Made by a program: the position numbers and the translations under genes. From NCBI GenBank assembly GCA_050245995.1, contig JBFWWV010000004.1:234104-298103 (forward strand): 64,000 nt of DNA. Direction: 5' to 3'. The notes under the pieces were generated by a model that searched no databases, was not told where the DNA came from, and worked only from the letters and a program-made list of their open reading frames with translations. The stretch is from Planctomycetota bacterium (GTDB taxonomy: Bacteria > Planctomycetota > UBA1135 > UBA2386). Shown one piece after another: positions 1 to 64,000 of this stretch. Position 1 is the stretch's first letter. Every line of letters starts with the position of its first letter.

Positions 1-3000
1 ACCAACGCGAATCCGACCTCGAGCAGCTGCGCGCGCTGCTGCAGGCCGCGACGCCGGTGGCCGATCCCGCCGCGGGGCTCGGGCGGCTGCAGGAGCTGCG
101 CACGGCGGCGGCCGGCCCGGACGCGCTGGCGCGCGACCTGTGCGAGGCCGAGGGCCGCTGGCTGCGCGCCGAGGCGCACGGCCGCAACGAGCTGGCGGCG
201 GCGGCGACCGCCTGCGGCGATGCGCTGCTGCGCCTGCGCGCGCGCAGCTGCAGCCGGGCGCCGGCCGACGACGTCGACGCCCTGTTCGAGGTGGCGATGG
301 CGATCGCCGGCCACCGGCAGCGCGGCGACGCCGAGACCGCCGACGCGCTGGCGGCGCAGCTGGTCGCGCGGCTCGAGGCCGTGACCGACACCGACCGCCT
401 GTGCCAGGAGGCCGACGAGCGCTGGGCGCAGCTGACCGGCGCCGACGACGACCGGCCGTTGCGCGAGCAGGTCTCGGATCTGCGCGCCACCGGCATGCTG
501 CTGCGCGAGCTCGCCGACCGCAACGACAGCGCGCGGCTGCGGCGGCGCTCGCGGCGGGCGCTGCGCGCGGCCGACGACCGCGAGCTGCAGGCGCGGCTCG
601 AGGCGCTGCTGGGCCACCGCGGTGTGATCGCGCTGGAGACCGGCAGCTTCGTGCTGCTGCTGCTGGTGCTGGTCGTGCTGGTGGTCGAGGCCACGGTCGC
701 GCTGACCGACCGGCAGCTGGTCTGGCTGCACTGGGTCGACGGGCTGGCCTGCGCGTTCTTCGTCGCCGAGTTCGGGCTCAAGCTGGCGCTGGCGCCGCAC
801 CGGGGCTCGTGGTTCCTGCGCAACGTGCTGACCGACCTGCTGCCGGCGCTGCCGGCGGTGCTGTGGCTGCTGCCCGGCCCCGCGCTGCCGGGCGCCGCCG
901 ACGACGTGGTGATGGTGCGGCTGCTGCGGCTGCTGCGCGTGACCTGGGCGGCCCGCTACGTGCAGGCGCTGCGGCCGCTGCTGCGCACCGCGCGCCTCGT
1001 GCTGCTGATGGTGCGCGGCATGGACGGGCTGGTGCGCCGGTTCCGGTCGCTGCTCGACCGGAACTTCGTGTTCCTGGCCGGCGCGCCGGTCGAGTCGGTC
1101 GCGCAGGAGACGCGGCGCGACGTGGTGTTCGCGGCGCTGGTGCGCGAGCGGTCGCTGTTCGCGGCGCTGCCGGCGGACCGGCGACACGGCGTGCTGGCCG
1201 CGCGACTCGCCGCGGTCACGGCGCGCGCCGACGCGTTGCCGGGCGCCTGGCAGCAGTCGGTCGAACGCGCGCCCGAGCGCGACATCCCGGTCGAGCGCGC
1301 CTGCGAGTTCCTGTGGTCGCTGCGCGCCAGCGACGTCGACCGCTACCTGCGGCCCGCCGACCTGCGCGCGCTCGACCGCGTCGCCCGCGTCGTCAGCACC
1401 GCGCCGCTGTGCTGGCTTCCGATCCTGCGGCGGTTCGCGGTGCGGCCGCAGCCGGCGCAGCCCGAGGAGCGGGTGATCGCGCTCGGCCGCAACGTCGCCG
1501 ACTGGCTGATCGGCTGGCAGGACCGGCTGCAGTTCTTCGCCGACCTGCACGGCATCGTCACCGGACCGCAGATCCTCGACCGCGTCGCCAGCGCGATGGT
1601 CAAGGCGTCGCAGCGTCCGGCCGTGCGCCTCCTCCTGTTCGGCGGCCTGTTCCTGCTGTTCGACCTGCTGATCGGCAACGAGAGCGTCAGCCGCTTCCTG
1701 AAGAACATCGTCGTCGGTCCGCTGCTGATCCTCGGCTCGTTCTGCCTGGTCACGCTCGGCACCGGCTGGTGGCTCAAGCGCGTCGCCGGCGAGGCCAACG
1801 AGACCTTCCGGCTGCTCAGCGAGGCGCACTTCGTGTCGCTGCTGAGCCTGAGCAAGCGGCGGCACGAGCGCGCCGACACCGAGTTCCTGGGCGAGCGGGT
1901 GCTGGCCGACGTCACGCCCGGGGACCCGGTCCAGCTGCTGCGGCTGCAGCTGGCCGGGGCGCGCGCCGGCGTGCCGGTCGACGTCGTCGGCTTCGACGAC
2001 CGCGAGGAGCGGCTCGGCAGCGCGGTGGCGCTGCTGTACCTGCACTTCCTCGACGGCGCCCTGCTGCACGGCAGCGACGTCAAGACCACCGAGCAGCTGC
2101 TGGCCAACCTGGCGCTCGACAACCTGCGGCAGGCGCACCTGGGCTACTCGCGGCGCGACAAGAAGCGGCTGTGGCAGCTGCGGCTCGACGACGGCTCGGT
2201 GCTGCGCGGCCCGTTCCTGTGGTTCCGCTTCATCACCGAGTCGATCACCGTCGAGACCAGCAAGCGCATCGCCGAGTACAACCGCCGCTGCGTGCCGCTC
2301 GAGCGGCTCGCGGAGCTCTCGCCGGCCCGGCGGCAGGCCCTGCACGACTGGCTGCAGCAGCGCCGCGACCCGAAGGCCGGGCGCACCGTCGAGCGGCTGG
2401 AGTCGCCGGACGCGGCCAGCGGCTACACCACGACCGAGTTCCACGCGCTGCACTTCCTGACCGTCGATCGCGCCCGCGACGACCACGTGCGCGCGCTGTT
2501 CGGCGACGAGGTGCTGGCGGCGCTGCAGCAGGACCGCCGCAACATGATCCGCGAGATCTTCGGCATGCGGCCGGCGCGCGAGCTCGCGTCCAGCACCCGC
2601 GCGTTCAACGCCTGGAACCTGTACTGGTCGCGGCTGTCGCACGGCCGCGTGTTCCTGCTGCCGGTGTGGGCGATCGCGCGGGCGTTCGGCGGCGTCTGGT
2701 GGTTCGGTGGGCGCATGCGGCAGATCGTGCGCGAGGTGCTGCGGCCGCAGCTCGCGCAGCAGCAGCGCGAGTCGGGCGCGGCCACGTTCGGCGTGGCGCT
2801 GCGCAAGATCCACCGGATGAAGGCGCCGGGCCTGCTCGAGGCGATCCGCACGCGGCTGGCGCTCGACCCGGTCTACGGCGGCGCGCCGGCCGGCTGGAGC
2901 GACGTCGACGCGGCGGTGGCGCACGGACGCTCGCAGCTCGAACGCGACCTCGACTTCCTGCAGCTGCACGAGCGCGAGCGCGCGGTGTTCCGCGACCAGG

Positions 3001-3602
3001 CCGCCTGGAATCGCGAGCACGTGGCGACGCTGCACGCGGCGCTGTCGTGGCTGCCGCCGCTCGGCGATCCGCAGGCGTCGGCGGCCCTGCGGCGCGACGC
3101 CGAGCTGGCGGTGACGGTGGCGTGGCTCAGCGACCGCGACGCCGTGCGCACGCTGCTCGCGGCCGAGCCCTGGCGGCTCGGCGACCTGCCGGAGATCCTG
3201 CAGCGCGAGGTGCCGATCGGCCTGCTGCGCCGCGCGTGCTGGGCGGTGCAGGACCTGTTCGGGACGCACCCCACGGCGGTGTTCGCGCGCCGCCAGGGTC
3301 TGCGGTTGGCCCGGCGCGAGCGCCGCAACCTGCGCGCTGCCTGGGTCGACGAGCAGCGCGTGCGCGCGGTGATCGCGGCCTGGAACGCGCTGCCCGCCGG
3401 CACCGGCCCGGCGCAGGCGGCGCTCGACCGGCTGCGCGCGTTCTGGCGCGGCGGCGAGCAGGTGCGGCGCGAGCTGACCGCGCTGCGCGCGATCCAGTCG
3501 CTGTCGGTGCTCGACGTGCGCAACTACCGCGAGGCGGTGTTCGAGATCGGCGGCTACCAGCAGGACGGCGAGGACCCGGCGCCGGCGCGGAGCCTGCCGT
3601 GA
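1..3602 (+). CDS. 5'-truncated large membrane protein with voltage-sensor-domain (VSD)-like 4-TM module, no pore domain
   Basis: Track ORF 57..3602 begins at GTG, but the frame stays open to the window edge (first full codon at 3), so the gene is 5'-partial. Four TM helices: S1; S2 with acidic FFVAEFGLKL; S3 RNVLTDLL; S4 arginine ladder RLLRLLRVTWAARYVQALRPLLR. No S5-P-S6 pore or selectivity filter follows. There is a later 2-TM hairpin and a ~600-aa cytoplasmic C-terminal region of unknown function. The stop overlaps the next start (GTGA). Confidence 0.7.
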   Translation, partial: QRESDLEQLRALLQAATPVADPAAGLGRLQELRTAAAGPDALARDLCEAEGRWLRAEAHGRNELAAAATACGDALLRLRARSCSRAPADDVDALFEVAMAIAGHRQRGDAETADALAAQLVARLEAVTDTDRLCQEADERWAQLTGADDDRPLREQVSDLRATGMLLRELADRNDSARLRRRSRRALRAADDRELQARLEALLGHRGVIALETGSFVLLLLVLVVLVVEATVALTDRQLVWLHWVDGLACAFFVAEFGLKLALAPHRGSWFLRNVLTDLLPALPAVLWLLPGPALPGAADDVVMVRLLRLLRVTWAARYVQALRPLLRTARLVLLMVRGMDGLVRRFRSLLDRNFVFLAGAPVESVAQETRRDVVFAALVRERSLFAALPADRRHGVLAARLAAVTARADALPGAWQQSVERAPERDIPVERACEFLWSLRASDVDRYLRPADLRALDRVARVVSTAPLCWLPILRRFAVRPQPAQPEERVIALGRNVADWLIGWQDRLQFFADLHGIVTGPQILDRVASAMVKASQRPAVRLLLFGGLFLLFDLLIGNESVSRFLKNIVVGPLLILGSFCLVTLGTGWWLKRVAGEANETFRLLSEAHFVSLLSLSKRRHERADTEFLGERVLADVTPGDPVQLLRLQLAGARAGVPVDVVGFDDREERLGSAVALLYLHFLDGALLHGSDVKTTEQLLANLALDNLRQAHLGYSRRDKKRLWQLRLDDGSVLRGPFLWFRFITESITVETSKRIAEYNRRCVPLERLAELSPARRQALHDWLQQRRDPKAGRTVERLESPDAASGYTTTEFHALHFLTVDRARDDHVRALFGDEVLAALQQDRRNMIREIFGMRPARELASSTRAFNAWNLYWSRLSHGRVFLLPVWAIARAFGGVWWFGGRMRQIVREVLRPQLAQQQRESGAATFGVALRKIHRMKAPGLLEAIRTRLALDPVYGGAPAGWSDVDAAVAHGRSQLERDLDFLQLHERERAVFRDQAAWNREHVATLHAALSWLPPLGDPQASAALRRDAELAVTVAWLSDRDAVRTLLAAEPWRLGDLPEILQREVPIGLLRRACWAVQDLFGTHPTAVFARRQGLRLARRERRNLRAAWVDEQRVRAVIAAWNALPAGTGPAQAALDRLRAFWRGGEQVRRELTALRAIQSLSVLDVRNYREAVFEIGGYQQDGEDPAPARSLP

Positions 3603-5011
3603 GCGCGGACCCTGCTGCGGACCCGGGCCCGGAGCGGGAGCGCGCGCAGCGGCACCGCGCGCTGCTGTGGCTGTGCGTGGCGGCCGTGTGCGGGCGCTGG
3701 CTGCTGGCAGCGCGCACGCCGGTGCCGGCCGAGGACGGCGTCAACTACCTGTGGATGGCGCAGCGGTTCGCCGCCGGCGACGCGGCGGCAGCGCTGGCCG
3801 AGCCGTTCTCGCCGCTGTGGCCGCTGCTGCTGGCGCTGCCGATCGCCTGCGGCGCGCCGGCGTTCCTGGCCGGCCAGGTCGCCGGCGCGCTGGTCGGCGG
3901 GCTCGGGATCCTGCCGATCGCCGCGATCGCCGAACGGCTGCGGCGCGGCGCCGGCCTGCCGGCCGCGGCGCTGGCGACGACGTCGTCGGTGCTGGCGCGC
4001 ACCGCGCCCGAGGTGCTCACCGAGCCGCTGTTCGTGCTGGTCGCGGGGCTCGGCGCGTGGGCCGGGCTCGCGGGCCGGTACTGCTGGCTCGGCGTCGCCA
4101 CCGGCGCCGCGTTCCTGGTGCGGCCCGAGGGCGCGATCCTGATGCTGCCGTGGCTGGTGTTGCGGCCGCGCGCGGCGTGGCGCGCGCTGCCGTTCGCGGC
4201 CGGGCTGATCGCCGCCTTCGCCGCGTGGCGCATGGCCTGCGGCCACGGCTTCGACCCGGTGCCGAAGATGCAGTTCCACGAGCTGCGCCAGGACCTCGGC
4301 GGCGCGCGCGGCGACCTGCCGGCGAACGCGCTGCAGGCGCCGGGCGTGTTCCTCGAGGCGTTCGCCGGCGCGGCGGTGCTGGCGGTCCTGTCGCTGTGGC
4401 CGCGGCGGCGCGTCGCGCTGCGTGCGCCGGACCCGACCGCGCGCGTCGCCGCCGACGACGCGCGCCGCGGCGAGCGGGCGCTGTGGCTGCTGCTCGGGCT
4501 CGGCGCGCTGGTGATCTGCACGTTCGTCGCGCGGCGCCGGTTCTTCGTGTCCTGGGCGCCCGCGGTGCTGCCGCTCGCCGGCGTCGCGCTGGCGCGCATG
4601 CAGGCGATCGGCGCGCGCGGCCGCGAACTGCTGCTGGCGCTGTGCTGCGGCCTCGACCTGTGGACCAGCTTCCACGGCACCATCGCCGCCGACCGCTTGG
4701 CCGAGCGGCTGGTGGGCGAGTACCTCGGTGCGCGGCTCGCGCCGGGGCAGACCGTGGTCGCCGACATGACGCGCGTGCTCTGGTTCGCCGGCCAGCGGCC
4801 GCTGCCGCCCCGGCACTTCGACGCCGCGTACTACCTGGAGCACGCGGCGCGGCCCGAGGTCGAGTTCGTCGTGCTGCACGAGGAGAGCCGCCGCGGCATC
4901 TACGGCGACGTGGTGCGCGGGCTCGGCGCCGCGTTCGCGCGGTTCGACCTGCCCGGCGGCCTGCGCGATCTGGCGGATCGGCGCGGCATCGCGGTGTTCG
5001 TGCGCAGGTAG
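3599..5011 (+). CDS. GT-C fold membrane glycosyltransferase (ArnT/PMT-like, GT39/GT83-type)
   Basis: C-terminal real part of track ORF 140..5011. Start taken as GTG 3599, in frame and overlapping the upstream stop. About 10 TM helices. Periplasmic-loop motif AEDGVNYLW after TM1, typical of polyprenyl-phosphate-sugar-dependent GT-C enzymes. The 140..3598 part of the track ORF is Arg-rich off-frame noise. Confidence 0.6.
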   Translation: MSADPAADPGPERERAQRHRALLWLCVAAVCGRWLLAARTPVPAEDGVNYLWMAQRFAAGDAAAALAEPFSPLWPLLLALPIACGAPAFLAGQVAGALVGGLGILPIAAIAERLRRGAGLPAAALATTSSVLARTAPEVLTEPLFVLVAGLGAWAGLAGRYCWLGVATGAAFLVRPEGAILMLPWLVLRPRAAWRALPFAAGLIAAFAAWRMACGHGFDPVPKMQFHELRQDLGGARGDLPANALQAPGVFLEAFAGAAVLAVLSLWPRRRVALRAPDPTARVAADDARRGERALWLLLGLGALVICTFVARRRFFVSWAPAVLPLAGVALARMQAIGARGRELLLALCCGLDLWTSFHGTIAADRLAERLVGEYLGARLAPGQTVVADMTRVLWFAGQRPLPPRHFDAAYYLEHAARPEVEFVVLHEESRRGIYGDVVRGLGAAFARFDLPGGLRDLADRRGIAVFVRR

Positions 5012-5114
5012 CCGGGTCGCCGGCGCGCGCGGGCTCTTCGTCGGGACCTACTTTGCAAAGCAAAGCCAAGGGCGCTAGCATGCGCCCGCGGCGCGGTCGT
5101 GGGCGGCCGCCGAG

Positions 5115-7796
5115 GTGACGATGCGAACGACGTTGCTGTCCGTTCTGGTTCTGGTGCTGGCCGCTGTGGTCGGGTGGCTGGCCTTCGGCGGCGGTGGCGC
5201 GCCGGCGGCGCCGGAAGGGGACGCTGCCGGTGGGTCGCCGACGACCGCGCCCCCGGCCGTCGTTGCTGCGGAGACTCGCGCCGATGCGGGCGGCGCCAAC
5301 GCGACCGCTCCCGGCACTTCGGCGCGCGTCGCGGCAGGGCCGCCGGTGACCGAGGCAGTCGACGACGAGGTGCAGGCCGAACCGCCGCCCATTCCGGACA
5401 ACGCGGAGACGCTGGTCGTGCGCGTGGTCGACGCGGCGACGCAGGCGCCGGTCGCCGGCGCCGAGGTGCGGTGGGCGGACATGGGGTTCATCATCCAACG
5501 GCGCATGGCGGGGCTGCCGCGCGGGGCTTCGTTCGGCGACCTGCGGGAGCTCGATCCCGAGGACCTGGCGCGCCGCTTCGGCTGGACCGCGCGCACGGAC
5601 GCGCGCGGCGAGGCGGTGGTGCAGATGGCGAACGCGGCCACGGTGTGCGCGCGTCACGGCGAGCGCTACGGGCAGACGCAGGTGGACCCGCGCAAGCCGC
5701 CGCCCGAGGGCGTCCGCATCGAGCTGCGGGTGGACCGGGCGCTGCGCGTCCTGGTTCGCTCGGCGGCCGGCGACCCGGCCGGCCCCGTGCCGCTCGAACT
5801 GGTCGCGGTGCGCACCAGCGGCCCGCCGCGTCAGGTGGCCCGCGCCGAGTCGGGTGCCGACGGCGCGGCGGTGTTCGCGCACGCTCAGGAGCTGCAGCTC
5901 GGCCGCAGCGACGGCGCGTGCCGGGTGCGGGCGGCGCTGCCGGGTCTCGACGATGCCGGGGTCGAGGTCGACCCGCGGTCGCCGCCGGCCGAGCCGGTGG
6001 TGCTGCAACTGCCGCCGTGCGGTCGGGTGCTGGCGGCGATCGACGTCGGCGCCGTGCGCCGTGCCGAGGGGCAGATCACGCTGGCCGCCGCCGCCGACCC
6101 GATGGTGAACCAGCTGCGCGCGTCGATCGACGACGACGGCTGGGCGCGGTTCGCCTGGGTGCCGGCGGGGACGAGGTTCGTGGCGACGGCCAGCTTCGAC
6201 CGCGTCGGCGCGCGCCACGAGTTCGCCGGCCCGCCGGGCGACGGTGACGAGGTGCGGGTCGAACTGCGCCCCGACCCCGGGGTGGTGATCGTCGCCGGAC
6301 GGGCCGTGGACTCCCGGGGGCGCGCGCTCGGCGGGATGCAGGTCGGCCTGCAGTTCCGGATCGGCACCGGCCGCGTCTCCGGCTCGGCGCAGACCGGCGC
6401 CGACGGCACGTTCCGGTTCGCGGCCGGCCCGGCGGCCAACCCGCCGCGCATCGACGAGCTGACCATCACCGTGTCGAAGGTCGACTGCCTGCGGTCCTCG
6501 GTCACGCGCGGGCCGCTCGACCTGCCGGCGGGGCTCACCGACCTCGGCGAGCTGGTGTTCGCCGAGGAACGCCTCGTGGTCGCCGGTCGCTTCGACGGGC
6601 CCGGCGCGCGCTCGGAGCGCCGCCGCGGCATGTCCGTCGAGCGCTGGTCGGCCGGCGAGGCCGGCGTCGAGGCCGGCTGGCGCGCGGTCGAGGGGCTGAG
6701 CCACTTCCAGCACGAAGGCGCGTTCGCCTTCGGCGGCGACACCGCGCCCGGCCGGCACCGGCTGGTGGTCGGCGTGCGCGGCGAGTTCGACCGCCAGGAG
6801 GTCGAGTTCGCGCTCGGCACCGACGATCTCGTGGTGCACCTCGCCGAGACCTTCGGCCTGCGCGTTCGGGTGCTGGCGCCGCCGGGCGTGCCGGCGGCGC
6901 GGGTGGCGCTGCGGCGCGCGGGCGACGCCGTGGTTGCGCCGCCCAGCGAAGGCGTCGCGGCGGTGTTCGACCAGCGCATCCGCCGGGTCTTCGACGACCG
7001 CATCCAGGTGTGGAGCGAGCTGCCGCCCGGCACCTACGCCGTCGCGGTCCTGTGCGTCGATCGCGACCTGGTGCTCGCCGAGCGAACGGACCTGGTGCTG
7101 CCGGCGCCGGGCGGCGGTGAGCTGCCGCTGGTCGAGCTGGACGTGCGCGACCTCCTGCGGCGCATCGAGCTGAAGTTCCGCGCCGCCGACGGCGCCCCGA
7201 TCCCGTTCGGCGGCAAGGCGGCGGTGTTCGACCTGCCGCCCGCCGACCCCGCGCGCTGGCAGGGGCACCGCGCGCAAGGCAGCGGCTGCACGCTGGTCGT
7301 GCCGGCGGGGCCGCGCGACCTGCTGGTGACGGTCGACGGCTTCCGGCCGCAGCGGCTCGCGGGTGTGGACGGCGATCGCGAGGTCGTCCTCGAGCGCTGG
7401 GGCGACCAGGAGTTCACGGTGACCGGCGCGGCGTCGCCGCCGGGCACCGAGCTGCGGCTGCGCGTCCTGCCGGTGACCCCCGCGAGCACGGCGCGTTATC
7501 GCATGCCGTTCGGCGACGAGGGCGCTGCCGGCGACCTGCTCACGCCCGGCGGGGTCGCCACGCCGCTGCAGGACGGAACCGTGCGCGTGCCCGTCGCCGA
7601 CGGCGAGCACCGCGTGGCCGTCGAGCTCTGGCCCAAGGGCGCGCTGCAGTTCGGCCAGCCCGGCCGCAACGTGATCCCGCTCGAGGGCATCGCGCCGGCG
7701 ACGTTCGTGCCCGGCCCGACGCCGGTCGAACTGCGGATCGACGCCGCCGCCGTCAAGGACGCCGTCCGGCGGTCGCTGCAGGGGCAGCGCCGCTGA
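5115..7796 (+). CDS. secreted/membrane-anchored protein with multiple carboxypeptidase-regulatory-like (CarD_reg/transthyretin-like) beta-sandwich repeats
   Basis: ATG preceded by GAGGTGA SD. N-terminal signal anchor MTMRTTLLSVLVLVLAAVVGWLAF. Repeated motifs of the type VVRVVDAATQAPVAGAEVRW, AGRAVDSRGRALGGMQVGLQF and TGADGTFRF. Paralogous to the C-terminal region of the sigma-fusion protein at 46140..49211. Confidence 0.7.
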   Translation: MTMRTTLLSVLVLVLAAVVGWLAFGGGGAPAAPEGDAAGGSPTTAPPAVVAAETRADAGGANATAPGTSARVAAGPPVTEAVDDEVQAEPPPIPDNAETLVVRVVDAATQAPVAGAEVRWADMGFIIQRRMAGLPRGASFGDLRELDPEDLARRFGWTARTDARGEAVVQMANAATVCARHGERYGQTQVDPRKPPPEGVRIELRVDRALRVLVRSAAGDPAGPVPLELVAVRTSGPPRQVARAESGADGAAVFAHAQELQLGRSDGACRVRAALPGLDDAGVEVDPRSPPAEPVVLQLPPCGRVLAAIDVGAVRRAEGQITLAAAADPMVNQLRASIDDDGWARFAWVPAGTRFVATASFDRVGARHEFAGPPGDGDEVRVELRPDPGVVIVAGRAVDSRGRALGGMQVGLQFRIGTGRVSGSAQTGADGTFRFAAGPAANPPRIDELTITVSKVDCLRSSVTRGPLDLPAGLTDLGELVFAEERLVVAGRFDGPGARSERRRGMSVERWSAGEAGVEAGWRAVEGLSHFQHEGAFAFGGDTAPGRHRLVVGVRGEFDRQEVEFALGTDDLVVHLAETFGLRVRVLAPPGVPAARVALRRAGDAVVAPPSEGVAAVFDQRIRRVFDDRIQVWSELPPGTYAVAVLCVDRDLVLAERTDLVLPAPGGGELPLVELDVRDLLRRIELKFRAADGAPIPFGGKAAVFDLPPADPARWQGHRAQGSGCTLVVPAGPRDLLVTVDGFRPQRLAGVDGDREVVLERWGDQEFTVTGAASPPGTELRLRVLPVTPASTARYRMPFGDEGAAGDLLTPGGVATPLQDGTVRVPVADGEHRVAVELWPKGALQFGQPGRNVIPLEGIAPATFVPGPTPVELRIDAAAVKDAVRRSLQGQRR

Positions 7797-7828
7797 ACTG
7801 GCGCTGAACTGCCGGTGATCCGGCGCGG

Positions 7829-8764
7829 TCAGGCCTCGGTCGGCGCCGGCATCGCGGTGCGGCCGCGGCCCAGCAGCTCCGCGCACAGCACGCCGGCGGC
7901 GATCAAGGCACCGCCGGTCCACTCGAGGCCGGTCATCCGTTCGCCGAGCAGCACCGCGCCGCCGAGCGCCGCGAACGCGGGTTGCAGCGCGAACAGCACC
8001 GCGACCTGCGACTGGCGGATGCGCGGCTGCGCGCGCGCCTGGATGCCGATCGCGATCGCCAGCGCGAACACGCCGAGGAACGCGATGCAGCCGAGCACCT
8101 GCGGGTCGGCGCCCCACGTCGCGACCTCGCCGACGCCGCCCCACAGCGGCATCGCCGCGCTCACGCCGACGGCGACGGTCAGCAGCTGCCACCAGCAGTA
8201 GACGGTCTCGCGGCCGCCGCGCGCGAGCCGCGACAGCACCAGCACGTGCGCGGCGTAGCTGATCGACGAGCCGGCCAGCAGGGCCACGCCGAGCAGCGAG
8301 GTGTCGGCGTCGGGGTCCGCGGGCGGCGCGCCGCCGAAGCACAGGAACGCCACGCCGGCGGTGCCGAGCGCCACGCCGAGCACCGTCGGCGCGCGCAGCC
8401 GTTCGCCGAACAGGACCACGGCGCCGACCGCGACCAGCAGCGTGATCAGCCCGGTCAGGAAGCCGCCGACCGACGCGGTGGCGTGCTGCATGCCGGTCGT
8501 CTGCAGCACGTAGCCGAGCAGCAGGAACAGCCCGGTGACCACGCCGCGCAGGGCCTCGCTGCGCAGCGTGCCGTCTCGACGGCCGCGCAGCGCCCACGGC
8601 AGCAGGCACAGCACGGCGAGCCAGAACCGCGCCGTCAGCAGCGCGAACGGCGGCACGCCGCGGTCGAGCGGCACCTTGACCGCGGAGAACGACACGCCCC
8701 AGATGGCGATCGCGATCAGCAGCAGCAGTTGGGGCGGCACCCGGGGCATCGGCGCGCGCAGCAT
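7829..8764 (-). CDS. EamA/DMT-superfamily transporter
   Basis: Real C-terminal 311 aa of track ORF 7829..9751, starting at MLRAPMPRV. About 10 TM helices with two EamA-type halves. The N-terminal 329 aa of the track ORF are Arg/Pro-rich noise. Confidence 0.8.
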   Translation of the reverse strand: MLRAPMPRVPPQLLLLIAIAIWGVSFSAVKVPLDRGVPPFALLTARFWLAVLCLLPWALRGRRDGTLRSEALRGVVTGLFLLLGYVLQTTGMQHATASVGGFLTGLITLLVAVGAVVLFGERLRAPTVLGVALGTAGVAFLCFGGAPPADPDADTSLLGVALLAGSSISYAAHVLVLSRLARGGRETVYCWWQLLTVAVGVSAAMPLWGGVGEVATWGADPQVLGCIAFLGVFALAIAIGIQARAQPRIRQSQVAVLFALQPAFAALGGAVLLGERMTGLEWTGGALIAAGVLCAELLGRGRTAMPAPTEA

Positions 8765-8793
8765 AGCGACGCGCGCCGGCGGTTCGCCGGCGA

Positions 8794-11103
8794 TCAGCGG
8801 CCGCCGTCGCCGGCGCCCTGCTCGCCCTGTCCGCCCGGGCGGCGGCCGCGGCGCCCGCCGGCGCCGGGGCGCGGGCCGGGGCCCTGGCCCTCGTAGGCCG
8901 GCAGCCGCAGCAGCTCGGGGTCGAGCTGCAGGAGCGCCTGCTCCAGGCGCTGCAGCAGGTCCTTGCGCTCGGCGGTCGTCAGCTTGGCGCGCAGCATCCG
9001 CGCGGTGTCGGCGGCGGAGATGTTCAGGCCGTCCATCGTCGCGGTCGCCTCCGGCTTCTGCGCGAACGCGGCCAGCAGCTGGTCGGTGGCGCCCGCGAGG
9101 TCGTCCTGCTCGAGCAGCACGCGGGCGCGGCCGGCGTGCGCGATCGCGAGGTAGTGGTCGACGTTCGACCGGGTCTCCGGGTCGGCCGCGGCGCAGCGCT
9201 CGTAGCGCGCGATCGCGCGGTCGTAGGCCTCGAGCGCCGCGGTGGCCTCGCCCTGGCGTCGGTGCTGTTCGGCGACCACCAGCGTGGCGTAGCCGGCGAA
9301 CCACGCGGTGCGCGCCGTCGGCCGCTGCTCGAGCATGCGCACGTAGGCGCGCTCGAGGCCGTCGATGCCGCGCTGCCGCAGCAGCTGGTCGCGCAGCCGT
9401 TCGTGCAGCATCGGCGACTCGGGGAAGCGCTGCAGCCCCTCGGCCAGGATCCGGTCGGCCTCGGCGTGGGCGCTGAGCGCGCGCACGAAGTCGTAGTGGT
9501 CGGCCACGTGGAAGTCGCGCCCGAGCGGGTGCCGCGCCAGCACCGAGTACGCGGTGTGCACGTCGGTCAGCCACTGCGGCGGCCACTCCGTCTTGTTGCG
9601 GATCGCGTCGACGATCGCGTTCTGCCGCGCCTCGGCGAAGATCTGCATCGCCGCCATCGCCGCGTAGCTCGACGCGTCCTGCGGCAGGATCTGCGCGGCC
9701 TGCTCGGCCTCCTTGTAGGCGGTCGGGAAGTCGCGCTGATGCCAGGCGCACGCGGCGAGCAGCGCGTGCAGCCGGAAGGTGCCGTCGACGACGGCGTCCA
9801 CGCCGAGCTCGCCGGCGCGCCGCGCCGCGCGCTTGGCGTCCTCGAGCAGCAGCCGCGCGTGCCGCCGGGCCCAGCGCTGGTTCTCGTGCGGGCTCGGCTC
9901 GTACTGCACCGCCAGCTGCAGCGTCGATTCGGCGAGCTGCAGGTGCGCGGCGGCGTCGCGCGGCGCCTCGAGCAGCGCCTGCTCCTGCTGCTGCAGCTCG
10001 GCCTCGATCGCGTAGCTGGTGGCCGCCGCGGCCGGCGGCTGCGCATCGGCCAGCGCCTGCGCCCAGCCGCGCACGTCGACGCCGCCGTCGGTGCCGGCCA
10101 GGCCGTCGTGCACCGCCGCCAGCGTGCGCGCCTGCGGCGAGGTCTCGCCGAGCCGGCGCAGCGCCGCCACCAGGCGGTCTCGTTCGCCCTGGTCCATCGG
10201 CACGCGCAGCGCCTCGGCGATCAGGTCGACGGCGCCGCCCTGGTCGGTCTGCGACAGCGTCGCCCGCGCCTGCTGCGCGCGGTCGACGTCGAGACCGAAC
10301 ACGCCGAGCCGCAGCAGGTCGACCGGCGCGTCACCCTGCAGCTGCGCGGCCGCGGCGAGCAGCGCGTCCTTCATCGGCGCGTCGCCGTCGGCGAAGGCCT
10401 GCTCGACCGCCTCGCGGTCGCGCACGTCGGCGCTGGCCACGCGCTCGAGGATCGAGCGGTCGCCGCGAACGACCGGCTCGGCCCGGATCGCGCGGTTCTC
10501 GATGCCGTTCTTGATCGCCGCGAACACCGAGTCGGTGTCGAACGCGTAGTAGACGTCGTAGACCTCGCTGCCGTCGAGCTCGACCATGATGTGGCGCGGC
10601 GCGATGCGACGGCCGTCCATGAACTTCTCGTACAGCAGCGGCTCGATCGCGATGTGCTCGCCGCACGTCACGCTGCCGAAGCGCGGGCACGGGATGCGGT
10701 GGCCGTGCTCGTCGTAGTCGCGCGGGTTGTGGCGGTACACCGACGCCATCACGCAGACGTACGGCTCGTACAGCGCCGCGATCTCGGGCTGGCGATAGCG
10801 GATGCCGGCGTAGTGCTCGCTGGCGATCTCGCCGTCCATGTTGATGCACACCAGGATCGCGCGCTTCTGCTCCTGCGCGAGCCGGACCGCGTCGTCCCAG
10901 GTGCGCTGGAACGTGATCTGCACCGGCTTCTTCCAGTCCTCGGCGGTCGGCGCGTACCACATCTGTTCGCGCGTGACGCCGTCGGGCAGCTGCGCGGTGA
11001 GCGGCGCCGCCGCGGCGAGCAGCAGGGCGCAGCGCGACAGCGGGCGGAGCAGGGAACGCGCGCGGACGGTCCGGTGCGCGGCGGGTCGTTGGGACGAGTT
11101 CAT
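8794..11103 (-). CDS. secreted hypothetical protein: N-terminal Cys-containing globular domain plus long TPR-like helical region and Gly/Arg-rich tail
   Basis: Real part of track ORF 8794..12726, starting at MNSSQRPAAHRTVRARSLLRPLSRCALLLAAAAPLTAQ (signal peptide). Domain with CINMDG...CVMASVY...CPRFGSVTCGEH (possibly thioredoxin-like or metal-binding; uncertain). Helical repeats follow, then a low-complexity C-terminal PGPRPGAGGRRGRRPGGQGEQGAGDGGR. Confidence 0.6.
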   Translation of the reverse strand: MNSSQRPAAHRTVRARSLLRPLSRCALLLAAAAPLTAQLPDGVTREQMWYAPTAEDWKKPVQITFQRTWDDAVRLAQEQKRAILVCINMDGEIASEHYAGIRYRQPEIAALYEPYVCVMASVYRHNPRDYDEHGHRIPCPRFGSVTCGEHIAIEPLLYEKFMDGRRIAPRHIMVELDGSEVYDVYYAFDTDSVFAAIKNGIENRAIRAEPVVRGDRSILERVASADVRDREAVEQAFADGDAPMKDALLAAAAQLQGDAPVDLLRLGVFGLDVDRAQQARATLSQTDQGGAVDLIAEALRVPMDQGERDRLVAALRRLGETSPQARTLAAVHDGLAGTDGGVDVRGWAQALADAQPPAAAATSYAIEAELQQQEQALLEAPRDAAAHLQLAESTLQLAVQYEPSPHENQRWARRHARLLLEDAKRAARRAGELGVDAVVDGTFRLHALLAACAWHQRDFPTAYKEAEQAAQILPQDASSYAAMAAMQIFAEARQNAIVDAIRNKTEWPPQWLTDVHTAYSVLARHPLGRDFHVADHYDFVRALSAHAEADRILAEGLQRFPESPMLHERLRDQLLRQRGIDGLERAYVRMLEQRPTARTAWFAGYATLVVAEQHRRQGEATAALEAYDRAIARYERCAAADPETRSNVDHYLAIAHAGRARVLLEQDDLAGATDQLLAAFAQKPEATATMDGLNISAADTARMLRAKLTTAERKDLLQRLEQALLQLDPELLRLPAYEGQGPGPRPGAGGRRGRRPGGQGEQGAGDGGR

Positions 11104-11258
11104 GAGCTGGAGCCGGCGCCGCGGTCGGCCGCCGGACCGTGCAGCGTAGCGGCTCGCGGCGCCGTCATCGAGGCATCCCGCCCGGCTGCTGTGCGCCCGC
11201 GACGAACTCGTCGCATCCGCGGTCGGCGCCGTTCCGCGCGCGTAGCGGCAAGGCGCCG

Positions 11259-12791
11259 TCAGCGCGGCGCGAGCTGCGGCAGCGCGCGCAGCCGCTCGGC
11301 GAGGACGCGGCCGGCGACCGCGTTGCCGCGCGCGTTCCAGTGGGTGTCGCGCAGCAGGTAGAGGTGCCGGTCGCCGTCGGCCAGCGCCGGCTCGGCCGCG
11401 AGCGCCGGCCAGAAGTCGACGCACGGGATCGCCGCGGCCTCGCACCAGCGCAGCAGCCGCTGCCGCAGCTCGTGCCGGCGCAGCGGCCGGCCGGCGGCGA
11501 TCTCGACGCGCCGCCACAGGGCGTCCTCGACCATCGACTCGTCGGGGATCAGCGCGAACAGCAGCGGGCGGTCCGCGCACAGCGTCCGCAGCCGACCGAG
11601 CTCGTGCTCGAACGCGGTCCAGCGCGCGGGATCGATGGTCGAGAACGCCACCGCGCGCTCGGTCTCGACGCGCAGGAACTCGTCGGGCGTGAAGGTGCCC
11701 GGCTCGCGGGGCGGATCGAGCAGCCACGGTCGCGCGCGCAGCACCGCGTCGAGGTCGGCGCCGGCGGCGGCCGACGCCGGCGTCGCGGCACCGCGCGCCA
11801 CCAGCAGCAGGCGCCGTGGCACCTCCCAGCACAGCAGATTGCCGCGGTCGAACCAGTCGCGCAGCCACAGGTCGCCGACGCCGGCGCGCGGCGTCTCGAG
11901 CAGGTCGTTGCCGAGGAACAGGCTGACCACGACGACGTCGGGCGCGAGCGGCAGGACCTCGTTCTGCAGCAGCCAGCGGTACTCGGCCGGTCCGATCGCC
12001 GGCCAGCCCACGTTCCACAGCGCCGCCGGCCGGCCGGCCGCGGCGAGTGCGCGTTCGGCCACGGTCGTGTAGTGCATCGAGTGCGGCACGAAGCTGGCGC
12101 TGAACGAGTCGCCGATCACCGCCACCACGGCGCCGCAGTCCGCGCCCGGCGCGGCGAACGGCTCGTCGTAGAAGCCGCGGCCGTTGCACGCCGTGCCCAG
12201 GTGCACCTCGCCCGGGGCGAAGGCGTGCGCGCGCAGACGCCGCTGCGAGCCGGCGGCTGCGCGGGTCCACAGCGGCCCGGGCGCGATCGCGGCGGCGGCG
12301 CGCAGCGTCAGGTCGGCCAGCGGCACGCACAGGGCGAAGCCCACGCCGAGCCGCGCCAGGCGCCCCGGCGGTCGCGCCCGCTGCGGCGTCGGCGCCAGCG
12401 CCAGCAGCGCGGCCAGTACGCCGCCCCAGGCCGCGAACCACGCGCCGATGCGCGCGGTGTTGTAGGTCGAGGTGCCGAGCGCCATGGCAAGCCACAGCAG
12501 CACGGTGCCGCCGAGCGCGCGGCGGAGCAGGACGCCCGCCGCCGGGGCCGTGGCCGCGCGACGGTGCGCGCGCAGCCGCAGCGCCGCCAGCAGCAGCGCC
12601 AACGGCGCGAACGCAGCCATCGCGGTCAGCGCCAAGACGACCGGGCTGCCCCAGGGCGCCAGGTCGTCGTCGCTGGTCAGCGCACGGACGCCGCCCCAGA
12701 GCGCTGCCGCGGCGGCGAGCAGCCATGCGCCGAGCGCCACGGACCGCAGCGAGCGTCGTCTGTCCTCCATGCGCCGCAGCCCAGCGGGCAT
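11259..12791 (-). CDS. membrane-bound SGNH-hydrolase-type acyl-esterase/O-acetyltransferase-like protein (AlgJ/AlgX-like DTHW motif)
   Basis: Track ORF 11259..12983. Start chosen at M65 (MPAGLRRMEDRRR). Alternative starts are 12770 (M72) and 12812 (M58). Four N-terminal TM helices, then GDSxS block (IGDSFSASF) and DTHWN block characteristic of SGNH/DHHW polysaccharide O-acyltransferases. Confidence 0.65.
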   Translation of the reverse strand: MPAGLRRMEDRRRSLRSVALGAWLLAAAAALWGGVRALTSDDDLAPWGSPVVLALTAMAAFAPLALLLAALRLRAHRRAATAPAAGVLLRRALGGTVLLWLAMALGTSTYNTARIGAWFAAWGGVLAALLALAPTPQRARPPGRLARLGVGFALCVPLADLTLRAAAAIAPGPLWTRAAAGSQRRLRAHAFAPGEVHLGTACNGRGFYDEPFAAPGADCGAVVAVIGDSFSASFVPHSMHYTTVAERALAAAGRPAALWNVGWPAIGPAEYRWLLQNEVLPLAPDVVVVSLFLGNDLLETPRAGVGDLWLRDWFDRGNLLCWEVPRRLLLVARGAATPASAAAGADLDAVLRARPWLLDPPREPGTFTPDEFLRVETERAVAFSTIDPARWTAFEHELGRLRTLCADRPLLFALIPDESMVEDALWRRVEIAAGRPLRRHELRQRLLRWCEAAAIPCVDFWPALAAEPALADGDRHLYLLRDTHWNARGNAVAGRVLAERLRALPQLAPR

Positions 12792-13078
12792 CGCACCCGG
12801 GGCCGGCCGCATTCTGCCCGGCGCGCGCGGGGTGCGCGACGCCGCAGGAGTGGCCGCGGGCCGGGTGGGACCCCGACCACGGCGGCGCGACGCGCGGGCA
12901 GTTCGACGTGGTGCCGGCGACCGTCGACGACCACTGCAGTTCGCTGCGTCGGCGCCTGACGCGGCGCGGATCGGGCGGTCCAAGGCGTCAGGAATACGGC
13001 CGCCGCCTCGACGTCGGAGGCTTTCCCCAGTCGGCGCCGACGCGGCGCCGGGATCCGCCTGCTACCATTCGCCCCCGC

Positions 13079-14722
13079 ATGGCTGCCAGTCGTCTCGCGG
13101 CCAAAAGGTCCGTCGGTTCGTCCCGTTGCCCGTTGGCGCTCTGCCTGTGGGCGGCCTCTGCATGCACCGCCGGCTACCACGTCGAAGCCGCTGATCGGGA
13201 AGTCCAGGAGCTGCTCGCGAGCAGCACGGAGGCGGTGCGCACCGCGCGCAGCGCCCGCATCGTCCGGCCGGAGGTCGAGGTCGAGCCCGCGCCCTCGCCG
13301 GCGGCGGCCCCCGACCCCGCAGTCGCCGATCCCAGCGGGCCGATGGCCGTCGACCTGCACGGCGCGCTGGCGCTGGCGGTGCGGCACAACCGCGACTACC
13401 TGTCGCGCCACGAGGCGCTCTACCGGCAGGGGCTGTCGTACTCGTTCACGCGGTTCCAGTTCGGGCCGCTGTTCCAGTCGACGATCGCACACGTCTGGGC
13501 CGACCAGGAGAACGCGCTCGGCGTGCAGCGGCTCAGCGGCAACCTGGGCGTGAGCCAGATCCTGCCGACCGGCGGCCGGCTCGGCGCCGACGTGTTGCTC
13601 GGCCGCGACTGGTTCGAACGCACGGCCGGCGGCGGCGCGTTCGGCGACGGCCAGTACGACTCGGCGCTGGCGCTGACGCTGCGCCAGCCGCTGCTGCGAG
13701 GCGCGGGCTACGAGGTGTCGCACGCGGCGCTGACGCAGGCCGAGCGCGACCTCGTCTACGCGATCCGCGACTTCGAGCTGTTCCGCGAGAACTTCTCGAT
13801 CGGCATCGCCCGCAGCTTCTTCGACCTGGTCAGCCAGCAGCAGACGCTCGACAACGAGGAGACCAACCTGCGGCAGGCGGTGTTCGACCGCCGTCAGGCC
13901 GAGGCGCTGCTGCAGGTCGATCGCGTGACCGAGGTCGAGGTCTACCGCGCCCGGCGCCGCGAGATCGAGGCCGAGAACCGCCTGCTCGACGCGCGCGCGA
14001 CGTTCGAGCGCGCGCGCGACCAGTTCAAGATCGACATGGGCCTGCCGATCGCCGCCGCCATCGAGATCGCGCCGGCCGAGCCGCCGTTCGAGCCGGTGCG
14101 GTTCGATCCGGACTCCGCGGTTGCGTCCGCGCGCGCCAACCGCCTCGACCTGATCACCGAGCAGCAGCGCCTCGAGGACGCCGAGCGCGAGGTGCGCATC
14201 GCCGAGAACGCGGTGCTGCCGCAGCTCGACCTCGACGTCGGCGTGGGGCTCGGCGCCGACCCCGCCGGCGGGTTCGGCGCGGCGCTCCCCGACGAGTGGA
14301 ACGCCTCGATCGGCATCACCATGGCGCTGCCGCTGCAGCGCGTCGGCGAGCGCAACAACCTGCGCTCGGCGCAGATCGCGCTCGAGCAGGCTCGTCGCGG
14401 CTACGGCCTGCTGCTCGACCAGATCGAGCTGGAGATCAAGAACCAGCTGCGCAACCTGCGCAGCCTCGAGCAGCAGATCGCGCTGCAACGCGGCCAGATC
14501 GTTCAGGAGCAGCGCGCGGTGACCGTGACCGAGATCCGTTTCGAGTCCGGCGACCTCGACAACCGCGACCTGCTCGAGGCGCGCAACGCGCTGTTCGCGG
14601 CGCAGAACGCGCTGATCCAGCTGCAGGTGCAGCACTTCATCGCGCGCCTGCAGCTGCTGCGCGACCTCGGGTTGCTGTTCGTCGACGACGACGGCATGTG
14701 GGACGACGGAGCGGGACGATGA
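13079..14722 (+). CDS. TolC-family outer-membrane efflux protein
   Basis: Real part of track ORF 12725..14722 from MAASRLAAKRSVGSSRCPLALCLWAASAC (lipoprotein-like signal). Two OEP repeats with coiled-coil-rich helical segments. The stop overlaps the next start (ATGA). Confidence 0.8.
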   Translation: MAASRLAAKRSVGSSRCPLALCLWAASACTAGYHVEAADREVQELLASSTEAVRTARSARIVRPEVEVEPAPSPAAAPDPAVADPSGPMAVDLHGALALAVRHNRDYLSRHEALYRQGLSYSFTRFQFGPLFQSTIAHVWADQENALGVQRLSGNLGVSQILPTGGRLGADVLLGRDWFERTAGGGAFGDGQYDSALALTLRQPLLRGAGYEVSHAALTQAERDLVYAIRDFELFRENFSIGIARSFFDLVSQQQTLDNEETNLRQAVFDRRQAEALLQVDRVTEVEVYRARRREIEAENRLLDARATFERARDQFKIDMGLPIAAAIEIAPAEPPFEPVRFDPDSAVASARANRLDLITEQQRLEDAEREVRIAENAVLPQLDLDVGVGLGADPAGGFGAALPDEWNASIGITMALPLQRVGERNNLRSAQIALEQARRGYGLLLDQIELEIKNQLRNLRSLEQQIALQRGQIVQEQRAVTVTEIRFESGDLDNRDLLEARNALFAAQNALIQLQVQHFIARLQLLRDLGLLFVDDDGMWDDGAGR

Positions 14723-16308
14723 GCAAGGCAGTCTGGATCGCGGTGGTGCTCGGGTGCGGCGGCGGCGGCGCGTGGTGGCTCAGCGGCGACGGCGCCGCGG
14801 TCGCGGCCGGGGCCGCCGCCGACCCTTCGACCTACACCGTCGCGCGCGGCGATCTCGACATCACGATCACAGAGAACGGCACGCTGGTCGCCAAGGAGTC
14901 GCGCAAGGTCGTGCCGGAGTTCCGCGGCGAGGGCAAGATCGTGTTCCTGCTCGAGGAGGGCGCCGCGGTCCAGGAGGGCGACGTCGTCTGCCGCTGCGAC
15001 ACCTCCGGCCTCGAGGACCAGGTCGAGCAGCAGGAGATGGACATCGTGCAGGGCGAGGCCGCGCTGGTCACGGCGCGCACCGAGCTCGAGATCCAGATCG
15101 CCGAGAACGCCGCCGAGGTCGAGAAGGCGCGGATGACCCTCGACCTCATGCGCCAGGAGGACGAGAAGTACCGCGACGGCGTCGCGCCGCAGGACCGCCG
15201 CGTGCTCGAGGTCGGGATCAAGGACGCCGAGACCGAGTTCAAGCGCGCGCAGAAGCGCCACGAGGACTCGCAGCGGCTGGTCGAGCAGGACTTCATCAAG
15301 CGCAGCGAGCTCGAGCAGCACGCGATCGACCTGGAGAAGGCCACCGTCAAGCTGGAGAGCGCGCGGCAGGCGTTGGCCCTGCAGCTCAAGTACACCGCGC
15401 CGATGACGCTGCGCAAGAACACCAACGCGGTCGCCGACGCCGAGCGCGACCTCGAGACCGCGGAGAAGCGAGCCCGCTCGCGGCTCAACCAGCGCGAGGC
15501 CGACGTGCTGCAGGCGGAGAAGAAGATCAAGCGCCTGCAGCAGCAGCTCAAGGACCGTCGGGAGGACATCGAGAAGATGACCCTGAAGGCGCCGTGCCCC
15601 GGCATCCTGATCTACGGCGACCCGCGCGAGCCCTGGTACCGCGAGCAGTGCAAGGTCGGCGGCATGATCTACGGCGGCAACACGCTGATGACGATCCCCG
15701 ACCTGCGCGTCATGCAGGTCAAGATCGAGGTGCACGAGGCGGACATCAACAAGGTCGAGGTCGGTCAGCCGGTCGACGTGACGATGGACACCTACCCCGG
15801 CCTGCAGCTGCAGGGCGAGGTGTCCCGGGTCGCCAACATCGCCTCGTCGGGCAGCCCGTGGGAGCCGGTCAGCGAGGTCAAGAAGTTCGGCGTCGAGATC
15901 CTGCTCAAGGACACCGCGGCGCAGCAGCTGAAACCCGGCATCAGCGCCAAGGCCAGGATCCGGATCGCGCGCCGCGACGGCGTGCTCTACGTGCCGCTGC
16001 AGTGCGCCTTCCTCGAGGACGGCGGCCACCGCTGCCTCGTGGTCGGCCCCGACGGCCCGCAGCGGCGCGCGATCGAGGTCGGCATGAGCAACGACACCTG
16101 GATCGAGGTCCGGAGCGGCCTCGAGGCCGGCGAGCGGGTGCTGCTGCACAACCCGTTCCTGAGCGGGGCCCAGAAAGGCAAGGGCAAGGGCGAGGGCGAG
16201 GGCAAGGGCGAGGGCAACGGCGAGGGCGAGAGTGACGGTGGGGCCGAGGGTGGGGGCGCGAGCGGCGCGACGGCGGTCGAGGCCACGGCGACGCAGGACG
16301 GCCGGTGA
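14719..16308 (+). CDS. HlyD/MacA-type periplasmic membrane-fusion (adaptor) protein
   Basis: Real part of track ORF 14296..16308 from MSKAVWIAVVLGCGG. Long coiled-coil, beta-barrel/lipoyl and MP domains. C-terminal Gly/Glu/Lys low-complexity tail (GKGKGEGEGKGEGNGEGE). Start overlaps TolC stop and stop overlaps ABC ATPase start (GTGA). Confidence 0.85.
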   Translation: MSKAVWIAVVLGCGGGGAWWLSGDGAAVAAGAAADPSTYTVARGDLDITITENGTLVAKESRKVVPEFRGEGKIVFLLEEGAAVQEGDVVCRCDTSGLEDQVEQQEMDIVQGEAALVTARTELEIQIAENAAEVEKARMTLDLMRQEDEKYRDGVAPQDRRVLEVGIKDAETEFKRAQKRHEDSQRLVEQDFIKRSELEQHAIDLEKATVKLESARQALALQLKYTAPMTLRKNTNAVADAERDLETAEKRARSRLNQREADVLQAEKKIKRLQQQLKDRREDIEKMTLKAPCPGILIYGDPREPWYREQCKVGGMIYGGNTLMTIPDLRVMQVKIEVHEADINKVEVGQPVDVTMDTYPGLQLQGEVSRVANIASSGSPWEPVSEVKKFGVEILLKDTAAQQLKPGISAKARIRIARRDGVLYVPLQCAFLEDGGHRCLVVGPDGPQRRAIEVGMSNDTWIEVRSGLEAGERVLLHNPFLSGAQKGKGKGEGEGKGEGNGEGESDGGAEGGGASGATAVEATATQDGR

Positions 16309-17018
16309 CCGGCGATCCCGCGCAACCCCTGCTCGAGCTGGCCGCGGTGACGCGGACCTACGGCACCCAGCAGAACCCGGTGCCGGTGCTGCACGGCATC
16401 GATCTGCGCGTCACCGAAGGTGAGTACGTCGTCATCATCGGCCCGTCCGGCTCGGGCAAGTCGACGATGCTCAACATCCTCGGCTGCCTGGATCGGCCGA
16501 GCACCGGCGCCTACCGGGTCGGCGGCGACGACGTGCAGGCGCTGACCGACCTGCAGCTGTCGCGGGTGCGCAACCAGCGCATCGGGTTCGTGTTCCAGTC
16601 GTTCCAGCTGGTGCCGCACCTGAGCGTCGAGGAGAACATCGAGCTGCCGATGTTCTACGCCCGCGTGCCGCGCGCCCGGCGGCGCCGGCGCTGCCAGGAG
16701 CTGGCCGCCACCGTCGGCCTCGGCCACCGGCGCGGCCACCTGCCGAACATGCTGTCGGGCGGCGAGTGCCAGCGCGTCGCGATCGCCCGCGCGCTCGCCA
16801 ACGAGCCGATGCTGCTGCTGGCCGACGAGCCGACCGGCAACCTCGACTCCGCGACCAGCCTCGAGATCCTGCGGCTGTTCGACGAGCTGCACGGCGCCGG
16901 CCGCACGATCGTGCTGATCACCCACGACCCGCAGATCGCCGCGCGCGCGCCGCGCTGCGTGGCGCTGCGCGACGGCCGCGTCGAGGCCGACGAGGTGCGG
17001 CAGGCGGTGGCGCCGTGA
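16305..17018 (+). CDS. ABC transporter ATP-binding protein (MacB/LolD-type)
   Basis: Walker A GPSGSGKST, ABC signature LSGGECQRVAIARAL, Walker B LLLADEPTGNLD, H-loop ITHD. Confidence 0.9.
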   Translation: MTGDPAQPLLELAAVTRTYGTQQNPVPVLHGIDLRVTEGEYVVIIGPSGSGKSTMLNILGCLDRPSTGAYRVGGDDVQALTDLQLSRVRNQRIGFVFQSFQLVPHLSVEENIELPMFYARVPRARRRRRCQELAATVGLGHRRGHLPNMLSGGECQRVAIARALANEPMLLLADEPTGNLDSATSLEILRLFDELHGAGRTIVLITHDPQIAARAPRCVALRDGRVEADEVRQAVAP

Positions 17019-18286
17019 TCGCGTTCGAGCTGCTGTTCGAGTCGGTGCGCAACCTGTGGCGCCACAGGCTGCGCTCGTTCCTGACCGCGCTCGGCATCGT
17101 GTTCGGCATCGCCTCGGTGATGGCGATGGTGGCGACCGGCGAGGGCGCGCGCCGCGCGATCCTCGAGCAGATCCAGCAGCTCGGCATCGACAACGTCATC
17201 GTCAACGCGCGCAAGCCACCCGAGGAGCAGAAGGTCGAGAGCCAGCCCAGGAGCTCTCAGCTGCGCTACGGGCTCACGTTCCGCGACGCGGAGCAGATCC
17301 GCGCGACGCTGCCCGGTGTCGCCCAGGTGCTCGAGGTCCACGACGCCACGCGCTGGATCTGGCTGCGCGGCCGCCGGCTCGAGGCCAAGGTGCGCGGCGT
17401 GCGGCCCGAGTACCTGGAGCACCTCGGCATGCGGCCGGTGCTCGGCCGGGCGCTGTGCGAGGCCGACGAGGTCGCCCGGGCGCGCGTCTGCGTCGTGCGC
17501 GCGCGGCTGCTCGGCGAGATGGACTACGTCGGCGATCCGCTGCAGCTCGACCTGCGCGTCGGCGCCGAGTACCTGCGCGTCGTCGGCGTGCTGCCCGACC
17601 TCGGCTTCCAGAGCCCCAACAAGTCCGTGCTCGGCATGGACGACCGCACGCTCGAGGTCTACGTGCCGCACCGCACGATGATCGACCGGTTCGGCGTCGA
17701 GGAGACCAACCGCAGCGCCGGCACCTACGAGAACTCGCGCGTCGAGCTGCACCAGATCGTCTGCAAGACCGCCCCTGGCGCCTCTGTGCTGCAGGTCGCC
17801 AAGGGCATCCAGCAGGTGCTCGCGCACAACCACCAGCGCAAGGACTACGAGGTCGTCGTCCCGCTCGAGCTGCTCGAGTCCAAGCAGAGCACCCAGCGCG
17901 TGTTCGACATCGTGCTGCCGATCATCGCCGGCATCTCGCTGCTGGTCGGCGGCATCGGCATCCTCAACATCATGCTGGCCAGCATCACCGAGCGGACCCG
18001 CGAGATCGGCATCCGCCGCGCCATCGGCGCCTCGCGCGCCGACATCGTCTGGCAGTTCCTGACCGAGACCGTGGTGCTCGCCGCCGCCGGCGGCCTGCTC
18101 GGCGTGCTGCTCGGGGTCGGCTTCGTCGCCGCGCTGCGCGCGTTCACCGAGTGGCAGCCGACGATCACGCCGGGCTCGGTGGCGCTGTCGATGGGGGTGT
18201 CGTGCCTGACCGGCATCGTGTTCGGCATCCAGCCGGCGCGGCGGGCGGCGCTGATGGATCCGATCCAGGCGTTGCGGCACGACTGA
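17015..18286 (+). CDS. ABC transporter permease (MacB/FtsX-type, with periplasmic domain)
   Basis: Real part of track ORF 16766..18286 from VIAFELLFESVRNLWRHRLRSFLT (GTG overlapping upstream stop). N-terminal TM, large periplasmic domain, C-terminal FtsX 3-TM bundle (ERTREIGIRRAIGASR). Confidence 0.9.
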   Translation: MIAFELLFESVRNLWRHRLRSFLTALGIVFGIASVMAMVATGEGARRAILEQIQQLGIDNVIVNARKPPEEQKVESQPRSSQLRYGLTFRDAEQIRATLPGVAQVLEVHDATRWIWLRGRRLEAKVRGVRPEYLEHLGMRPVLGRALCEADEVARARVCVVRARLLGEMDYVGDPLQLDLRVGAEYLRVVGVLPDLGFQSPNKSVLGMDDRTLEVYVPHRTMIDRFGVEETNRSAGTYENSRVELHQIVCKTAPGASVLQVAKGIQQVLAHNHQRKDYEVVVPLELLESKQSTQRVFDIVLPIIAGISLLVGGIGILNIMLASITERTREIGIRRAIGASRADIVWQFLTETVVLAAAGGLLGVLLGVGFVAALRAFTEWQPTITPGSVALSMGVSCLTGIVFGIQPARRAALMDPIQALRHD

Positions 18287-18318
18287 GGGGCCGCGGTGTC
18301 GGTCTACGGCCTGCTGGA

Positions 18319-18645
18319 GTGCTGACCCTCATCCGCGCCGTGCACACGTTCGTCTGGGCCGTGTTCGTGGCCTGCATCGCCGGCGTCTACGTGTTCGCCG
18401 CGCGCGCGCAGTTCGCAGTGGCGCTGATCCTGATCGGCGTCGTGCTCGTCGAGGTGGTGGTGCTGGTGGGCAACGGCATGCGCTGTCCGCTGACCGACCT
18501 CGCGGCGCGCCACACCGACGACCGAGCCGAGAACTTCGACATCTGGCTGCCGCGCTGGCTGGCGCGGCACAACCAGCAGGTCTTCGGCGCCCTCTACGTG
18601 GGCGGGGTGCTGTTCACCGGCGCCCGCTGGCTCTGCGAACGGTGA
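18319..18645 (+). CDS. small hypothetical membrane protein (108 aa, 2–3 TM)
   Basis: C-terminal part of track ORF 17056..18645. GTG start 33 nt after the permease stop. Hydrophobic helices VHTFVWAVFVACIAGVYVF and VALILIGVVLVEVVVLV. Confidence 0.45.
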   Translation: MLTLIRAVHTFVWAVFVACIAGVYVFAARAQFAVALILIGVVLVEVVVLVGNGMRCPLTDLAARHTDDRAENFDIWLPRWLARHNQQVFGALYVGGVLFTGARWLCER

Positions 18646-18683
18646 CTTCCCACGGATCGGCGGCGGCGTATCGTCGCGTCCGC

Positions 18684-19247
18684 ATGCGCCGCCAGAAGAC
18701 CCAGCCACCGAAGACCCAGCCGACCAAGCCCGGCAAACCCGCCAGCCGGCGCGCTGCGAAGCCGCGGCTGCTCGCCGGCGGCAACCCGCAGATCGCCAAG
18801 GCCGACGGCGACGCCGCGGTCCAGGCCTACCTCGCCGCGATGCCCGGCTGGACGCGCGCCGTCGGCCGCCGCCTCGACGACCTCGTCACCCGCGCGGTCC
18901 CCGGCGTGGCGAAGGCCGTGCGCTGGAACTCGCCGTTCTACGGCGTGCCGGGCAAGGGGTGGTTCCTGTCGTTCCACTGCTTCACCCGCTACGTGAAGGT
19001 CGCGTTCTTCCGCGGCGCGGCGCTGCGACCGCCGCCGCCCGTCGCGTCCAAGGACGAGCACGCGCGCTACCTGCACGTGCCCGAGGAGGGGGCGCTCGAC
19101 GAGGCCCGGTTCGAGGACTGGGTGCGCCAGGCGAGCCGCCTGCCCGGGTGGGGCGCGGACGCCGGCGATGGCGCGCCGCGCGTCGGCGAGGGCACGGGCA
19201 GCGCGCGGAAGGCGAAGGCTGCGCCGAAGAAGCCGTCGCGGCGCTGA
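18684..19247 (+). CDS. DUF1801 (YdhG-like) domain protein
   Basis: Track ORF 18642..19247. ATG at M15 chosen; the GTG at 18642 overlapping the upstream stop is an alternative. Motifs WNSPFYGVPGKGWFLSFHCFTRYVKVAFFRGAAL are typical of DUF1801. Confidence 0.6.
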   Translation: MRRQKTQPPKTQPTKPGKPASRRAAKPRLLAGGNPQIAKADGDAAVQAYLAAMPGWTRAVGRRLDDLVTRAVPGVAKAVRWNSPFYGVPGKGWFLSFHCFTRYVKVAFFRGAALRPPPPVASKDEHARYLHVPEEGALDEARFEDWVRQASRLPGWGADAGDGAPRVGEGTGSARKAKAAPKKPSRR

Positions 19248-19260
19248 GCCGAGGTCCCGC

Positions 19261-19878
19261 ATGGCGCGCAAAGACACGAGCGCTGCTGCCGTCGGCACGG
19301 TCGAGCACGCCAACACCGCCGTGCTCGTCACCGTGGCTCCCGACGGCGCCCTGCTGGACCGCCGCCGCATCGCGCTCACCGAAGGCCTGCCGACGCACCC
19401 GCACCACCACGAAGGGTCGTGGGCGGTGGGCCGCTACCTCGACAGCCCGTGGGCGCGCCCGGTCACGCTGCCCGAGGCCCTCGAACTGGTCGAATGCGTG
19501 CGCGCGGCGGCGGCCGAGGGCGCGCGCCAAGGGCTCGCGGACCTGTCGGCGGCGGTGCCCGTGCCGATCGCGCGGATCGCGTTGCGCGTCTGCCCGGCGT
19601 TGCCGCCGACGGCCGAGGCGCGGATCGCCGATACCCGCGCGCAGACCGTCGCGGACTCGGTGATGTATCGCGAGGCGCTGGCCGCGGCGGCTGCGGCGCT
19701 GGGCTGGGAGGTGACGTGGTACGACAGGGACCGCGTGTTCGACGAGGCACAGGCCGCGCTCGGCGACACGGCGCTCGCGCCGTTCCTCACAGCGATGGGG
19801 CGCGCCGCAGGGCCGCCGTGGCGGGCCGAGCACAAGCTCGCGGCGGCGGCGGCGATCGCGGCGCTCCATGGCAAGTGA
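19261..19878 (+). CDS. hypothetical protein
   Basis: Track ORF 19168..19878. ATG at M32 preceded by GAGG 8 nt upstream. No recognisable motifs. His-rich stretch PTHPHHHEG. Confidence 0.5.
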   Translation: MARKDTSAAAVGTVEHANTAVLVTVAPDGALLDRRRIALTEGLPTHPHHHEGSWAVGRYLDSPWARPVTLPEALELVECVRAAAAEGARQGLADLSAAVPVPIARIALRVCPALPPTAEARIADTRAQTVADSVMYREALAAAAAALGWEVTWYDRDRVFDEAQAALGDTALAPFLTAMGRAAGPPWRAEHKLAAAAAIAALHGK

Positions 19879-19995
19879 TCGGCGAGTGGTCGGCGCCGTT
19901 CGTCGGCTGGGAACCCAGCAGCCGAATTGGTCGCCGCAGCGGTCCGAGCCGTGGGCGCCGTGCAGGGGCGGAGTTCGCACGATAGACTGCGTGCG

Positions 19996-20226
19996 ATGTC
20001 GGAGCTCAGAGCGCGTGTCCGGAATGGTCGTCTGGTCCTCGACGAGGCGACGGACCTTCCCGAGGGGACCGAAGTCGAACTCGTGCCGGCGGACTGGTGG
20101 GACCATCTCTCCGATGAGGACCGACGCAAGCTCGAAGACGCGCTGGCACGTTCCCAGCAGGACGCAGAGGCAGGGCGCGTGAAGCCTGCGACGGACGTGC
20201 TCAAGGGACTTCGACTCCGCGAGTGA
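19996..20226 (+). CDS. type II toxin-antitoxin system antitoxin (swapped-hairpin AbrB/MazE-like or Phd-like), partner of ParE
   Basis: 76 aa, MSELRARVRNGRLVLDEATDLPEGTEVELV. The stop overlaps the toxin start (GTGA). Confidence 0.65.
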   Translation: MSELRARVRNGRLVLDEATDLPEGTEVELVPADWWDHLSDEDRRKLEDALARSQQDAEAGRVKPATDVLKGLRLRE

Positions 20227-20540
20227 CGTCCGGACCATGGACTGTTTTCTTCACCGCGACGGCCGAGGATCAGGCGCGGCAGGTCGCGGAGCGGGGGGCG
20301 GCCGAACGATCCGCCGCCCCGACGCTGTTCCTCGACGAGCTGGAGCACGCCATCGATCGTCTGTCGACCATGCCTGGAAGCGGCGCTCCGTTCCGTTCGC
20401 AGTCCGTGCCTGGCGTGCGGAGGGTCCTGCTGCCGGGTAGCAGGTACCACGTCTACTACTCCATCGACGAAGGTGCGCACGAGGTCCTCGTTCGCGCAAT
20501 CTGGCATGGGGCTCGCGGGCACGGCCCCTCACTCGGCTGA
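20223..20540 (+). CDS. ParE/RelE-family type II toxin
   Basis: 105 aa. N-terminal WTVFFTATAEDQARQV and C-terminal RYHVYYSIDEGAHEVLVRAIWHGARG match the ParE/RelE fold signature. Confidence 0.75.
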   Translation: MTSGPWTVFFTATAEDQARQVAERGAAERSAAPTLFLDELEHAIDRLSTMPGSGAPFRSQSVPGVRRVLLPGSRYHVYYSIDEGAHEVLVRAIWHGARGHGPSLG

Positions 20541-20624
20541 TGCGGTCGGCCAGCACCCCTGCGGTCCGTTCTCCCGTCGGACGGACGGGATCCGAGGACC
20601 GCTCGCGCCTATCCTGCCGACCCA

Positions 20625-21572
20625 GTGACGTCACCCGTCGAGCCAGACCGCGTCTCCGACACCGAGCCCGCGCCCGACGACCTCCAGGCCGTCCTCGACG
20701 AGGTGCGCCGCATCGAGGTGCAGAGCAACCGGCTCGTGCGCGGCGTGATGGCGGGCGGTTACAGCTCGGTGTTCCGCGGCGCGGGCATGGAGTTCGAGGA
20801 GGTGCGCGAGTTCGTCGAGGGCGACGACCCGCGGCTGATCGACTGGAAGGTGACCGCGCGCGCGGGGCGGCCGTTCGTCAAGAAGTTCGTCGACGAGCGC
20901 GAGCTGGTGGTGGTGTTCCTGCTCGACCTGTCGCCGTCGATGACGGGCGGCACCGGCGTGTGGTCGGCGCGGCAGCTGGCGGTGCGGCTGTGCGCGTGCA
21001 TGGCGCTGGCGGCGGTGCGCAACCACGACAAGGTCGGGATGATCGCGTTCGCCGAGGGCGTCGAGCGGTTCGTGCCGCCGCAGAAGGGGCGCGGACACGC
21101 GCTGCGGATCGTGCGCGACGGGCTGCTGCTGCGCGCGGCCGGGACACGGACCTCGTTCGCACCGGCGCTCGAGTACGCCGGGCGCGTGCTGCGGCGGCGC
21201 GCGGTGGTGTTCCTGGTGTCGGACTTCCTGGGGCCGCCGATCGGGCCATCGCTGCTGCGCTGCGCGCAACGGCACGACCTGGTGGCGGTGCGGATCCTGT
21301 CGCCGGAGCTGTTCCCGCCGCGGCGCGGGCTGCAGCGGCTGCGCGATCCGGAGAGCGGCCGCGAGGTGGTCGCCGACTGGAGCAGCGAACCGGTACGCGC
21401 GGCTTGGCTCGAGCGCGTCGCGAGCTGGCGCAAGCGCGTGGACGACGAGCTGGCGCGCGCCGACGTCGACGTGATGGACGTGCCGGTGCCGCTGGTCGCC
21501 GACAAGGACGCGGTTGCGCGGCCGATCCTGCGGTTCTTCCAGATGCGCGAGCAGCGCGGGGCGCACCGGTGA
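20625..21572 (+). CDS. DUF58 domain protein (MoxR/Bat-operon associated, VWA-like)
   Basis: Motif YSSVFRGAGMEFEEVREFVEGDDPRLIDWKVTAR is the DUF58 signature. GTG start. The stop overlaps the next gene start. Confidence 0.75.
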   Translation: MTSPVEPDRVSDTEPAPDDLQAVLDEVRRIEVQSNRLVRGVMAGGYSSVFRGAGMEFEEVREFVEGDDPRLIDWKVTARAGRPFVKKFVDERELVVVFLLDLSPSMTGGTGVWSARQLAVRLCACMALAAVRNHDKVGMIAFAEGVERFVPPQKGRGHALRIVRDGLLLRAAGTRTSFAPALEYAGRVLRRRAVVFLVSDFLGPPIGPSLLRCAQRHDLVAVRILSPELFPPRRGLQRLRDPESGREVVADWSSEPVRAAWLERVASWRKRVDDELARADVDVMDVPVPLVADKDAVARPILRFFQMREQRGAHR

Positions 21573-22483
21573 GGCGTTGCTGCGCGGTCCTGCTGCTGGT
21601 GCTGGCCGGGTGCGGCGGCGCGCCGCTGCCCGAGGTCGACTTCGAGGTCGCGCTGGCGGCGACTCCGGCGACCGTCGAGTTCGGCGCGCCGTTCGCGCTC
21701 GAGGTCACCGCCACGTTCCGCCGCGAGTTCGAGCCCGAACCGTTCGCGGCCGAATGGCTGCTGCCGCTGGAGCTCGAGCCGACCGGCGAACGGCGGCGTG
21801 ACGACGGGCGGCGCGTGCAGCGGGTGCTGGCGTTCCGCGCGCGCGCGTTCGCCAGCGGTGAGGTCGCGGTCGGCCCGATCGAGTGGTCGGCGCGCGACCC
21901 GGACGGCGGCGCCGTCGTCGCGCGCAGCGCGCCGCTCCTGCTGCGCGTGGCGTCGGCGCTCGGGCCCGATGCGGCGGCTGCGCCCGAGGGGCCGCTCGAG
22001 CTGCTGCCGCTGCCGCGAACGCCGGTGTGGCCCTGGGCGCTGGGCGGCGCCGTACTGCTGTGCGCTGCAGCGCTCGTCGCGTCGCGCGCGCGCAGGCGGT
22101 CGGCACCGCCACCGGTCGCAGCGGCGCCGGCACCGCCACCCGGACCGCCGTCGCGCGAGCGCGCGCTGCAGGCGCTGGCGGCGCTCGAACGCGACCTCGC
22201 CGCGGTCAACGACCGCGCGCTGTGCGACGCGATCACCGCCATCGTGCGCGACCACGCCGCCGCCGTGCTGCGACGCCCGACCGCGACGCGCACCAGCGAA
22301 GAACTGCTCGAACTCGCGACGCCGCTGGTCGCCGCCGCCAGGACGCCGCTCGGCGCGTGCCTGTCCCACTGCGACCGGGTCAAGTTCGCCGCCGGCGCGC
22401 TCGACGGCGGTGCCCGCGACGGCGTGGTCGCCGCGGCGCGCGCGTTCGTGCAGGCCAGCGCCGGCCCGGAGGTCGCGGCGTGA
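21569..22483 (+). CDS. DUF4381-like lipoprotein/bitopic membrane protein of Bat-like operon
   Basis: Real part of track ORF 20540..22483 from VRRCCAVLLLVLAGCGG (lipobox). Extracytoplasmic domain, single TM WPWALGGAVLLCAAALVASRARRR, cytoplasmic tail. Confidence 0.6.
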   Translation: MRRCCAVLLLVLAGCGGAPLPEVDFEVALAATPATVEFGAPFALEVTATFRREFEPEPFAAEWLLPLELEPTGERRRDDGRRVQRVLAFRARAFASGEVAVGPIEWSARDPDGGAVVARSAPLLLRVASALGPDAAAAPEGPLELLPLPRTPVWPWALGGAVLLCAAALVASRARRRSAPPPVAAAPAPPPGPPSRERALQALAALERDLAAVNDRALCDAITAIVRDHAAAVLRRPTATRTSEELLELATPLVAAARTPLGACLSHCDRVKFAAGALDGGARDGVVAAARAFVQASAGPEVAA

Positions 22484-23463
22484 ACGCGGTGCTCGAAGGC
22501 CTGTCCGGGCTGCGGCTGCTGGCGCCGTGGTGGGGCGTGCTGGCGCTCCTGTGGCTCGGGGTGGCCTGGCACGCATGGCGTCGGCGACCGCGCGCGACCG
22601 CGTTCGCCGCCTCCGCGGTGCTCGACGGCGCGCCGCAGCTGCCGCGCAGCTGGCGCGCGCGGCTGGTTGCGCTGCCGGCGTGGCTGCACGGCCTCGGCGT
22701 GCTGCTGGCGATCGTCGCGCTGGCGCAACCGGCGCGGCGGGTCGCGTTGCCGGTCGTGCACGAGGGCGTCGACCTGCTGCTGTGCCTCGACGTGTCGTCG
22801 TCGATGGCGACCGCGGACCCCGGTGCGGCGACGTCGCGGTTGGAGCTGGCGCGCGCGGCCGCGGCCGAGTTCGTGCAGCAGCGCGAACACGACCGCATCG
22901 GCCTGTGCGCGTTCGCGCGCTACCCGGACCTGCTGTGCCCGCCCACGCTCGACCACGCCGCGCTGCTGCAGCTGCTGCAGGAGACGCGGCCCGTGCCGCG
23001 CGACGCCGCCGAGGACGCGACCGGTATCGGCACCGCCGTGGCGCGCAGCGTGCAGGCGCTGCAGCACGCCGAGTCGCCGTCGCGCGCCGTGGTCCTGGTC
23101 ACCGACGGCGACGAGAACGTCGCGTCGGCCGGCGCGCCGCGCGAGATCGGGCCGCTGCAGGCGGCGCAGCTCGCGGCGCAGCAGGGCGTGCGGGTGTACG
23201 CGCTCGCGGTCGGCGCCGCGGCGGAGCTCGACACGACGCAGATCGAACAGCTGGCGCTTCGCACCGGCGGGCGGCTGTTCCGCGCCGCCGACCCGGCGGC
23301 GATGCGCGCGGTGTGGAGCGAGATCGACCGGCTCGAACGCGCGCCGCTGGCGGCGCCGCGCTGGCGCTTCGAGGAGCGGCACGCGCCGTTCGTGCTGGCG
23401 GCGTTGCTGGCGATCGCCGCCGGCTGGGTGTTGCGGCGCTCGGCGCTGGAGGTCGTCGCGTGA
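22480..23463 (+). CDS. VWA domain membrane protein (BatA-like)
   Basis: Real part of track ORF 21883..23463 from MNAVLEGLSG. Two N-terminal TMs. VWA MIDAS DLLLCLDVSSSM...VLVTDGDEN. C-terminal TM. Confidence 0.8.
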   Translation: MNAVLEGLSGLRLLAPWWGVLALLWLGVAWHAWRRRPRATAFAASAVLDGAPQLPRSWRARLVALPAWLHGLGVLLAIVALAQPARRVALPVVHEGVDLLLCLDVSSSMATADPGAATSRLELARAAAAEFVQQREHDRIGLCAFARYPDLLCPPTLDHAALLQLLQETRPVPRDAAEDATGIGTAVARSVQALQHAESPSRAVVLVTDGDENVASAGAPREIGPLQAAQLAAQQGVRVYALAVGAAAELDTTQIEQLALRTGGRLFRAADPAAMRAVWSEIDRLERAPLAAPRWRFEERHAPFVLAALLAIAAGWVLRRSALEVVA

Positions 23464-24479
23464 TCGGGTTCGCGTTCGACGCGCCGTGGTGGGCGTTGCT
23501 GCTGCTGCCGCTGGCGGCGCTGCCGTCGTGGCTCGCAGCGCGCGATCGCGCGGCGGCCGCGCTGCGCCGCGAACTGCTGGGACCGCGCGCCGCGCCGGCG
23601 CCGGCGTCGCGGTCGGGGCGCGCGAGCCGTTGGTGCGGTGTCGCGGCGCTCGCGCTGGCGGTGCTCGCGCTGATGGGGCCGCGCTGGGGCGCGCCGGTCG
23701 CCGCCGACGCGGCCACCGCGCGCGACCTGGTCGTGTGCCTCGACGTGTCGCGGTCGATGCGCGCGCGCGACGTGACGCCGAGCCGGCTCGAAGCCGCGCG
23801 CGCGGCGATCGCGGCGCTGGCCGAACGCGCCCGCGGTGACCGCCTGGCGCTGGTCGCGTTCGCCGGCGACGCGCGCCTGCGCGTGCCGCGCACGACCGAC
23901 GCCGACTCGTTCGTGCAGCTGCTGCGCGGCACCGACGAACTGTCGGTGGCGCGCGGCGGCACCGACCTCGGCGCGGCGCTCGATGCGGCGCTGGCGGCGC
24001 TGGTCGGTCGGCGCGGCGGCGCCGCCGTGGTGCTGGTGACCGACGGCGAGGACCACGCCGCGCGCGGGCTGGCCGCCGCGCAGCGCTGCGCCGCCCAGGG
24101 CATCGCCGTGCACTGCGTCGGCCTCGGCAGCGAGCGCGGCGGCAAGGTGCCGGTGCCGCGCCTCGGCGGCGACGGCGAGACGTTCCTGCGCGACGCGCAG
24201 GGCAACGAGGTCGTGTCGGCGCTCGACGCGGCGTCCCTTGGCGCGCTGGCGGCCGCGGCCGGCGGCACGTTCGCGCGCGCCGACTCGGCCGAGGCGGCGA
24301 CGGCGGCGCTGCGCGACGTGTACGAACGGCGCGTGCTGCCCGCCGCTGCAGCAGGCGGCGCCGAGGGCGACGAACTGCGCGTGCCGGCCCGGTTCCAATG
24401 GCTTCTGCTGCCGGCGGTGCTGCTGTGGCTGCTGCAGGTGTGGCTGCGTCGCGCGGCGCGCGCGCCCCGCCCGGCCTGA
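23460..24479 (+). CDS. VWA domain membrane protein (BatB-like)
   Basis: Real part of track ORF 21798..24479 from VIGFAFDAPWWALLLLPLAA. MIDAS DLVVCLDVSRSM...VLVTDGEDH. C-terminal TM. Confidence 0.8.
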   Translation: MIGFAFDAPWWALLLLPLAALPSWLAARDRAAAALRRELLGPRAAPAPASRSGRASRWCGVAALALAVLALMGPRWGAPVAADAATARDLVVCLDVSRSMRARDVTPSRLEAARAAIAALAERARGDRLALVAFAGDARLRVPRTTDADSFVQLLRGTDELSVARGGTDLGAALDAALAALVGRRGGAAVVLVTDGEDHAARGLAAAQRCAAQGIAVHCVGLGSERGGKVPVPRLGGDGETFLRDAQGNEVVSALDAASLGALAAAAGGTFARADSAEAATAALRDVYERRVLPAAAAGGAEGDELRVPARFQWLLLPAVLLWLLQVWLRRAARAPRPA

Positions 24480-24489
24480 GCGGAACGCC

Positions 24490-25242
24490 CTACACGCCGA
24501 GCGCGAACGCGCGAACCATCCGCCGCTCGTCGGCGGACAGGCACGCCGCCAGGGTCTTGGCCTTGGGGCCGGCCGGGTGCCCGAGGAACAGCACGAGCCG
24601 CTCGCGGCCGGCGAGCTCGAGTGGACCGGCCAGCGCGCCCTCGGACCGGATGCCCAGCGTCTCGGCCAGCTGCTTCCGCACCTTCAGGCCGACCGCGACG
24701 ACGACGCGCGCCGCGCTGAGCTGCAGGACCGGCCGCAGGTAGCGCCCAGCACACTCGCGCAGCGCCTGCTTGACGCCCTCCTCCTGGCGGGACTTGCAGT
24801 GCACGACCTCGGTCAGCGCATAGTCGACGCCCGGCACCGGGTCGCGGCCGAGGATCTCGGTGGCGCGCTTCTTGATGTTGCTCCAGTACGGCCGGGCCTC
24901 GCTGTGCTGCCCGTCGGCGTTCAGCCGACGGTTGCCATCCAGGATCCACGGTTCGCGTCCGCCGCCGAACCGGTTGGTGAAGTAGTCGGCGATGGCGTCG
25001 TCGGTCCAGTTCCAGCGCGGGTAGCGTTCCTCTGCCGTGATTCCGGGGTTCGAGCTGAGGAACAGGATCGGCGCCTGCTCGATGCGGCCGCTCCACGGTT
25101 CGGGCACCTGGAACGCGTCGAGGTCGCCAGTCTGCACCGCGACGATGCGGCGGCAATGGTGCGGCGCCGCGCCGGCCTTGCAGGTCGCGACGTTGGGGCA
25201 GCGGGCGATCGAGAGGAGCAGGTCGGTGGCAGGGTCGGGCAT
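24490..25242 (-). CDS. uracil-DNA glycosylase superfamily protein (MUG/SMUG-like xNPG motif)
   Basis: Track ORF 24490..25323. Start chosen at M28 (MPDPATDLLL); 25323 is the alternative. Motif APILFLSSNPGITAEE resembles the G(I/M)NPG motif A. Motif B-like FLGHPAGP near the C-terminus. N-terminal Cys cluster CPNVATCKAGAAPHHC. Confidence 0.5.
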   Translation of the reverse strand: MPDPATDLLLSIARCPNVATCKAGAAPHHCRRIVAVQTGDLDAFQVPEPWSGRIEQAPILFLSSNPGITAEERYPRWNWTDDAIADYFTNRFGGGREPWILDGNRRLNADGQHSEARPYWSNIKKRATEILGRDPVPGVDYALTEVVHCKSRQEEGVKQALRECAGRYLRPVLQLSAARVVVAVGLKVRKQLAETLGIRSEGALAGPLELAGRERLVLFLGHPAGPKAKTLAACLSADERRMVRAFALGV

Positions 25243-25403
25243 AGGCTGTGACGTAGTTTGGCACTCTGCGACACTGTCGGGCGAATCACGACTGCCGCTC
25301 CAAGTAGCCGAGGCGCGCGGCATGACTTTGACAGTGGAGCCGAGCCTGAATGCTCTGCTCAGACGCCCTTGACGGGGCTCTCGATGGCGTTATCTTGGTG
25401 TGC

Positions 25404-26294
25404 ATGCGGCCGAAGAAGGCGAGACGACGGCGGAATGTCGGTAGGGCGTTGCTGGCCTTTGCGGCTCTGCTGGTGCTTGCGGTGGCATACTGGGCAACAT
25501 GGGAAGCCCCGGTCGCTTCTCCGGGGAGGACTATTGCGGTGGGTGGCCAGCAGGTTGCTATTGAAGCGCTTGCTCTGGACTATGAGAGTGTTCGGTCCAG
25601 TCTAGACGCAGTGATCGGATTCTCAGATGGAGAGTCGGATGATCACGGCGTTATATCGCCGGAGTGTGCCTCAGTAGAGGGGGACGCGAGCGTCGGCGCG
25701 CAGGTCTCGGATAAGCGATCAATATGGACTACAGTGCTCCGCCAGCCAGAGGTGCTTACGCCATTGGCAATTACTGAGAGTGTCGAATTCAACCCTCGGG
25801 CAAGTTCCTGCGGATCGCAGCCTATGGAGAGCCTGTCCGCGATAGTCGAATCTCATGGTGAGTTGATCAGGAGGGCTAGGCAGGTAGAGATGTCGACCCT
25901 GACGCAGGAGATGGCTCGCGCATATGTCTCAGGTACGTATCAACCCCCATCGCTTCTCGAGGACCCTCGGACGGCCTCTGTGGCTCGGCGAGTCTTGACG
26001 CAGCAAGGAAGGTCATCTCTCCTCACAAAGCCCCGTGAAGCCCTAGAGTTTCTGTCGCATTCTGTGGAGTTGCTGACAGAATGCAACTTTGGCGTCTTCT
26101 CGATCAATGGTGAGACGGCATTGTTCCTGATCGACGACCTCCCTGGTACCGTGGAGGCTCGGAAGTTCAGGAGCTTCCTGGAATACGAGTATGTGTCCAT
26201 GTTGTCTCAATGGGCGCTACACTGGAGGCTTCTTTCGCCGTGGGAATGCGATAGCCTGCTTCAGCGCTTCTCTCAGGCCAAGCAAGTCTACTGA
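25404..26294 (+). CDS. hypothetical membrane-anchored protein (low-GC island gene 1)
   Basis: Track ORF 25350..26294, start at M19: MRPKKARRRRNVGRALLAFAALLVLAVAYW (signal anchor). No recognisable motifs. Local GC ~50% against a ~70% background. Confidence 0.5.
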   Translation: MRPKKARRRRNVGRALLAFAALLVLAVAYWATWEAPVASPGRTIAVGGQQVAIEALALDYESVRSSLDAVIGFSDGESDDHGVISPECASVEGDASVGAQVSDKRSIWTTVLRQPEVLTPLAITESVEFNPRASSCGSQPMESLSAIVESHGELIRRARQVEMSTLTQEMARAYVSGTYQPPSLLEDPRTASVARRVLTQQGRSSLLTKPREALEFLSHSVELLTECNFGVFSINGETALFLIDDLPGTVEARKFRSFLEYEYVSMLSQWALHWRLLSPWECDSLLQRFSQAKQVY

Positions 26295-26331
26295 TCGGGG
26301 TGTCTCATACAATCCAAAAGAGGAGAGTGGA

Positions 26332-26850
26332 ATGAAGAGTCCCAATTGGACGTCGATTGCAGTTGCTTTCTCGCTACCCCTTGTTGTGATCCCGAGTGCT
26401 GTTTTCGACGACACGGGAGCAGAGCCTGTATGCGTGTCTGCGTGTGCCGCAACCTATGGCAACAGTCCTACCGGGGGGAGTGTCGGTGTTGCGGCGAGTT
26501 CAGCATCCGGCAACTCGAATGGTGAGTGCGATTGTCTTCAAGACCATTGCAGTAAGGTGAAAGACTGCGACATCTTGGTGTTCTTCCAGGTTGTGGTCTT
26601 CGATCCATTCCCAGGCGATGGTCCTACGACGGTCGTCTTTCCGCCCGATGCCAACGGATACTCGGTGCATATCGACAACGATCCCTCTACTGGCTACCCC
26701 AATAGTCATTCCACGGGCATCTATGTGGATGCCTGTGGCGCGATAGCGGTCAAGACGCTCACAGTCAAGAATCCGGATGGTAGCACTGGATCATTCGGAA
26801 TATCTCTTGGCTGCGGCAATTGCGCATTGGGTGACTGGAATTGCCCCTGA
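26332..26850 (+). CDS. small secreted cysteine-rich protein (172 aa, 10 Cys in mature part; low-GC island gene 2)
   Basis: Track ORF 26191..26850. ATG at M48 preceded by the perfect SD AAAGAGGAGAGTGGA-ATG. Signal peptide MKSPNWTSIAVAFSLPLVVIPSAV. Cysteines at CVSAC, GECDC, DHC, KDC, DAC, GCGNC and WNCP. Local GC ~45–55%. Confidence 0.6.
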   Translation: MKSPNWTSIAVAFSLPLVVIPSAVFDDTGAEPVCVSACAATYGNSPTGGSVGVAASSASGNSNGECDCLQDHCSKVKDCDILVFFQVVVFDPFPGDGPTTVVFPPDANGYSVHIDNDPSTGYPNSHSTGIYVDACGAIAVKTLTVKNPDGSTGSFGISLGCGNCALGDWNCP

Positions 26851-26949
26851 GCCGAGGTCGGCGCTCAGTTCACGGCAGCCGAGGAGCTGAAGTAGCACCG
26901 TAGCACCCGCAGTGCGAGGGTCCTGAGGCTCGTTGATGTTCACCTATGT

Positions 26950-26989
26950 GCGCGGCGGCCGGCTGGGTCGCCACATGCGGCCGCCGCGC
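26950..26989. terminator. 12-bp perfect-stem hairpin between convergent genes (putative bidirectional terminator)
   Basis: GCGCGGCGGCCG – 16-nt loop – CGGCCGCCGCGC. Lies 10 nt after the selenoprotein stop (minus strand) and 100 nt after the Cys-rich gene stop (plus strand). No clean U-tract, which is common in high-GC genomes. Confidence 0.45.
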
Positions 26990-26998
26990 GCCCGCGCC

Positions 26999-28051
26999 TC
27001 AGCGCTTCTTGCCGTGCCGCGGGCAGGCGCGGTCGCCGGCCTGGCAGGCGCCGCAGCTGCGGTTGTAGCCGAGCTTGCCGCCGTCCTTGAGCTCGTCGGC
27101 GAGCTCCTTGGCGCGCTTGCCGGCGCGGGTGCTGCGCTGGCGCGACGACAGCTTCTTGAGCTCGCCGTAGGCGTCGTCGTAGTCGCGGCGCTCGACCAGC
27201 TGCAGCAGCTCGGCGAGCTGCTTGCCGGCGTCGATCTCGCGGGCGATCTTCTTGTCGGCGAGCAGCTCCGCGAGTCGCGCGGCGGCCTCCTCGGCGCGCG
27301 GCACGCCGTCGTAGCCGCCGTTGGCGACCGCGTCGAGCTGCGTCCACGCCAGGTGGTAGTCCTCGTCGGTCACGGCGGTGGCGGCGCCGTCGAGCGAGCT
27401 GCCGACCAGATCGGTCATGCGCGCCATGCGATCCCGCGCCTGCGCGGCCGCGGCCTCGGACAGCCCGCCGCCGTCGAGCAGCTCCTGCGCCTTCCGGAAG
27501 GCCGCGCCGGGCTTGCCGGTGCGTTGCAGCTCGGCGACCTCCTCGAGGCCCGCGGCGACGTTGGCCGGCCGCGCGCCCTCGAGCGTCTTCTCGATCAGCG
27601 ACTCCTCGAGCTCCGCGGGGTGCCCGGCGAAGCGGACGATGCCCTCGGCGTCGACGAGGACGCACGCTGGGATGCCGCGGTGGTCATAGCCCGACTCCCA
27701 GGAGCCGATCGCGACCGGGTAGATCATGTCGGGCGTCTTGTCGAGGAACGCCTGCAGTGCCTTCTTGGTGCCGCCGGTCACACCGACGACCACCAGACCC
27801 CGGTCGAACATGCGCTCGTGCAGCGAGCGCAGGTGCGGGATCTGGTGCATGCACGGCACTCAATGGTCGCCCCAGAACTCGATCAGTACGGCCGAGCCGC
27901 GCAGGTCGCTGAGCTTCTCGTCGGCGAAGCCGTCGAAGTGGAACGTCTCCAGGAACGTGATCTCGGCGGCAGGCTTGCCGACCTTCTGGGCCGGCAGCAT
28001 CGCGACCAGGTTGGTCGCCAGCAGCAGCCCGAACGGAACTCGCATCGTCAT
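26999..28051 (-). CDS. TlpA/ResA-like thioredoxin-fold thiol:disulfide oxidoreductase with in-frame TGA (putative selenocysteine) in the active-site UxxC motif
   Basis: Two track ORFs are contiguous in one frame and separated only by TGA at 27860..27862: 27860..28075 (ending ...AVLIEFWGDH) and 26999..27859 (starting V-PCMHQIPHLRSL...GLVVVGVT). The joined sequence FWGDH-U-VPC aligns with the canonical FWATWCGPC...GL.VVGV of the Cys paralogue at 41731..42915. Start at M9, with GGAGG 6 nt upstream of ATGACGATG. Signal peptide MTMRVPFGLLLATNLVAMLPAQ. Stable hairpin GCGCUCG-CUGCA-CGAGCGC about 30 nt downstream of the UGA (SECIS-like). C-terminal helical extension ends in CGACQAGDRACPRHGKKR. Confidence 0.7.
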
Positions 28052-28184
28052 CGGTCTCCTCCGGAGGTCCGACACGATAGCGCCGCGCGGGCCCGGCGAC
28101 AGCGGGGGAGGGCCGGTCCGGCGTCCCGGGACGATTCCTTCACGATCGCCTGGCCGAGCGCTGCCGTGACCCGCGCCCGACCGG

Positions 28185-30419
28185 TCAGCGGATCACGGTC
28201 ACCAGGTCGACCAGCCCGACGTCCACGAACTGTCCGCCGCCGGTCTGCCGGCAGCGCACCGCCAGGACGTGCCGCCCTGGCGTCAGCAGCTCGTTCGCCC
28301 GGGCGCCGTCGACCGGCAGGTAGCCGTAGCCGGTGGTGTAGCCCGTCGCGGCCGCGATCGGGCGGCCGTCGACGAACACCTCGACGTCCTCGTCGTGGTG
28401 GATCGACCAGAACGGGTCCTGCAGCGGCCCGAGGGGCACCGAGATCTCGCGGCGCAGCCAGATCGCGCCGGTGTTCCACTCGGTGCCGACGCGCGCGCCG
28501 GGGGTGCCCTCGGTGCCGAAGCCGCCGTCGCCCTCCTGCCACCCGGAGTCGTCGAAGTCGGCCGCGGCCCAGTCGGCTGCCGGCTCGTGGGTGGTCCAGC
28601 GCCACCGCTGCGGCCCCTGCTGCGCGTTCGGGACGATCACGCGCAGCTGGCCGGGACCGCGGTAGAGCCGCCGCGTCAGGTCGCGCACCGGTTCGGCGCG
28701 GATCTTCTCCACTGCGCGGTCGTACGTCAGCCAGCCGTTGACCTCGACCTCGACGTCGGTGGTCTGGGTGTAGACCGCGGCGCTGAGGCCCTGCGCGATC
28801 AACGGGCGCAGCTGCACGAGCTGGCGCGCGTAGGCCGCGGTCAGCGCCGCCTCGTCGGCGTACGTCACGTAGCCCCAGTTGTCCTTGTCGACCCAGGTGT
28901 GGCCCGCGATCGGCAGGCCGAGGCCGCCGTACTCGCCGAGCACCGACGCCCGCGCGGCCTCGGCCTCGGCCATCGACGGGCCGGGATAGCTGTGGATGTC
29001 GATCACGTCGCCGCACGCCTGGTCGGTCCAGCCGCTGGCGTTGTTCACCCAGCGCGTCGGGTCCAGTTCGCGCACGAGGTCGACGTAGCGCGCGGTGTCG
29101 TGCTGGCCCCAGCCCTCGTTGAACACCACCCACATCGCGATCGACGGGTGCCGGCGGTGCGTCGCGATCAGCGCGCGCAGCTCGCGCTCGTAGGTGGCCG
29201 GGTCCTTCTGCAGGTCGCCCGACGGCATGTCCTGCCACACGAGGATGCCGCGGCGGTCGCACTCGGCGTAGTACTGCTCGCACTCGACCTTCACGTGCTT
29301 GCGCAGCATGTTGCAGCCGCGCGCCTGGATCGCGTCGAGGTCGAACACCATCGCCGCGAACGTCGGCGGCGTGTAGATGCCGTCGGGCCAGTAGCCCTGG
29401 TCGAGCGGGCCGAACTGGAACAGCGGCAGGCCGTTCAGGTGCAGCCGCGTCGTGCCGCGGTGGTCCTTGGCGACCGTCAGCTCGCGGAACGCGAGGTAGG
29501 TCGACACGGTGTCGATGGCGGTGCCGCCGCGCCGCAGTTCGACGCGCGCCGGGTACAGCCGCGGGTGGTCGGGGTGCCAGGCCTCGAACCGATCGGCCGG
29601 CACGGTGACGCGCAGCGGCGAGCCGATGGCGGCGGTCACCGGATCGAACGACGCCGCGTCGCCGCGCGTGTCGTCGTGCACCGACAGCACGGTCAGCGTG
29701 TCGCCGGGCTCTTGGCCGTCGACCTCGACGTGCACCGTGGCGGTGCGCGGACCGAGTTCGACCGTGTAGTGCAGGTCGCGCACGAACGCAGTCGGCAGCG
29801 GCTCCAGCCACACCGTCTGCCAGATGCCCGAGCACGGCGTGTACCAGATGCCGTGCGGGTTGAGGATCTGCTTGCCGCGCGGCTGCGGGCCGTCGCTGCT
29901 GGGGTCGCGCACCGCGACCACGACCGTGTGCTCGCCGTCGCCGCGCAGCGCCGTGGTGATCTCGAACGAGAACGGGTCGTAGCCACCGGCGTGCTCGCCG
30001 ACCGGCGTGCCGTCGATCCAGACCTCGCACTGCCAGTCGACCGCGCCGAAGTGCAGCATCCAGCGCGCGGCAGGCTGCGTGCCGAGCGCGAACGTGCGCC
30101 GGTACCACAGCCGCTGGTCGGGCCGCAGCACCGCGCCGACGCCCGACAGCGCCGACTCGAGCGGATACGGGACCAGGATGCTGCCGGCGAAGGTCTCGGG
30201 CCGCTGCCCGTCGCCGTCGGTGATCGCATGGTCCCAGGCGCCGTTCAGCGAGCGCCACGCCGCGCGCTGCAGCGTCGGCCGCGGGTACTCCGGCCACGGC
30301 GCCGCGCGGTCGACCTCGTCGGCCCACCTCGTGCGCAGCGTCGGCGGCGCGGGATCCTGGGCCGTGACCTGTGCGCCGAGGGCGGCGCCGAGCAGTGCTG
30401 CGATCGAGACGCGATGCAT
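28185..30419 (-). CDS. glycoside hydrolase family 2 protein (beta-galactosidase/beta-mannosidase/beta-glucuronidase-like), secreted
   Basis: 744 aa. Signal peptide MHRVSIAALLGAALGAQVTAQD. GH2 sugar-binding, Ig-like and TIM-barrel regions with the catalytic acid/base context WVVFNEGWGQHD. Confidence 0.85.
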   Translation of the reverse strand: MHRVSIAALLGAALGAQVTAQDPAPPTLRTRWADEVDRAAPWPEYPRPTLQRAAWRSLNGAWDHAITDGDGQRPETFAGSILVPYPLESALSGVGAVLRPDQRLWYRRTFALGTQPAARWMLHFGAVDWQCEVWIDGTPVGEHAGGYDPFSFEITTALRGDGEHTVVVAVRDPSSDGPQPRGKQILNPHGIWYTPCSGIWQTVWLEPLPTAFVRDLHYTVELGPRTATVHVEVDGQEPGDTLTVLSVHDDTRGDAASFDPVTAAIGSPLRVTVPADRFEAWHPDHPRLYPARVELRRGGTAIDTVSTYLAFRELTVAKDHRGTTRLHLNGLPLFQFGPLDQGYWPDGIYTPPTFAAMVFDLDAIQARGCNMLRKHVKVECEQYYAECDRRGILVWQDMPSGDLQKDPATYERELRALIATHRRHPSIAMWVVFNEGWGQHDTARYVDLVRELDPTRWVNNASGWTDQACGDVIDIHSYPGPSMAEAEAARASVLGEYGGLGLPIAGHTWVDKDNWGYVTYADEAALTAAYARQLVQLRPLIAQGLSAAVYTQTTDVEVEVNGWLTYDRAVEKIRAEPVRDLTRRLYRGPGQLRVIVPNAQQGPQRWRWTTHEPAADWAAADFDDSGWQEGDGGFGTEGTPGARVGTEWNTGAIWLRREISVPLGPLQDPFWSIHHDEDVEVFVDGRPIAAATGYTTGYGYLPVDGARANELLTPGRHVLAVRCRQTGGGQFVDVGLVDLVTVIR

Positions 30420-30487
30420 GCGCGCATCATGGCGCGCGCGTCCGACGAAGCAGGCATGCGAATGCGAGAACGCGACGAGCCGGTGGG

Positions 30488-30516
30488 TTGACAGTCTGCG
30501 TATGCTCGCTATGGTG
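30488..30516 (+). promoter_or_regulatory. near-consensus sigma70-type promoter (TTGACA-N16-TATGGT)
   Basis: TTGACA at 30488, then a 16-nt spacer, then TATGGT. No annotated CDS lies downstream for ~900 bp; the region contains the hairpin, mini-ORF and tRNA-like element. Confidence 0.4.
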
Positions 30517-30678
30517 CGCCGCCCGCTGAAGAACGGCGGCCCAATCCGAGCACGAGCATGAACCTCTCCTATCGCGAACCCGGCATTGCGAGCCTGCGAC
30601 TGCTGTCGCGGTCCTCGGTGCGCGCACCCGCGGTGGGGCGATCCGGATAGAAGGGCCAGGCGCGCCCTTCGGTCGCAC

Positions 30679-30713
30679 GGAGAGCCTCGCCGGGTCGCCC
30701 GGCGAGGCTCTCT
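30679..30713 (+). other. 15–16-bp perfect-stem hairpin (GGAGAGCCTCGCCGGG-TCG-CCCGGCGAGGCTCTCT)
   Basis: Direct inspection. Only a partial U-tract follows (CUCUCUGCGUUGG). Could be the terminator of an sRNA started at the upstream promoter, or a regulatory/REP-like structure. Confidence 0.5.
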
Positions 30714-30773
30714 GCGTTGGTGGCCTGCTCATTCCGCATTCGCGCGCGCGGCGCGCACCCAGGAGGAAGATCG

Positions 30774-30815
30774 ATGAACGAACTGCACCCATTGGACAAC
30801 CAGACTTCGGTGTGA
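30774..30815 (+). other. 13-codon mini-ORF (MNELHPLDNQTSV) with perfect SD AGGAGG-N7-ATG
   Basis: AGGAGGAAGATCG-ATG. Too short to call a CDS with confidence. Candidate leader or micro-peptide upstream of the tRNA-like element. Confidence 0.3.
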
Positions 30816-30903
30816 TGCCGTCCGGCGGCGCGCCCGCGGCGGCCCTGCCGTCCCGCGCGCGCGTTCCGCGACCACGGGTTCGACCGGTGTCACGCGCGAT
30901 GTA

Positions 30904-30973
30904 CCGCGAGTAGCTCAGTGGCAGAGCACAGGACGACCTCCTGGGGTGGCGGGTTCGAATCCCGCCTCGCAGC
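30904..30973 (+). tRNA. tRNA-like element, probable tRNA pseudogene/remnant (canonical D-arm and T-arm, 5-nt anticodon loop)
   Basis: Acceptor CCGCGAG/CTCGCAG with one C·A mismatch. D-arm is UA GCUC AGUGGCA GAGC. T-arm is GCGGG UUCGAAU CCCGC. The anticodon arm CAGGA-CGACC-UCCUG has only a 5-nt loop (central GAC). The sequence was validated against the antisense track ORF 30890..31300 translation. Confidence 0.4.
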
Positions 30974-31441
30974 CGGACCTTGTCGGTCCATCCCTATTGG
31001 AAAGGGGCGCATCGCACGGGACCACCGCCGGGGACCGACCGGACGACCCGCCGTCCGTGCGCAATGACATTGCGCGCCGACTGCGAACCGACAGGACCGC
31101 TCTGCAGCCGTCTCCACGCGACCGTGCCTGTCACGGCGAGGGCCGCTGCTCCGTACCTCGCGAGGGTCCGCGCATTGTGCTCGAGATCGGGCGCGCGGGA
31201 TCGGGGAGGGCGGGGCGGCGCCTCGCCGCGATGCGCGGCCACAGGCGCGGCTCCGCGGCGCGTCGGGGTCGTCCCGAGGTCCGCCGGCGGTGGCGCCCAC
31301 TTCCGCCGGTCGTCCACACCACCAGCACGTGCCGCACTGCGCGGCAGATCACCGCCGTCGCGCGACCGGGAACGCGCGCGCCGGCGCCTTCGATTCCGTT
31401 CCCGAGACACCACGCGAAGCCCTCCGCGAGAGGAGGCACTC

Positions 31442-32560
31442 ATGTTCCGTACGCACATCCAGCAGAACGAGCTCGGACTCCTGTTCCGACGCGGCGACTT
31501 CCAGCGCGTGCTGGGCCCGGGCACCTGGGTCCTGCCGGGCGTCTGGTTCGGCCGCGACCGGCTCGAGATCGTCAACGTCCTCGACACGCGCTTCCGTCAC
31601 CGGCTGCTCGACCTCCTGGTCCGCACCGACGAGCTGCGCGAGCGGCTCGAGGTCGTCGACCTCGGCGAAGGTCAGCGCGCGCTGATCTGGCGCGACGGCC
31701 GCCTGTTCGACCTGGTCGGCAGCGGGCTGTTCGCCTACTGGCGCGCGCCCTACCGGCTGAAGGTCGAGACGTTCTCGGTCGACGACGTCCGCTTCGCCCA
31801 CCCGCAGCTCGACGCCGTGCTCGGCCTCGACGCCGCCCGCACGCAGCTGGCGGCCGTCGACGTCGCGCCGCACGAGCAGCTGCTGGTGCGGCGCGGCGGC
31901 GAGTCGTTCGCGACGCTGGGGCCGGGACGCCACGCGTTCTGGACCCGGGCCGGTTCGGTGACCTGGACGGCGGTGGACCTGCGCGAGCAGATCGCCGACG
32001 TCCAGGGCCAGGACGTCATGACCGCCGACAAGGTGACGCTGCGGCTGAACCTCGTCGTGTCGTGGCGGATCACCGACCCGGTGCTCGCGACCACGGTCGT
32101 CGACCGCGCCGGCCAGGCCGTCTACCGCGAGGCGCAGCTGGCGCTGCGCGCGGCGGTGGGCGGTCGGGCGCTCGACCAGCTGCTCGCCGACAAGGAGACC
32201 GTCGGTGCCGAGATCCGCACCGCCCTGCGCGGGCGTGCGGCGGAGTTCGGCGTCGCGATCGCCGCCGTCGGCGTGCGCGACCTCGTGCTGCCCGGCGAGA
32301 TGAAGACGATCCTGAACCAGGTCATCGAGGCCCAGAAGCAGGCGGAGGCCAACCTGATCCGTCGCCGCGAGGAGACCGCGGCGGCGCGTTCGCAGGCCAA
32401 CACCGCGCGGCTCCTGGCCGAGAACCCGGTGCTGCTCCGCATGAAGGAGCTCGAGGCGCTCGAGGGCATGCTCGCGGGCGCGAAGGTCACCTTCGTGGTG
32501 GGGCAGGGCGACCTCGGTCGTCAGGTGCGGGCACTCGCCCTCGGCGACGAGGACGGGTGA
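31442..32560 (+). CDS. SPFH/band-7 (stomatin/prohibitin-like) domain protein
   Basis: Real part of track ORF 30980..32560 from M155. SD GAGAGGAGG before ATG (MFRTHIQQNELGLLFRRGDF). SPFH core QDVMTADKVTLRLNLVVSWRI, followed by a coiled-coil C-terminal region. Confidence 0.85.
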   Translation: MFRTHIQQNELGLLFRRGDFQRVLGPGTWVLPGVWFGRDRLEIVNVLDTRFRHRLLDLLVRTDELRERLEVVDLGEGQRALIWRDGRLFDLVGSGLFAYWRAPYRLKVETFSVDDVRFAHPQLDAVLGLDAARTQLAAVDVAPHEQLLVRRGGESFATLGPGRHAFWTRAGSVTWTAVDLREQIADVQGQDVMTADKVTLRLNLVVSWRITDPVLATTVVDRAGQAVYREAQLALRAAVGGRALDQLLADKETVGAEIRTALRGRAAEFGVAIAAVGVRDLVLPGEMKTILNQVIEAQKQAEANLIRRREETAAARSQANTARLLAENPVLLRMKELEALEGMLAGAKVTFVVGQGDLGRQVRALALGDEDG

Positions 32561-32569
32561 CCCGCCCGC

Positions 32570-34234
32570 TCAGCGCGGGTCGTCGAGGCGGCGCAGCGCC
32601 GCCGCGGCGGCCTGCGTCGCCGCGTCGTCGGCACCGCGGTGCGTGCGCCGCAGGTCGAGCAACTCGGCCGCGAACGCGCGCGCCGCGGCGCGGTCGCGTT
32701 CGCCGAGCGCGGTGACCAGGCCGTCGAGGCAGCGCTCCTCGTCGCGCCAGCCGAGCCCGCGCGTGGTGCGGGTCTGCAGCAGCGCCGGCCGCAGCAGCAC
32801 CGCGGCGGTGTCGACCTCGCCGAGCTGCAGGTGCACGCGCGCCAGCGACAGCGCGAGCCGCGCCTGCGCCTCGGGCGCCTCGTCGAGGTCGGCGAGCCAG
32901 CGCGACGCACCGGCGGCGGCGCGACGGAGCGCGTCGGCGTCGGCGCCGGGGTCCGCGGCCAGCTGTTCGAGCAGCTGCGTCACCAGCTCGGCGGCCTGCA
33001 CCGCGCCGGCGTGCGCGCGCCAGGCGATGCGCTCGCTGCGCTCGACCTCGTCGAGGCTGTGCAGCGCGCCGAGCCAGCCGCCGAGCGGCAGGCACACCAG
33101 CGCCACGACCGCGGCGGTGCGCAGCGGCCGCCGCCGGGCCGCGCGCACCAGCCGGACCAACGGCCGTTCGCGCGCCGCCAGCGGCGGCCTGCCGTCGAGC
33201 CAGCGCCGCAGGTCGTCGGCGAGGTGGCGCGCCGACGCGTAGCGCTCGGTCGGCTCCTTGCGCAGGCAGCAGGCGGTGATGATCCACAGGTCCCCGGGCA
33301 TCGCCGCGGCCGGTCGCGGCGGCGCGTTCCGCACGGCGGCCTCCAGCGCGCGGCGGTCGTCGTCCGCGACCGCGTACGGGCCATGACCGGTCAGCAGCTC
33401 GCACAGCAGGACGCCCAGCGCGTAGACGTCGCTCCGGGTGGACACCGGCTCGCCGCGCACCTGCTCCGGGCTGGCGTAGCGCGGCGTGAACGGCGCGCGC
33501 GCGCCGGTGTCGGTGTGGCCCGGATCGGCGTCGCGGTCGAGCAGCTTGGCGACGCCGAAGTCGAGCACGCGCGGCGCGCCGTCGGCGCCGACCAGGATGT
33601 TGCTCGGCTTCAGGTCGCGGTGCACGACGAGGTGCGCGTGCGCGTGGTGCACCGCGTCGCACACGCGGGCCAGCAGCGCGACCCGCGCGCGCGCCGGCAG
33701 CCGGTGCTCGGCGCAGTGCGCGGTGAGCGGGGCGCCGTCGACCAGATCGGTGCGCAGCCACGGCCGGCCGTCGTCGAGGTGGCCGGCGGCGCGAACGCGG
33801 ATCAGGCCCGGGTGATCGAGCCCGCGCAGCACCTCGTGCTCGCGCGCGAACCGCGCGGCGACGTCGCCGGCGCCGAGGTCTCTGCGCAGCACCTTGATCG
33901 CCGCGCGGCAGCCGTCGGCGGCGACGCCGCGATACACCGTCGCCGAGCCGCCGCGGCCCAGCACGGCCTCGAGGCGGTGGCCGTCGACCACGGCGCCGAG
34001 GAGGTCCTCGCCATCGTCGTCGCCGGCAAGGAGGGTCTCGCCGAGCAGCGTCAGGGCGTCGCCGTCGAGCAGCGTCTCGGTGGCGCGGTCGGCGTCGAGC
34101 AGCGCGCGGACCTCGCGCGCCACGGCCGGCGGCGCGGCCCGCAGCGCCTGCTCGCATGTCGCCGGCGGCGCCGCGCACAGGGTCTCGAACAGCGCCTTGG
34201 CCTGTTCCCAGCGGTGCTCGGCGGCCTCAGTCAT
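32570..34234 (-). CDS. serine/threonine protein kinase with C-terminal TM and extracytoplasmic/TPR-like domain
   Basis: Real part of track ORF 32570..34813 from M194 (MTEAAEHRWEQAKALF). Hanks kinase motifs: ATP-binding site LGRGGSATVYRGV, lysine AIKVL, catalytic loop HRDLKPSNILV, then DFG and APE. TM LRTAAVVALVCLPLGGWLGAL. Start overlaps the sigma gene stop by 8 nt. Confidence 0.85.
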   Translation of the reverse strand: MTEAAEHRWEQAKALFETLCAAPPATCEQALRAAPPAVAREVRALLDADRATETLLDGDALTLLGETLLAGDDDGEDLLGAVVDGHRLEAVLGRGGSATVYRGVAADGCRAAIKVLRRDLGAGDVAARFAREHEVLRGLDHPGLIRVRAAGHLDDGRPWLRTDLVDGAPLTAHCAEHRLPARARVALLARVCDAVHHAHAHLVVHRDLKPSNILVGADGAPRVLDFGVAKLLDRDADPGHTDTGARAPFTPRYASPEQVRGEPVSTRSDVYALGVLLCELLTGHGPYAVADDDRRALEAAVRNAPPRPAAAMPGDLWIITACCLRKEPTERYASARHLADDLRRWLDGRPPLAARERPLVRLVRAARRRPLRTAAVVALVCLPLGGWLGALHSLDEVERSERIAWRAHAGAVQAAELVTQLLEQLAADPGADADALRRAAAGASRWLADLDEAPEAQARLALSLARVHLQLGEVDTAAVLLRPALLQTRTTRGLGWRDEERCLDGLVTALGERDRAAARAFAAELLDLRRTHRGADDAATQAAAAALRRLDDPR

Positions 34235-34793
34235 GGTCGAGCTCCCGCTGCAGGAACGCGCGCGCCGTGCGCCAGCCGCGCTTGATCGTCGCCGTCGACA
34301 CGCCGAGCGCTGTGGCGGTGTCGTCGACGCCGAGGCCGGCCAGGAAGCGCAGCTCGACGATCCGGTGCAGCGCGGGGTCGACGCGCTGCAGCCGTTCGAG
34401 CGCCGCGTCGAGCCGCAGCACGCGGTCGTCGCGCGCCGCGTCGTCGCCCGGCGCCTGCTCCGCGGCCGCGGCCAGCGCCGCGCTGCGCGCGCGCCGGCGG
34501 CGGGCGCCGTCGACCAGCGCGCGCCGCATGACGGTCGCCACCAGCGCGAAGAACTGCGCGCCGTCCGCGCAGTCCGGCGCAGCGCCCCGCAGCCGCACGA
34601 ACGCGTCGTGCACCAGCGCCGTCGGCGAGAGCGTGTGCCCGGCGCCCTCCTGCGCCAGCCGCCGCCGCGCCAGCGCACGCAGCTCCTGGTGCAGCCGCGC
34701 GAACAGCTCGCCGTGCGCCGTCGCCGACCCGGCGCGCCAGGCGCGCAGCAGTTCGGGCACGGAGCGCCCGGCGGTGGGGGTCGTCGTCGCCAT
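34227..34793 (-). CDS. ECF-subfamily RNA polymerase sigma-70 factor
   Basis: Real part of track ORF 34227..35063 from M91 (MATTTPTAGRSVPELLRAW). Sigma2 region ELFARLHQELRALARRRL...ALVHDAFVRL. Sigma4 VELRFLAGLGVDDTATALGVSTATIKRGWRTARAFL. Confidence 0.85.
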   Translation of the reverse strand: MATTTPTAGRSVPELLRAWRAGSATAHGELFARLHQELRALARRRLAQEGAGHTLSPTALVHDAFVRLRGAAPDCADGAQFFALVATVMRRALVDGARRRRARSAALAAAAEQAPGDDAARDDRVLRLDAALERLQRVDPALHRIVELRFLAGLGVDDTATALGVSTATIKRGWRTARAFLQRELDHD

Positions 34794-34858
34794 CGGCGGC
34801 GCGAGCGTAGCACGAAGGCCGCGGGGCGAGGAGCCGCCCGCCGCCGCCAGGGGGCGCG

Positions 34859-35206
34859 TCAGCCGCCGGTCCGCACGGCGGCGGCCGCCGCGGTGAGTTC
34901 GGCGAACGACATGCCGTGCAGGCGCTCGCGCAGCGCGCGCTGCACCGCGTCGCCGTCTCCGCGCCGCGCCGCCGCCGCGCACGCGTCGCGCGACACCAGC
35001 AGGCACGCGTCGGCGAACTCGGCCTGCTGGCGGTTCGTCAGGGCGTCCTTGATGCGGCGGCACGTCGCGGCGAACGACGCTTCGCTGCGACCGTCGATGC
35101 GCGGCACGCCGTCGTCGGGCAACGGTCCCAGGGCGGCATCACAGCCGGTGCACACGGCGAGCGCGGCCAGCGCAGCGCGAAGCTGCGGGCGGAGGAGGCG
35201 GGCCAT
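34859..35206 (-). CDS. small secreted/lipoprotein-like hypothetical protein (115 aa)
   Basis: Track ORF 34859..35236, ATG at M11: MARLLRPQLRAALAALAVCTGC. Six Cys. Immediately upstream of the ECF sigma and STK genes on the same strand. Confidence 0.45.
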   Translation of the reverse strand: MARLLRPQLRAALAALAVCTGCDAALGPLPDDGVPRIDGRSEASFAATCRRIKDALTNRQQAEFADACLLVSRDACAAAARRGDGDAVQRALRERLHGMSFAELTAAAAAVRTGG

Positions 35207-35346
35207 GGGGCAGCATCGGCGTGGCGCGGGCGGCACCTGGAGGCGACGCCGCGGCTGCGCCTGCGGCCGCCGGGAAGGCCGCGATTCTCCAGAACGTTGA
35301 TCCCGCGCGCGGTCGCCGTTCGCTCGGCGCAGCGGAGCCCCGCTGC

Positions 35347-36783
35347 ATGCACCTGACCCGCCGTCGCCTGCTCTCGCTCGCCCCGTGGACGCCGCTGGCC
35401 TTCGGCCTGGGCACCTTGCCCGGGTCGCGGCCGCCCCGGGAAGCGCCGCCGCTGCCGCGGCCGCCGCGCGGCGGCGACGAGGCGGCGTTCCTGCGCGCCG
35501 TCGTGGCCGGCGACCTGGGCGAGGTGCGGCGCGGGCTGGCGCGTGATCCGGCGCTCGCGGCGGCGACCGACGCCGACGGATGCTCGGCGGTGGCGCTGGC
35601 GTTCCTGCACGGCCGCGACGAGGTCGGCGGGGTGCTGGTCGCGGCGTGCCGCGCCGCCGGCCGCGACCTCGACGTCGTCGAGTCGGTGCTGGCCCGCGAC
35701 TGGCCGCGGTTCGACGCGCTGGTCGCGGCCGGCGCCGACGTCGACGCGCCGCACCCGGCCTGGGGGCCGCCGCTGTGGACCGCCGCGCTCGCCGGCGCCA
35801 ACGGGCTGTGGCGGCTGCGTTCGGCCGGCTGCGACCCGGAGCAGCGCGGTGCTGCGGGCACGACGCCGGCGCGCGCGGCGATGACGTGCCGCACGCTGAC
35901 CGGCGCCCGCGTGGCCGCGACCGACCTGCTGGCCAACGGCGCCGACGCCAACGCTGTGCAGCCGGACGGCGACTCGGTGCTGCACGGCGCGGTGCGGCGC
36001 CGCAGCGCGGACCTCGTCCGCCTGGCGGTGCGCAAGGGCGCCGACCCGGCGGCGCGCGACCGCGACGGGCGCACGCCGCGCGACCTCGCCGTGGCGCTCG
36101 AATGGGCCGAGGGCGCGGCGCTGCTGGAGCGGCACGCCGAGCTGCCGCGCGACCACCGGGCGTCGCGCTTCCTGTTCGACCGGGACCGGGCAGAGGTCGC
36201 GCGGCCCGACCTGTCGGACGTGCCGCGCGCGCTGCAGTGCGAGGTCACCGGCAGCTCGCACATGCGGCTCCAGCGCGTGCGCGAGCTGGTCGGCGCCGAC
36301 CCGCGCCTGACCTTCTCGATGTCGGCGGACGACGAGCTGGCGATCGAGGCCAGCGCCCACACCGGCAACGCGCCGATCATGCGCCTGCACCTCGAGTGCG
36401 GCGCGCCGCTGTCGCTGCCGACGGCGGTGTCGCTCGGCGACGCCGCGACCGTGCGCTTCCTGCTCGAACGCGACCCGCTGCTGGTGCACGAGCGCGGCGC
36501 GCACGACTTCCCGGTGATGTTCTACACGGCGTTCGGCACCGGCTCGGTCGAGCTGGCCGAGCTGCTGCGCGGTCTCGGCGTCGGCGTGGATCAGGAGTCG
36601 ATGGGCACGACGACCCTGCATTGGTGTGTCAAGCGCGACCGCGTCGACCTGGCGCGCTGGCTGCTGGACCACGGCGCCGACCCGGAGGCGCTGGCGTTCT
36701 CGTGGGACCCGCGCGGGCAGACCCCGCGCGAGCTGGCGGCGGCCGAGGGCAGCGCGGCGATGAAGGAGCTCCTCGACGGCTGA
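35347..36783 (+). CDS. ankyrin-repeat protein with twin-arginine (Tat) signal
   Basis: Track ORF 35221..36783, start at M43: MHLTRRRLLSLAPWTPLAFGLG (RRxLL Tat motif). Multiple ANK repeats (DGDSVLHGAVRRRSADLVRLAVRKGADPAARDRDGRTPRDLAV, etc.). Confidence 0.75.
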   Translation: MHLTRRRLLSLAPWTPLAFGLGTLPGSRPPREAPPLPRPPRGGDEAAFLRAVVAGDLGEVRRGLARDPALAAATDADGCSAVALAFLHGRDEVGGVLVAACRAAGRDLDVVESVLARDWPRFDALVAAGADVDAPHPAWGPPLWTAALAGANGLWRLRSAGCDPEQRGAAGTTPARAAMTCRTLTGARVAATDLLANGADANAVQPDGDSVLHGAVRRRSADLVRLAVRKGADPAARDRDGRTPRDLAVALEWAEGAALLERHAELPRDHRASRFLFDRDRAEVARPDLSDVPRALQCEVTGSSHMRLQRVRELVGADPRLTFSMSADDELAIEASAHTGNAPIMRLHLECGAPLSLPTAVSLGDAATVRFLLERDPLLVHERGAHDFPVMFYTAFGTGSVELAELLRGLGVGVDQESMGTTTLHWCVKRDRVDLARWLLDHGADPEALAFSWDPRGQTPRELAAAEGSAAMKELLDG

Positions 36784-36852
36784 GGCGCCGTCGGCTCGAA
36801 ACTCCCCACGGGGGCCGTCGCCCGGCCCGCGCGCTCCGTATGCTCCGCGCCC

Positions 36853-38310
36853 GTGCAGGTCACCTGGCTGTCGCTGTTGCCGGCGCTCGTCGCCATCACC
36901 GTCGCGATCTGGAGCCGGCAGGTGCTGCTGGCGCTGCTGCTCGGCGTGCTGAGCGGCAGCGTGGTGTACCTGGTGCAGGCGCTGCTCGGGGGCACCGGGC
37001 TGGTCGACGCCGTCGTCGGCGCCAACCCGATCCGGCGGTTCTTCCTGCCGGCGCTGGGGCGCGAGGCGTTCGCCAAGATCCTGCTGATCTACCTGTGGGC
37101 GCTCGGCGGCCTGCTCGGCATCTGGAACGCGACCGGCGGCGCGCGCCACTTCGCGGCGACGCTCGGGCACCGCATGGTGCGAGGCCCGCGCACGGCGCTG
37201 CTGTTCGCCTGGTTCACCGGCGTCGTGTTCCACCAGGGCGGCACCATCAGCACCGTGCTGGCCGGCTCGACCGTGAAGCCGGTCACCGACCAGCACCGGA
37301 TCTCGCACGAGGAGCTGAGCTACGTCGTCGACTCGACCGCGTCGCCGGTCGCCACCGTGCTGCCGTTCAACGCCTGGCCCGGCTACATCGCCGGCATCGG
37401 CGGCGTCATCGGCTCGGTGCCGTTCCTGGCCGACGCGCAGGCGGTGACGACGTTCTTCTTCGCGTCGATCCGGTTCAACTTCTACGGCCTGTTCGCCGTG
37501 TTCGGCACGCTGCTGTTCGCGCTCGGCGTGCTGCCGGGCATCGGGCGTCGCATGCACGCGGCGCGACAGCGCGCGCGCGCCACCGGCGAGCTCGACGCGC
37601 CCGGCGCCGAGCCGCTGCTGGGCACCGTCGCGGCGCCCGAGCCGGTCGACGGCTACCGGCCGTCGCTGTGGGACTTCTTCGCGCCGATCGGCACGCTGCT
37701 GCTGGTCGCGATCGTGCCGTACGTGCTGTACCGCAACGGCCTGATCGCCGACGGCGACTGGATCAACGAGGCGTTCGCGCTGGCGGTGGTCGCCGCGGTG
37801 GCGGTGGCGCTGCTGCGCGGCATGCGCGTGCGCGCGGTGATCGACGGCTTCGTCGACGGCTGCGGCAAGATGACCATCGGCGCGCTGATCCTGGCGCTGG
37901 CCGTGACGCTCGGCACCGTCAGCAAGGAGCTCGGCACCGCCGACTACGTGGTCACGCTGCTCGGCGGCAGCATGCCGGCCTGGGCGCTGCCGGGCGCGCT
38001 GTCGTTCCTGTGCATGGGCATCGCCTTCGCGACCGGCTCGTCGTGGGGGACCTACGCCGTGGTCGTGCCGGTGGCGCTGCCGCTGGCGTGGAGCGTGCAG
38101 CCCGACCCCGCCTACGTGTCGGTGTGCTTCGGCGCGATCCTCGGCAGCTCGGTGTTCGGCGACCAGTGCTCGCCGGTCAGCGACACGACGATCCTGGCCA
38201 GCATGTTCACCGGCTGCGACGTGATGGACCACGTGCGCACGCAGCTGCCGCTGGCGTTCCGGATGGGGCTGGTGGCGGTCGGGTGCTCGACGGTGGCGGC
38301 GGTGGTCTGA
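36853..38310 (+). CDS. NhaC-family Na+/H+ antiporter-like membrane transporter
   Basis: GTG start. 485 aa, ~12 TM. N-terminal LSLLPALVAITVAIWSRQVLLALLLGV and C-terminal GDQCSPVSDTTILAS are typical of the NhaC family. Confidence 0.8.
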   Translation: MQVTWLSLLPALVAITVAIWSRQVLLALLLGVLSGSVVYLVQALLGGTGLVDAVVGANPIRRFFLPALGREAFAKILLIYLWALGGLLGIWNATGGARHFAATLGHRMVRGPRTALLFAWFTGVVFHQGGTISTVLAGSTVKPVTDQHRISHEELSYVVDSTASPVATVLPFNAWPGYIAGIGGVIGSVPFLADAQAVTTFFFASIRFNFYGLFAVFGTLLFALGVLPGIGRRMHAARQRARATGELDAPGAEPLLGTVAAPEPVDGYRPSLWDFFAPIGTLLLVAIVPYVLYRNGLIADGDWINEAFALAVVAAVAVALLRGMRVRAVIDGFVDGCGKMTIGALILALAVTLGTVSKELGTADYVVTLLGGSMPAWALPGALSFLCMGIAFATGSSWGTYAVVVPVALPLAWSVQPDPAYVSVCFGAILGSSVFGDQCSPVSDTTILASMFTGCDVMDHVRTQLPLAFRMGLVAVGCSTVAAVV

Positions 38311-38375
38311 CCGATCGGGTCAGGTCCGCCGGCGCCGTCCGACGATGACGGCAGGGAATCGAAGGAGGTGCGCCG

Positions 38376-40565
38376 ATGGAGTCGATGCGGGCGAAGGGTC
38401 TGGCGTGGATGCTGGTCGCGGCGAGCGTGACGGCGCAGGAATGGGTGCCGTTGCGCGTGCGGCACTCGGGCAGCTGCGCGTTCGACGTCGCCCGGCAGCG
38501 CACGGTCCAGTTCGACGCGTTCCGTGGCACGGCGGAGTACGACGGCGAACGCTGGCGGGTGGTGACGACCGCGCACGCGCCTTCACCGCGCGCGCGCCCG
38601 CTGCTCGCGTACGACCTGCTGCGCTTCCGCGTGGTGCTGGTCGGCGGTCAGAACGGGCAGGACCTGCGCGACACCTGGGAGTACGACGGCAGGGACTGGC
38701 GCGAGGTGCCGGGCGCGCTGCTGCCGGCGGGCGTCGCCGAAGGGAACGCCGCCGCGGCCTACGACGCGACGCGGGCGCGGCTGGTGTTGCTGCACCTGGA
38801 CCGGACGCTCGAGTACGACGGCACCCGGTGGCTGTCGATTGCTGTGCCGCATCGCCCGCCGGCTCGCCTTTCCCCCGCGTTGGCGTCCCTCGGCGACGGG
38901 CGCACGCTGCTGTTCGGCGGCGAGGATCCGACCTCGCAGTACTACCCGCCGTACTTCGACGACACCTGGGTGTACGACGGCAGCGACTGGAGTCCGGTCG
39001 CGACCGCCGTCGCGCCGGAGGCGCGCGGGTCGCATCGAATGGCGTACGACGCCGGCCGCGACCGCGTCGTGCTCTACGGCGGCGTGACCGTCGACGGCGC
39101 GGCGCCGCCGATTGCCTGGGAGTTCCACCGCGGGGCGTGGCACGCGGTGCCGCAGGCAGAAGGGCCCCCCGGTGCGTCGCAGATGGTGTACGCGTGGGGG
39201 CGCGGCGGGGTCGAGGTGGTGCTGGACCGGCCGGACGACGAACCGGAGGTGTGGCGCTTCGACGGCGGCGCGTGGACGCGGGATCGGGAGGCGGACTTCC
39301 CGAGCGCGCGCAATGGGCATTCGATGGTGTTCGACCCCGTGCGACGGACGACGTGGCTGGTCGGCGGGTTCTCGTCGGCCACGCTGGACTACACGTGGTT
39401 CGGCGACACCTGGGCGTTCGCACGCGGACGCTGGTGGCCAGTGCAGACGTCCGGGTTGCCGGGCGGCAGGAGGGGAGCCGGGGCGGCCTTCGACCCGACC
39501 ACGGGCAACACGATCCTGTTCGGCGGGATGACCGACATCTGGTGGCCGACCGGCGAGACCTGGAGCTTCGACGGCACCCGCTGGACGCTGCTGCCGCAGG
39601 CGAACGCGCCGTTCGCGCGCGCCGGGCACGCGATGGCGACCGACTTCGGCCGCCGTCGCATCGTGCTGTTCGGCGGCACCGCCGGCCTGAGCCTCACGCT
39701 GGCGGACACCTGGGAGTTCGACGGCAGTCGCTGGCAACAGATGGCGCCAGTCGAGTCGCCGTCCCCGTACGGCGAGTGCACCATGACCTACGACGCGGGG
39801 GCCGCACGCGTGCTCGCCTACGCCGGCGCCGACTGGGCACCCGGCGGCCGGGGCACCTGGAGCTACGACGGGGTCACCTGGCGCCGCGTGCCGGGTGCCG
39901 ATCAGCCGGCGACCCCGCTCAGTGCGTTCGCAATGACCTACGACGCGCACCGCGGTCGCGCGCAGTTGCTGACCGACGCGCTGTGGGAGTTCGATGGTCG
40001 GCGATGGCAGCAACTGGCGCCCAGCGAGGCCGGGCCCCGGCTGGAGCAGTTCACGTTCGTCTGGACGGCGGACGACGGTACGCAGCGCTTCGGCGGCTCG
40101 TTCTACGGCTCGCCTCCGATCGGCGATCATTGGCAGTGGCGCCCGTCTCCGCACAGCACCTGGACCCGCCGCGGCGCCGGCTGCGCCCGCGCGGGCTTCG
40201 TGCCGACGCTCGACGCGGCGGCGCCGCCGGCCAGCGTGCTCGGCGCCGTGCACGAGGTGCGGCTCGCGGCCGGCGACGCCGACCTCGCCGTGGTCGTGAC
40301 CGGCTTGGACCCGATTCAATGGAACGGGACCGCGCTGCCGGTGTCGCTGCTGCCGTCCGCGCCGCAGTGCAAGCTGTGGATCGCGCCCGAGCTGGGGGCC
40401 CGCCTGCTGCCGCTGCAGGGCGGCCGCGGAGTCGTTCCTTTGGCGATCCCGGCCGATCCGGCGCTGGCCGGCGGCGTGCTGTGCCTGCAGGCGCTGACCT
40501 TCGACAGCGCGCTCGGCGCGGCGTCGCTGGCGACCAGCAACGCGGGCGTGCTGCGGACCCACTGA
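38376..40565 (+). CDS. secreted Kelch-repeat beta-propeller protein (galactose-oxidase-like central domain) with C-terminal ~110-aa Ig/E-set-like domain
   Basis: SD AAGGAGG 7 nt before ATG. Signal MESMRAKGLAWMLVAASVTAQE. Repeated Kelch blades (W.YDG..W, LFGG motifs). C-terminal GC...PQCKLW...LQALTFD...SNAGV domain shared with 42938..45211 and 62050..64000. Confidence 0.8.
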   Translation: MESMRAKGLAWMLVAASVTAQEWVPLRVRHSGSCAFDVARQRTVQFDAFRGTAEYDGERWRVVTTAHAPSPRARPLLAYDLLRFRVVLVGGQNGQDLRDTWEYDGRDWREVPGALLPAGVAEGNAAAAYDATRARLVLLHLDRTLEYDGTRWLSIAVPHRPPARLSPALASLGDGRTLLFGGEDPTSQYYPPYFDDTWVYDGSDWSPVATAVAPEARGSHRMAYDAGRDRVVLYGGVTVDGAAPPIAWEFHRGAWHAVPQAEGPPGASQMVYAWGRGGVEVVLDRPDDEPEVWRFDGGAWTRDREADFPSARNGHSMVFDPVRRTTWLVGGFSSATLDYTWFGDTWAFARGRWWPVQTSGLPGGRRGAGAAFDPTTGNTILFGGMTDIWWPTGETWSFDGTRWTLLPQANAPFARAGHAMATDFGRRRIVLFGGTAGLSLTLADTWEFDGSRWQQMAPVESPSPYGECTMTYDAGAARVLAYAGADWAPGGRGTWSYDGVTWRRVPGADQPATPLSAFAMTYDAHRGRAQLLTDALWEFDGRRWQQLAPSEAGPRLEQFTFVWTADDGTQRFGGSFYGSPPIGDHWQWRPSPHSTWTRRGAGCARAGFVPTLDAAAPPASVLGAVHEVRLAAGDADLAVVVTGLDPIQWNGTALPVSLLPSAPQCKLWIAPELGARLLPLQGGRGVVPLAIPADPALAGGVLCLQALTFDSALGAASLATSNAGVLRTH

Positions 40566-40693
40566 GGAACGGCCGAGGCGGCGGCCTGGCCCGCCACGGT
40601 TGGAGCTGACGGCGCTGCGCGCCGCAGCGCGACGAGGGGCGGGGTCGCACGAACGTTCGATGCCTCGGGGACGAGGCTCGCATCGATGCGGTA

Positions 40694-41602
40694 CTACTGA
40701 CCCCGCGGCACCGTTGCCGCGGCGTCGACGTGCCGCCGCACCAGCTCCGGGATCATGTACAGGCAGTCGACGTGGATGCCCGGCGTCGCCTCGTCGAACG
40801 TGTACAGGTGGAACCCGCCGACGTGGCACTCCGCCGCGATGGGCACGCCGCGCTCCGTGAACGCGCGGCTCGGTTCGCGCGCGCCGGCGACGCTGGCGAG
40901 CACGAGGTCGGCGCACTCGGCGGTCGACGCGTAGTCGGTCGGGTACATGCCGTGCGCGAGCACGAACGTCTTGTCGCCGCGCGCGGCGGCCTGGGCGAAC
41001 CGCAGGAAGTCGACCATCTGCTCGGCCTCGGGCGCGCGCACGTCCGCGGCGACGACCGACGCGTAGATCGAGTCGGCCGACACCAGCGCGGTGATGCGTT
41101 CGAAGAACTCGGGCTCCTTCAGCAGCTCGCGCACCGCGCCGTAGCCGGCGCTGAAGAACGTGATCAGGATCGGGCCGAAGCGCACGTCGCGGCCGCAGCG
41201 CCGCGACAGCTCGCGTTCGCCGGCCGCGAGCAGCGCGCGGAACGCGGCGGGGTCGCGGTAGGGCGCCGTGAACGCGCTCGACCGGCCGCTCAGCCTGCTG
41301 GCGAGCAGCACGCCGGTGCGCCGCATGCGCGCGAAGTTCTCCTCGGCGATCTGCACGCCGCCCTGGAAGTGCACCGCCAGCGGCACGTGGTCGCCCGCGG
41401 GCGGGACGAAGTCCTCGGGCACGAACAGCACGGCGTCCGGCAGCTGCGTGCGGTCGCCGCGCGCCAGCCGTTCGAGCTGGCTCAGCGCCGACGGCAGTCG
41501 CTCTGGCGAGGCGCTCGCCGCGGGCGCGGGCGCTGGTGCGGCGGCGCAGGCGCCCAGCAAGGCGAGGCAGGACCACGGCAGCAGCGAACTCCGCGTCGGC
41601 AT
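40694..41602 (-). CDS. hypothetical lipoprotein
   Basis: 302 aa. Signal plus lipobox MPTRSSLLPWSCLALLGACAAAP. No confident domain assignment (possible alpha/beta-hydrolase-like, FFSAGYGAV). Confidence 0.6.
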   Translation of the reverse strand: MPTRSSLLPWSCLALLGACAAAPAPAPAASASPERLPSALSQLERLARGDRTQLPDAVLFVPEDFVPPAGDHVPLAVHFQGGVQIAEENFARMRRTGVLLASRLSGRSSAFTAPYRDPAAFRALLAAGERELSRRCGRDVRFGPILITFFSAGYGAVRELLKEPEFFERITALVSADSIYASVVAADVRAPEAEQMVDFLRFAQAAARGDKTFVLAHGMYPTDYASTAECADLVLASVAGAREPSRAFTERGVPIAAECHVGGFHLYTFDEATPGIHVDCLYMIPELVRRHVDAAATVPRGQ

Positions 41603-41730
41603 GCCGCGACTATCGCGACCCGGTCGGTCGGGCGGAAGCGCGTTCGGGACGCCGCCGGTACGCCGCGACCGCCGCGCTCGGGCAGCCCGGCGGGTATCGT
41701 GGCCGGCTCGCCCCGAACCCGGAGGTCCTC

Positions 41731-42915
41731 ATGTCGCTGCGTCGTCTCGCCGTTCCGTTCGTGTCCGTCCTGCTGCTCCCCCTGGCGTTGGCCCAGGACC
41801 CAGTCGACGCCGCCGGCGGCGGCGAGGTTGCCAAGGTGCGGGCGCTGTTCACCGCGTTCACGACCGCGCGCGACACGGCGCGCGACCAGCAGCGGCCGCT
41901 GATGCAGCAGCTGCGCGAGGTGGAGCGCGGCAGCGACGAGTACAAGGCGCTGGTGGCGAAGCTCACCGCGCTGCGCGGCTCGGTCGAGGCGCCGCAGACG
42001 GCGTTCGAGACCGCGTTCGCGGCCGGCGACTGGAGCGCCTTCGACCGCGAGGCCGACGGCGACCTGCTGCAGACCGGCCTGCAGGCGGCCGCCCGCGACC
42101 TCGACGCCGACCCCGAGCGGGCGCTGCGCGCGTGCCGGATGTTCCTGGACGCGTTCGCCGGCGACCGCGCCGCCGGCTCGATCCGCGGCACCGCGCTGCC
42201 GAACGCGCTGCTCGCCTGCGGCGACGGCGACGAGGCCGCCGCGGCGGCGCAGGCGGCCGCCGACGCCGCCGATGGCGTCGCCAAGGCGCGCGCGTTGTTG
42301 ACCGTCGGCGACATCGCCGCCGCGCGCGGCGACGCGACCGCGGCGGCGGCGCGCTACGCCGAGGCCGAGGCGCTCGCCGACGAGCGCACGATGGGCTACG
42401 TCACGCTGCGCAAGGAGCTGATCGGCAAGCCCGCGCCCGACATCCGCAGCGACCAGTGGATCGGCGCCGACGCGTCGTCGCTCGCGCAGCAGCAGGGCAA
42501 GGTCGTGCTGGTCGACTTCTGGGCGACGTGGTGCGGTCCGTGCCGCCACGTGATGCCGGCGCTCGACGCGATGTACCGCGAGAACCGCGAGCGCGGCCTG
42601 CAGGTGATGGGCGTGACCCGATTCTACGAGCGCGGCTACCTGCCGGCCGACAGCACTGAGATGCAGAGCGGCGGCGCCAGCGTCGACGGCATGACGGCGG
42701 AGACCTTTCCCGACCACGTGCGCGCGTTCCGCGACCACACGGGCATCTCGTACCCGTTCGTGATCGCCGCCGAGGACGACTTCAAGGCCTACCACGTGCG
42801 CGGCATCCCGACGCTGGCGGTGGTCGACCGCGACGGCAAGGTCGCGCTGGTCACCGTCGGCAGCGGCAGCGAGGCGCTGCTGAAGTTCGCGGTCGAGCGG
42901 CTGCTGGCCCAATGA
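41731..42915 (+). CDS. TlpA-like thioredoxin-fold thiol:disulfide oxidoreductase (WCGPC) with N-terminal TPR-like helical extension
   Basis: Track ORF 41536..42915, start at M66, GGAGG 6 nt upstream. Signal MSLRRLAVPFVSVLLLPLALAQD. Thioredoxin domain VVLVDFWATWCGPCRHVMPALDAMYRENRERGLQVMGVT...GIPTLAVVDRDGKV. Confidence 0.85.
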   Translation: MSLRRLAVPFVSVLLLPLALAQDPVDAAGGGEVAKVRALFTAFTTARDTARDQQRPLMQQLREVERGSDEYKALVAKLTALRGSVEAPQTAFETAFAAGDWSAFDREADGDLLQTGLQAAARDLDADPERALRACRMFLDAFAGDRAAGSIRGTALPNALLACGDGDEAAAAAQAAADAADGVAKARALLTVGDIAAARGDATAAAARYAEAEALADERTMGYVTLRKELIGKPAPDIRSDQWIGADASSLAQQQGKVVLVDFWATWCGPCRHVMPALDAMYRENRERGLQVMGVTRFYERGYLPADSTEMQSGGASVDGMTAETFPDHVRAFRDHTGISYPFVIAAEDDFKAYHVRGIPTLAVVDRDGKVALVTVGSGSEALLKFAVERLLAQ

Positions 42916-42937
42916 AGGCGGCCGCAGTGGGGCGGTG

Positions 42938-45211
42938 TCAGTAGGGCCGCAACGCCAGAGCGTTGGTGATCGCCGCGATCCCGAACGGCGCGTTCGGGTC
43001 GAGCGCCGCAGCCTGCAGCCCGAACACCCGCCCGGTGAGTTCGGGCAACGCGGGGATCGACAGGAGCAGCGTCGCGGTGCCACCGCCGTGGGCCTGGGTC
43101 CAGCGCAGGTCGGCCGGCACCCAGAGCGCGCAGGTCGGCGATGGCCCGTCGATCGGTAGCGGCAGCGGGTGGCCGCGCCACGCGTGCAGGCCGCCGCCGA
43201 GCGCCAGGCCGAGCACGCCGGCCGCGGCGGGCAGGTCGCGCAGGTGCAGGGTCAGCGTCGTTCCGAGCGACGGGCCGGCGTCGGGCACCGCGGTCTCGAG
43301 CACCGGCACCGTGACGCCGGCGGCGGCGCAGCCGGCGCCGAGCGGTCGGGCGGTCGGCGTCGGTGCCGGTGCCACGAACGCAGCCACCGTACCCAACTGC
43401 ACGACCTGGCCGCGGCGCGGGTCGAACGCGAGGGCGCGTTCGCGTTCGCCGCTGAGGAGCGGAACCACCGAGATCGGCACTGGCGCGTCGATCCGCCGAT
43501 TCCAGGTGCCGCCGTCGAAGGACCACAGATCGTCCTTCCATCCCGATTGGAAGCGCGTGCCGCCCGACATCATGAGGCGCGCGAGGGCTGCGTCGAACAC
43601 CATGCTGTGCCGGTACACCGTCGGGCCGCCTGCCGCGGGCAGCTCGCGCCATGCGCTGCCGTCGAACTCCCAGGTGTCGCCGAGGACTCCGACCTCGATG
43701 GGGCCGATGCCGCCCTGGAGCAACGTGCTGCCGCGAACCGGATCGAAGCCCATCGCATGCAGTCGGCGTGCCGTTGGCGCCGCGCCCGCGATCGCGACCG
43801 GCCGCCAGGCATCGCCGTCGAACTCCCAGGTGTCGGCCAGCACGTGACCCGGGCCACTGCCGCCGAACAGGACGACTCGATGGCGTCGGCTGTCGTAGAC
43901 CATCGAGTGCTGGTGCCGCGGCACCGGCGGGGGACTGCGACGGTCCAGCACCGGCCTGCGCCACCCGATGCCGTCGAACTCCCAGGTGACGTCGGAGGGG
44001 AAGGACGGCGGCGCGTGTCCGCCGAACAGGACCATCCGGCGCCGCCGCGTGTCGTAGACCATGGCGACGCCCGTCTGCACGGACGGACCCGGTCCGGGGA
44101 ACACCGTCCAGGTGTCCTCGACTCCTTCGAGGGTGGCGAGGTTCGCCTGTGGGTCGAGGCCGACGGCGACGAACCGCTCGCGGGCTGCGTCATAGGCCAT
44201 CGCGATCGGTGCGATGGGGACCTGCGGCCGCAGTTGCGACCACGAGGCGCCGACCAACGCGGTGGTCGCGCCGGTGTTCGGGCCGGCCATGGGGCCGCCG
44301 GCGACCCGGACCAATCGGTGGGTGTTGCGGTCGAACTCGATCCTCGCGGTGTCCTGGGCTACGACGCTGGTCGTGGTTGTGCTGTGCCAGGACCCGTCGA
44401 AGGACCACAACGTGTCCGGGTCCGGGGCGCCGATCGTCCGCACCTGCAGCGTCGACCAGTCGAAGCACATGCTCGCGGACAGGCTGGTGCGCGCCGGCGG
44501 CGCCACCTGGGTCGGGACCTCCGCCCACCCGGCTTCGAGGAGTCGCCACGTCTCGGTCGAGGCCCCGCCGCCGAACAGGACCATCTGGTCGCGAACCACG
44601 TCGTAGGCCATCAACGCGTCGGTGCGCGGACCCGGCGAGACGACGGTGTGCAGCGCGCGCCAGCGGGTGCCGTCGAAGACCCAGGTGTCGGCAATCGCCG
44701 TCGGCAGACCCGACCTGCCGCCGAACAGGACGGTGCGGCCGCGGGTGAGGTCGAAGGCCATCGCCGCCCCGGTGCGCGCACTCGGGCCGGGGCTCGCCGC
44801 GGTGGTCGCCGGATGCCAGTCGCGCCCGTCGAACTCCCAGGTGTCGCCGAGGAGCAGCCGGCTGCCGGAGGTGCCGCCGAACAGTACGACGCGATCGCGC
44901 CACCAGTCGTAGCACATCGAGTGACCGAAGCGTGGCGGTGGGTTGCCGATGCCATCCGGGCGGCGCCACAGCGAGTCTTCGAGGATCCAGGTGTCCGTCA
45001 GGTTGGCGGTGCTCGACAGCGAATTGCTGCCGCCGAACATGATCACGGCACCGCCCGGGGCGTGGCACACGGCGTGGCCCATTCGCGGCGGCGGGATCAG
45101 TCCCCGCCACTGCTGTGCGGCGACCGGCCGGCCGGTTGCGAGCGTGAGCAGGGTCTCCAGGCCGAGCAAGAGCACCGCCGGGAGCCGGGGCACACCGAGC
45201 CTCTTCACCAT
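42938..45211 (-). CDS. secreted Kelch-repeat beta-propeller protein, paralogue of 38376..40565
   Basis: 757 aa. Signal MVKRLGVPRLPAVLLLGLETLLTLATG. Kelch blades (VLFGG, DTWEFDG repeated). C-terminal GCAAAG...PTCALWVP...LQAAALD...TNALAL domain. Confidence 0.8.
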   Translation of the reverse strand: MVKRLGVPRLPAVLLLGLETLLTLATGRPVAAQQWRGLIPPPRMGHAVCHAPGGAVIMFGGSNSLSSTANLTDTWILEDSLWRRPDGIGNPPPRFGHSMCYDWWRDRVVLFGGTSGSRLLLGDTWEFDGRDWHPATTAASPGPSARTGAAMAFDLTRGRTVLFGGRSGLPTAIADTWVFDGTRWRALHTVVSPGPRTDALMAYDVVRDQMVLFGGGASTETWRLLEAGWAEVPTQVAPPARTSLSASMCFDWSTLQVRTIGAPDPDTLWSFDGSWHSTTTTSVVAQDTARIEFDRNTHRLVRVAGGPMAGPNTGATTALVGASWSQLRPQVPIAPIAMAYDAARERFVAVGLDPQANLATLEGVEDTWTVFPGPGPSVQTGVAMVYDTRRRRMVLFGGHAPPSFPSDVTWEFDGIGWRRPVLDRRSPPPVPRHQHSMVYDSRRHRVVLFGGSGPGHVLADTWEFDGDAWRPVAIAGAAPTARRLHAMGFDPVRGSTLLQGGIGPIEVGVLGDTWEFDGSAWRELPAAGGPTVYRHSMVFDAALARLMMSGGTRFQSGWKDDLWSFDGGTWNRRIDAPVPISVVPLLSGERERALAFDPRRGQVVQLGTVAAFVAPAPTPTARPLGAGCAAAGVTVPVLETAVPDAGPSLGTTLTLHLRDLPAAAGVLGLALGGGLHAWRGHPLPLPIDGPSPTCALWVPADLRWTQAHGGGTATLLLSIPALPELTGRVFGLQAAALDPNAPFGIAAITNALALRPY

Positions 45212-45272
45212 GACGGCAGATCGTCCGCGGGGTCGCGGATCGCGTCAAGGCGCGCCGCGCACGGCGTCGCCT

Positions 45273-46085
45273 TCAGTCCGCTCGCGTGCGCAGCCACCCC
45301 GCCAGCACGCCGATCGGCAGCGGCAGCAGCGCCACCAGCAGCATCAGCGCGGCCACCGTCTCGAGCCGGCAGTGCCACAGGTCCTGCGCCAGCACGAGGT
45401 AGTCGTTCTTGATGCCGAGCGAGCCGTTGCCGGCGTAGTGCGCGCGCGCCGCGGGGCTGGTCATCAGGCCGAAGCAGAGCTGCACGTTGCGCGCCTGCAC
45501 GATGGCGCCGGCCATCGCCGCGGCGGTGCGCTCCTGCGGCGTGTCGGTGCGGCCGCCGGTCCACGCCAGCGCGAAGCAGTAGGTCGCGAACGCCAGCTCG
45601 CCCAGGTGGCCGCCGAGCGTGATCGCGACGTCGGCAGCGCGCGACAGCGCCAGCGCCGGCAGCAGCAGCGCGGTGGCGCCCAGCGCGATCGCGGCGACCG
45701 TGCGACGACGGCGCAGGCACAGGGCTCCGCCGCCGAGCGCCAGCAGCGCCATCGTCCACACCAGCCAGCCGCGTTGCGCGGCGATGCCGGTCCACGCCTC
45801 GCCGCGCAGGCTGATCGCCGGCGCCGACGGGTGGCCCAGCAGGCAGCCGACGGTGGCGTGACCCATCTCGTGCGGGATGGCGCACAGCACCCACGAGAAC
45901 ATCGACGGCAGCACCAGCGTCAACGGCCACGCCAGCGCGATGCCGAGGCCGAGCCAGCGCCAGCGCGCCGGCGGGTCGAGGTCGAACGACCGCCGCGGCG
46001 CCTCGGGCGGCGGCGCCGGCAGGTCCTGGTCGTCGAGCCGCGGCGGCGCGAACCGCGAGCGCGGGGGCTGCAGGGAGCTGGCCAC
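45273..46085 (-). CDS. Peptidase M50B-like integral-membrane zinc metalloprotease (HExxH in TM helix)
   Basis: 270 aa, ~6 TM. HEMGH lies inside the predicted TM helix SWVLCAIPHEMGHATVGCLLG (site-2-protease-like arrangement). Sits between the sigma-fusion gene and the Kelch gene on the same strand. Confidence 0.6.
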   Translation of the reverse strand: MASSLQPPRSRFAPPRLDDQDLPAPPPEAPRRSFDLDPPARWRWLGLGIALAWPLTLVLPSMFSWVLCAIPHEMGHATVGCLLGHPSAPAISLRGEAWTGIAAQRGWLVWTMALLALGGGALCLRRRRTVAAIALGATALLLPALALSRAADVAITLGGHLGELAFATYCFALAWTGGRTDTPQERTAAAMAGAIVQARNVQLCFGLMTSPAARAHYAGNGSLGIKNDYLVLAQDLWHCRLETVAALMLLVALLPLPIGVLAGWLRTRAD

Positions 46086-46139
46086 CTGCGTGCATCGACC
46101 GCGGCAGCGGTGGCCCTTGATCGCCGCCTCGCGGGACCC

Positions 46140-49100
46140 TCAGTCGGCGCGCGGGATGTCGACCGTCGACGGCGCGTCGAGGTCGGGTCCGCATTCGAAC
46201 GCACCGCGGTAACGGACCATGCCGTCGCGGGTGGCCTCGACGTCGTAGCGGCCGAACGCGAACACCTGCCGCATGCCCCAGTATCGGAACCCGCGCAGGT
46301 CGGCGCGCAGCGCGGTCACGGTGCACTCCGCGGCCACCGTTCCGTCGGTCGCGCGCACGGTGACCTGCAGCGGCGTGTCGCGCTCGGGGTGGTCCTGGCC
46401 GTCGCCGTTGAAGGTCAGCGTGCGGGTGCGGCCGATGGTCAGCGGGACCCGCAGCGCGGTCTCGGTCCCGGCCGCGAGCGTGACGGTGAGGTCGGGCGCC
46501 AGCAGGTCGGTGGCGTTGACGGTCACGCGGTAGGCCCCGGGCACCGCGCGCACGCGCAGGTCGCCGGCCGCGAACGTGTGTTCGCACGCGACCTCCAGGC
46601 CGGCCGCGTCCCACAGCCGCAGGCCCGGCGGGTCGCCGCGCCACGGCCGCCCGTCGGCGTGCACCAGCTCCGCGACCAGCGCGCCGGTGGCCGGCAACGC
46701 GATCGTGCCGCAGTCGTGCGCGCGGCCCGCGTCGAGCGGCACCGGCGCCCCGAGCGGTTGCTCGTAGCCGCCGACCCGACAGGTCAGCGCGAACGTCCCG
46801 CCGCTCAGGCCGGCGAACGCGAAGTCGCCGTTCGCGTCGGTCCTGGCGGTGCGGTGATGGTCGCTGTCGCGGTGCGTGAGCGTGAGGGTGCGCGCGTCGA
46901 ACGGCGCGCCGTCCCCCCGCACCACGCGCCCGCGGATGGTGCCCGACGGCAGCCGGTGTGCCGGCACCACCAGTTCCAGCGGCCCGCCGACGCCGATCCC
47001 GTCGATCGCGATCGCCGGCGCGTCCGGTGCCTCGGGCGGCGCCGCCGCGACGGTGCGCAGGGTGCCGGCGGGCGGCCGCAGCCGGAAGCTGCCGTCGGCG
47101 TTGGTCTCGGCCGTGGTCGCTCCTCCGTCGGCGGCCACGGCGGTGACGCGCCAGTCGTCGAGCCCGCGGCCGGTCGGGTCGACGACGCGGCCGCGCAGCA
47201 GCAGCGCATCGACGACCAGGTCGCAGACCAGCGGCCCCGCCGGCGGATCGACGAACTCGCGCGACGCGGCGACCCGGCCTGCGACCAGCGCCACCACGGT
47301 GAACGTCTGCTGCGGCTGGTAGGGCAGCCAGAACGAGCCGTCCGGCCGCGTGCCGCACTGGCTCCAGTGCCCGTCCTCGTCGCGCGAGCGACGCGACTCG
47401 ACCATCGCGAGCATCGGCGCGCCGGCCGCCGTGCGCACGCTGCCGCGCACGCCGACGCCGGCGGGCAGGTCGAGCGCGACCGCGGCGTCTTCGCCCGCCC
47501 GCAGCTCGACCTCGACCCCGTCCGGGCAGTGCGGCCACGCCGATGCGCCGACGCGCGCGCGGCCGGGGGCGAGGCCTTCGAAGCGGAAGCGACCGTCGGC
47601 GTCGGTGCGCCGATGCCGCGGCACGCGACCCGCGAGCAGCGTGCCGTCGGCGTCGCGCCGGCTGTCCTGTTCGCTCGGCGTGACGGTGACGACGGCACCC
47701 GCGACCGGCGCGCCGGTGGCGTCGCGGACGACTCCGTCGATGCCTGCGGCGACGCGGCCGAGCACCAGTCGGACGTCCGCGCCGCGGCCGTTGACGAACC
47801 GGGCCCGCGAGTCGGCGTGGCCGGAGCAGCTCGCGGCGACGCGGCTCTCGCGTGGGTCGGCGGTGGCGATCGCGAACCGGCCGTCCGCGCCGCTGCGGCC
47901 GGCGCGGCGGCTCACGAGCTCGGCGGGCTCGGGCAGCGAGTAGCGGCCCATCGCGGTGCCGCGCATCAGCCACAGATCGGCGCCGGCCACCGGGGCACCG
48001 TCGGCGTCGACCACCTGGCCGCGCAGCACCTGCACCGCGGGGCGCACCAGCCGCACCTCGGTGACGGCGCCACTCTCGACCTGCGCCGGCCGCCCGTCCG
48101 TGTGCTCCACCGGCATCGACACGTGCCAACGGCCGGGCGCGAGGTCGGTGAGCTGCACGAGGCCGTCGTCGTCGGCCACGAAGTGCGCCGCGCCGTCGTC
48201 GAACGGCTGCAGCGGATCGCCGCCGCGCCACACCACGATCTGGGTCCCGGGCAACGGCAGCTCATGGCCCTCGGCGGTGCTGGCCAGCGTCCGGATCACC
48301 AGCGTGCCCGTGGTCGCTACGCGCGGGGCGTCCGCCGCGTGGCGCACCGCGGCGTCCCGTGCGCGGGTCGCCTCGGCGGCGCGCGCGGCGTCGGCCGGTC
48401 CGCCGCCGCCGGCGGTCGCGGCGATCGGCGGGGTCGGGTCGGCTGGCGTGCCGAGCGTCTGCCAGAGCAGGCCGCAGCACAGCAGCACGGCGAGGGCGCA
48501 GAGCAGCTTGTTGGTCACGAGCGAACCTCCGATCAGGGAGACGGTCCCCGCCGCGGCGAGCGGCGTCGCGGGAGTCGGTGCGCCGGGGACCGGTCGTGCG
48601 GCGCCGGCGCGCAGCACCGCCTCGCGCACCGCGTCCAGGCCGCGCGGCGCGCCCGGCGGCAGCGCGAACGCGGCCAGTCCCGCCGGCGCCCGGCGGCGCA
48701 GCGCCTCGAGCCCGCGGTGGATGCGCATGCGCACGGTGCCGGGCGGGATCGCCAGCACCTCGGCGATCTCGGCGGGGCTCATCCCGTGCTGCAGCTGCAG
48801 CAGCAGCGCCTGCCGCTGCTCGGTCGGCAACGCATCGACGTGCGTGCGCAGCCAGGCCACGACCTCGCCGCGCGCGGCCGCGTCGGCCGGGTCGATCGCG
48901 TCACCGCCGAGCTCCGGGATCGCGTCGGCACGGCGGCGGCGCGCGTCGCGGCGCGCGTTGCGCGCCACGTTGGTCAGCAGTCCGGCCAGCCACGGCTCCA
49001 GCCGGCGCGCGGCGTCGAACACCGCGGCGCGTTCGATCGCCAGCAGGAACGTCTGCTGCACCGCATCCTCGGCGTCGGCGTGCCCGCACAGGTGCAGCGC

Positions 49101-49211
49101 CACCGGCAGCAGCCGCGGCGCCAGCGCGTCGAACACAGCCGCCAGGGCGTCGAGGTCGCCCTCGTCGCGGAAGCGGGCGAAGCGTCTGGCGTGCGGGTCC
49201 ATGCGCCCCAT
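46140..49211 (-). CDS. ECF sigma factor fused to a transmembrane anti-sigma-like C-terminal region with carboxypeptidase-regulatory-like repeats (membrane-tethered sigma factor)
   Basis: Track ORF 46140..49364. Start at M52 (MGRMDPHARRFARF); 49202 is the alternative. N-terminal sigma2/sigma4: EDAVQQTFLLAIERAAVFD...AEIAEVLAIPPGTVRMRIHRGLEALRRR. Then a TM LLCALAVLLCCGLLW. About 750 aa of repeated CarD_reg-like beta-sandwich modules follow (VLRGQVVDADGAPVAGADLWL, GVVRDATGAPVAGAVVTV, TDADGRFRFEGL, TNADGSFRL). A single uninterrupted frame. Confidence 0.7.
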   Translation of the reverse strand: MGRMDPHARRFARFRDEGDLDALAAVFDALAPRLLPVALHLCGHADAEDAVQQTFLLAIERAAVFDAARRLEPWLAGLLTNVARNARRDARRRRADAIPELGGDAIDPADAAARGEVVAWLRTHVDALPTEQRQALLLQLQHGMSPAEIAEVLAIPPGTVRMRIHRGLEALRRRAPAGLAAFALPPGAPRGLDAVREAVLRAGAARPVPGAPTPATPLAAAGTVSLIGGSLVTNKLLCALAVLLCCGLLWQTLGTPADPTPPIAATAGGGGPADAARAAEATRARDAAVRHAADAPRVATTGTLVIRTLASTAEGHELPLPGTQIVVWRGGDPLQPFDDGAAHFVADDDGLVQLTDLAPGRWHVSMPVEHTDGRPAQVESGAVTEVRLVRPAVQVLRGQVVDADGAPVAGADLWLMRGTAMGRYSLPEPAELVSRRAGRSGADGRFAIATADPRESRVAASCSGHADSRARFVNGRGADVRLVLGRVAAGIDGVVRDATGAPVAGAVVTVTPSEQDSRRDADGTLLAGRVPRHRRTDADGRFRFEGLAPGRARVGASAWPHCPDGVEVELRAGEDAAVALDLPAGVGVRGSVRTAAGAPMLAMVESRRSRDEDGHWSQCGTRPDGSFWLPYQPQQTFTVVALVAGRVAASREFVDPPAGPLVCDLVVDALLLRGRVVDPTGRGLDDWRVTAVAADGGATTAETNADGSFRLRPPAGTLRTVAAAPPEAPDAPAIAIDGIGVGGPLELVVPAHRLPSGTIRGRVVRGDGAPFDARTLTLTHRDSDHHRTARTDANGDFAFAGLSGGTFALTCRVGGYEQPLGAPVPLDAGRAHDCGTIALPATGALVAELVHADGRPWRGDPPGLRLWDAAGLEVACEHTFAAGDLRVRAVPGAYRVTVNATDLLAPDLTVTLAAGTETALRVPLTIGRTRTLTFNGDGQDHPERDTPLQVTVRATDGTVAAECTVTALRADLRGFRYWGMRQVFAFGRYDVEATRDGMVRYRGAFECGPDLDAPSTVDIPRAD

Positions 49212-49338
49212 CCTTGTCCGGCGGCCGCCGGCCGTCACCGCCTTCCGGTCGAAAGGCGGCCGCGCTGCCGCCGGCGCGGCGTCGCCGGTTGCCGCCGCGG
49301 CGCCCGGTCCGCATGATCGCCGCCCTGCCGTGGAACGA

Positions 49339-50130
49339 ATGCCTGTCGACACGACGAGACGCAAAGCGGCGCTGGCGCTGGCGGCGCTGCTGCTCGCCGC
49401 CGGCGGCGGCGACGAGTTCGCGCGCGGCGCGCGCGCCTACGCGGCCGGCGACTTCGCGGCGGCGCAGGCCGCGTTCGCGGCGGCGGTCGCGGCGCGCGGC
49501 TCGGACGCGCCGGCGGCGCTGCACTTCGACCTGGGGCTGGCGGCGCTGCGCGCCGGCGACCTGCGCGCCGCCGCCTCGGCGCTGGCGGCGGCGCAGGACG
49601 GCGGCCGCGGCGACGCGGCGCTGCTGCGGCAGGTGGCATTCGCGGCGGGTCACGTGGCCTTCGCGCGCGGCGAACGGCTGGCGCGGCTGGCGCAGCAGCC
49701 GGAGGCCGAGCCGTTCGTCTACGAGCGCGCGATCGAGGCGCTGGCCGCGGCGCGCACGCACTGGGTCGAGGCGGTGCTCGGCGAGGGCGACTGGCCGGCC
49801 GCGCGCCGCAACGCCGAGCGCGCCCAGCAGCGGCTCGACCAGGTGCGGCTCCTGCAGCAGCAGCGGCTCCAGCAGAACCGCAGCACCGGCGCGCAGCAGC
49901 GGCCGATGCTGCTGCCCGGGCAGGACCCGGGCGACGATCGCGGCGACGGCCAGGGCGGCGGCGCGCCGACCGACACCGCGCCGAATCCGCTGCAGGCCAA
50001 CGACGCGCAGCTGTCCGCCGCCGCGGTCGCCGAGCTGTTCGCGGTGCTCGAGCAGAAGGAACGGGAGAAGCGCGCGCTGCGCCGGGCGCAGCGGCGCGCC
50101 GGCGACGCCGCGGTGGAGCGCGACTGGTGA
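49339..50130 (+). CDS. TPR-like helical protein (BatC-like)
   Basis: Last 263 aa of track ORF 47956..50130 from MPVDTTRRKAALALAALLLAAGGG. Ala-rich TPR-like helices. Basic, coiled C-terminus. Confidence 0.55.
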   Translation: MPVDTTRRKAALALAALLLAAGGGDEFARGARAYAAGDFAAAQAAFAAAVAARGSDAPAALHFDLGLAALRAGDLRAAASALAAAQDGGRGDAALLRQVAFAAGHVAFARGERLARLAQQPEAEPFVYERAIEALAAARTHWVEAVLGEGDWPAARRNAERAQQRLDQVRLLQQQRLQQNRSTGAQQRPMLLPGQDPGDDRGDGQGGGAPTDTAPNPLQANDAQLSAAAVAELFAVLEQKEREKRALRRAQRRAGDAAVERDW

Positions 50131-51557
50131 GGCGCGCGCCGCGCGCCGCCCTGGTCGCCGTGCTGGGCCTCGCCGCGCTGGCGGCGCAGGACCGCGCGTT
50201 CGTGCGCGTCGACGCGCCGGACGCCGTGGTGCAGGGCCAGGTGTTCGCCGTGCGCGTCACCGTCGGCGTCGAACGCGCCGTGCTCCCGAAGCTGGTGCAG
50301 CTGTTCCGCCGTGAGCTCGACGTGCCGGTGCAGGTGACGGCGCCGTGGCTCGACGGCACGCGCGCGCTGCCGCGGTTCGCGGGCGCCGCGGCGGGGTCGC
50401 CGGCGGGATCGTCGGCTGTCTCTCCGGTTGGGCCGGTGCTGGCGCTGGCCGGCGACGCCGCGGTCGCGACCGCGGTCGACGACGTCGCGCGCGACGGGCG
50501 CACGTTCGCGGTGTGGACCGTCGATCGCCGGCTGCTGGCGCGCGAACCCGGCGCGCACGAGCTGCTGGCGCCGCAGCTGCGGTTCGCGTTCGCGACGCAG
50601 TTCCGCGACGACTTCGTCAACGGCCGCGTCGCGCTCGACCGCACCGACGTCAGCGTCCCCGGCGCGCCGGTCACCGTCACCGTGCGGCCGCTGCCGACCG
50701 AAGGGCGGCCGGCGCAGTTCACCGGCGCGGTCGGCGAGTTCACGGTCGAGGCCGAGGCCCGGCCGCGCGAGCTGGCCGTCGGCGAGCACCTCGAGCTCAC
50801 GGTGCGCGTGCGCGGCGACGGCGACCTGCGCGGGTTCGCGCCGCCGCAGCTCGCCCTGCCCGGGCTGCACGCGTTCGGCGTGCTCGACGGCGGGGTCGAT
50901 GGCGACGCGCGCGTGCTGCGCTACGACCTCGTGCCGACGACGAGCGCGGTCGACGCGGTGCCGCCCGTCGCGTTCGCGTTCTACGCGCCGGGTGTCGGCT
51001 ACCGCGAGGTGCGCACGGCCGCGATCCCGCTGCAGGTGCGGCCGGCGGCGGCCGGTGGCGACGGGAACGGCGCGGCGCGGCCGGTCGAGGTCACGACCCG
51101 GGCACCCGGGCTCGCCGACATCTTCGCCAGCGGCGAGCTGCCGCGCGACGGCGGGCGCACCGGCTCCGCGTTCGCGGCGGCGGCGCTGCTGCTGCCGTGG
51201 GCCGTGGCCCTGGCGCTGCTGGCCCTGCGCCGGCCGCGCGCCGCGCGTGGGGCGACGACCGCCGCGCCGCGCGAGCTCGCGGCCGCGTTCGCCCGCGCCG
51301 CCGAGTCGCGGCACGTGGACCTGCTGTCGGCGTTCGACGCCTACGTCACCGCGCGCCTGGGCTCGCCGCCCGCGGCGGACGCGCTCGCGGCGCGCCTGCA
51401 CGCGCTCGGCGTGCCGGCCGACCTCGCGCAGCGCGCCGGGCGCCTGCGCCGCAGCCTCGAGGCCGCCCGCTACGGCGGCGTGTCCGCCGGCGCCGCCGTC
51501 GCCGCCGACGACGTGGTGCGCGCGCTCGAGCAGCACTTCGAAGGGGGCACGTCGTGA
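50127..51557 (+). CDS. BatD-like protein (signal peptide, extracytoplasmic domain, C-terminal TM anchor)
   Basis: GTG overlapping the upstream stop. Signal MRRAPRAALVAVLGLAALAAQD. C-terminal TM AFAAAALLLPWAVALALLAL followed by a cytoplasmic tail. Confidence 0.6.
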   Translation: MRRAPRAALVAVLGLAALAAQDRAFVRVDAPDAVVQGQVFAVRVTVGVERAVLPKLVQLFRRELDVPVQVTAPWLDGTRALPRFAGAAAGSPAGSSAVSPVGPVLALAGDAAVATAVDDVARDGRTFAVWTVDRRLLAREPGAHELLAPQLRFAFATQFRDDFVNGRVALDRTDVSVPGAPVTVTVRPLPTEGRPAQFTGAVGEFTVEAEARPRELAVGEHLELTVRVRGDGDLRGFAPPQLALPGLHAFGVLDGGVDGDARVLRYDLVPTTSAVDAVPPVAFAFYAPGVGYREVRTAAIPLQVRPAAAGGDGNGAARPVEVTTRAPGLADIFASGELPRDGGRTGSAFAAAALLLPWAVALALLALRRPRAARGATTAAPRELAAAFARAAESRHVDLLSAFDAYVTARLGSPPAADALAARLHALGVPADLAQRAGRLRRSLEAARYGGVSAGAAVAADDVVRALEQHFEGGTS

Positions 51558-52252
51558 GCCGCGCGCGCCATGTGGGCGCGCTGGCCGCACTCGCGGTGAC
51601 CCTGCTGGCGACCCTGCCGGCGACGCTTCCCGCGCAGGGCGACCCGATCGAGCGCGCCGAGCGCGCCTACCGGCTCGGCGACTTCGCGGCGGCGCGCGCG
51701 CAGTATGCGGCGGCGCTGCAAGGCGAACGCGACCACCGCGCCGCACTGCTGCACAACCTCGGCAACTGCGAGTACCAGCTCGGCGAGTTCGCCGCCGCTG
51801 TGTGGAGCTGGCGGCGCGCGCTGCGGCTCCGGCCGGGCGAGCTGCGCACCCTCGCCAACCTGCTGCTCTGCGAGAACGCGGACCTCGGCGTCGACAATCC
51901 GGCACCGGACGGCGGGGGTGGCGCCCGGCCGTTCTGGCTGTGGACGAGCGCCGTTGCGGTGCTGGCGGGCGCGTGGCTGGCGCGGCGCCGGCGCGCCGCG
52001 GCGACGTGCGCGTTCGCGCTGGGCCTCGGCTGCGGCGCGACCGCGGCGGTGCAGCAGTGGGGGCCGGCCCCGCGTCTCGCCGTGGTCCTGGAGGCGGTGC
52101 CGCTGCAGGACGCGGCGACCGCGGCGCCGCTGCGACCGGGGGAGGTCTGGACCGTGCTCGACATCGCAGGCGAACGCGTGCACGTGCTGCGCGGCGATCG
52201 CACCGGCTGGGTCGGGCGCGCCGCCGTCGGGATCGTCGACACCGTCGAGTAG
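51554..52252 (+). CDS. TPR + SH3b-like domain protein (BatE-like)
   Basis: C-terminal 232 aa of track ORF 50345..52252 from VSRARHVGALAALAVTLLATLPATLPAQ (GTG overlapping the upstream stop). TPR ERAYRLGDFAAARAQYAAAL...NLGNCEYQLGEFAAAVWSWRRAL. TM. SH3-like C-terminus VWTVLDIAGERVHVLRGDRTGWV. Confidence 0.6.
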   Translation: MSRARHVGALAALAVTLLATLPATLPAQGDPIERAERAYRLGDFAAARAQYAAALQGERDHRAALLHNLGNCEYQLGEFAAAVWSWRRALRLRPGELRTLANLLLCENADLGVDNPAPDGGGGARPFWLWTSAVAVLAGAWLARRRRAAATCAFALGLGCGATAAVQQWGPAPRLAVVLEAVPLQDAATAAPLRPGEVWTVLDIAGERVHVLRGDRTGWVGRAAVGIVDTVE

Positions 52253-52324
52253 CGCCACAGCGGCCGCGGCCCGTGGCTCAAGCCGGGCCGCGCCGACGCC
52301 CGAAACCCAGGCGTGGCGATCCTG

Positions 52325-53482
52325 ATGGCATCGGGCCGGGCCGACGATCCGCAGGCGGTGATCGCCGGGCGCCGCGCGGCCGAGCAGTGCCGCGACCAGC
52401 TCCAGGGCTGGCCGCCGCGCCTGCTGCTGCCGTTCGTCGCGCCGGACCTCGACCACGACGCCGTGCTGCGCGGCATCGGCGAGGTGTTCGGCGCTGCGCC
52501 GCGGATCGGCTGCACGACGGCGGCCGCCTACACGCGCGACGGCAGCGCCGGCGTCGCGTTGACCGCGCTGGCCGGCGCCGACCTGCGCGTGCGCACCGGC
52601 AGCGGCTCGCACCACGGCGACGAGGTCACCCGGGCTGCGGCGCAGGCGACGCTGTCGTTCGCGCGCCGCGCCGACGGCGACCTCGACCCGCGTTGGACCG
52701 GCCGCACGCTGCTGGTGTTCGTCGCCGGCCGCGCCGACAGCGACGCGCTGCTGCACGAGCTGCGCGCGCGCACCGGCGCGCACTACCAGGTGTTCGGCGG
52801 CCTCGCCGCCGGCGAACGGCGCCGCGCCGCGGTGTTCGCCGGCGATCGCGCGCTGCGTTCGGGCTTCGCCTGCGCCGAGATCCTGTCGGCGCGGCCGTTC
52901 CGCGTGGCACAGGGCCACGGCTTCGCGCCGGTCGGCGCCGCGTTGCGGGTCAGCGCCGCGCGCGGCCCGTGGCTGCAGCAGCTCGACGACCGGCCGGCGT
53001 GGACCGTCGTTCAGGAACAGCTCGGGCGCGCCGCCGCCGCCACCGCATCGCCGGACGCGCTGCCGGCCGACCTGCTGCTCGGCGTGCGTCGCGGCCCGGG
53101 CCACGAGCTGCGGGTGCCGCTGCAGCGCCGCGAGGACGGCAGCCTGCGGCTGAGCCAGCCGGTGCTGCCGGGCGACGTCGTGCAGTGCATGCGCGCCGAT
53201 CGCGACCGCATGCTCGACGCCGGCCAGCAGGCGGTGCAGGCGGCCGTGCAGGAGGGGCGCGGCGAGGGCGCCGCCCGCTGGGCCGGCGCGCTGGTGGTCG
53301 AGTGCCCGACCACCCAGGGGGTGCTCGGCCCCGCGTTCGCCGACCACGTCGACCGCACGCTGCAGGCGCTCGAGGCGCGCGCCGTCGCGATCGGCACCGT
53401 CCAGGGCGGGTTCGCGTCGTGCGACGGCGCGGTGCTGGCGCCCTGCGACGCCGGCTCGCTGGTGTGCCTGGTCCCGGCCTGA
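52325..53482 (+). CDS. FIST (N and C) sensory domain protein
   Basis: Track ORF 52313..53482 (GTG); ATG at M5 chosen. FIST_N and FIST_C architecture with no output domain. Confidence 0.6.
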   Translation: MASGRADDPQAVIAGRRAAEQCRDQLQGWPPRLLLPFVAPDLDHDAVLRGIGEVFGAAPRIGCTTAAAYTRDGSAGVALTALAGADLRVRTGSGSHHGDEVTRAAAQATLSFARRADGDLDPRWTGRTLLVFVAGRADSDALLHELRARTGAHYQVFGGLAAGERRRAAVFAGDRALRSGFACAEILSARPFRVAQGHGFAPVGAALRVSAARGPWLQQLDDRPAWTVVQEQLGRAAAATASPDALPADLLLGVRRGPGHELRVPLQRREDGSLRLSQPVLPGDVVQCMRADRDRMLDAGQQAVQAAVQEGRGEGAARWAGALVVECPTTQGVLGPAFADHVDRTLQALEARAVAIGTVQGGFASCDGAVLAPCDAGSLVCLVPA

Positions 53483-53610
53483 CGGCGCCCGACCGGTCCG
53501 CGGCGCCGGCCCGCGCCGGCCGTCATTGCCCAGCCGGCTTTTGCCCGGCCGCGGCGGATCGGATAGACCTTCCGCCCCGTTTTCCCGCGCACCCCCGCGA
53601 CCATCGATCC

Positions 53611-54708
53611 ATGGGCCTAGCCGCCGGCATCGTCGGTCTGCCGAACGTCGGCAAGACCACCGTCTTCCAAGCGCTGACGCAGTCGCCCGCCGGCGACCGC
53701 AGCCCCAACATGTTCTCGACCACGTCGCCGGTGCCCGGCGTCGTGACGATCCCCGATCCGCGCCTGCAGCAGATCAGCGACTGCATCGCCACCAAGAAGA
53801 TCATCCCGGCGCAGATGCAGGTCACCGACATCCCGGCGCTGGTCAGCGGCGCCAGCGAGGGTGCCGGCATGGGCAACAGCTTCCTCGGCGCGATCAAGGA
53901 GAGCGACGCGCTGCTGCACGTGGTGCGCTGCTTCGACAGCGCCGCGGTGCACAACCCGTCGGGCTCGATCGACCCCGCCGGCGACGCCGAGATCGTCGAG
54001 ATCGAGCTGCGCCAGACCGACCTCGAGACCCTCAAGCGCAACGCCGAGCGCGTGCAGAAGCGCGCGCGCACCGGCGACAAGGACAGCAAGGACGCCCTCG
54101 CCGCCTACGAGAAGGCGATCGCCGCGCTCGAGCAGGACACCATGCTGCGCCAGGTCGAGTTCACCGCCGCCGAGAAGAAGCTGCTGTATCCCTGCTTCCT
54201 GCTGACGCAGAAGCCGGTGCTGTTCCTGGCCAACGTCGGCGACGACGACCAGGACGGCCAGGGCAAGCACGTGCAGGCGCTGCGCGAGTACGCGACGCGC
54301 ACCGGCGCCGAGGTCGCGCACCTGTGCGGCGACCTCGAGGCCGAGTTCGCCGTCATGGACGACGCCGACCGCGAGCAGTTCATGGCCGACTTCGGCTTCA
54401 AGGAGTCGGGGCTGGCGCGCATCATCCACCGCACGTTCGACCTGCTCGGCCTGCAGACCTACTTCACCGCCGGCGAGAAGGAGACCCGCGCCTGGGTCAT
54501 CCACAAGGGCGACACCGCGCCGATCGGCGCCGGCGTCATCCACACCGACTTCGTCAAGAAGTTCGTGCGCGCCGAGGTCTACCAGTTCGCCGACCTGATG
54601 GAGCTGCGCAGCGAGAAGGCGATCAAGGACAAGGGCAAGATGCGGCTGGAGGGCAAGGAGTACGTGCTCCAGGACGGCGACGTCTGCCACTTCCTGATCG
54701 CGAACTGA
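53611..54708 (+). CDS. ychF: redox-regulated ATPase YchF (Obg-family GTPase)
   Basis: 365 aa from MGLAAGIVGLPNVGKTTVFQALTQ. G1 GLPNVGKTT, then DIPALV/G3, the TGS C-terminal domain and the conserved end ...DGDVCHFLIAN. Confidence 0.9.
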   Translation: MGLAAGIVGLPNVGKTTVFQALTQSPAGDRSPNMFSTTSPVPGVVTIPDPRLQQISDCIATKKIIPAQMQVTDIPALVSGASEGAGMGNSFLGAIKESDALLHVVRCFDSAAVHNPSGSIDPAGDAEIVEIELRQTDLETLKRNAERVQKRARTGDKDSKDALAAYEKAIAALEQDTMLRQVEFTAAEKKLLYPCFLLTQKPVLFLANVGDDDQDGQGKHVQALREYATRTGAEVAHLCGDLEAEFAVMDDADREQFMADFGFKESGLARIIHRTFDLLGLQTYFTAGEKETRAWVIHKGDTAPIGAGVIHTDFVKKFVRAEVYQFADLMELRSEKAIKDKGKMRLEGKEYVLQDGDVCHFLIAN

Positions 54709-54765
54709 GGTGTCGGCGGGAGGGGGCGGCGCACCCGGTGCGCGCGGTGCGGGGAGGGAGACGGC

Positions 54766-56433
54766 GTGATCTTCGGCGACGCGGGTGAGTTCGCCGTCGA
54801 GGCCGTGCGGGAGCCCGGGCCGGAGCTGCCCGATCGCGTCGGCCACAGCGCGGCTGGTCGGGTGTGCGTGTGGATGCAGGGGGTCGCGGTCGGCGACTTC
54901 GACGAACCGTGTTGTGTCTTCGGCCCCGTCGCCAGCGTGCTGCAGAGGGCGAGCCAGCGGCTCGGACAGCTCTGGGACCCGTCGTTCGGCGGGCTGTCGC
55001 CCGACGAGCTGTTCGACCGGCTCGATCACGCAGTGTACCGGGCGCACCGCGGGCGCAGGCTGCCGCCCGACGAGGACGGGAACGACGAGTCGTTGTCGCG
55101 ATTCGCGTTCCTGACCAACGACAGCGAGGCCTTCGACGGCTGGAAGGTGTTCCTCCTGCAGCCACCCGATGAGGCGGTGATGGTCCTGGTGGCAGAGCCC
55201 GAGGACCCAGCTGCCGTTCGCGTGCTGCGCTTTCCCGCGGTGGCGCTCGTGGGCGCCGCGCGCGCGTTCGCGGCGTGGGTCGATGCGCAGGGCGACGCCG
55301 TGGACGTGCCTTCGCGCAGGCTGCGACGGGCCGCGGCTGCGGCGTTCGCCGCGGTCGCGTTCGGCGCCGTGTCGCTGCACGTCCTGCGGCCCGACCTCGA
55401 TCCGGTGGCGCGACACCTCAGCGAGTACGCGGTCGGCGCGCACGGCTGGATCATGACGCTCGTGTTCGCCGCCTCCGGGCTCGGCGCCGGCCTGTTCGCG
55501 CGGCTGCTGGCGCGCCGCGTGCCGGATGGACCGTCGCGCTTCGTCGCCGTCGGCGCGTTGACCTTGGTCGCCGCCTCGGCGCTCGGCATGGCCTTGTTCG
55601 TCACCGACCTGTCGGTCCCCGACGAGCGCGGTGTCCTGCTGCGCACGACCGCCGGTCACGTGCACGACTGGCTGGCCCGAGTGCACGCGCTGGCCTGGTT
55701 GGTGGCGCTCGCCGTCCTGCCGCGGACGCTTCGCCACGAGCCGGTGCGCCTGCGCCGGTCGCTGTGGCTGGTCCTGCTGGCGGGCGCGGCGCTGCTGTTG
55801 CGCATCGCGTCGCCCGCCGGCGCGTTCGGGCTGACGCAGCGGCTGTGGGTGGCGACGCTGCTGGCGTTCGCGTTCGGGCATCTGGCGCTGCTGCGGCCGG
55901 GGCGGAACGCGCGTTCTCCCGCGGTGGCTGTCGAGGTCGCCGCGCTGTGCTGGATGTTCACCGTGTCGATGGGGCTGTCGCTCACCAGCGATTTCCTCGT
56001 CAAGGCGATGGCGGGGCTCTGGTTGCTCACCGCCGTGCTGGTCGCCGTAGTCTTGGTGTTCCGGGGGATGTTCACGTCGAGCGGGCGGGCGCTGTGGCGC
56101 GGCGCTGCGATCATCGTCTGCACGATCCTGGCGCAAGCTGCTGCCGGCGCACGGTGGCAGTGGCTGGTGGCCGAGAGCAAGGTGCGCGGCGACCGGATCG
56201 GGGCTGCGCTCGTCGACTACCGCGCCGCGCGCGGGGCCTGGCCCGACCGGCTCGAAGCGCTGGTGCCCGCGCACCTGCCGTTCGTTCCGCCGACGGCGAT
56301 GGGCGTCTCCGCGCCGGTTCCCTTCGCCTATCGCGTCGAGGATGGGGACTTCGAGCTGCGCTTCGAGGGGCCGTGGAGCGACTCGTGGTGCCGCGGCGCC
56401 GATCCCGAGTGGTACTGGACTGAGGGATTCTGA
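54766..56433 (+). CDS. hypothetical protein: N-terminal soluble domain plus C-terminal polytopic membrane domain
   Basis: GTG preceded by GGGAGGGAGA. About 190 aa soluble, then ~8 TM helices. No recognisable motifs. Confidence 0.55.
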   Translation: MIFGDAGEFAVEAVREPGPELPDRVGHSAAGRVCVWMQGVAVGDFDEPCCVFGPVASVLQRASQRLGQLWDPSFGGLSPDELFDRLDHAVYRAHRGRRLPPDEDGNDESLSRFAFLTNDSEAFDGWKVFLLQPPDEAVMVLVAEPEDPAAVRVLRFPAVALVGAARAFAAWVDAQGDAVDVPSRRLRRAAAAAFAAVAFGAVSLHVLRPDLDPVARHLSEYAVGAHGWIMTLVFAASGLGAGLFARLLARRVPDGPSRFVAVGALTLVAASALGMALFVTDLSVPDERGVLLRTTAGHVHDWLARVHALAWLVALAVLPRTLRHEPVRLRRSLWLVLLAGAALLLRIASPAGAFGLTQRLWVATLLAFAFGHLALLRPGRNARSPAVAVEVAALCWMFTVSMGLSLTSDFLVKAMAGLWLLTAVLVAVVLVFRGMFTSSGRALWRGAAIIVCTILAQAAAGARWQWLVAESKVRGDRIGAALVDYRAARGAWPDRLEALVPAHLPFVPPTAMGVSAPVPFAYRVEDGDFELRFEGPWSDSWCRGADPEWYWTEGF

Positions 56434-56539
56434 GTAGGCGCTCCGCCGCGGCGGCGAGCCTGTCTTGGCACGCCCGCACCAGTGCCGTACGCTCCGCGCG
56501 TTGGCGGGCGCGGCTGGTGCACGCGCTCACTCGCTCCCC

Positions 56540-59500
56540 ATGCAGTCCTCGACCATCCGCGTTGGGTTCGCATCGGACGGCCGCCTGTGGCCGTTCGCGG
56601 CGGAGTCCGACCAGGCCATCGAGGTGGTGGAGCTGCCGCCGGGAGACCGCCGTGGCGCGGACCTGCCGGCGCGGCTCGACGCGGTCGTGACCTGGGCGCC
56701 GTCGGCCGGTGAGCCGGAAGCGTTCCGGCCGCGTCCGAACGGGCTCGACGTGCCCTGGATCGCCTTGGCCGACGACGAGTCCGTCGCCTCCGCGCTCGCC
56801 CTGGGCGCGGACGCGATCTGCGACCCGGCCGGCGGCCCGATGGCGCTGCTGGCGGCGATCGTCCGCGGTCGCCGCAGCGCGCCGGCCGACTCCGGCGACG
56901 TGACGCCGCCGCGGACGACGGACCTGATCGCCGGCGTGCCGTGCATCGTCTGGGAGGCCTGCGCGGACACGTTGCGGTTCACGTTCGTCAGCGAGCACGC
57001 AGAGCGCCTGCTCGGTTACCCGGCGTCGCGCTGGATCGCGGAGGCCGACTTCTGGGCGCGGCACCTGCACCCCGACGATCGGGCGCGCGTCGTCGAGCAG
57101 TGTCGACGGGAGACGGCCCTCGGGCGCGACCACGAGGTGGAGTACCGCATGCTCGCGGCCGACGGCACGGCGGTGTGGCTGCGCGACGTCGTGCGGCTGG
57201 TCGTGATCGCCGGCGGCGAACGGCGGCTGCGCGGCGTGATGATCGAGGCCGGCCAGCGGATCGCGGCCGAGCAGGCCCTGCGCACGGCGCAGCGGCGGCT
57301 CGAGAACGTGCTGCAGACCGGCGGGGTCGGCACGTTCTCGATCGATCCGGTGCGCAACACCAAGACCTGGGACGCGGCGCTGCGTCGGATCTACGGACGG
57401 TCCTGGGATCCGGCCGATGGCGCCGCGCTCGAACCGTTCCTCCGGCACGTCCACGCCGACGACCGCGACCGCGTGCGGCAGCAGGTCGCCGAGGTGCACG
57501 AGGGAGCGCCGATGGCCGTGTCCGAGTTCCGATACGAACGCGGCGACGGGCGCACGATCTGGGTCGCGAGCACCCTGGTGCCCGAGCGCGACGCGGCCGG
57601 CGGCATCGTCTCGCTGTCGGGCGCGGTGGTGGAGATCACGCGCCTCAAGCTGAACGAGACGCTGCGCGCCGAGCAGGCGGCCGTGCTCGGCATGATCGCC
57701 GGCGGTGCGGCGCTCGAGCCGACGCTGGGACGTCTGCTGCAGGCGGTCGAGTCGCAGGACCCCGCCATGCTGGCCTCGGTCATGTTGGTGTCCGACGACG
57801 GCCGGTTCCTGGAGCCGGCGGCGCGATCGCGATTGCCGCAGGCGTTCTTCGATCGCGTCGGTCGCGTGCCGATCGCGCCCGAGATCGGCAGCTGCGGGCG
57901 CGCGGCGGCCCTCGGCGAGCCGGTCTACGTCGGCGACGCGTTCGCGGACCCGCAGTTCGAGGGCGCGCGGGACATCGCGCGCGAGTTCGCGATCCGGTCG
58001 AGCTGGTCGCAACCCATCTTCGACTCCCGGAAGCGGCTGCTGGGCACCCTGGCGATCTACGGGCAAGAGCCGGGGACTCCCGGCCCCGAGCAGGTACAGC
58101 TGATGGAGTCGGCGACCCACACGGCGGCGATCTGCGTCGAGCGCCACCGGTCCGGGCTGGCGATGCAGCAGGCGCTGACCCGGCTCGACCTGGCGCTGCG
58201 CGCGACCGGCCTCGGTGTGTGGGAGCGCGACCTGCGCACGGACCGCGTGTGGTGGTCGCCCGAGTGTCTCCGGATCCTCGGCGTCGACCGCCCGCCCGAC
58301 CTCCAGACCTGGCGCGCGATGGTCCATCCCGAGGACCTGCCGCGCCTGATGGCCGCGGCCCGGAGGGGGATCGAGCACGGCGAGGAGCTGCGCGCCGAGT
58401 TCCGGGTCGTGCTGGAGGGTGGCGGCGTGCGCTGGCTCGAGAACGTCGGTCGCGTCGAGTTCGACGAACGCGGCGAGCCGCGACGGATGTCGGGCACGAT
58501 GCAGGACATCACCGAGCGCCGCGCCGCGGCCGAAGCGCTGCGCGCCAGCGAGGAACGGTTCCAGCTGGCGATGCGCGGCGCCAACGACGGCCTGTGGGAC
58601 TGGGACCTGCGGACCCGCGACCTCTACCTGTCGCCGCGCTGGAAGTCGATGCTCGGCTACGCCGACGACGAGCTGCCGAACTCCTATGCGACCTGGGAGC
58701 GGCTGACGCATCCCGAGGACATCGCGCCGACCCTCGAACGCGTGGACGCCGCGGTCGAGGGTCGCACCGGGCACTTCGACGGCGAGTTCCGCATGCTTCA
58801 CCGCGACGGCGAGTGGCTCGACATCCTGTCGCGCGGGTTCGTGGTGCGCGACGCCGCGGGCACGCCGTTGCGGATGGTGGGCACGCACGTCGAAATCACG
58901 GCGCGCAAGCGCGCCGAGCAGGCGCTCCGCGAGAGCGAGGAGCGCGCGCGGCGGATGATCGAGGCGGCGATCGACGCGGTCGTCACGATCGACGTCGAGG
59001 GTCGCATCATGCAGTGGAATCGCGAGGCGGAGCACATGTTCGGCCGGTCCCGCGACGCGGTCCTCGGCCGGCCGCTCGACGAGTTCGTCGTGCCGGAGTC
59101 CCAGCGAGCGGCGTTCCGCCGCGCACTCGCGGCCGGCGCCTCGTCGGGCGCGGTGCTGGGCCAGCGGACCCAGCGCACGGCCATGCGCGCCGACGGTTCC
59201 CAGTTCCCGGTCGAGCTGGCGCTCGTCGCGCTGCAGCACGACGGGCGCACGCTGTTCCACGCCTTCGTGCGCGACATCACCGAGCTGCGGCGGGCCGAGC
59301 GCGTGCGGGCGCAGCTCGAGTCGCAGCTGCGCCAGGCGCAGAAGATGGAGGCGATCGGCACGCTCGCGGGCGGGATCGCCCACGACTTCAACAACATCCT
59401 GGCGGTGATCCTCGGCACGGTCGAGATGCTGATGCAGGAGAGCGGCCGCGGCGAGGAGGAGCGCGCGGGCCTGGGCGCGGTCGGTCAGGCCGCGACCCGC

Positions 59501-60478
59501 GGCTCGATGCTCGTGCACCAGATCCTGACGTTCAGCCGCAGCCAGCAGCCGGACCTGCGCCCGCTGCACCTCGACGCCATCGTCACCGAGGTGTGCGCGA
59601 TGCTGCGCAGCAGCCTGCCGGCCGGCGTCGAGCTGCGCGCGAGCTGCGGCGGCGGGTCGTCTTCGACCATCCTCGGCGACACCACGCAGCTGCATCAGTG
59701 CATCGTCAACCTGTGCACCAACGCCGCCCACGCGTACGGGGAAGGCGCCGGCGCCGGCCTCGTCGAGCTGCGCGTCGGCCACCAGCACGTGCACCAGCTC
59801 ACGCCGGTCGGCAGCGCCACCATGCCGCCCGGCCGCTACGTGACCCTCGCGGTCACGGACCGCGGCGTCGGCATGGCGCCGCAGGTCATGGAGCGGATGT
59901 TCGAGCCGTTCTTCAGCACGAGGCCGCCGGACCAGGGCAGCGGGCTCGGCCTCGCCGTGGTCCACGGCGTGGTGACGGGCCACCGCGGCGCGATCGCCGT
60001 GGCGAGCTCCCCGGGGCACGGCACGACGGTCACCGTCTGGTTCCCGGAGCACGATGGGACGCCCGACGTGGTGCTGCCGCGCCCGGCCAGTGCGCCGCGC
60101 GGCAACGGCCAGCGGGTGTTGTTCGTGGACGACGAGCCGGCGCTCGCCGAGCTCGGGCGCCGCGCGCTCGAGCGCCTCGGCTACCGTCCCGAGGTGTTCA
60201 CCGATCCGCGCGCGGCGCTGGCCGCGTTCGAGCGCGACCCGGCGGCGTTCCAGCTGGTCGTCACCGACCAGAACATGCCGGAGCTGTCGGGTCTGGACCT
60301 GGCCGCGGCGATCCGCGGTCGCCGCCCCGAACTGCCGATCGTGCTCAGCTCCGGCTACGTGCCGCCGGACGTGCAGAGCGCCGCGACCGAGCTGGGCATC
60401 GATCGCTTCGTCGGCAAGCCGTGCTCGTCGATCGAGCTGGCGCGGGTCCTGCAGGGGACTCTCGATCGCGGCCGCTAG
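56540..60478 (+). CDS. hybrid sensor histidine kinase/response regulator with multiple PAS/GAF domains
   Basis: Track ORF 56465..60478, start at M26 (MQSSTIRVGF). N-terminal receiver-like region. Several PAS repeats (W.DW repeats such as DGLWDWDLRTRDLYLSPRW). GAF. HisKA H-box IAHDFNNILAVILG. HATPase N/G boxes NLCTNAAHA and GSGLGLAVV. C-terminal REC (VLFVDDEP...VVTDQNMPELSG). Confidence 0.85.
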   Translation: MQSSTIRVGFASDGRLWPFAAESDQAIEVVELPPGDRRGADLPARLDAVVTWAPSAGEPEAFRPRPNGLDVPWIALADDESVASALALGADAICDPAGGPMALLAAIVRGRRSAPADSGDVTPPRTTDLIAGVPCIVWEACADTLRFTFVSEHAERLLGYPASRWIAEADFWARHLHPDDRARVVEQCRRETALGRDHEVEYRMLAADGTAVWLRDVVRLVVIAGGERRLRGVMIEAGQRIAAEQALRTAQRRLENVLQTGGVGTFSIDPVRNTKTWDAALRRIYGRSWDPADGAALEPFLRHVHADDRDRVRQQVAEVHEGAPMAVSEFRYERGDGRTIWVASTLVPERDAAGGIVSLSGAVVEITRLKLNETLRAEQAAVLGMIAGGAALEPTLGRLLQAVESQDPAMLASVMLVSDDGRFLEPAARSRLPQAFFDRVGRVPIAPEIGSCGRAAALGEPVYVGDAFADPQFEGARDIAREFAIRSSWSQPIFDSRKRLLGTLAIYGQEPGTPGPEQVQLMESATHTAAICVERHRSGLAMQQALTRLDLALRATGLGVWERDLRTDRVWWSPECLRILGVDRPPDLQTWRAMVHPEDLPRLMAAARRGIEHGEELRAEFRVVLEGGGVRWLENVGRVEFDERGEPRRMSGTMQDITERRAAAEALRASEERFQLAMRGANDGLWDWDLRTRDLYLSPRWKSMLGYADDELPNSYATWERLTHPEDIAPTLERVDAAVEGRTGHFDGEFRMLHRDGEWLDILSRGFVVRDAAGTPLRMVGTHVEITARKRAEQALRESEERARRMIEAAIDAVVTIDVEGRIMQWNREAEHMFGRSRDAVLGRPLDEFVVPESQRAAFRRALAAGASSGAVLGQRTQRTAMRADGSQFPVELALVALQHDGRTLFHAFVRDITELRRAERVRAQLESQLRQAQKMEAIGTLAGGIAHDFNNILAVILGTVEMLMQESGRGEEERAGLGAVGQAATRGSMLVHQILTFSRSQQPDLRPLHLDAIVTEVCAMLRSSLPAGVELRASCGGGSSSTILGDTTQLHQCIVNLCTNAAHAYGEGAGAGLVELRVGHQHVHQLTPVGSATMPPGRYVTLAVTDRGVGMAPQVMERMFEPFFSTRPPDQGSGLGLAVVHGVVTGHRGAIAVASSPGHGTTVTVWFPEHDGTPDVVLPRPASAPRGNGQRVLFVDDEPALAELGRRALERLGYRPEVFTDPRAALAAFERDPAAFQLVVTDQNMPELSGLDLAAAIRGRRPELPIVLSSGYVPPDVQSAATELGIDRFVGKPCSSIELARVLQGTLDRGR

Positions 60479-60648
60479 GAGGCTGCGCCACGGGAGGCGC
60501 GAGGGCCGGGTGCGTGAGTCTCGTTCGGCGGCGTCGTCCGGAAACGCAGGCGAATCGGTGGATTCACCGAGGCTTTCGGGCGGCGCTGCCGGGCGAAGGG
60601 CGCGTGCTCGGCGTCGTGCGTTCCCGTGGCGCAGACGCCTGGTGCCGG

Positions 60649-61956
60649 TCACGCGGCGCGCGCGACCGCGGGGCCCCGCAGCGCCGCGACCAGCAGCGCC
60701 ACGTCGAACAGCGGGAGCACGTAGACGCTGTTGAGCCACTCGTCGCCGGCGTCGCCGAGGATCGCCTTGCCGAACCCGCAGCAGACCGCGAACGCGGCCA
60801 GCAGCGCCGCGAGGCCGCGCGAGCGCGTGCGCCAGGTGCGCAGCAGCAGCAGGTACACCAGCGGCAGCAGCGCCACGTGGTGCGCCTTCCAGCTCAGCGG
60901 CGACGCCAGCAGCGACAGCACCAGCGCCGCGGCGAACAGCCGGGGGCGCGCCGCGGCCGCGCCGTCCACGGCGCGCTCGTGCAGAGCCGGGCCGGACCGA
61001 CGGCGCGCGCAGAAGGCGGCCACCAGGAGCCACGCGAGCCCGCCCAGCGTGATCGCCCGCGCGGCCGCCGCGGCGACCCACGCGGGCAGACCGAGGCCGG
61101 GTGCCATGCCGAGCTCGACGCGCGCCGCGAACTCCGGCGGCACGGTGCCCAGCCAGCGCGCGGTCGCGCAGCGCAGCGACTGGTTCATCCATTCGAACTC
61201 CGGGAAGGCGAGCGCCGGCGCCGCGAACGCGTCGGTCTGCGCGGCCAGCGCCAGCGAACCTTCGAACCAGCGCTGCCATGGCGCCGGATCGCCGCGCAGC
61301 AGCAGCAGGCTCAGCAGCGCGAGCGCCAGCCCCGCGGCCGCTGCGTGCGCCGCCGCGCGCCGGTGGCCGAACACCAGCAGCAGCGGCAGCAGCAGCACCT
61401 GGGTCGGCTTGGTCGCCAGCGAGAACCCGAGCAGCCAGCCGGCGCGCGCCGGCCGGTCCTGTTCGGCGGCCGCGAATGCCAGCGTGCACAGCGCCACGTT
61501 GATCAGGTTGCCGCCGCCGCCGTGGGTGTCGCGCAGCAGGAAGCGCGAGAGCAACGCGATCGCCAGCAGCGCGAGCCAGCGGTGCTCGCGGTCGGTGGGG
61601 TGCGGCGGCGGGTCGCGCGCGAGCGCGCGCAGCGCCCGCAGCAGCGCCACCAGCGCGCCCAGCTGCAGCAACGCCCACGCGCACCGGGCGGCGCGCAGCC
61701 CGAACACCGCGTCGACGCCGGCGAACGGCGCCGTCAGCAGCCCGAACGACGGCGGGTACGGCGCGTGCAGCGGCCGCACCGGCGCGTCCGGATCCGAGCG
61801 CCAGTCGCCGTAGACGTCCTCGCCGACGACCAGCCGGCGGCCGAACTCGAGGTGATCCAGCAGCACGCCGCGGTGATCCGGGCGCGTGGTGGCGCGGACG
61901 ACCACCAGCGTCGCGAGCGCGATCCAGAGCAGCAGCCAGCGTTGGCGCGGGGGCAT
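60649..61956 (-). CDS. GT87/DUF2029-family membrane glycosyltransferase (polyprenyl-phosphate-mannose-dependent mannosyltransferase-like)
   Basis: 435 aa, ~11 TM. Motifs GGGNLINV and HHVALLPL typical of DUF2029/GT87 GT-C enzymes. Confidence 0.65.
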   Translation of the reverse strand: MPPRQRWLLLWIALATLVVVRATTRPDHRGVLLDHLEFGRRLVVGEDVYGDWRSDPDAPVRPLHAPYPPSFGLLTAPFAGVDAVFGLRAARCAWALLQLGALVALLRALRALARDPPPHPTDREHRWLALLAIALLSRFLLRDTHGGGGNLINVALCTLAFAAAEQDRPARAGWLLGFSLATKPTQVLLLPLLLVFGHRRAAAHAAAAGLALALLSLLLLRGDPAPWQRWFEGSLALAAQTDAFAAPALAFPEFEWMNQSLRCATARWLGTVPPEFAARVELGMAPGLGLPAWVAAAAARAITLGGLAWLLVAAFCARRRSGPALHERAVDGAAAARPRLFAAALVLSLLASPLSWKAHHVALLPLVYLLLLRTWRTRSRGLAALLAAFAVCCGFGKAILGDAGDEWLNSVYVLPLFDVALLVAALRGPAVARAA

Positions 61957-62003
61957 GGGCAGGACGCCCTTGTAGCGCGCGGGTGTCCCGGGCGCGCCCC
62001 CGC

Positions 62004-62039
62004 GCCGCGCGACGGGCCGCGCGACGGGCCGCGCGACGG
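62004..62039. repeat. 3 x 12-nt perfect tandem repeat GCCGCGCGACGG
   Basis: Direct inspection. Lies in the 93-bp interval between the PKD gene stop and the GT87 gene start (both on the minus strand). Confidence 0.8.
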
Positions 62040-62049
62040 GCGCCGCGCC

Positions 62050-64000
62050 TCAGAGCCCGATGAGCACCGCTGCCGCGTCCGAGAGCACCCAGCCGAAGCC
62101 GTTCGCCGGCGGGTCGGGCACCAGTGCCTGCACGTAGAACGGCACGCACAGGAGCGTCGGGTCGTTCGGGATCGGCAGGCCGTACGACACCCGGTTCTGG
62201 CTGCCGAGCAGCAGCCGGGTCTCGTCGAGGCTCTGGTGCAGCGCGCAGCCGGGCGCGGCGAGGATCGACAGATCGATCGGCAGCGGGCCGAACGGCGAGG
62301 TCGTGTTGCTGATGCCGAGGGCGAGGAACGCGGCGTCGTGCGGCACCGGCTCGAACGCGACGGTCAACGTCTGGCCGGGCACCGCGGCGCCGCTGCGGGT
62401 CTGCTGCACCGGCACGCCGAGCGACGAGTCGCAGCCGGACGCGAAGAAGCCGTCGCCGGCGAGGCCGCCGAGCGCGCACAGGTCGTAGTGCAGGATGCCG
62501 TTCCACACGCGCGGGCTGGTCGCGCCGACTGCGAACGGCGCCGACTTGCCGAGGCCGCAGCGGATCGCGACGTCGGCGTTGCCGTAGTCGAGGGGCGCGG
62601 CGGGACCGGCCGACGAGTAGGCGATGCCGCAGCCGAACAGGTGCACCGCCAGGCCGTAGCTGCCGGGCGGCAGCACCGTTCGTCGATCGAGCTGCAGCAG
62701 CGTCGGCACCGCGGTCGCCGTGGTCGGCGCGCCCTGGAACGTGCCGGACGCGGTCGCCAGCAGGCGCCACCGGCTCCCGTCGGCGTGGTGCGCGGCGGCG
62801 CCGCCTGCGGCGTCGGTGATCCAGACCTGGCACGCGATCGGCGCGCCGATGGCGGTCGTCGGCGAGTACGGGCACACGGTCAGCGCGGTCAGGTTGACCC
62901 CGGCCGGGTTCCGCACCTCGAGCTCGAACGCGTTGCCGGCGCCGCTGCCCGACAGGCCGTTGCCGACCGCGAACGTCGTCGGCAGCGCCGGCTGTGGCAG
63001 CACGTTCCGGGTCGCGCTCGACGCCGGCGCGCACAGGCGCGAGGCCTGCAGCGTCACCGCGACCGGTGTGGTCGAAGGCGGGTAGTTCCAGACCGCGACC
63101 GGGCCGTTGGCGTCGATGGCGCCGTCGCCGTCGAGGTCCCAGAGCGACGTGGTGGCCGGCGGCGTCGACGTGTCGGTGAACAGCACCGCGTTGCCGCCGA
63201 GCGCCTGCCAGGTGAAGTCGGCGACCAGGTGGTCGGTGACGACGCAGTCGACCTCGGTGCGCGTGCTCGGCGCGTGCACGCCGTCGCCGACCGTCAGCGT
63301 CACGGTGTGGTTGCCGCAGGTCGTGAACACGTGCACCGGCGACGGCGCGGTGGAGTCGACGACGCCGTCGTTGTCGAAGTCCCAGGCCCACGTCTGCACG
63401 CCGCCCGGCGCGCTGCTGTACGACGTGTCGGTGAAGTGCACGGCCAGCGGCGTGGGGCCGGTCGGCGGGTCGCAGGTGAAGGCGGCGAACAGGCCGTTCG
63501 CCGGCAGGAACTCGACCTCGACGACCGCGCCGTGGTTGTGGGTCGTGCCGTTGGCCAGCGGGTAGAGCGTCGACGAGTACACGCGGCTCGCCAGCGCCGT
63601 GCCGGTCTGCACGTCCATGTTCGACAGCGTGCCGCCGCTGTAGTTGGCGCCGCCCGGGTACTCGACGTCGACGATCAGGTCGCCCTGCTGCGGGTCGTAG
63701 AGGAACGGCACCTGCAACGGCAGGTCGATGACGACGCGGCCCGGCAGGCCGGCGCCGGCGCCGGTGCCGGCGAGGTAGACGGCCGGCCCTGAGTACACCG
63801 TCGTCACGTCGGCGCCGTGGTTCTGCGCGAACGACTGCGTGACCGCGGCGTGGTCGACGGCCGCGGTCGACAGCGCCACGGTGGCCTGCGCGAACGTGCC
63901 GCCGGTCCAGGTGATCGACGAGTCGTTGGCGCGCCAAGCGAGCCGCGTGATGCGGATCGGCGCGGTGACGCCGGCGAGCGTGAAGTTGGAGCTGTCGTAG
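62050..64000 (-). CDS. secreted PKD-domain protein, 5'-truncated by window end, with C-terminal Ig/E-set-like domain shared with the Kelch proteins
   Basis: Track ORF 62050..63879 starts at GTG, but the frame remains open to 64000 and there is no signal peptide at the track start, so the gene continues beyond the window. PKD signatures WAWDFDNDGVVDSTAPSPVHVFTTCGNHTVTLTVGDG and SLWDLDGDGAIDANGPVAVWNY. C-terminal GCDSSLG...GCALH...YVQALVPD...SDAAAVL. Confidence 0.75.
   Translation of the reverse strand, partial: YDSSNFTLAGVTAPIRITRLAWRANDSSITWTGGTFAQATVALSTAAVDHAAVTQSFAQNHGADVTTVYSGPAVYLAGTGAGAGLPGRVVIDLPLQVPFLYDPQQGDLIVDVEYPGGANYSGGTLSNMDVQTGTALASRVYSSTLYPLANGTTHNHGAVVEVEFLPANGLFAAFTCDPPTGPTPLAVHFTDTSYSSAPGGVQTWAWDFDNDGVVDSTAPSPVHVFTTCGNHTVTLTVGDGVHAPSTRTEVDCVVTDHLVADFTWQALGGNAVLFTDTSTPPATTSLWDLDGDGAIDANGPVAVWNYPPSTTPVAVTLQASRLCAPASSATRNVLPQPALPTTFAVGNGLSGSGAGNAFELEVRNPAGVNLTALTVCPYSPTTAIGAPIACQVWITDAAGGAAAHHADGSRWRLLATASGTFQGAPTTATAVPTLLQLDRRTVLPPGSYGLAVHLFGCGIAYSSAGPAAPLDYGNADVAIRCGLGKSAPFAVGATSPRVWNGILHYDLCALGGLAGDGFFASGCDSSLGVPVQQTRSGAAVPGQTLTVAFEPVPHDAAFLALGISNTTSPFGPLPIDLSILAAPGCALHQSLDETRLLLGSQNRVSYGLPIPNDPTLLCVPFYVQALVPDPPANGFGWVLSDAAAVLIGL

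Follow-up and report, generated by a model that had tools for sequence, protein, structure and literature searches.

To our knowledge, of all the ways in which an outside signal is coupled to transcription, membrane-tethered ECF sigma factors have been studied least, and among them we know of only one, IutY, that has been examined biochemically, with SCO4117 examined in part. Planctomycetota, for their part, encode very large sets of ECF factors, and few genetic tools are available for them. One-polypeptide sigma/anti-sigma switches with proteolytic release have already been described, namely IutY and ECF48/52/53, including SCO4117/ECF52 (PMC8999054, PMC5411451), so that the lack of a separate anti-sigma factor, which the original prediction for the present locus had pointed out, is a known property of an established class. 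In particular, IutY of Pseudomonas putida (ECF243) is released by sequential proteolysis involving Prc and RseP, neither of which is described as a dedicated partner (PMC8999054, PMC5411451). For the actinobacterial groups ECF48, ECF52 and ECF53, of which SCO4117 is an example, activation by proteolysis has been proposed, and the extracytoplasmic domains are of the carbohydrate-binding type (PMC8999054). Finally, ECF57 comprises planctomycete-enriched, multi-copy ECF sigma factors whose C-terminal extensions are of the WD40 type (PMC7826278, PMC8999054, PMC8567305).

The locus discussed here lies in a 64,000-nucleotide stretch of DNA from a Planctomycetota bacterium (hereafter, the window; GC content 75%), where three open reading frames (ORFs) follow one another in series on the minus strand, to which all coordinates below refer: a sigma fusion, a protein carrying the motif HEMGH, and a Kelch protein. 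Like IutY, the fusion unites in one polypeptide an ECF sigma domain at the N-terminus, a single transmembrane (TM) helix and an extracytoplasmic C-terminal part, which is the layout of the sigma/anti-sigma hybrids. However, while IutY has a FecR-type anti-sigma and periplasmic domain and a TonB-dependent receptor, the fusion has no FecR domain, but instead a helix of roughly 25 amino acids and about 770 amino acids of CarboxypepD_reg modules; none of the window proteins that were scanned is recognisable as a TonB-dependent receptor. With ECF48/52/53 it shares a C-terminal extension with TM and extracytoplasmic parts. In those groups, however, the extension reaches up to about 400 residues and includes a zinc-finger (ZAS-like) anti-sigma domain and one or two TM helices, whereas the fusion lacks a zinc finger, has one TM helix and an extension roughly twice as long, and comes from another phylum. 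ECF57 resembles it in having a very long C-terminal extension of beta-rich repeats, but the two are set apart by their extension domains, i.e. WD40 propellers in ECF57 and CarboxypepD_reg beta-sandwiches here. What is new, then, is the beta-sandwich ectodomain on a fused ECF sigma factor, the conserved helix RGLAAVRxAVL between sigma region 4 and the TM helix, and the CGGTGACG box upstream of the gene. In this sense, the family provides a clean case, since its members have just one TM helix and one conserved juxtamembrane helix and lack a canonical anti-sigma domain.

Architecture and conservation of the sigma fusion

The previously reported positions of the three ORFs agree with those that we re-computed, and GC3 is approximately 0.90-0.97 in all three, as expected of real genes. 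The fusion gene (46140..49211), backed by its ORF call, its Pfam and NCBIfam domains and its homologues, encodes 1023 amino acids as an ORF. Since all close orthologues in the alignment begin with 'MDP...', its true start is probably the ATG at 49202, which would give 1020 amino acids. AAGGA, part of a Shine-Dalgarno-like element, GGACAAGGA (49211..49219), lies 8 nt before this ATG, and the element recurs in five of six orthologous leaders. Further upstream, the CGGTGACG(G) box (49232..49240) contains an invariant 8-mer ending 29 nt upstream of the same ATG. It recurs, unchanged and equally far from the start, upstream of six orthologues with no more than 35-50% protein identity, and is a candidate for a promoter or operator element of this gene. 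That said, the window shows no enrichment of the box (13 matches, 7.2 expected), and therefore no regulon can be defined from it.

The N-terminal part of the protein contains sigma-70 region 2 (48933..49133, aa 27-93; PF04542, Sigma70_r2, 34.2 bits with a cut-off of 24) and, about 30 amino acids further on, region 4 (48696..48848, about aa 122-172; PF08281, Sigma70_r4_2, aa 122-171, 50.2 bits with a cut-off of 25.7; PF04545, 33.7 bits), with neither region 3 nor region 1.1, which is the make-up of an ECF (group 4) sigma factor. The NCBIfam model for such factors (TIGR02937, sigma70-ECF) gives 60.4 bits against a cut-off of 42.9, while the best subfamily matches all fall far under their cut-offs (e.g. 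TIGR02983 with 73 bits against 141.6). In a Foldseek search, the AlphaFold2 (AF2) model matches the ECF sigma factors SigH, SigW, SigL and SigE, with E-values down to 3e-6. The sole strongly hydrophobic 19-residue window (aa 231-249, Kyte-Doolittle mean 2.18) coincides approximately with a helix in the AF2 model and marks the single TM helix (48462..48530, about aa 228-250). Then, following a Pro/Ala-rich spacer, comes the extracytoplasmic region (46143..48314, aa ~300-1023), in which about eight CarboxypepD_reg modules with a transthyretin-like beta-sandwich fold, each of roughly 90 amino acids, follow one another in tandem. Pfam detects CarboxypepD_reg (PF13620) in four stretches with 167.8 bits, while a repeat HMM derived from the protein itself delineates five strong tandem modules (aa 387-485, 483-581, 578-655, 653-748 and 750-837) and weak ones at aa 265-381, 838-923 and 946-1000. 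What is more, this ectodomain can be aligned end to end in 40 orthologues. The central claim of the original prediction, a sigma domain covalently fused to a TM helix and large extracytoplasmic repeats, is hence borne out by the Pfam and NCBIfam matches, the hydrophobicity profile and the homologues.

In NCBI, JGI, ENA and Logan assemblies, we found 152 homologues of the fusion at E<=1e-10, and most among the 120 matches listed are 930-1060 amino acids long and carry the same Pfam set. Could the fusion nevertheless be an artefact, in which a frameshift or an assembly error joins an ECF sigma gene to a separate membrane/repeat gene? We regard the probability of this as practically negligible. 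Namely, more than 100 independent full-length homologues (about 930-1060 amino acids) keep the length, a common order of domains and a shared C-terminus; the 40 aligned sequences are colinear over their whole length, from MDP to the C-terminus, including the junction of sigma region 4, linker and TM helix; an identical fusion gene is present in a second assembly (L064); and GC3 is 0.94 over the whole ORF. Judging from these sequences, the fusion is a conserved design in an uncultured Planctomycetota lineage. As a side remark, GC-rich sequence yields long spurious ORFs, which is the sole ground for considering an artefact here, and no support for one was found.

The linker from sigma region 4 to the TM helix spans roughly 50 amino acids, about 25 of which belong to a conserved cytoplasmic element (48615..48686, aa 176-199) with the pattern P-A-G-L...R-G-L-A-A-V-R-x-A-V-L. 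Among the 40 orthologues, P176 is invariant, and conservation is at least 90% at A177, R190, G191, A193, V195, R196 and V199. AF2 predicts a helix in the linker, with a mean pLDDT of 95 for a 10-residue block covering most of it and low confidence for its flanks. This helix is a candidate for a built-in inhibitory or recognition helix. That said, autoinhibition of the sigma domain by the linker is only a conjecture, because Pfam (E<=0.01) finds no anti-sigma domain of the FecR, ZAS/zf-HC2 or RskA type between sigma region 4 and the TM helix. The target-normalised TM-scores of the model are 0.44-0.50 against anti-sigma-bound sigma factors and 0.32-0.42 against RNA polymerase-bound ones, and the somewhat higher scores for the former are weak evidence on this point. 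If the linker helix were indeed a minimal autoinhibitory element, it would lend itself as a compact module to engineered transmembrane sigma switches.

The HEMGH protein and its genomic neighbourhoods

As predicted, the spacer that separates the fusion from the HEMGH gene (46086..46139, from the TGA at 46142-46140 to a GTG start) is exactly 54 nt long. The two ORFs share one frame with a single TGA between them, and the spacer has no start codon. Another 61 nt separate the HEMGH gene from the Kelch gene. Neither a terminator-like nor a sigma-70-like site was found in 42700-49600. Co-transcription of the fusion with the downstream genes is possible because of the 54-nt gap and the absence of a terminator-like site.

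The HEMGH gene (45273..46085) encodes a putative zinc metalloprotease, a polytopic membrane protein of 270 amino acids from an HExGH family that lacks annotation. In accordance with the original prediction, the HEMGH motif (45858..45872, aa 72-76) lies within a predicted helix (aa 61-82), beside a hydrophobic segment, and it is conserved family-wide: all of it is invariant in the close family, while in the broad family E73, G75 and H76 never vary and H72 reaches at least 90% conservation. Another conserved polar cluster, GHLGE (45597..45611, aa 159-163), may supply a metal ligand; in a 44-sequence alignment of the family, G159 is invariant, with conservation of at least 90% for H160 and E163. 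A possible third ligand is the invariant D228 of the pair N227-D228 (45402..45407). This residue sits in a 'G-S-L-G-x-K-N-D-Y' context rather than in LDG, outside the hydrophobic segments, and GHxxE at 159-163 could be an alternative source of the ligand. The objection envisaged at the outset, that a second ligand motif might be missing, thus probably does not apply, because GHxxE and the invariant Asp, both candidate metal ligands, are conserved.

In site-2 proteases, the core includes a HExxH-bearing helix followed by a beta-hairpin. The AF2 model of the HEMGH protein (pLDDT 87) is all-helical save for one beta-hairpin after the HEMGH helix, and the protein resembles the M50 site-2 proteases (RseP, SpoIVFB, MjS2P; Peptidase_M50B) in this order of elements, in being polytopic and in having a conserved downstream Asp. 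However, it differs from them in lacking an NxxPxxxLDG-type motif, its invariant Asp lying in a polar 'KNDY', as well as PDZ or CBS domains. Its earlier description as M50B-like is not confirmed: the sole Pfam match is to M50 (PF02163; E=0.016, 15 bits with a cut-off of 27.2), with no match to PF13398 (M50B). Family members match M50 weakly in 5 of 20 and 4 of 44 sequences, and M50B in 4 of 20 (E of at least 0.21) and 3 of 44, the best of these weak matches having E=3.8e-6 for M50 and E=2.8e-4 for M50B. No solved site-2 protease, RseP included, gives a significant structural match, and the protein has no sequence relative in the PDB. By these comparisons, it would be at best a remote M50 relative. 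With 80 close homologue clusters and 681 clusters at 50% identity in the broader family, which also occurs in metagenome-assembled genomes (MAGs) labelled Myxococcota, Verrucomicrobiota and Acidobacteria, this unannotated and confidently modelled family merits a definition of its own, irrespective of any link to sigma factors.

Is the gene pair conserved, a check that the original prediction itself put forward? In none of the 57 species-representative HEMGH loci screened by tblastn and HMM does a fusion adjoin the HEMGH gene. The nearest one (L024) is 4.4 kb away and convergent, while in another locus (L034) a sigma-domain protein without a CarboxypepD_reg match lies 1.7 kb upstream on the opposite strand. 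According to Pfam, no sigma family recurs among the 55 upstream and 53 downstream neighbours of the HEMGH gene, and no neighbour family of any kind occurs in more than 6 of 52 loci. Conversely, the HEMGH gene is absent from all seven fusion-orthologue loci, and these seven neighbourhoods have no gene in common, which is why we consider the fusion to be a stand-alone gene. In MAG DASVAL, the two genes are on different contigs. The adjacency of the two, conserved in 0 of 57 and 0 of 7 loci, is hence seen only in this organism, contrary to the dedicated pair originally proposed, and because this position is peculiar to one genome, the HEMGH protein is probably not a dedicated partner of the fusion. 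The practical message is a negative one: adjacency in one genome is insufficient for inferring a dedicated protease-substrate pair. Still, a lineage-specific link is conceivable in view of L063, the closest HEMGH relative on a long contig (66% identity), where the gene is flanked by two other sigma-CarboxypepD_reg paralogues and has two Kelch genes nearby. These flanking fusions are 24-31% identical to ours and lie on the opposite strand, and the RGLAAVRxAVL element is absent from them, as it is from the L034 protein.

Possible routes of activation

We favour, with no more than moderate confidence, a reading in which the fusion is a membrane-anchored one-component switch freed by general regulated-intramembrane-proteolysis machinery, with the HEMGH gene probably not a dedicated partner. 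N-in single-pass proteins are the type of substrate that site-2 proteases cut. By analogy with IutY and ECF48/52/53, the sigma domain would stay tethered to the membrane, where the conserved juxtamembrane helix may clamp it in addition, until trimming of the ectodomain and cleavage of the TM segment by the cell's own machinery release it. The freed sigma domain would then steer RNA polymerase to its regulon, probably including its own gene via the CGGTGACG-containing leader. The HEMGH protein belongs to a distinct family of putative zinc metalloproteases, polytopic and widely dispersed, although it may be the protease used here. In other words, from the one-polypeptide cleavage switch put forward originally, the covalent joining of sigma domain, TM helix and ectodomain stands, while the adjoining gene as its dedicated protease is not supported.

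Could a dedicated operon, in which the Kelch protein and/or the repeats sense a signal, the adjoining HEMGH protease cuts the TM segment and sigma is released, be the explanation instead? The single strand, the short gaps and the lack of a terminator-like site are all in line with it, as are the retention of HExGH, GHxxE and the invariant Asp in the family, the likeness of the helix and hairpin to the site-2-protease core, the weak M50 and M50B matches of some members, and the renewed company of sigma-CarboxypepD_reg and Kelch genes in L063. However, the pair is not conserved in either set of loci, the L063 fusions are other paralogues in the opposite orientation and without the linker motif, the family extends to MAGs with other phylum labels, and the protein itself stays under the Pfam M50 cut-off, all of which makes this explanation improbable. 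Alternatively, the sigma domain could act while tethered, in a ToxR/CadC-like manner, if a signal passing through the TM and linker helices unmasked regions 2 and 4 and RNA polymerase were recruited to the membrane. We consider this fairly unlikely. The absence of a canonical anti-sigma domain and of a conserved protease neighbour would fit such a mode of action, the short linker helix is highly conserved and confidently predicted, and a linker of about 50 amino acids could give the sigma domain some reach. On the other hand, literature searches and reviews yielded no description of a tethered active sigma factor, and insertion into the holoenzyme would be sterically demanding when anchored some 50 residues from the membrane. 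What is more, proteolysis is required in IutY, the fused example that has been characterised (PMC8999054, PMC5411451).

A more speculative proposal, to which we assign little probability, is that a self-contained switch has evolved in this Planctomycetota sub-lineage, in which RGLAAVRxAVL would be a minimal anti-sigma, the eight-module ectodomain would sense an envelope or polysaccharide cue, and a PDZ-less, hitherto unclassified HExGH protease from the 681-cluster family would free many sigma-CarboxypepD_reg paralogues in trans. Such action in trans would explain why the protease gene is found among the paralogues in the window and in L063, which are related genomes, and is not strictly linked to them elsewhere.

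As for the remaining neighbours, the label 'BatC/D/E-like' for the divergent cluster is weakly backed, as two of its proteins have TPR matches under the cut-off, and Pfam finds nothing in the middle one. The identification of the Kelch-repeat protein (42938..45211, 757 aa) was correct, with Pfam Kelch families scoring up to 175.6 bits and a signal-peptide-like hydrophobic N-terminus. At the other loci examined, its gene is not a conserved neighbour of either the fusion or the HEMGH gene, and it is probably an unrelated neighbour, a member of a paralogue-rich family.

Architecture of the sigma fusion

Because the G+C content of the window is about 75%, long spurious ORFs are plentiful, and the real genes were picked out by third-position GC. 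Together with the ORFs and the domain matches, this confirms, with small corrections, three genes as they had originally been described, all on the minus strand. Namely, these are the gene of the sigma fusion (46140-49211), the gene of a polytopic protein carrying an HEMGH motif (45273-46085) and the gene of a Kelch protein (42938-45211). Proteins identical to those of the window are deposited under 'MAG: Planctomycetota bacterium'. The start of the fusion is probably at 49202, since its close orthologues all begin with 'MDP...' and the sequence AAGGA lies 8 nt 5' of the second ATG. A scan of 42700-49600 for sigma-70 promoters and intrinsic terminators found none.

In the fusion, Sigma70_r2 (aa 27-93), Sigma70_r4_2 (aa 122-171) and TIGR02937 each exceed their curated cut-offs, the CarboxypepD_reg score is 167.8 bits, and there is a single strongly hydrophobic segment, at aa 231-249. 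An HMM derived from the protein's own repeats finds five strong tandem modules of ~90 aa at aa 387-837, with weaker ones on either side, so that about eight beta-sandwiches fill the stretch between aa ~300 and the C-terminus. For the first 297 aa, Foldseek matches the AF2 model to the solved ECF sigma factors SigH, SigW, SigL and SigE, with E values down to 3e-6.

Are the sigma and TM-repeat parts really one gene? A search of 5.8 billion proteins gave 152 homologues of the fusion at E<=1e-10, originating from NCBI, JGI, ENA and Logan assemblies, and of the 120 listed, the majority have 930-1060 aa and combine the sigma with the CarboxypepD_reg Pfam families. What is more, an alignment of 40 of them is colinear throughout, running from residue 1 across the junction of sigma4, linker and TM helix to a common C-terminus. 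These lengths and this alignment exclude a frameshift or an assembly join, and the fused, membrane-anchored architecture is essentially certain. A metagenome scan with the fusion alignment added little, as back-translation of the alignment yielded generic ECF motifs; it found fusion relatives only in two loci (L065 and L066), with uninformative context.

A related question concerns the downstream boundary. The fusion and HEMGH ORFs lie in one frame, exactly 54 nt apart, with a single TGA (46140-46142) and 18 sense codons (46086-46139) between them, and a further gap of 61 nt leads to the Kelch gene. The C-terminus shared by the 40 orthologues shows the TGA at 46142-46140 to be the natural stop of the fusion, notwithstanding the in-frame ORF behind it, and for this reason we read the shared frame as a coincidence. 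Frameshift or read-through from the sigma ORF into the HEMGH ORF was considered and rejected, given that the orthologues share the same C-terminal residues and that the N-terminus of the HEMGH protein (PPRSR...) is conserved as that of a separate protein.

CarboxypepD_reg-repeat proteins occur in these genomes both with sigma heads and without them (also in loci L017, L021 and L027). In the window itself, 5079-7796 (plus strand) encodes a protein of 905 aa that lacks a sigma domain and whose CarboxypepD_reg match is weak.

The HEMGH protein and its family

The HEMGH protein has 270 aa, several hydrophobic helices and its motif at aa 72-76. The motif does lie inside a helix, as had been proposed: the AF2 model (pLDDT 87) places it in helix 61-82, which is followed by a beta-hairpin (87-101) and then by further helices. 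A helix with HExxH followed by a beta-hairpin is an order resembling that of the site-2-protease core. The close relatives form 80 clusters at 90% identity, and the family at large, which is unannotated, forms 681 clusters at 50% identity (E<=1e-3). Across 44 diverse members E73, G75, H76, P89, G159, Y217 and D228 are invariant, while conservation is 90% or more at H72, H160, E163 and R186; this pattern points to further candidate ligands in addition to HExGH.

Membership in M50 or M50B, to which the original prediction had likened the protein, is not demonstrated. In particular, its M50 score is 15 bits, where the cut-off is 27.2, and M50 or M50B matches are weak and confined to a minority of its relatives. 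A profile search gave no sequence relative in the PDB, and Foldseek of the model reaches RseP at an E value of about 2.3. We therefore describe the protein as a putative polytopic zinc metalloprotease, remotely M50-like. In some members of the family (P0080, P0288, P0316, P0343 and others) the N-terminus is extended by GYF_2 domains or double zinc ribbons, and on this basis we infer that it is cytoplasmic; the extension is possibly a regulatory or interaction module.

Gene neighbourhoods

If the HEMGH gene served the fusion specifically, as originally predicted, the pair should recur, which is also the check that accompanied the prediction. Scanning one genome from each of 185,579 species, we found 58 loci encoding HEMGH relatives, nearly all in Planctomycetota MAGs. 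Fifty-seven of these were screened by tblastn, the queries being three parts of the window's fusion (sigma domain, linker-TM region and ectodomain) as well as its Kelch protein, and in none does a fusion adjoin the HEMGH gene; the closest fusion orthologue (locus L024) is 4.4 kb off and convergent. Conversely, none of seven loci with fusion orthologues has an HEMGH gene, and their neighbours differ each time. In one MAG, DASVAL, which has both genes, they sit on separate contigs, 23 for the fusion orthologue and 110 for the HEMGH gene. Across the loci screened, the pair is thus not conserved.

In the wider surroundings, tblastn with all window proteins detected no synteny with the HEMGH loci, and when neighbours within +/-6 kb were clustered, each family was confined to at most 6 of the 52 loci, the recurring ones being paralogue-rich multi-domain proteins. 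A more sensitive screen, using HMMs built from 117 family members, placed CarboxypepD_reg-rich proteins within 6 kb of HEMGH in 9 of the 52 loci. The majority of these have no sigma domain, and all orientations occur; with some 1-2 genes of this kind in the 64 kb of the window, we judged this, on a rough estimate, to be about background density. The nearest neighbours (55 upstream, 53 downstream) are heterogeneous in a Pfam scan (RNase_T 4, TPPII 3, etc.), and no sigma family is among their recurrent matches. These screens do not uphold a dedicated unit of sigma factor, protease and Kelch protein.

The sole suggestive case is locus L063 (L063:1-12206), from an ENA MAG labelled Planctomycetota_UBA2386. 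Here the HEMGH homologue, 66% identical, is flanked by two different sigma-TM-CarboxypepD_reg paralogues, which have 864 and 880 aa and are encoded on the opposite strand, and two Kelch genes are close by. The clustered gene families are those of the window, but they are represented by different paralogues in different orientations. The two sigma-CarboxypepD_reg paralogues are only 24-31% identical in the sigma part and lack the linker motif, and their layout represents an analogous architecture in other ECF lineages. The clustering may be a remnant of common ancestry in a region rich in paralogues, or the genes may be loosely associated in function, and in neither case does it save the operon model. 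A protein of locus L034 combines sigma domains with a long extension at the C-terminus that has no CarboxypepD_reg match.

Several other genes of the window deserve mention. The Kelch protein has a paralogue at 38376-40565 (plus strand), and outside the repeats the two (~730-760 aa) seem to have in common a C-terminal region of ~130 aa that contains Cys; the interval between the two genes encodes an AhpC/TlpA-type thioredoxin-like protein (41536-42915, plus) and a 302-aa protein with no Pfam match (40694-41602, minus). A Ser/Thr kinase of 762 aa is encoded at 32570-34858 (minus), and the kinase paralogues that some ten further loci have close to HEMGH probably reflect the large kinase families of these genomes. 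The divergent genes at 49339-52252 (plus) had been labelled BatC/D/E-like, a label whose basis is TPR matches below threshold only. Their middle protein (476 aa) has no Pfam match, and its relatives in loci L014 and L016 are separated by a few kb from a homologue of window gene 20541-21572. A sensor-like protein with FIST N and C domains is encoded at 52313-53482 (plus).

Proposed release of the sigma domain, the linker and the leader

How might the sigma domain be set to work? The fusion would be a one-component transmembrane sigma switch, freed by the general proteolytic machinery of the cell, and release by proteolysis is the reading we tentatively prefer, at somewhat under an even chance. 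There is precedent: in IutY of P. putida a single polypeptide combines sigma factor and membrane sensor and is released by Prc and RseP (PMC5411451, PMC8999054), and such release has been proposed for the actinobacterial groups ECF48/52/53, e.g. SCO4117 (PMC8999054). Planctomycetes, for their part, have multi-copy ECFs with very long repeat extensions, such as ECF57 with its WD40 repeats (PMC7826278, PMC8567305). Unlike these systems, the present family has an ectodomain made of a chain of CarboxypepD_reg beta-sandwiches and, instead of a recognisable anti-sigma domain, a short conserved helix. Among the papers covered by a literature search for ECF sigma factors with a carboxypeptidase-regulatory extension, none describes this combination.

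That the fusion acts while still tethered we consider rather unlikely. The original prediction, in which the adjacent HEMGH protein and the Kelch protein form a dedicated module with the fusion, is more doubtful still: the three genes are close neighbours in the window, but the arrangement does not recur in the loci screened. What survives of it is the fusion itself and plausible regulated intramembrane proteolysis.

Two by-products are worth recording. One is the unannotated family of HExGH membrane proteins, and the other is the conserved linker helix of the fusion family together with its leader box. Between sigma4 and the TM helix, the 40-sequence alignment shows the element P-A-G-L ... 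R-G-L-A-A-V-R-x-A-V-L, in which P176 is invariant and conservation reaches 90% or more at R190, G191, A193, V195, R196 and V199. AF2 makes it a helix, with a mean pLDDT of 95 for a 10-residue block over most of it and averages of 50-66 for the flanking blocks, a pattern that a helix packing on the folded sigma domains would be expected to give. Target-normalised TM-scores are 0.49-0.50 for SigW/RsiW and 0.47 for SigK/RskA, both anti-sigma-bound, versus 0.32-0.42 for RNAP-bound chains; with large rmsd, this slight preference is only a hint.

The 8-mer CGGTGACG (49232-49240, minus strand) is invariant in the 5' leaders of six fusion orthologues (the window, L059, L060, L061, L062 and L145), whose proteins are only 35-50% identical, and it always ends 29 nt before the ATG. 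The leader is a good candidate for the fusion gene's own promoter or operator. A search for a regulon by matches to the box gave 13 of them in the window, mostly inside ORFs, against 7.2 +/- 2.6 expected, which is no enrichment. In five of the six leaders the ribosome-binding site GGACAAGGA stands just before the ATG, and several have a partial copy of the box (CCGGTGA or CCGTGA) ~20 nt further upstream.
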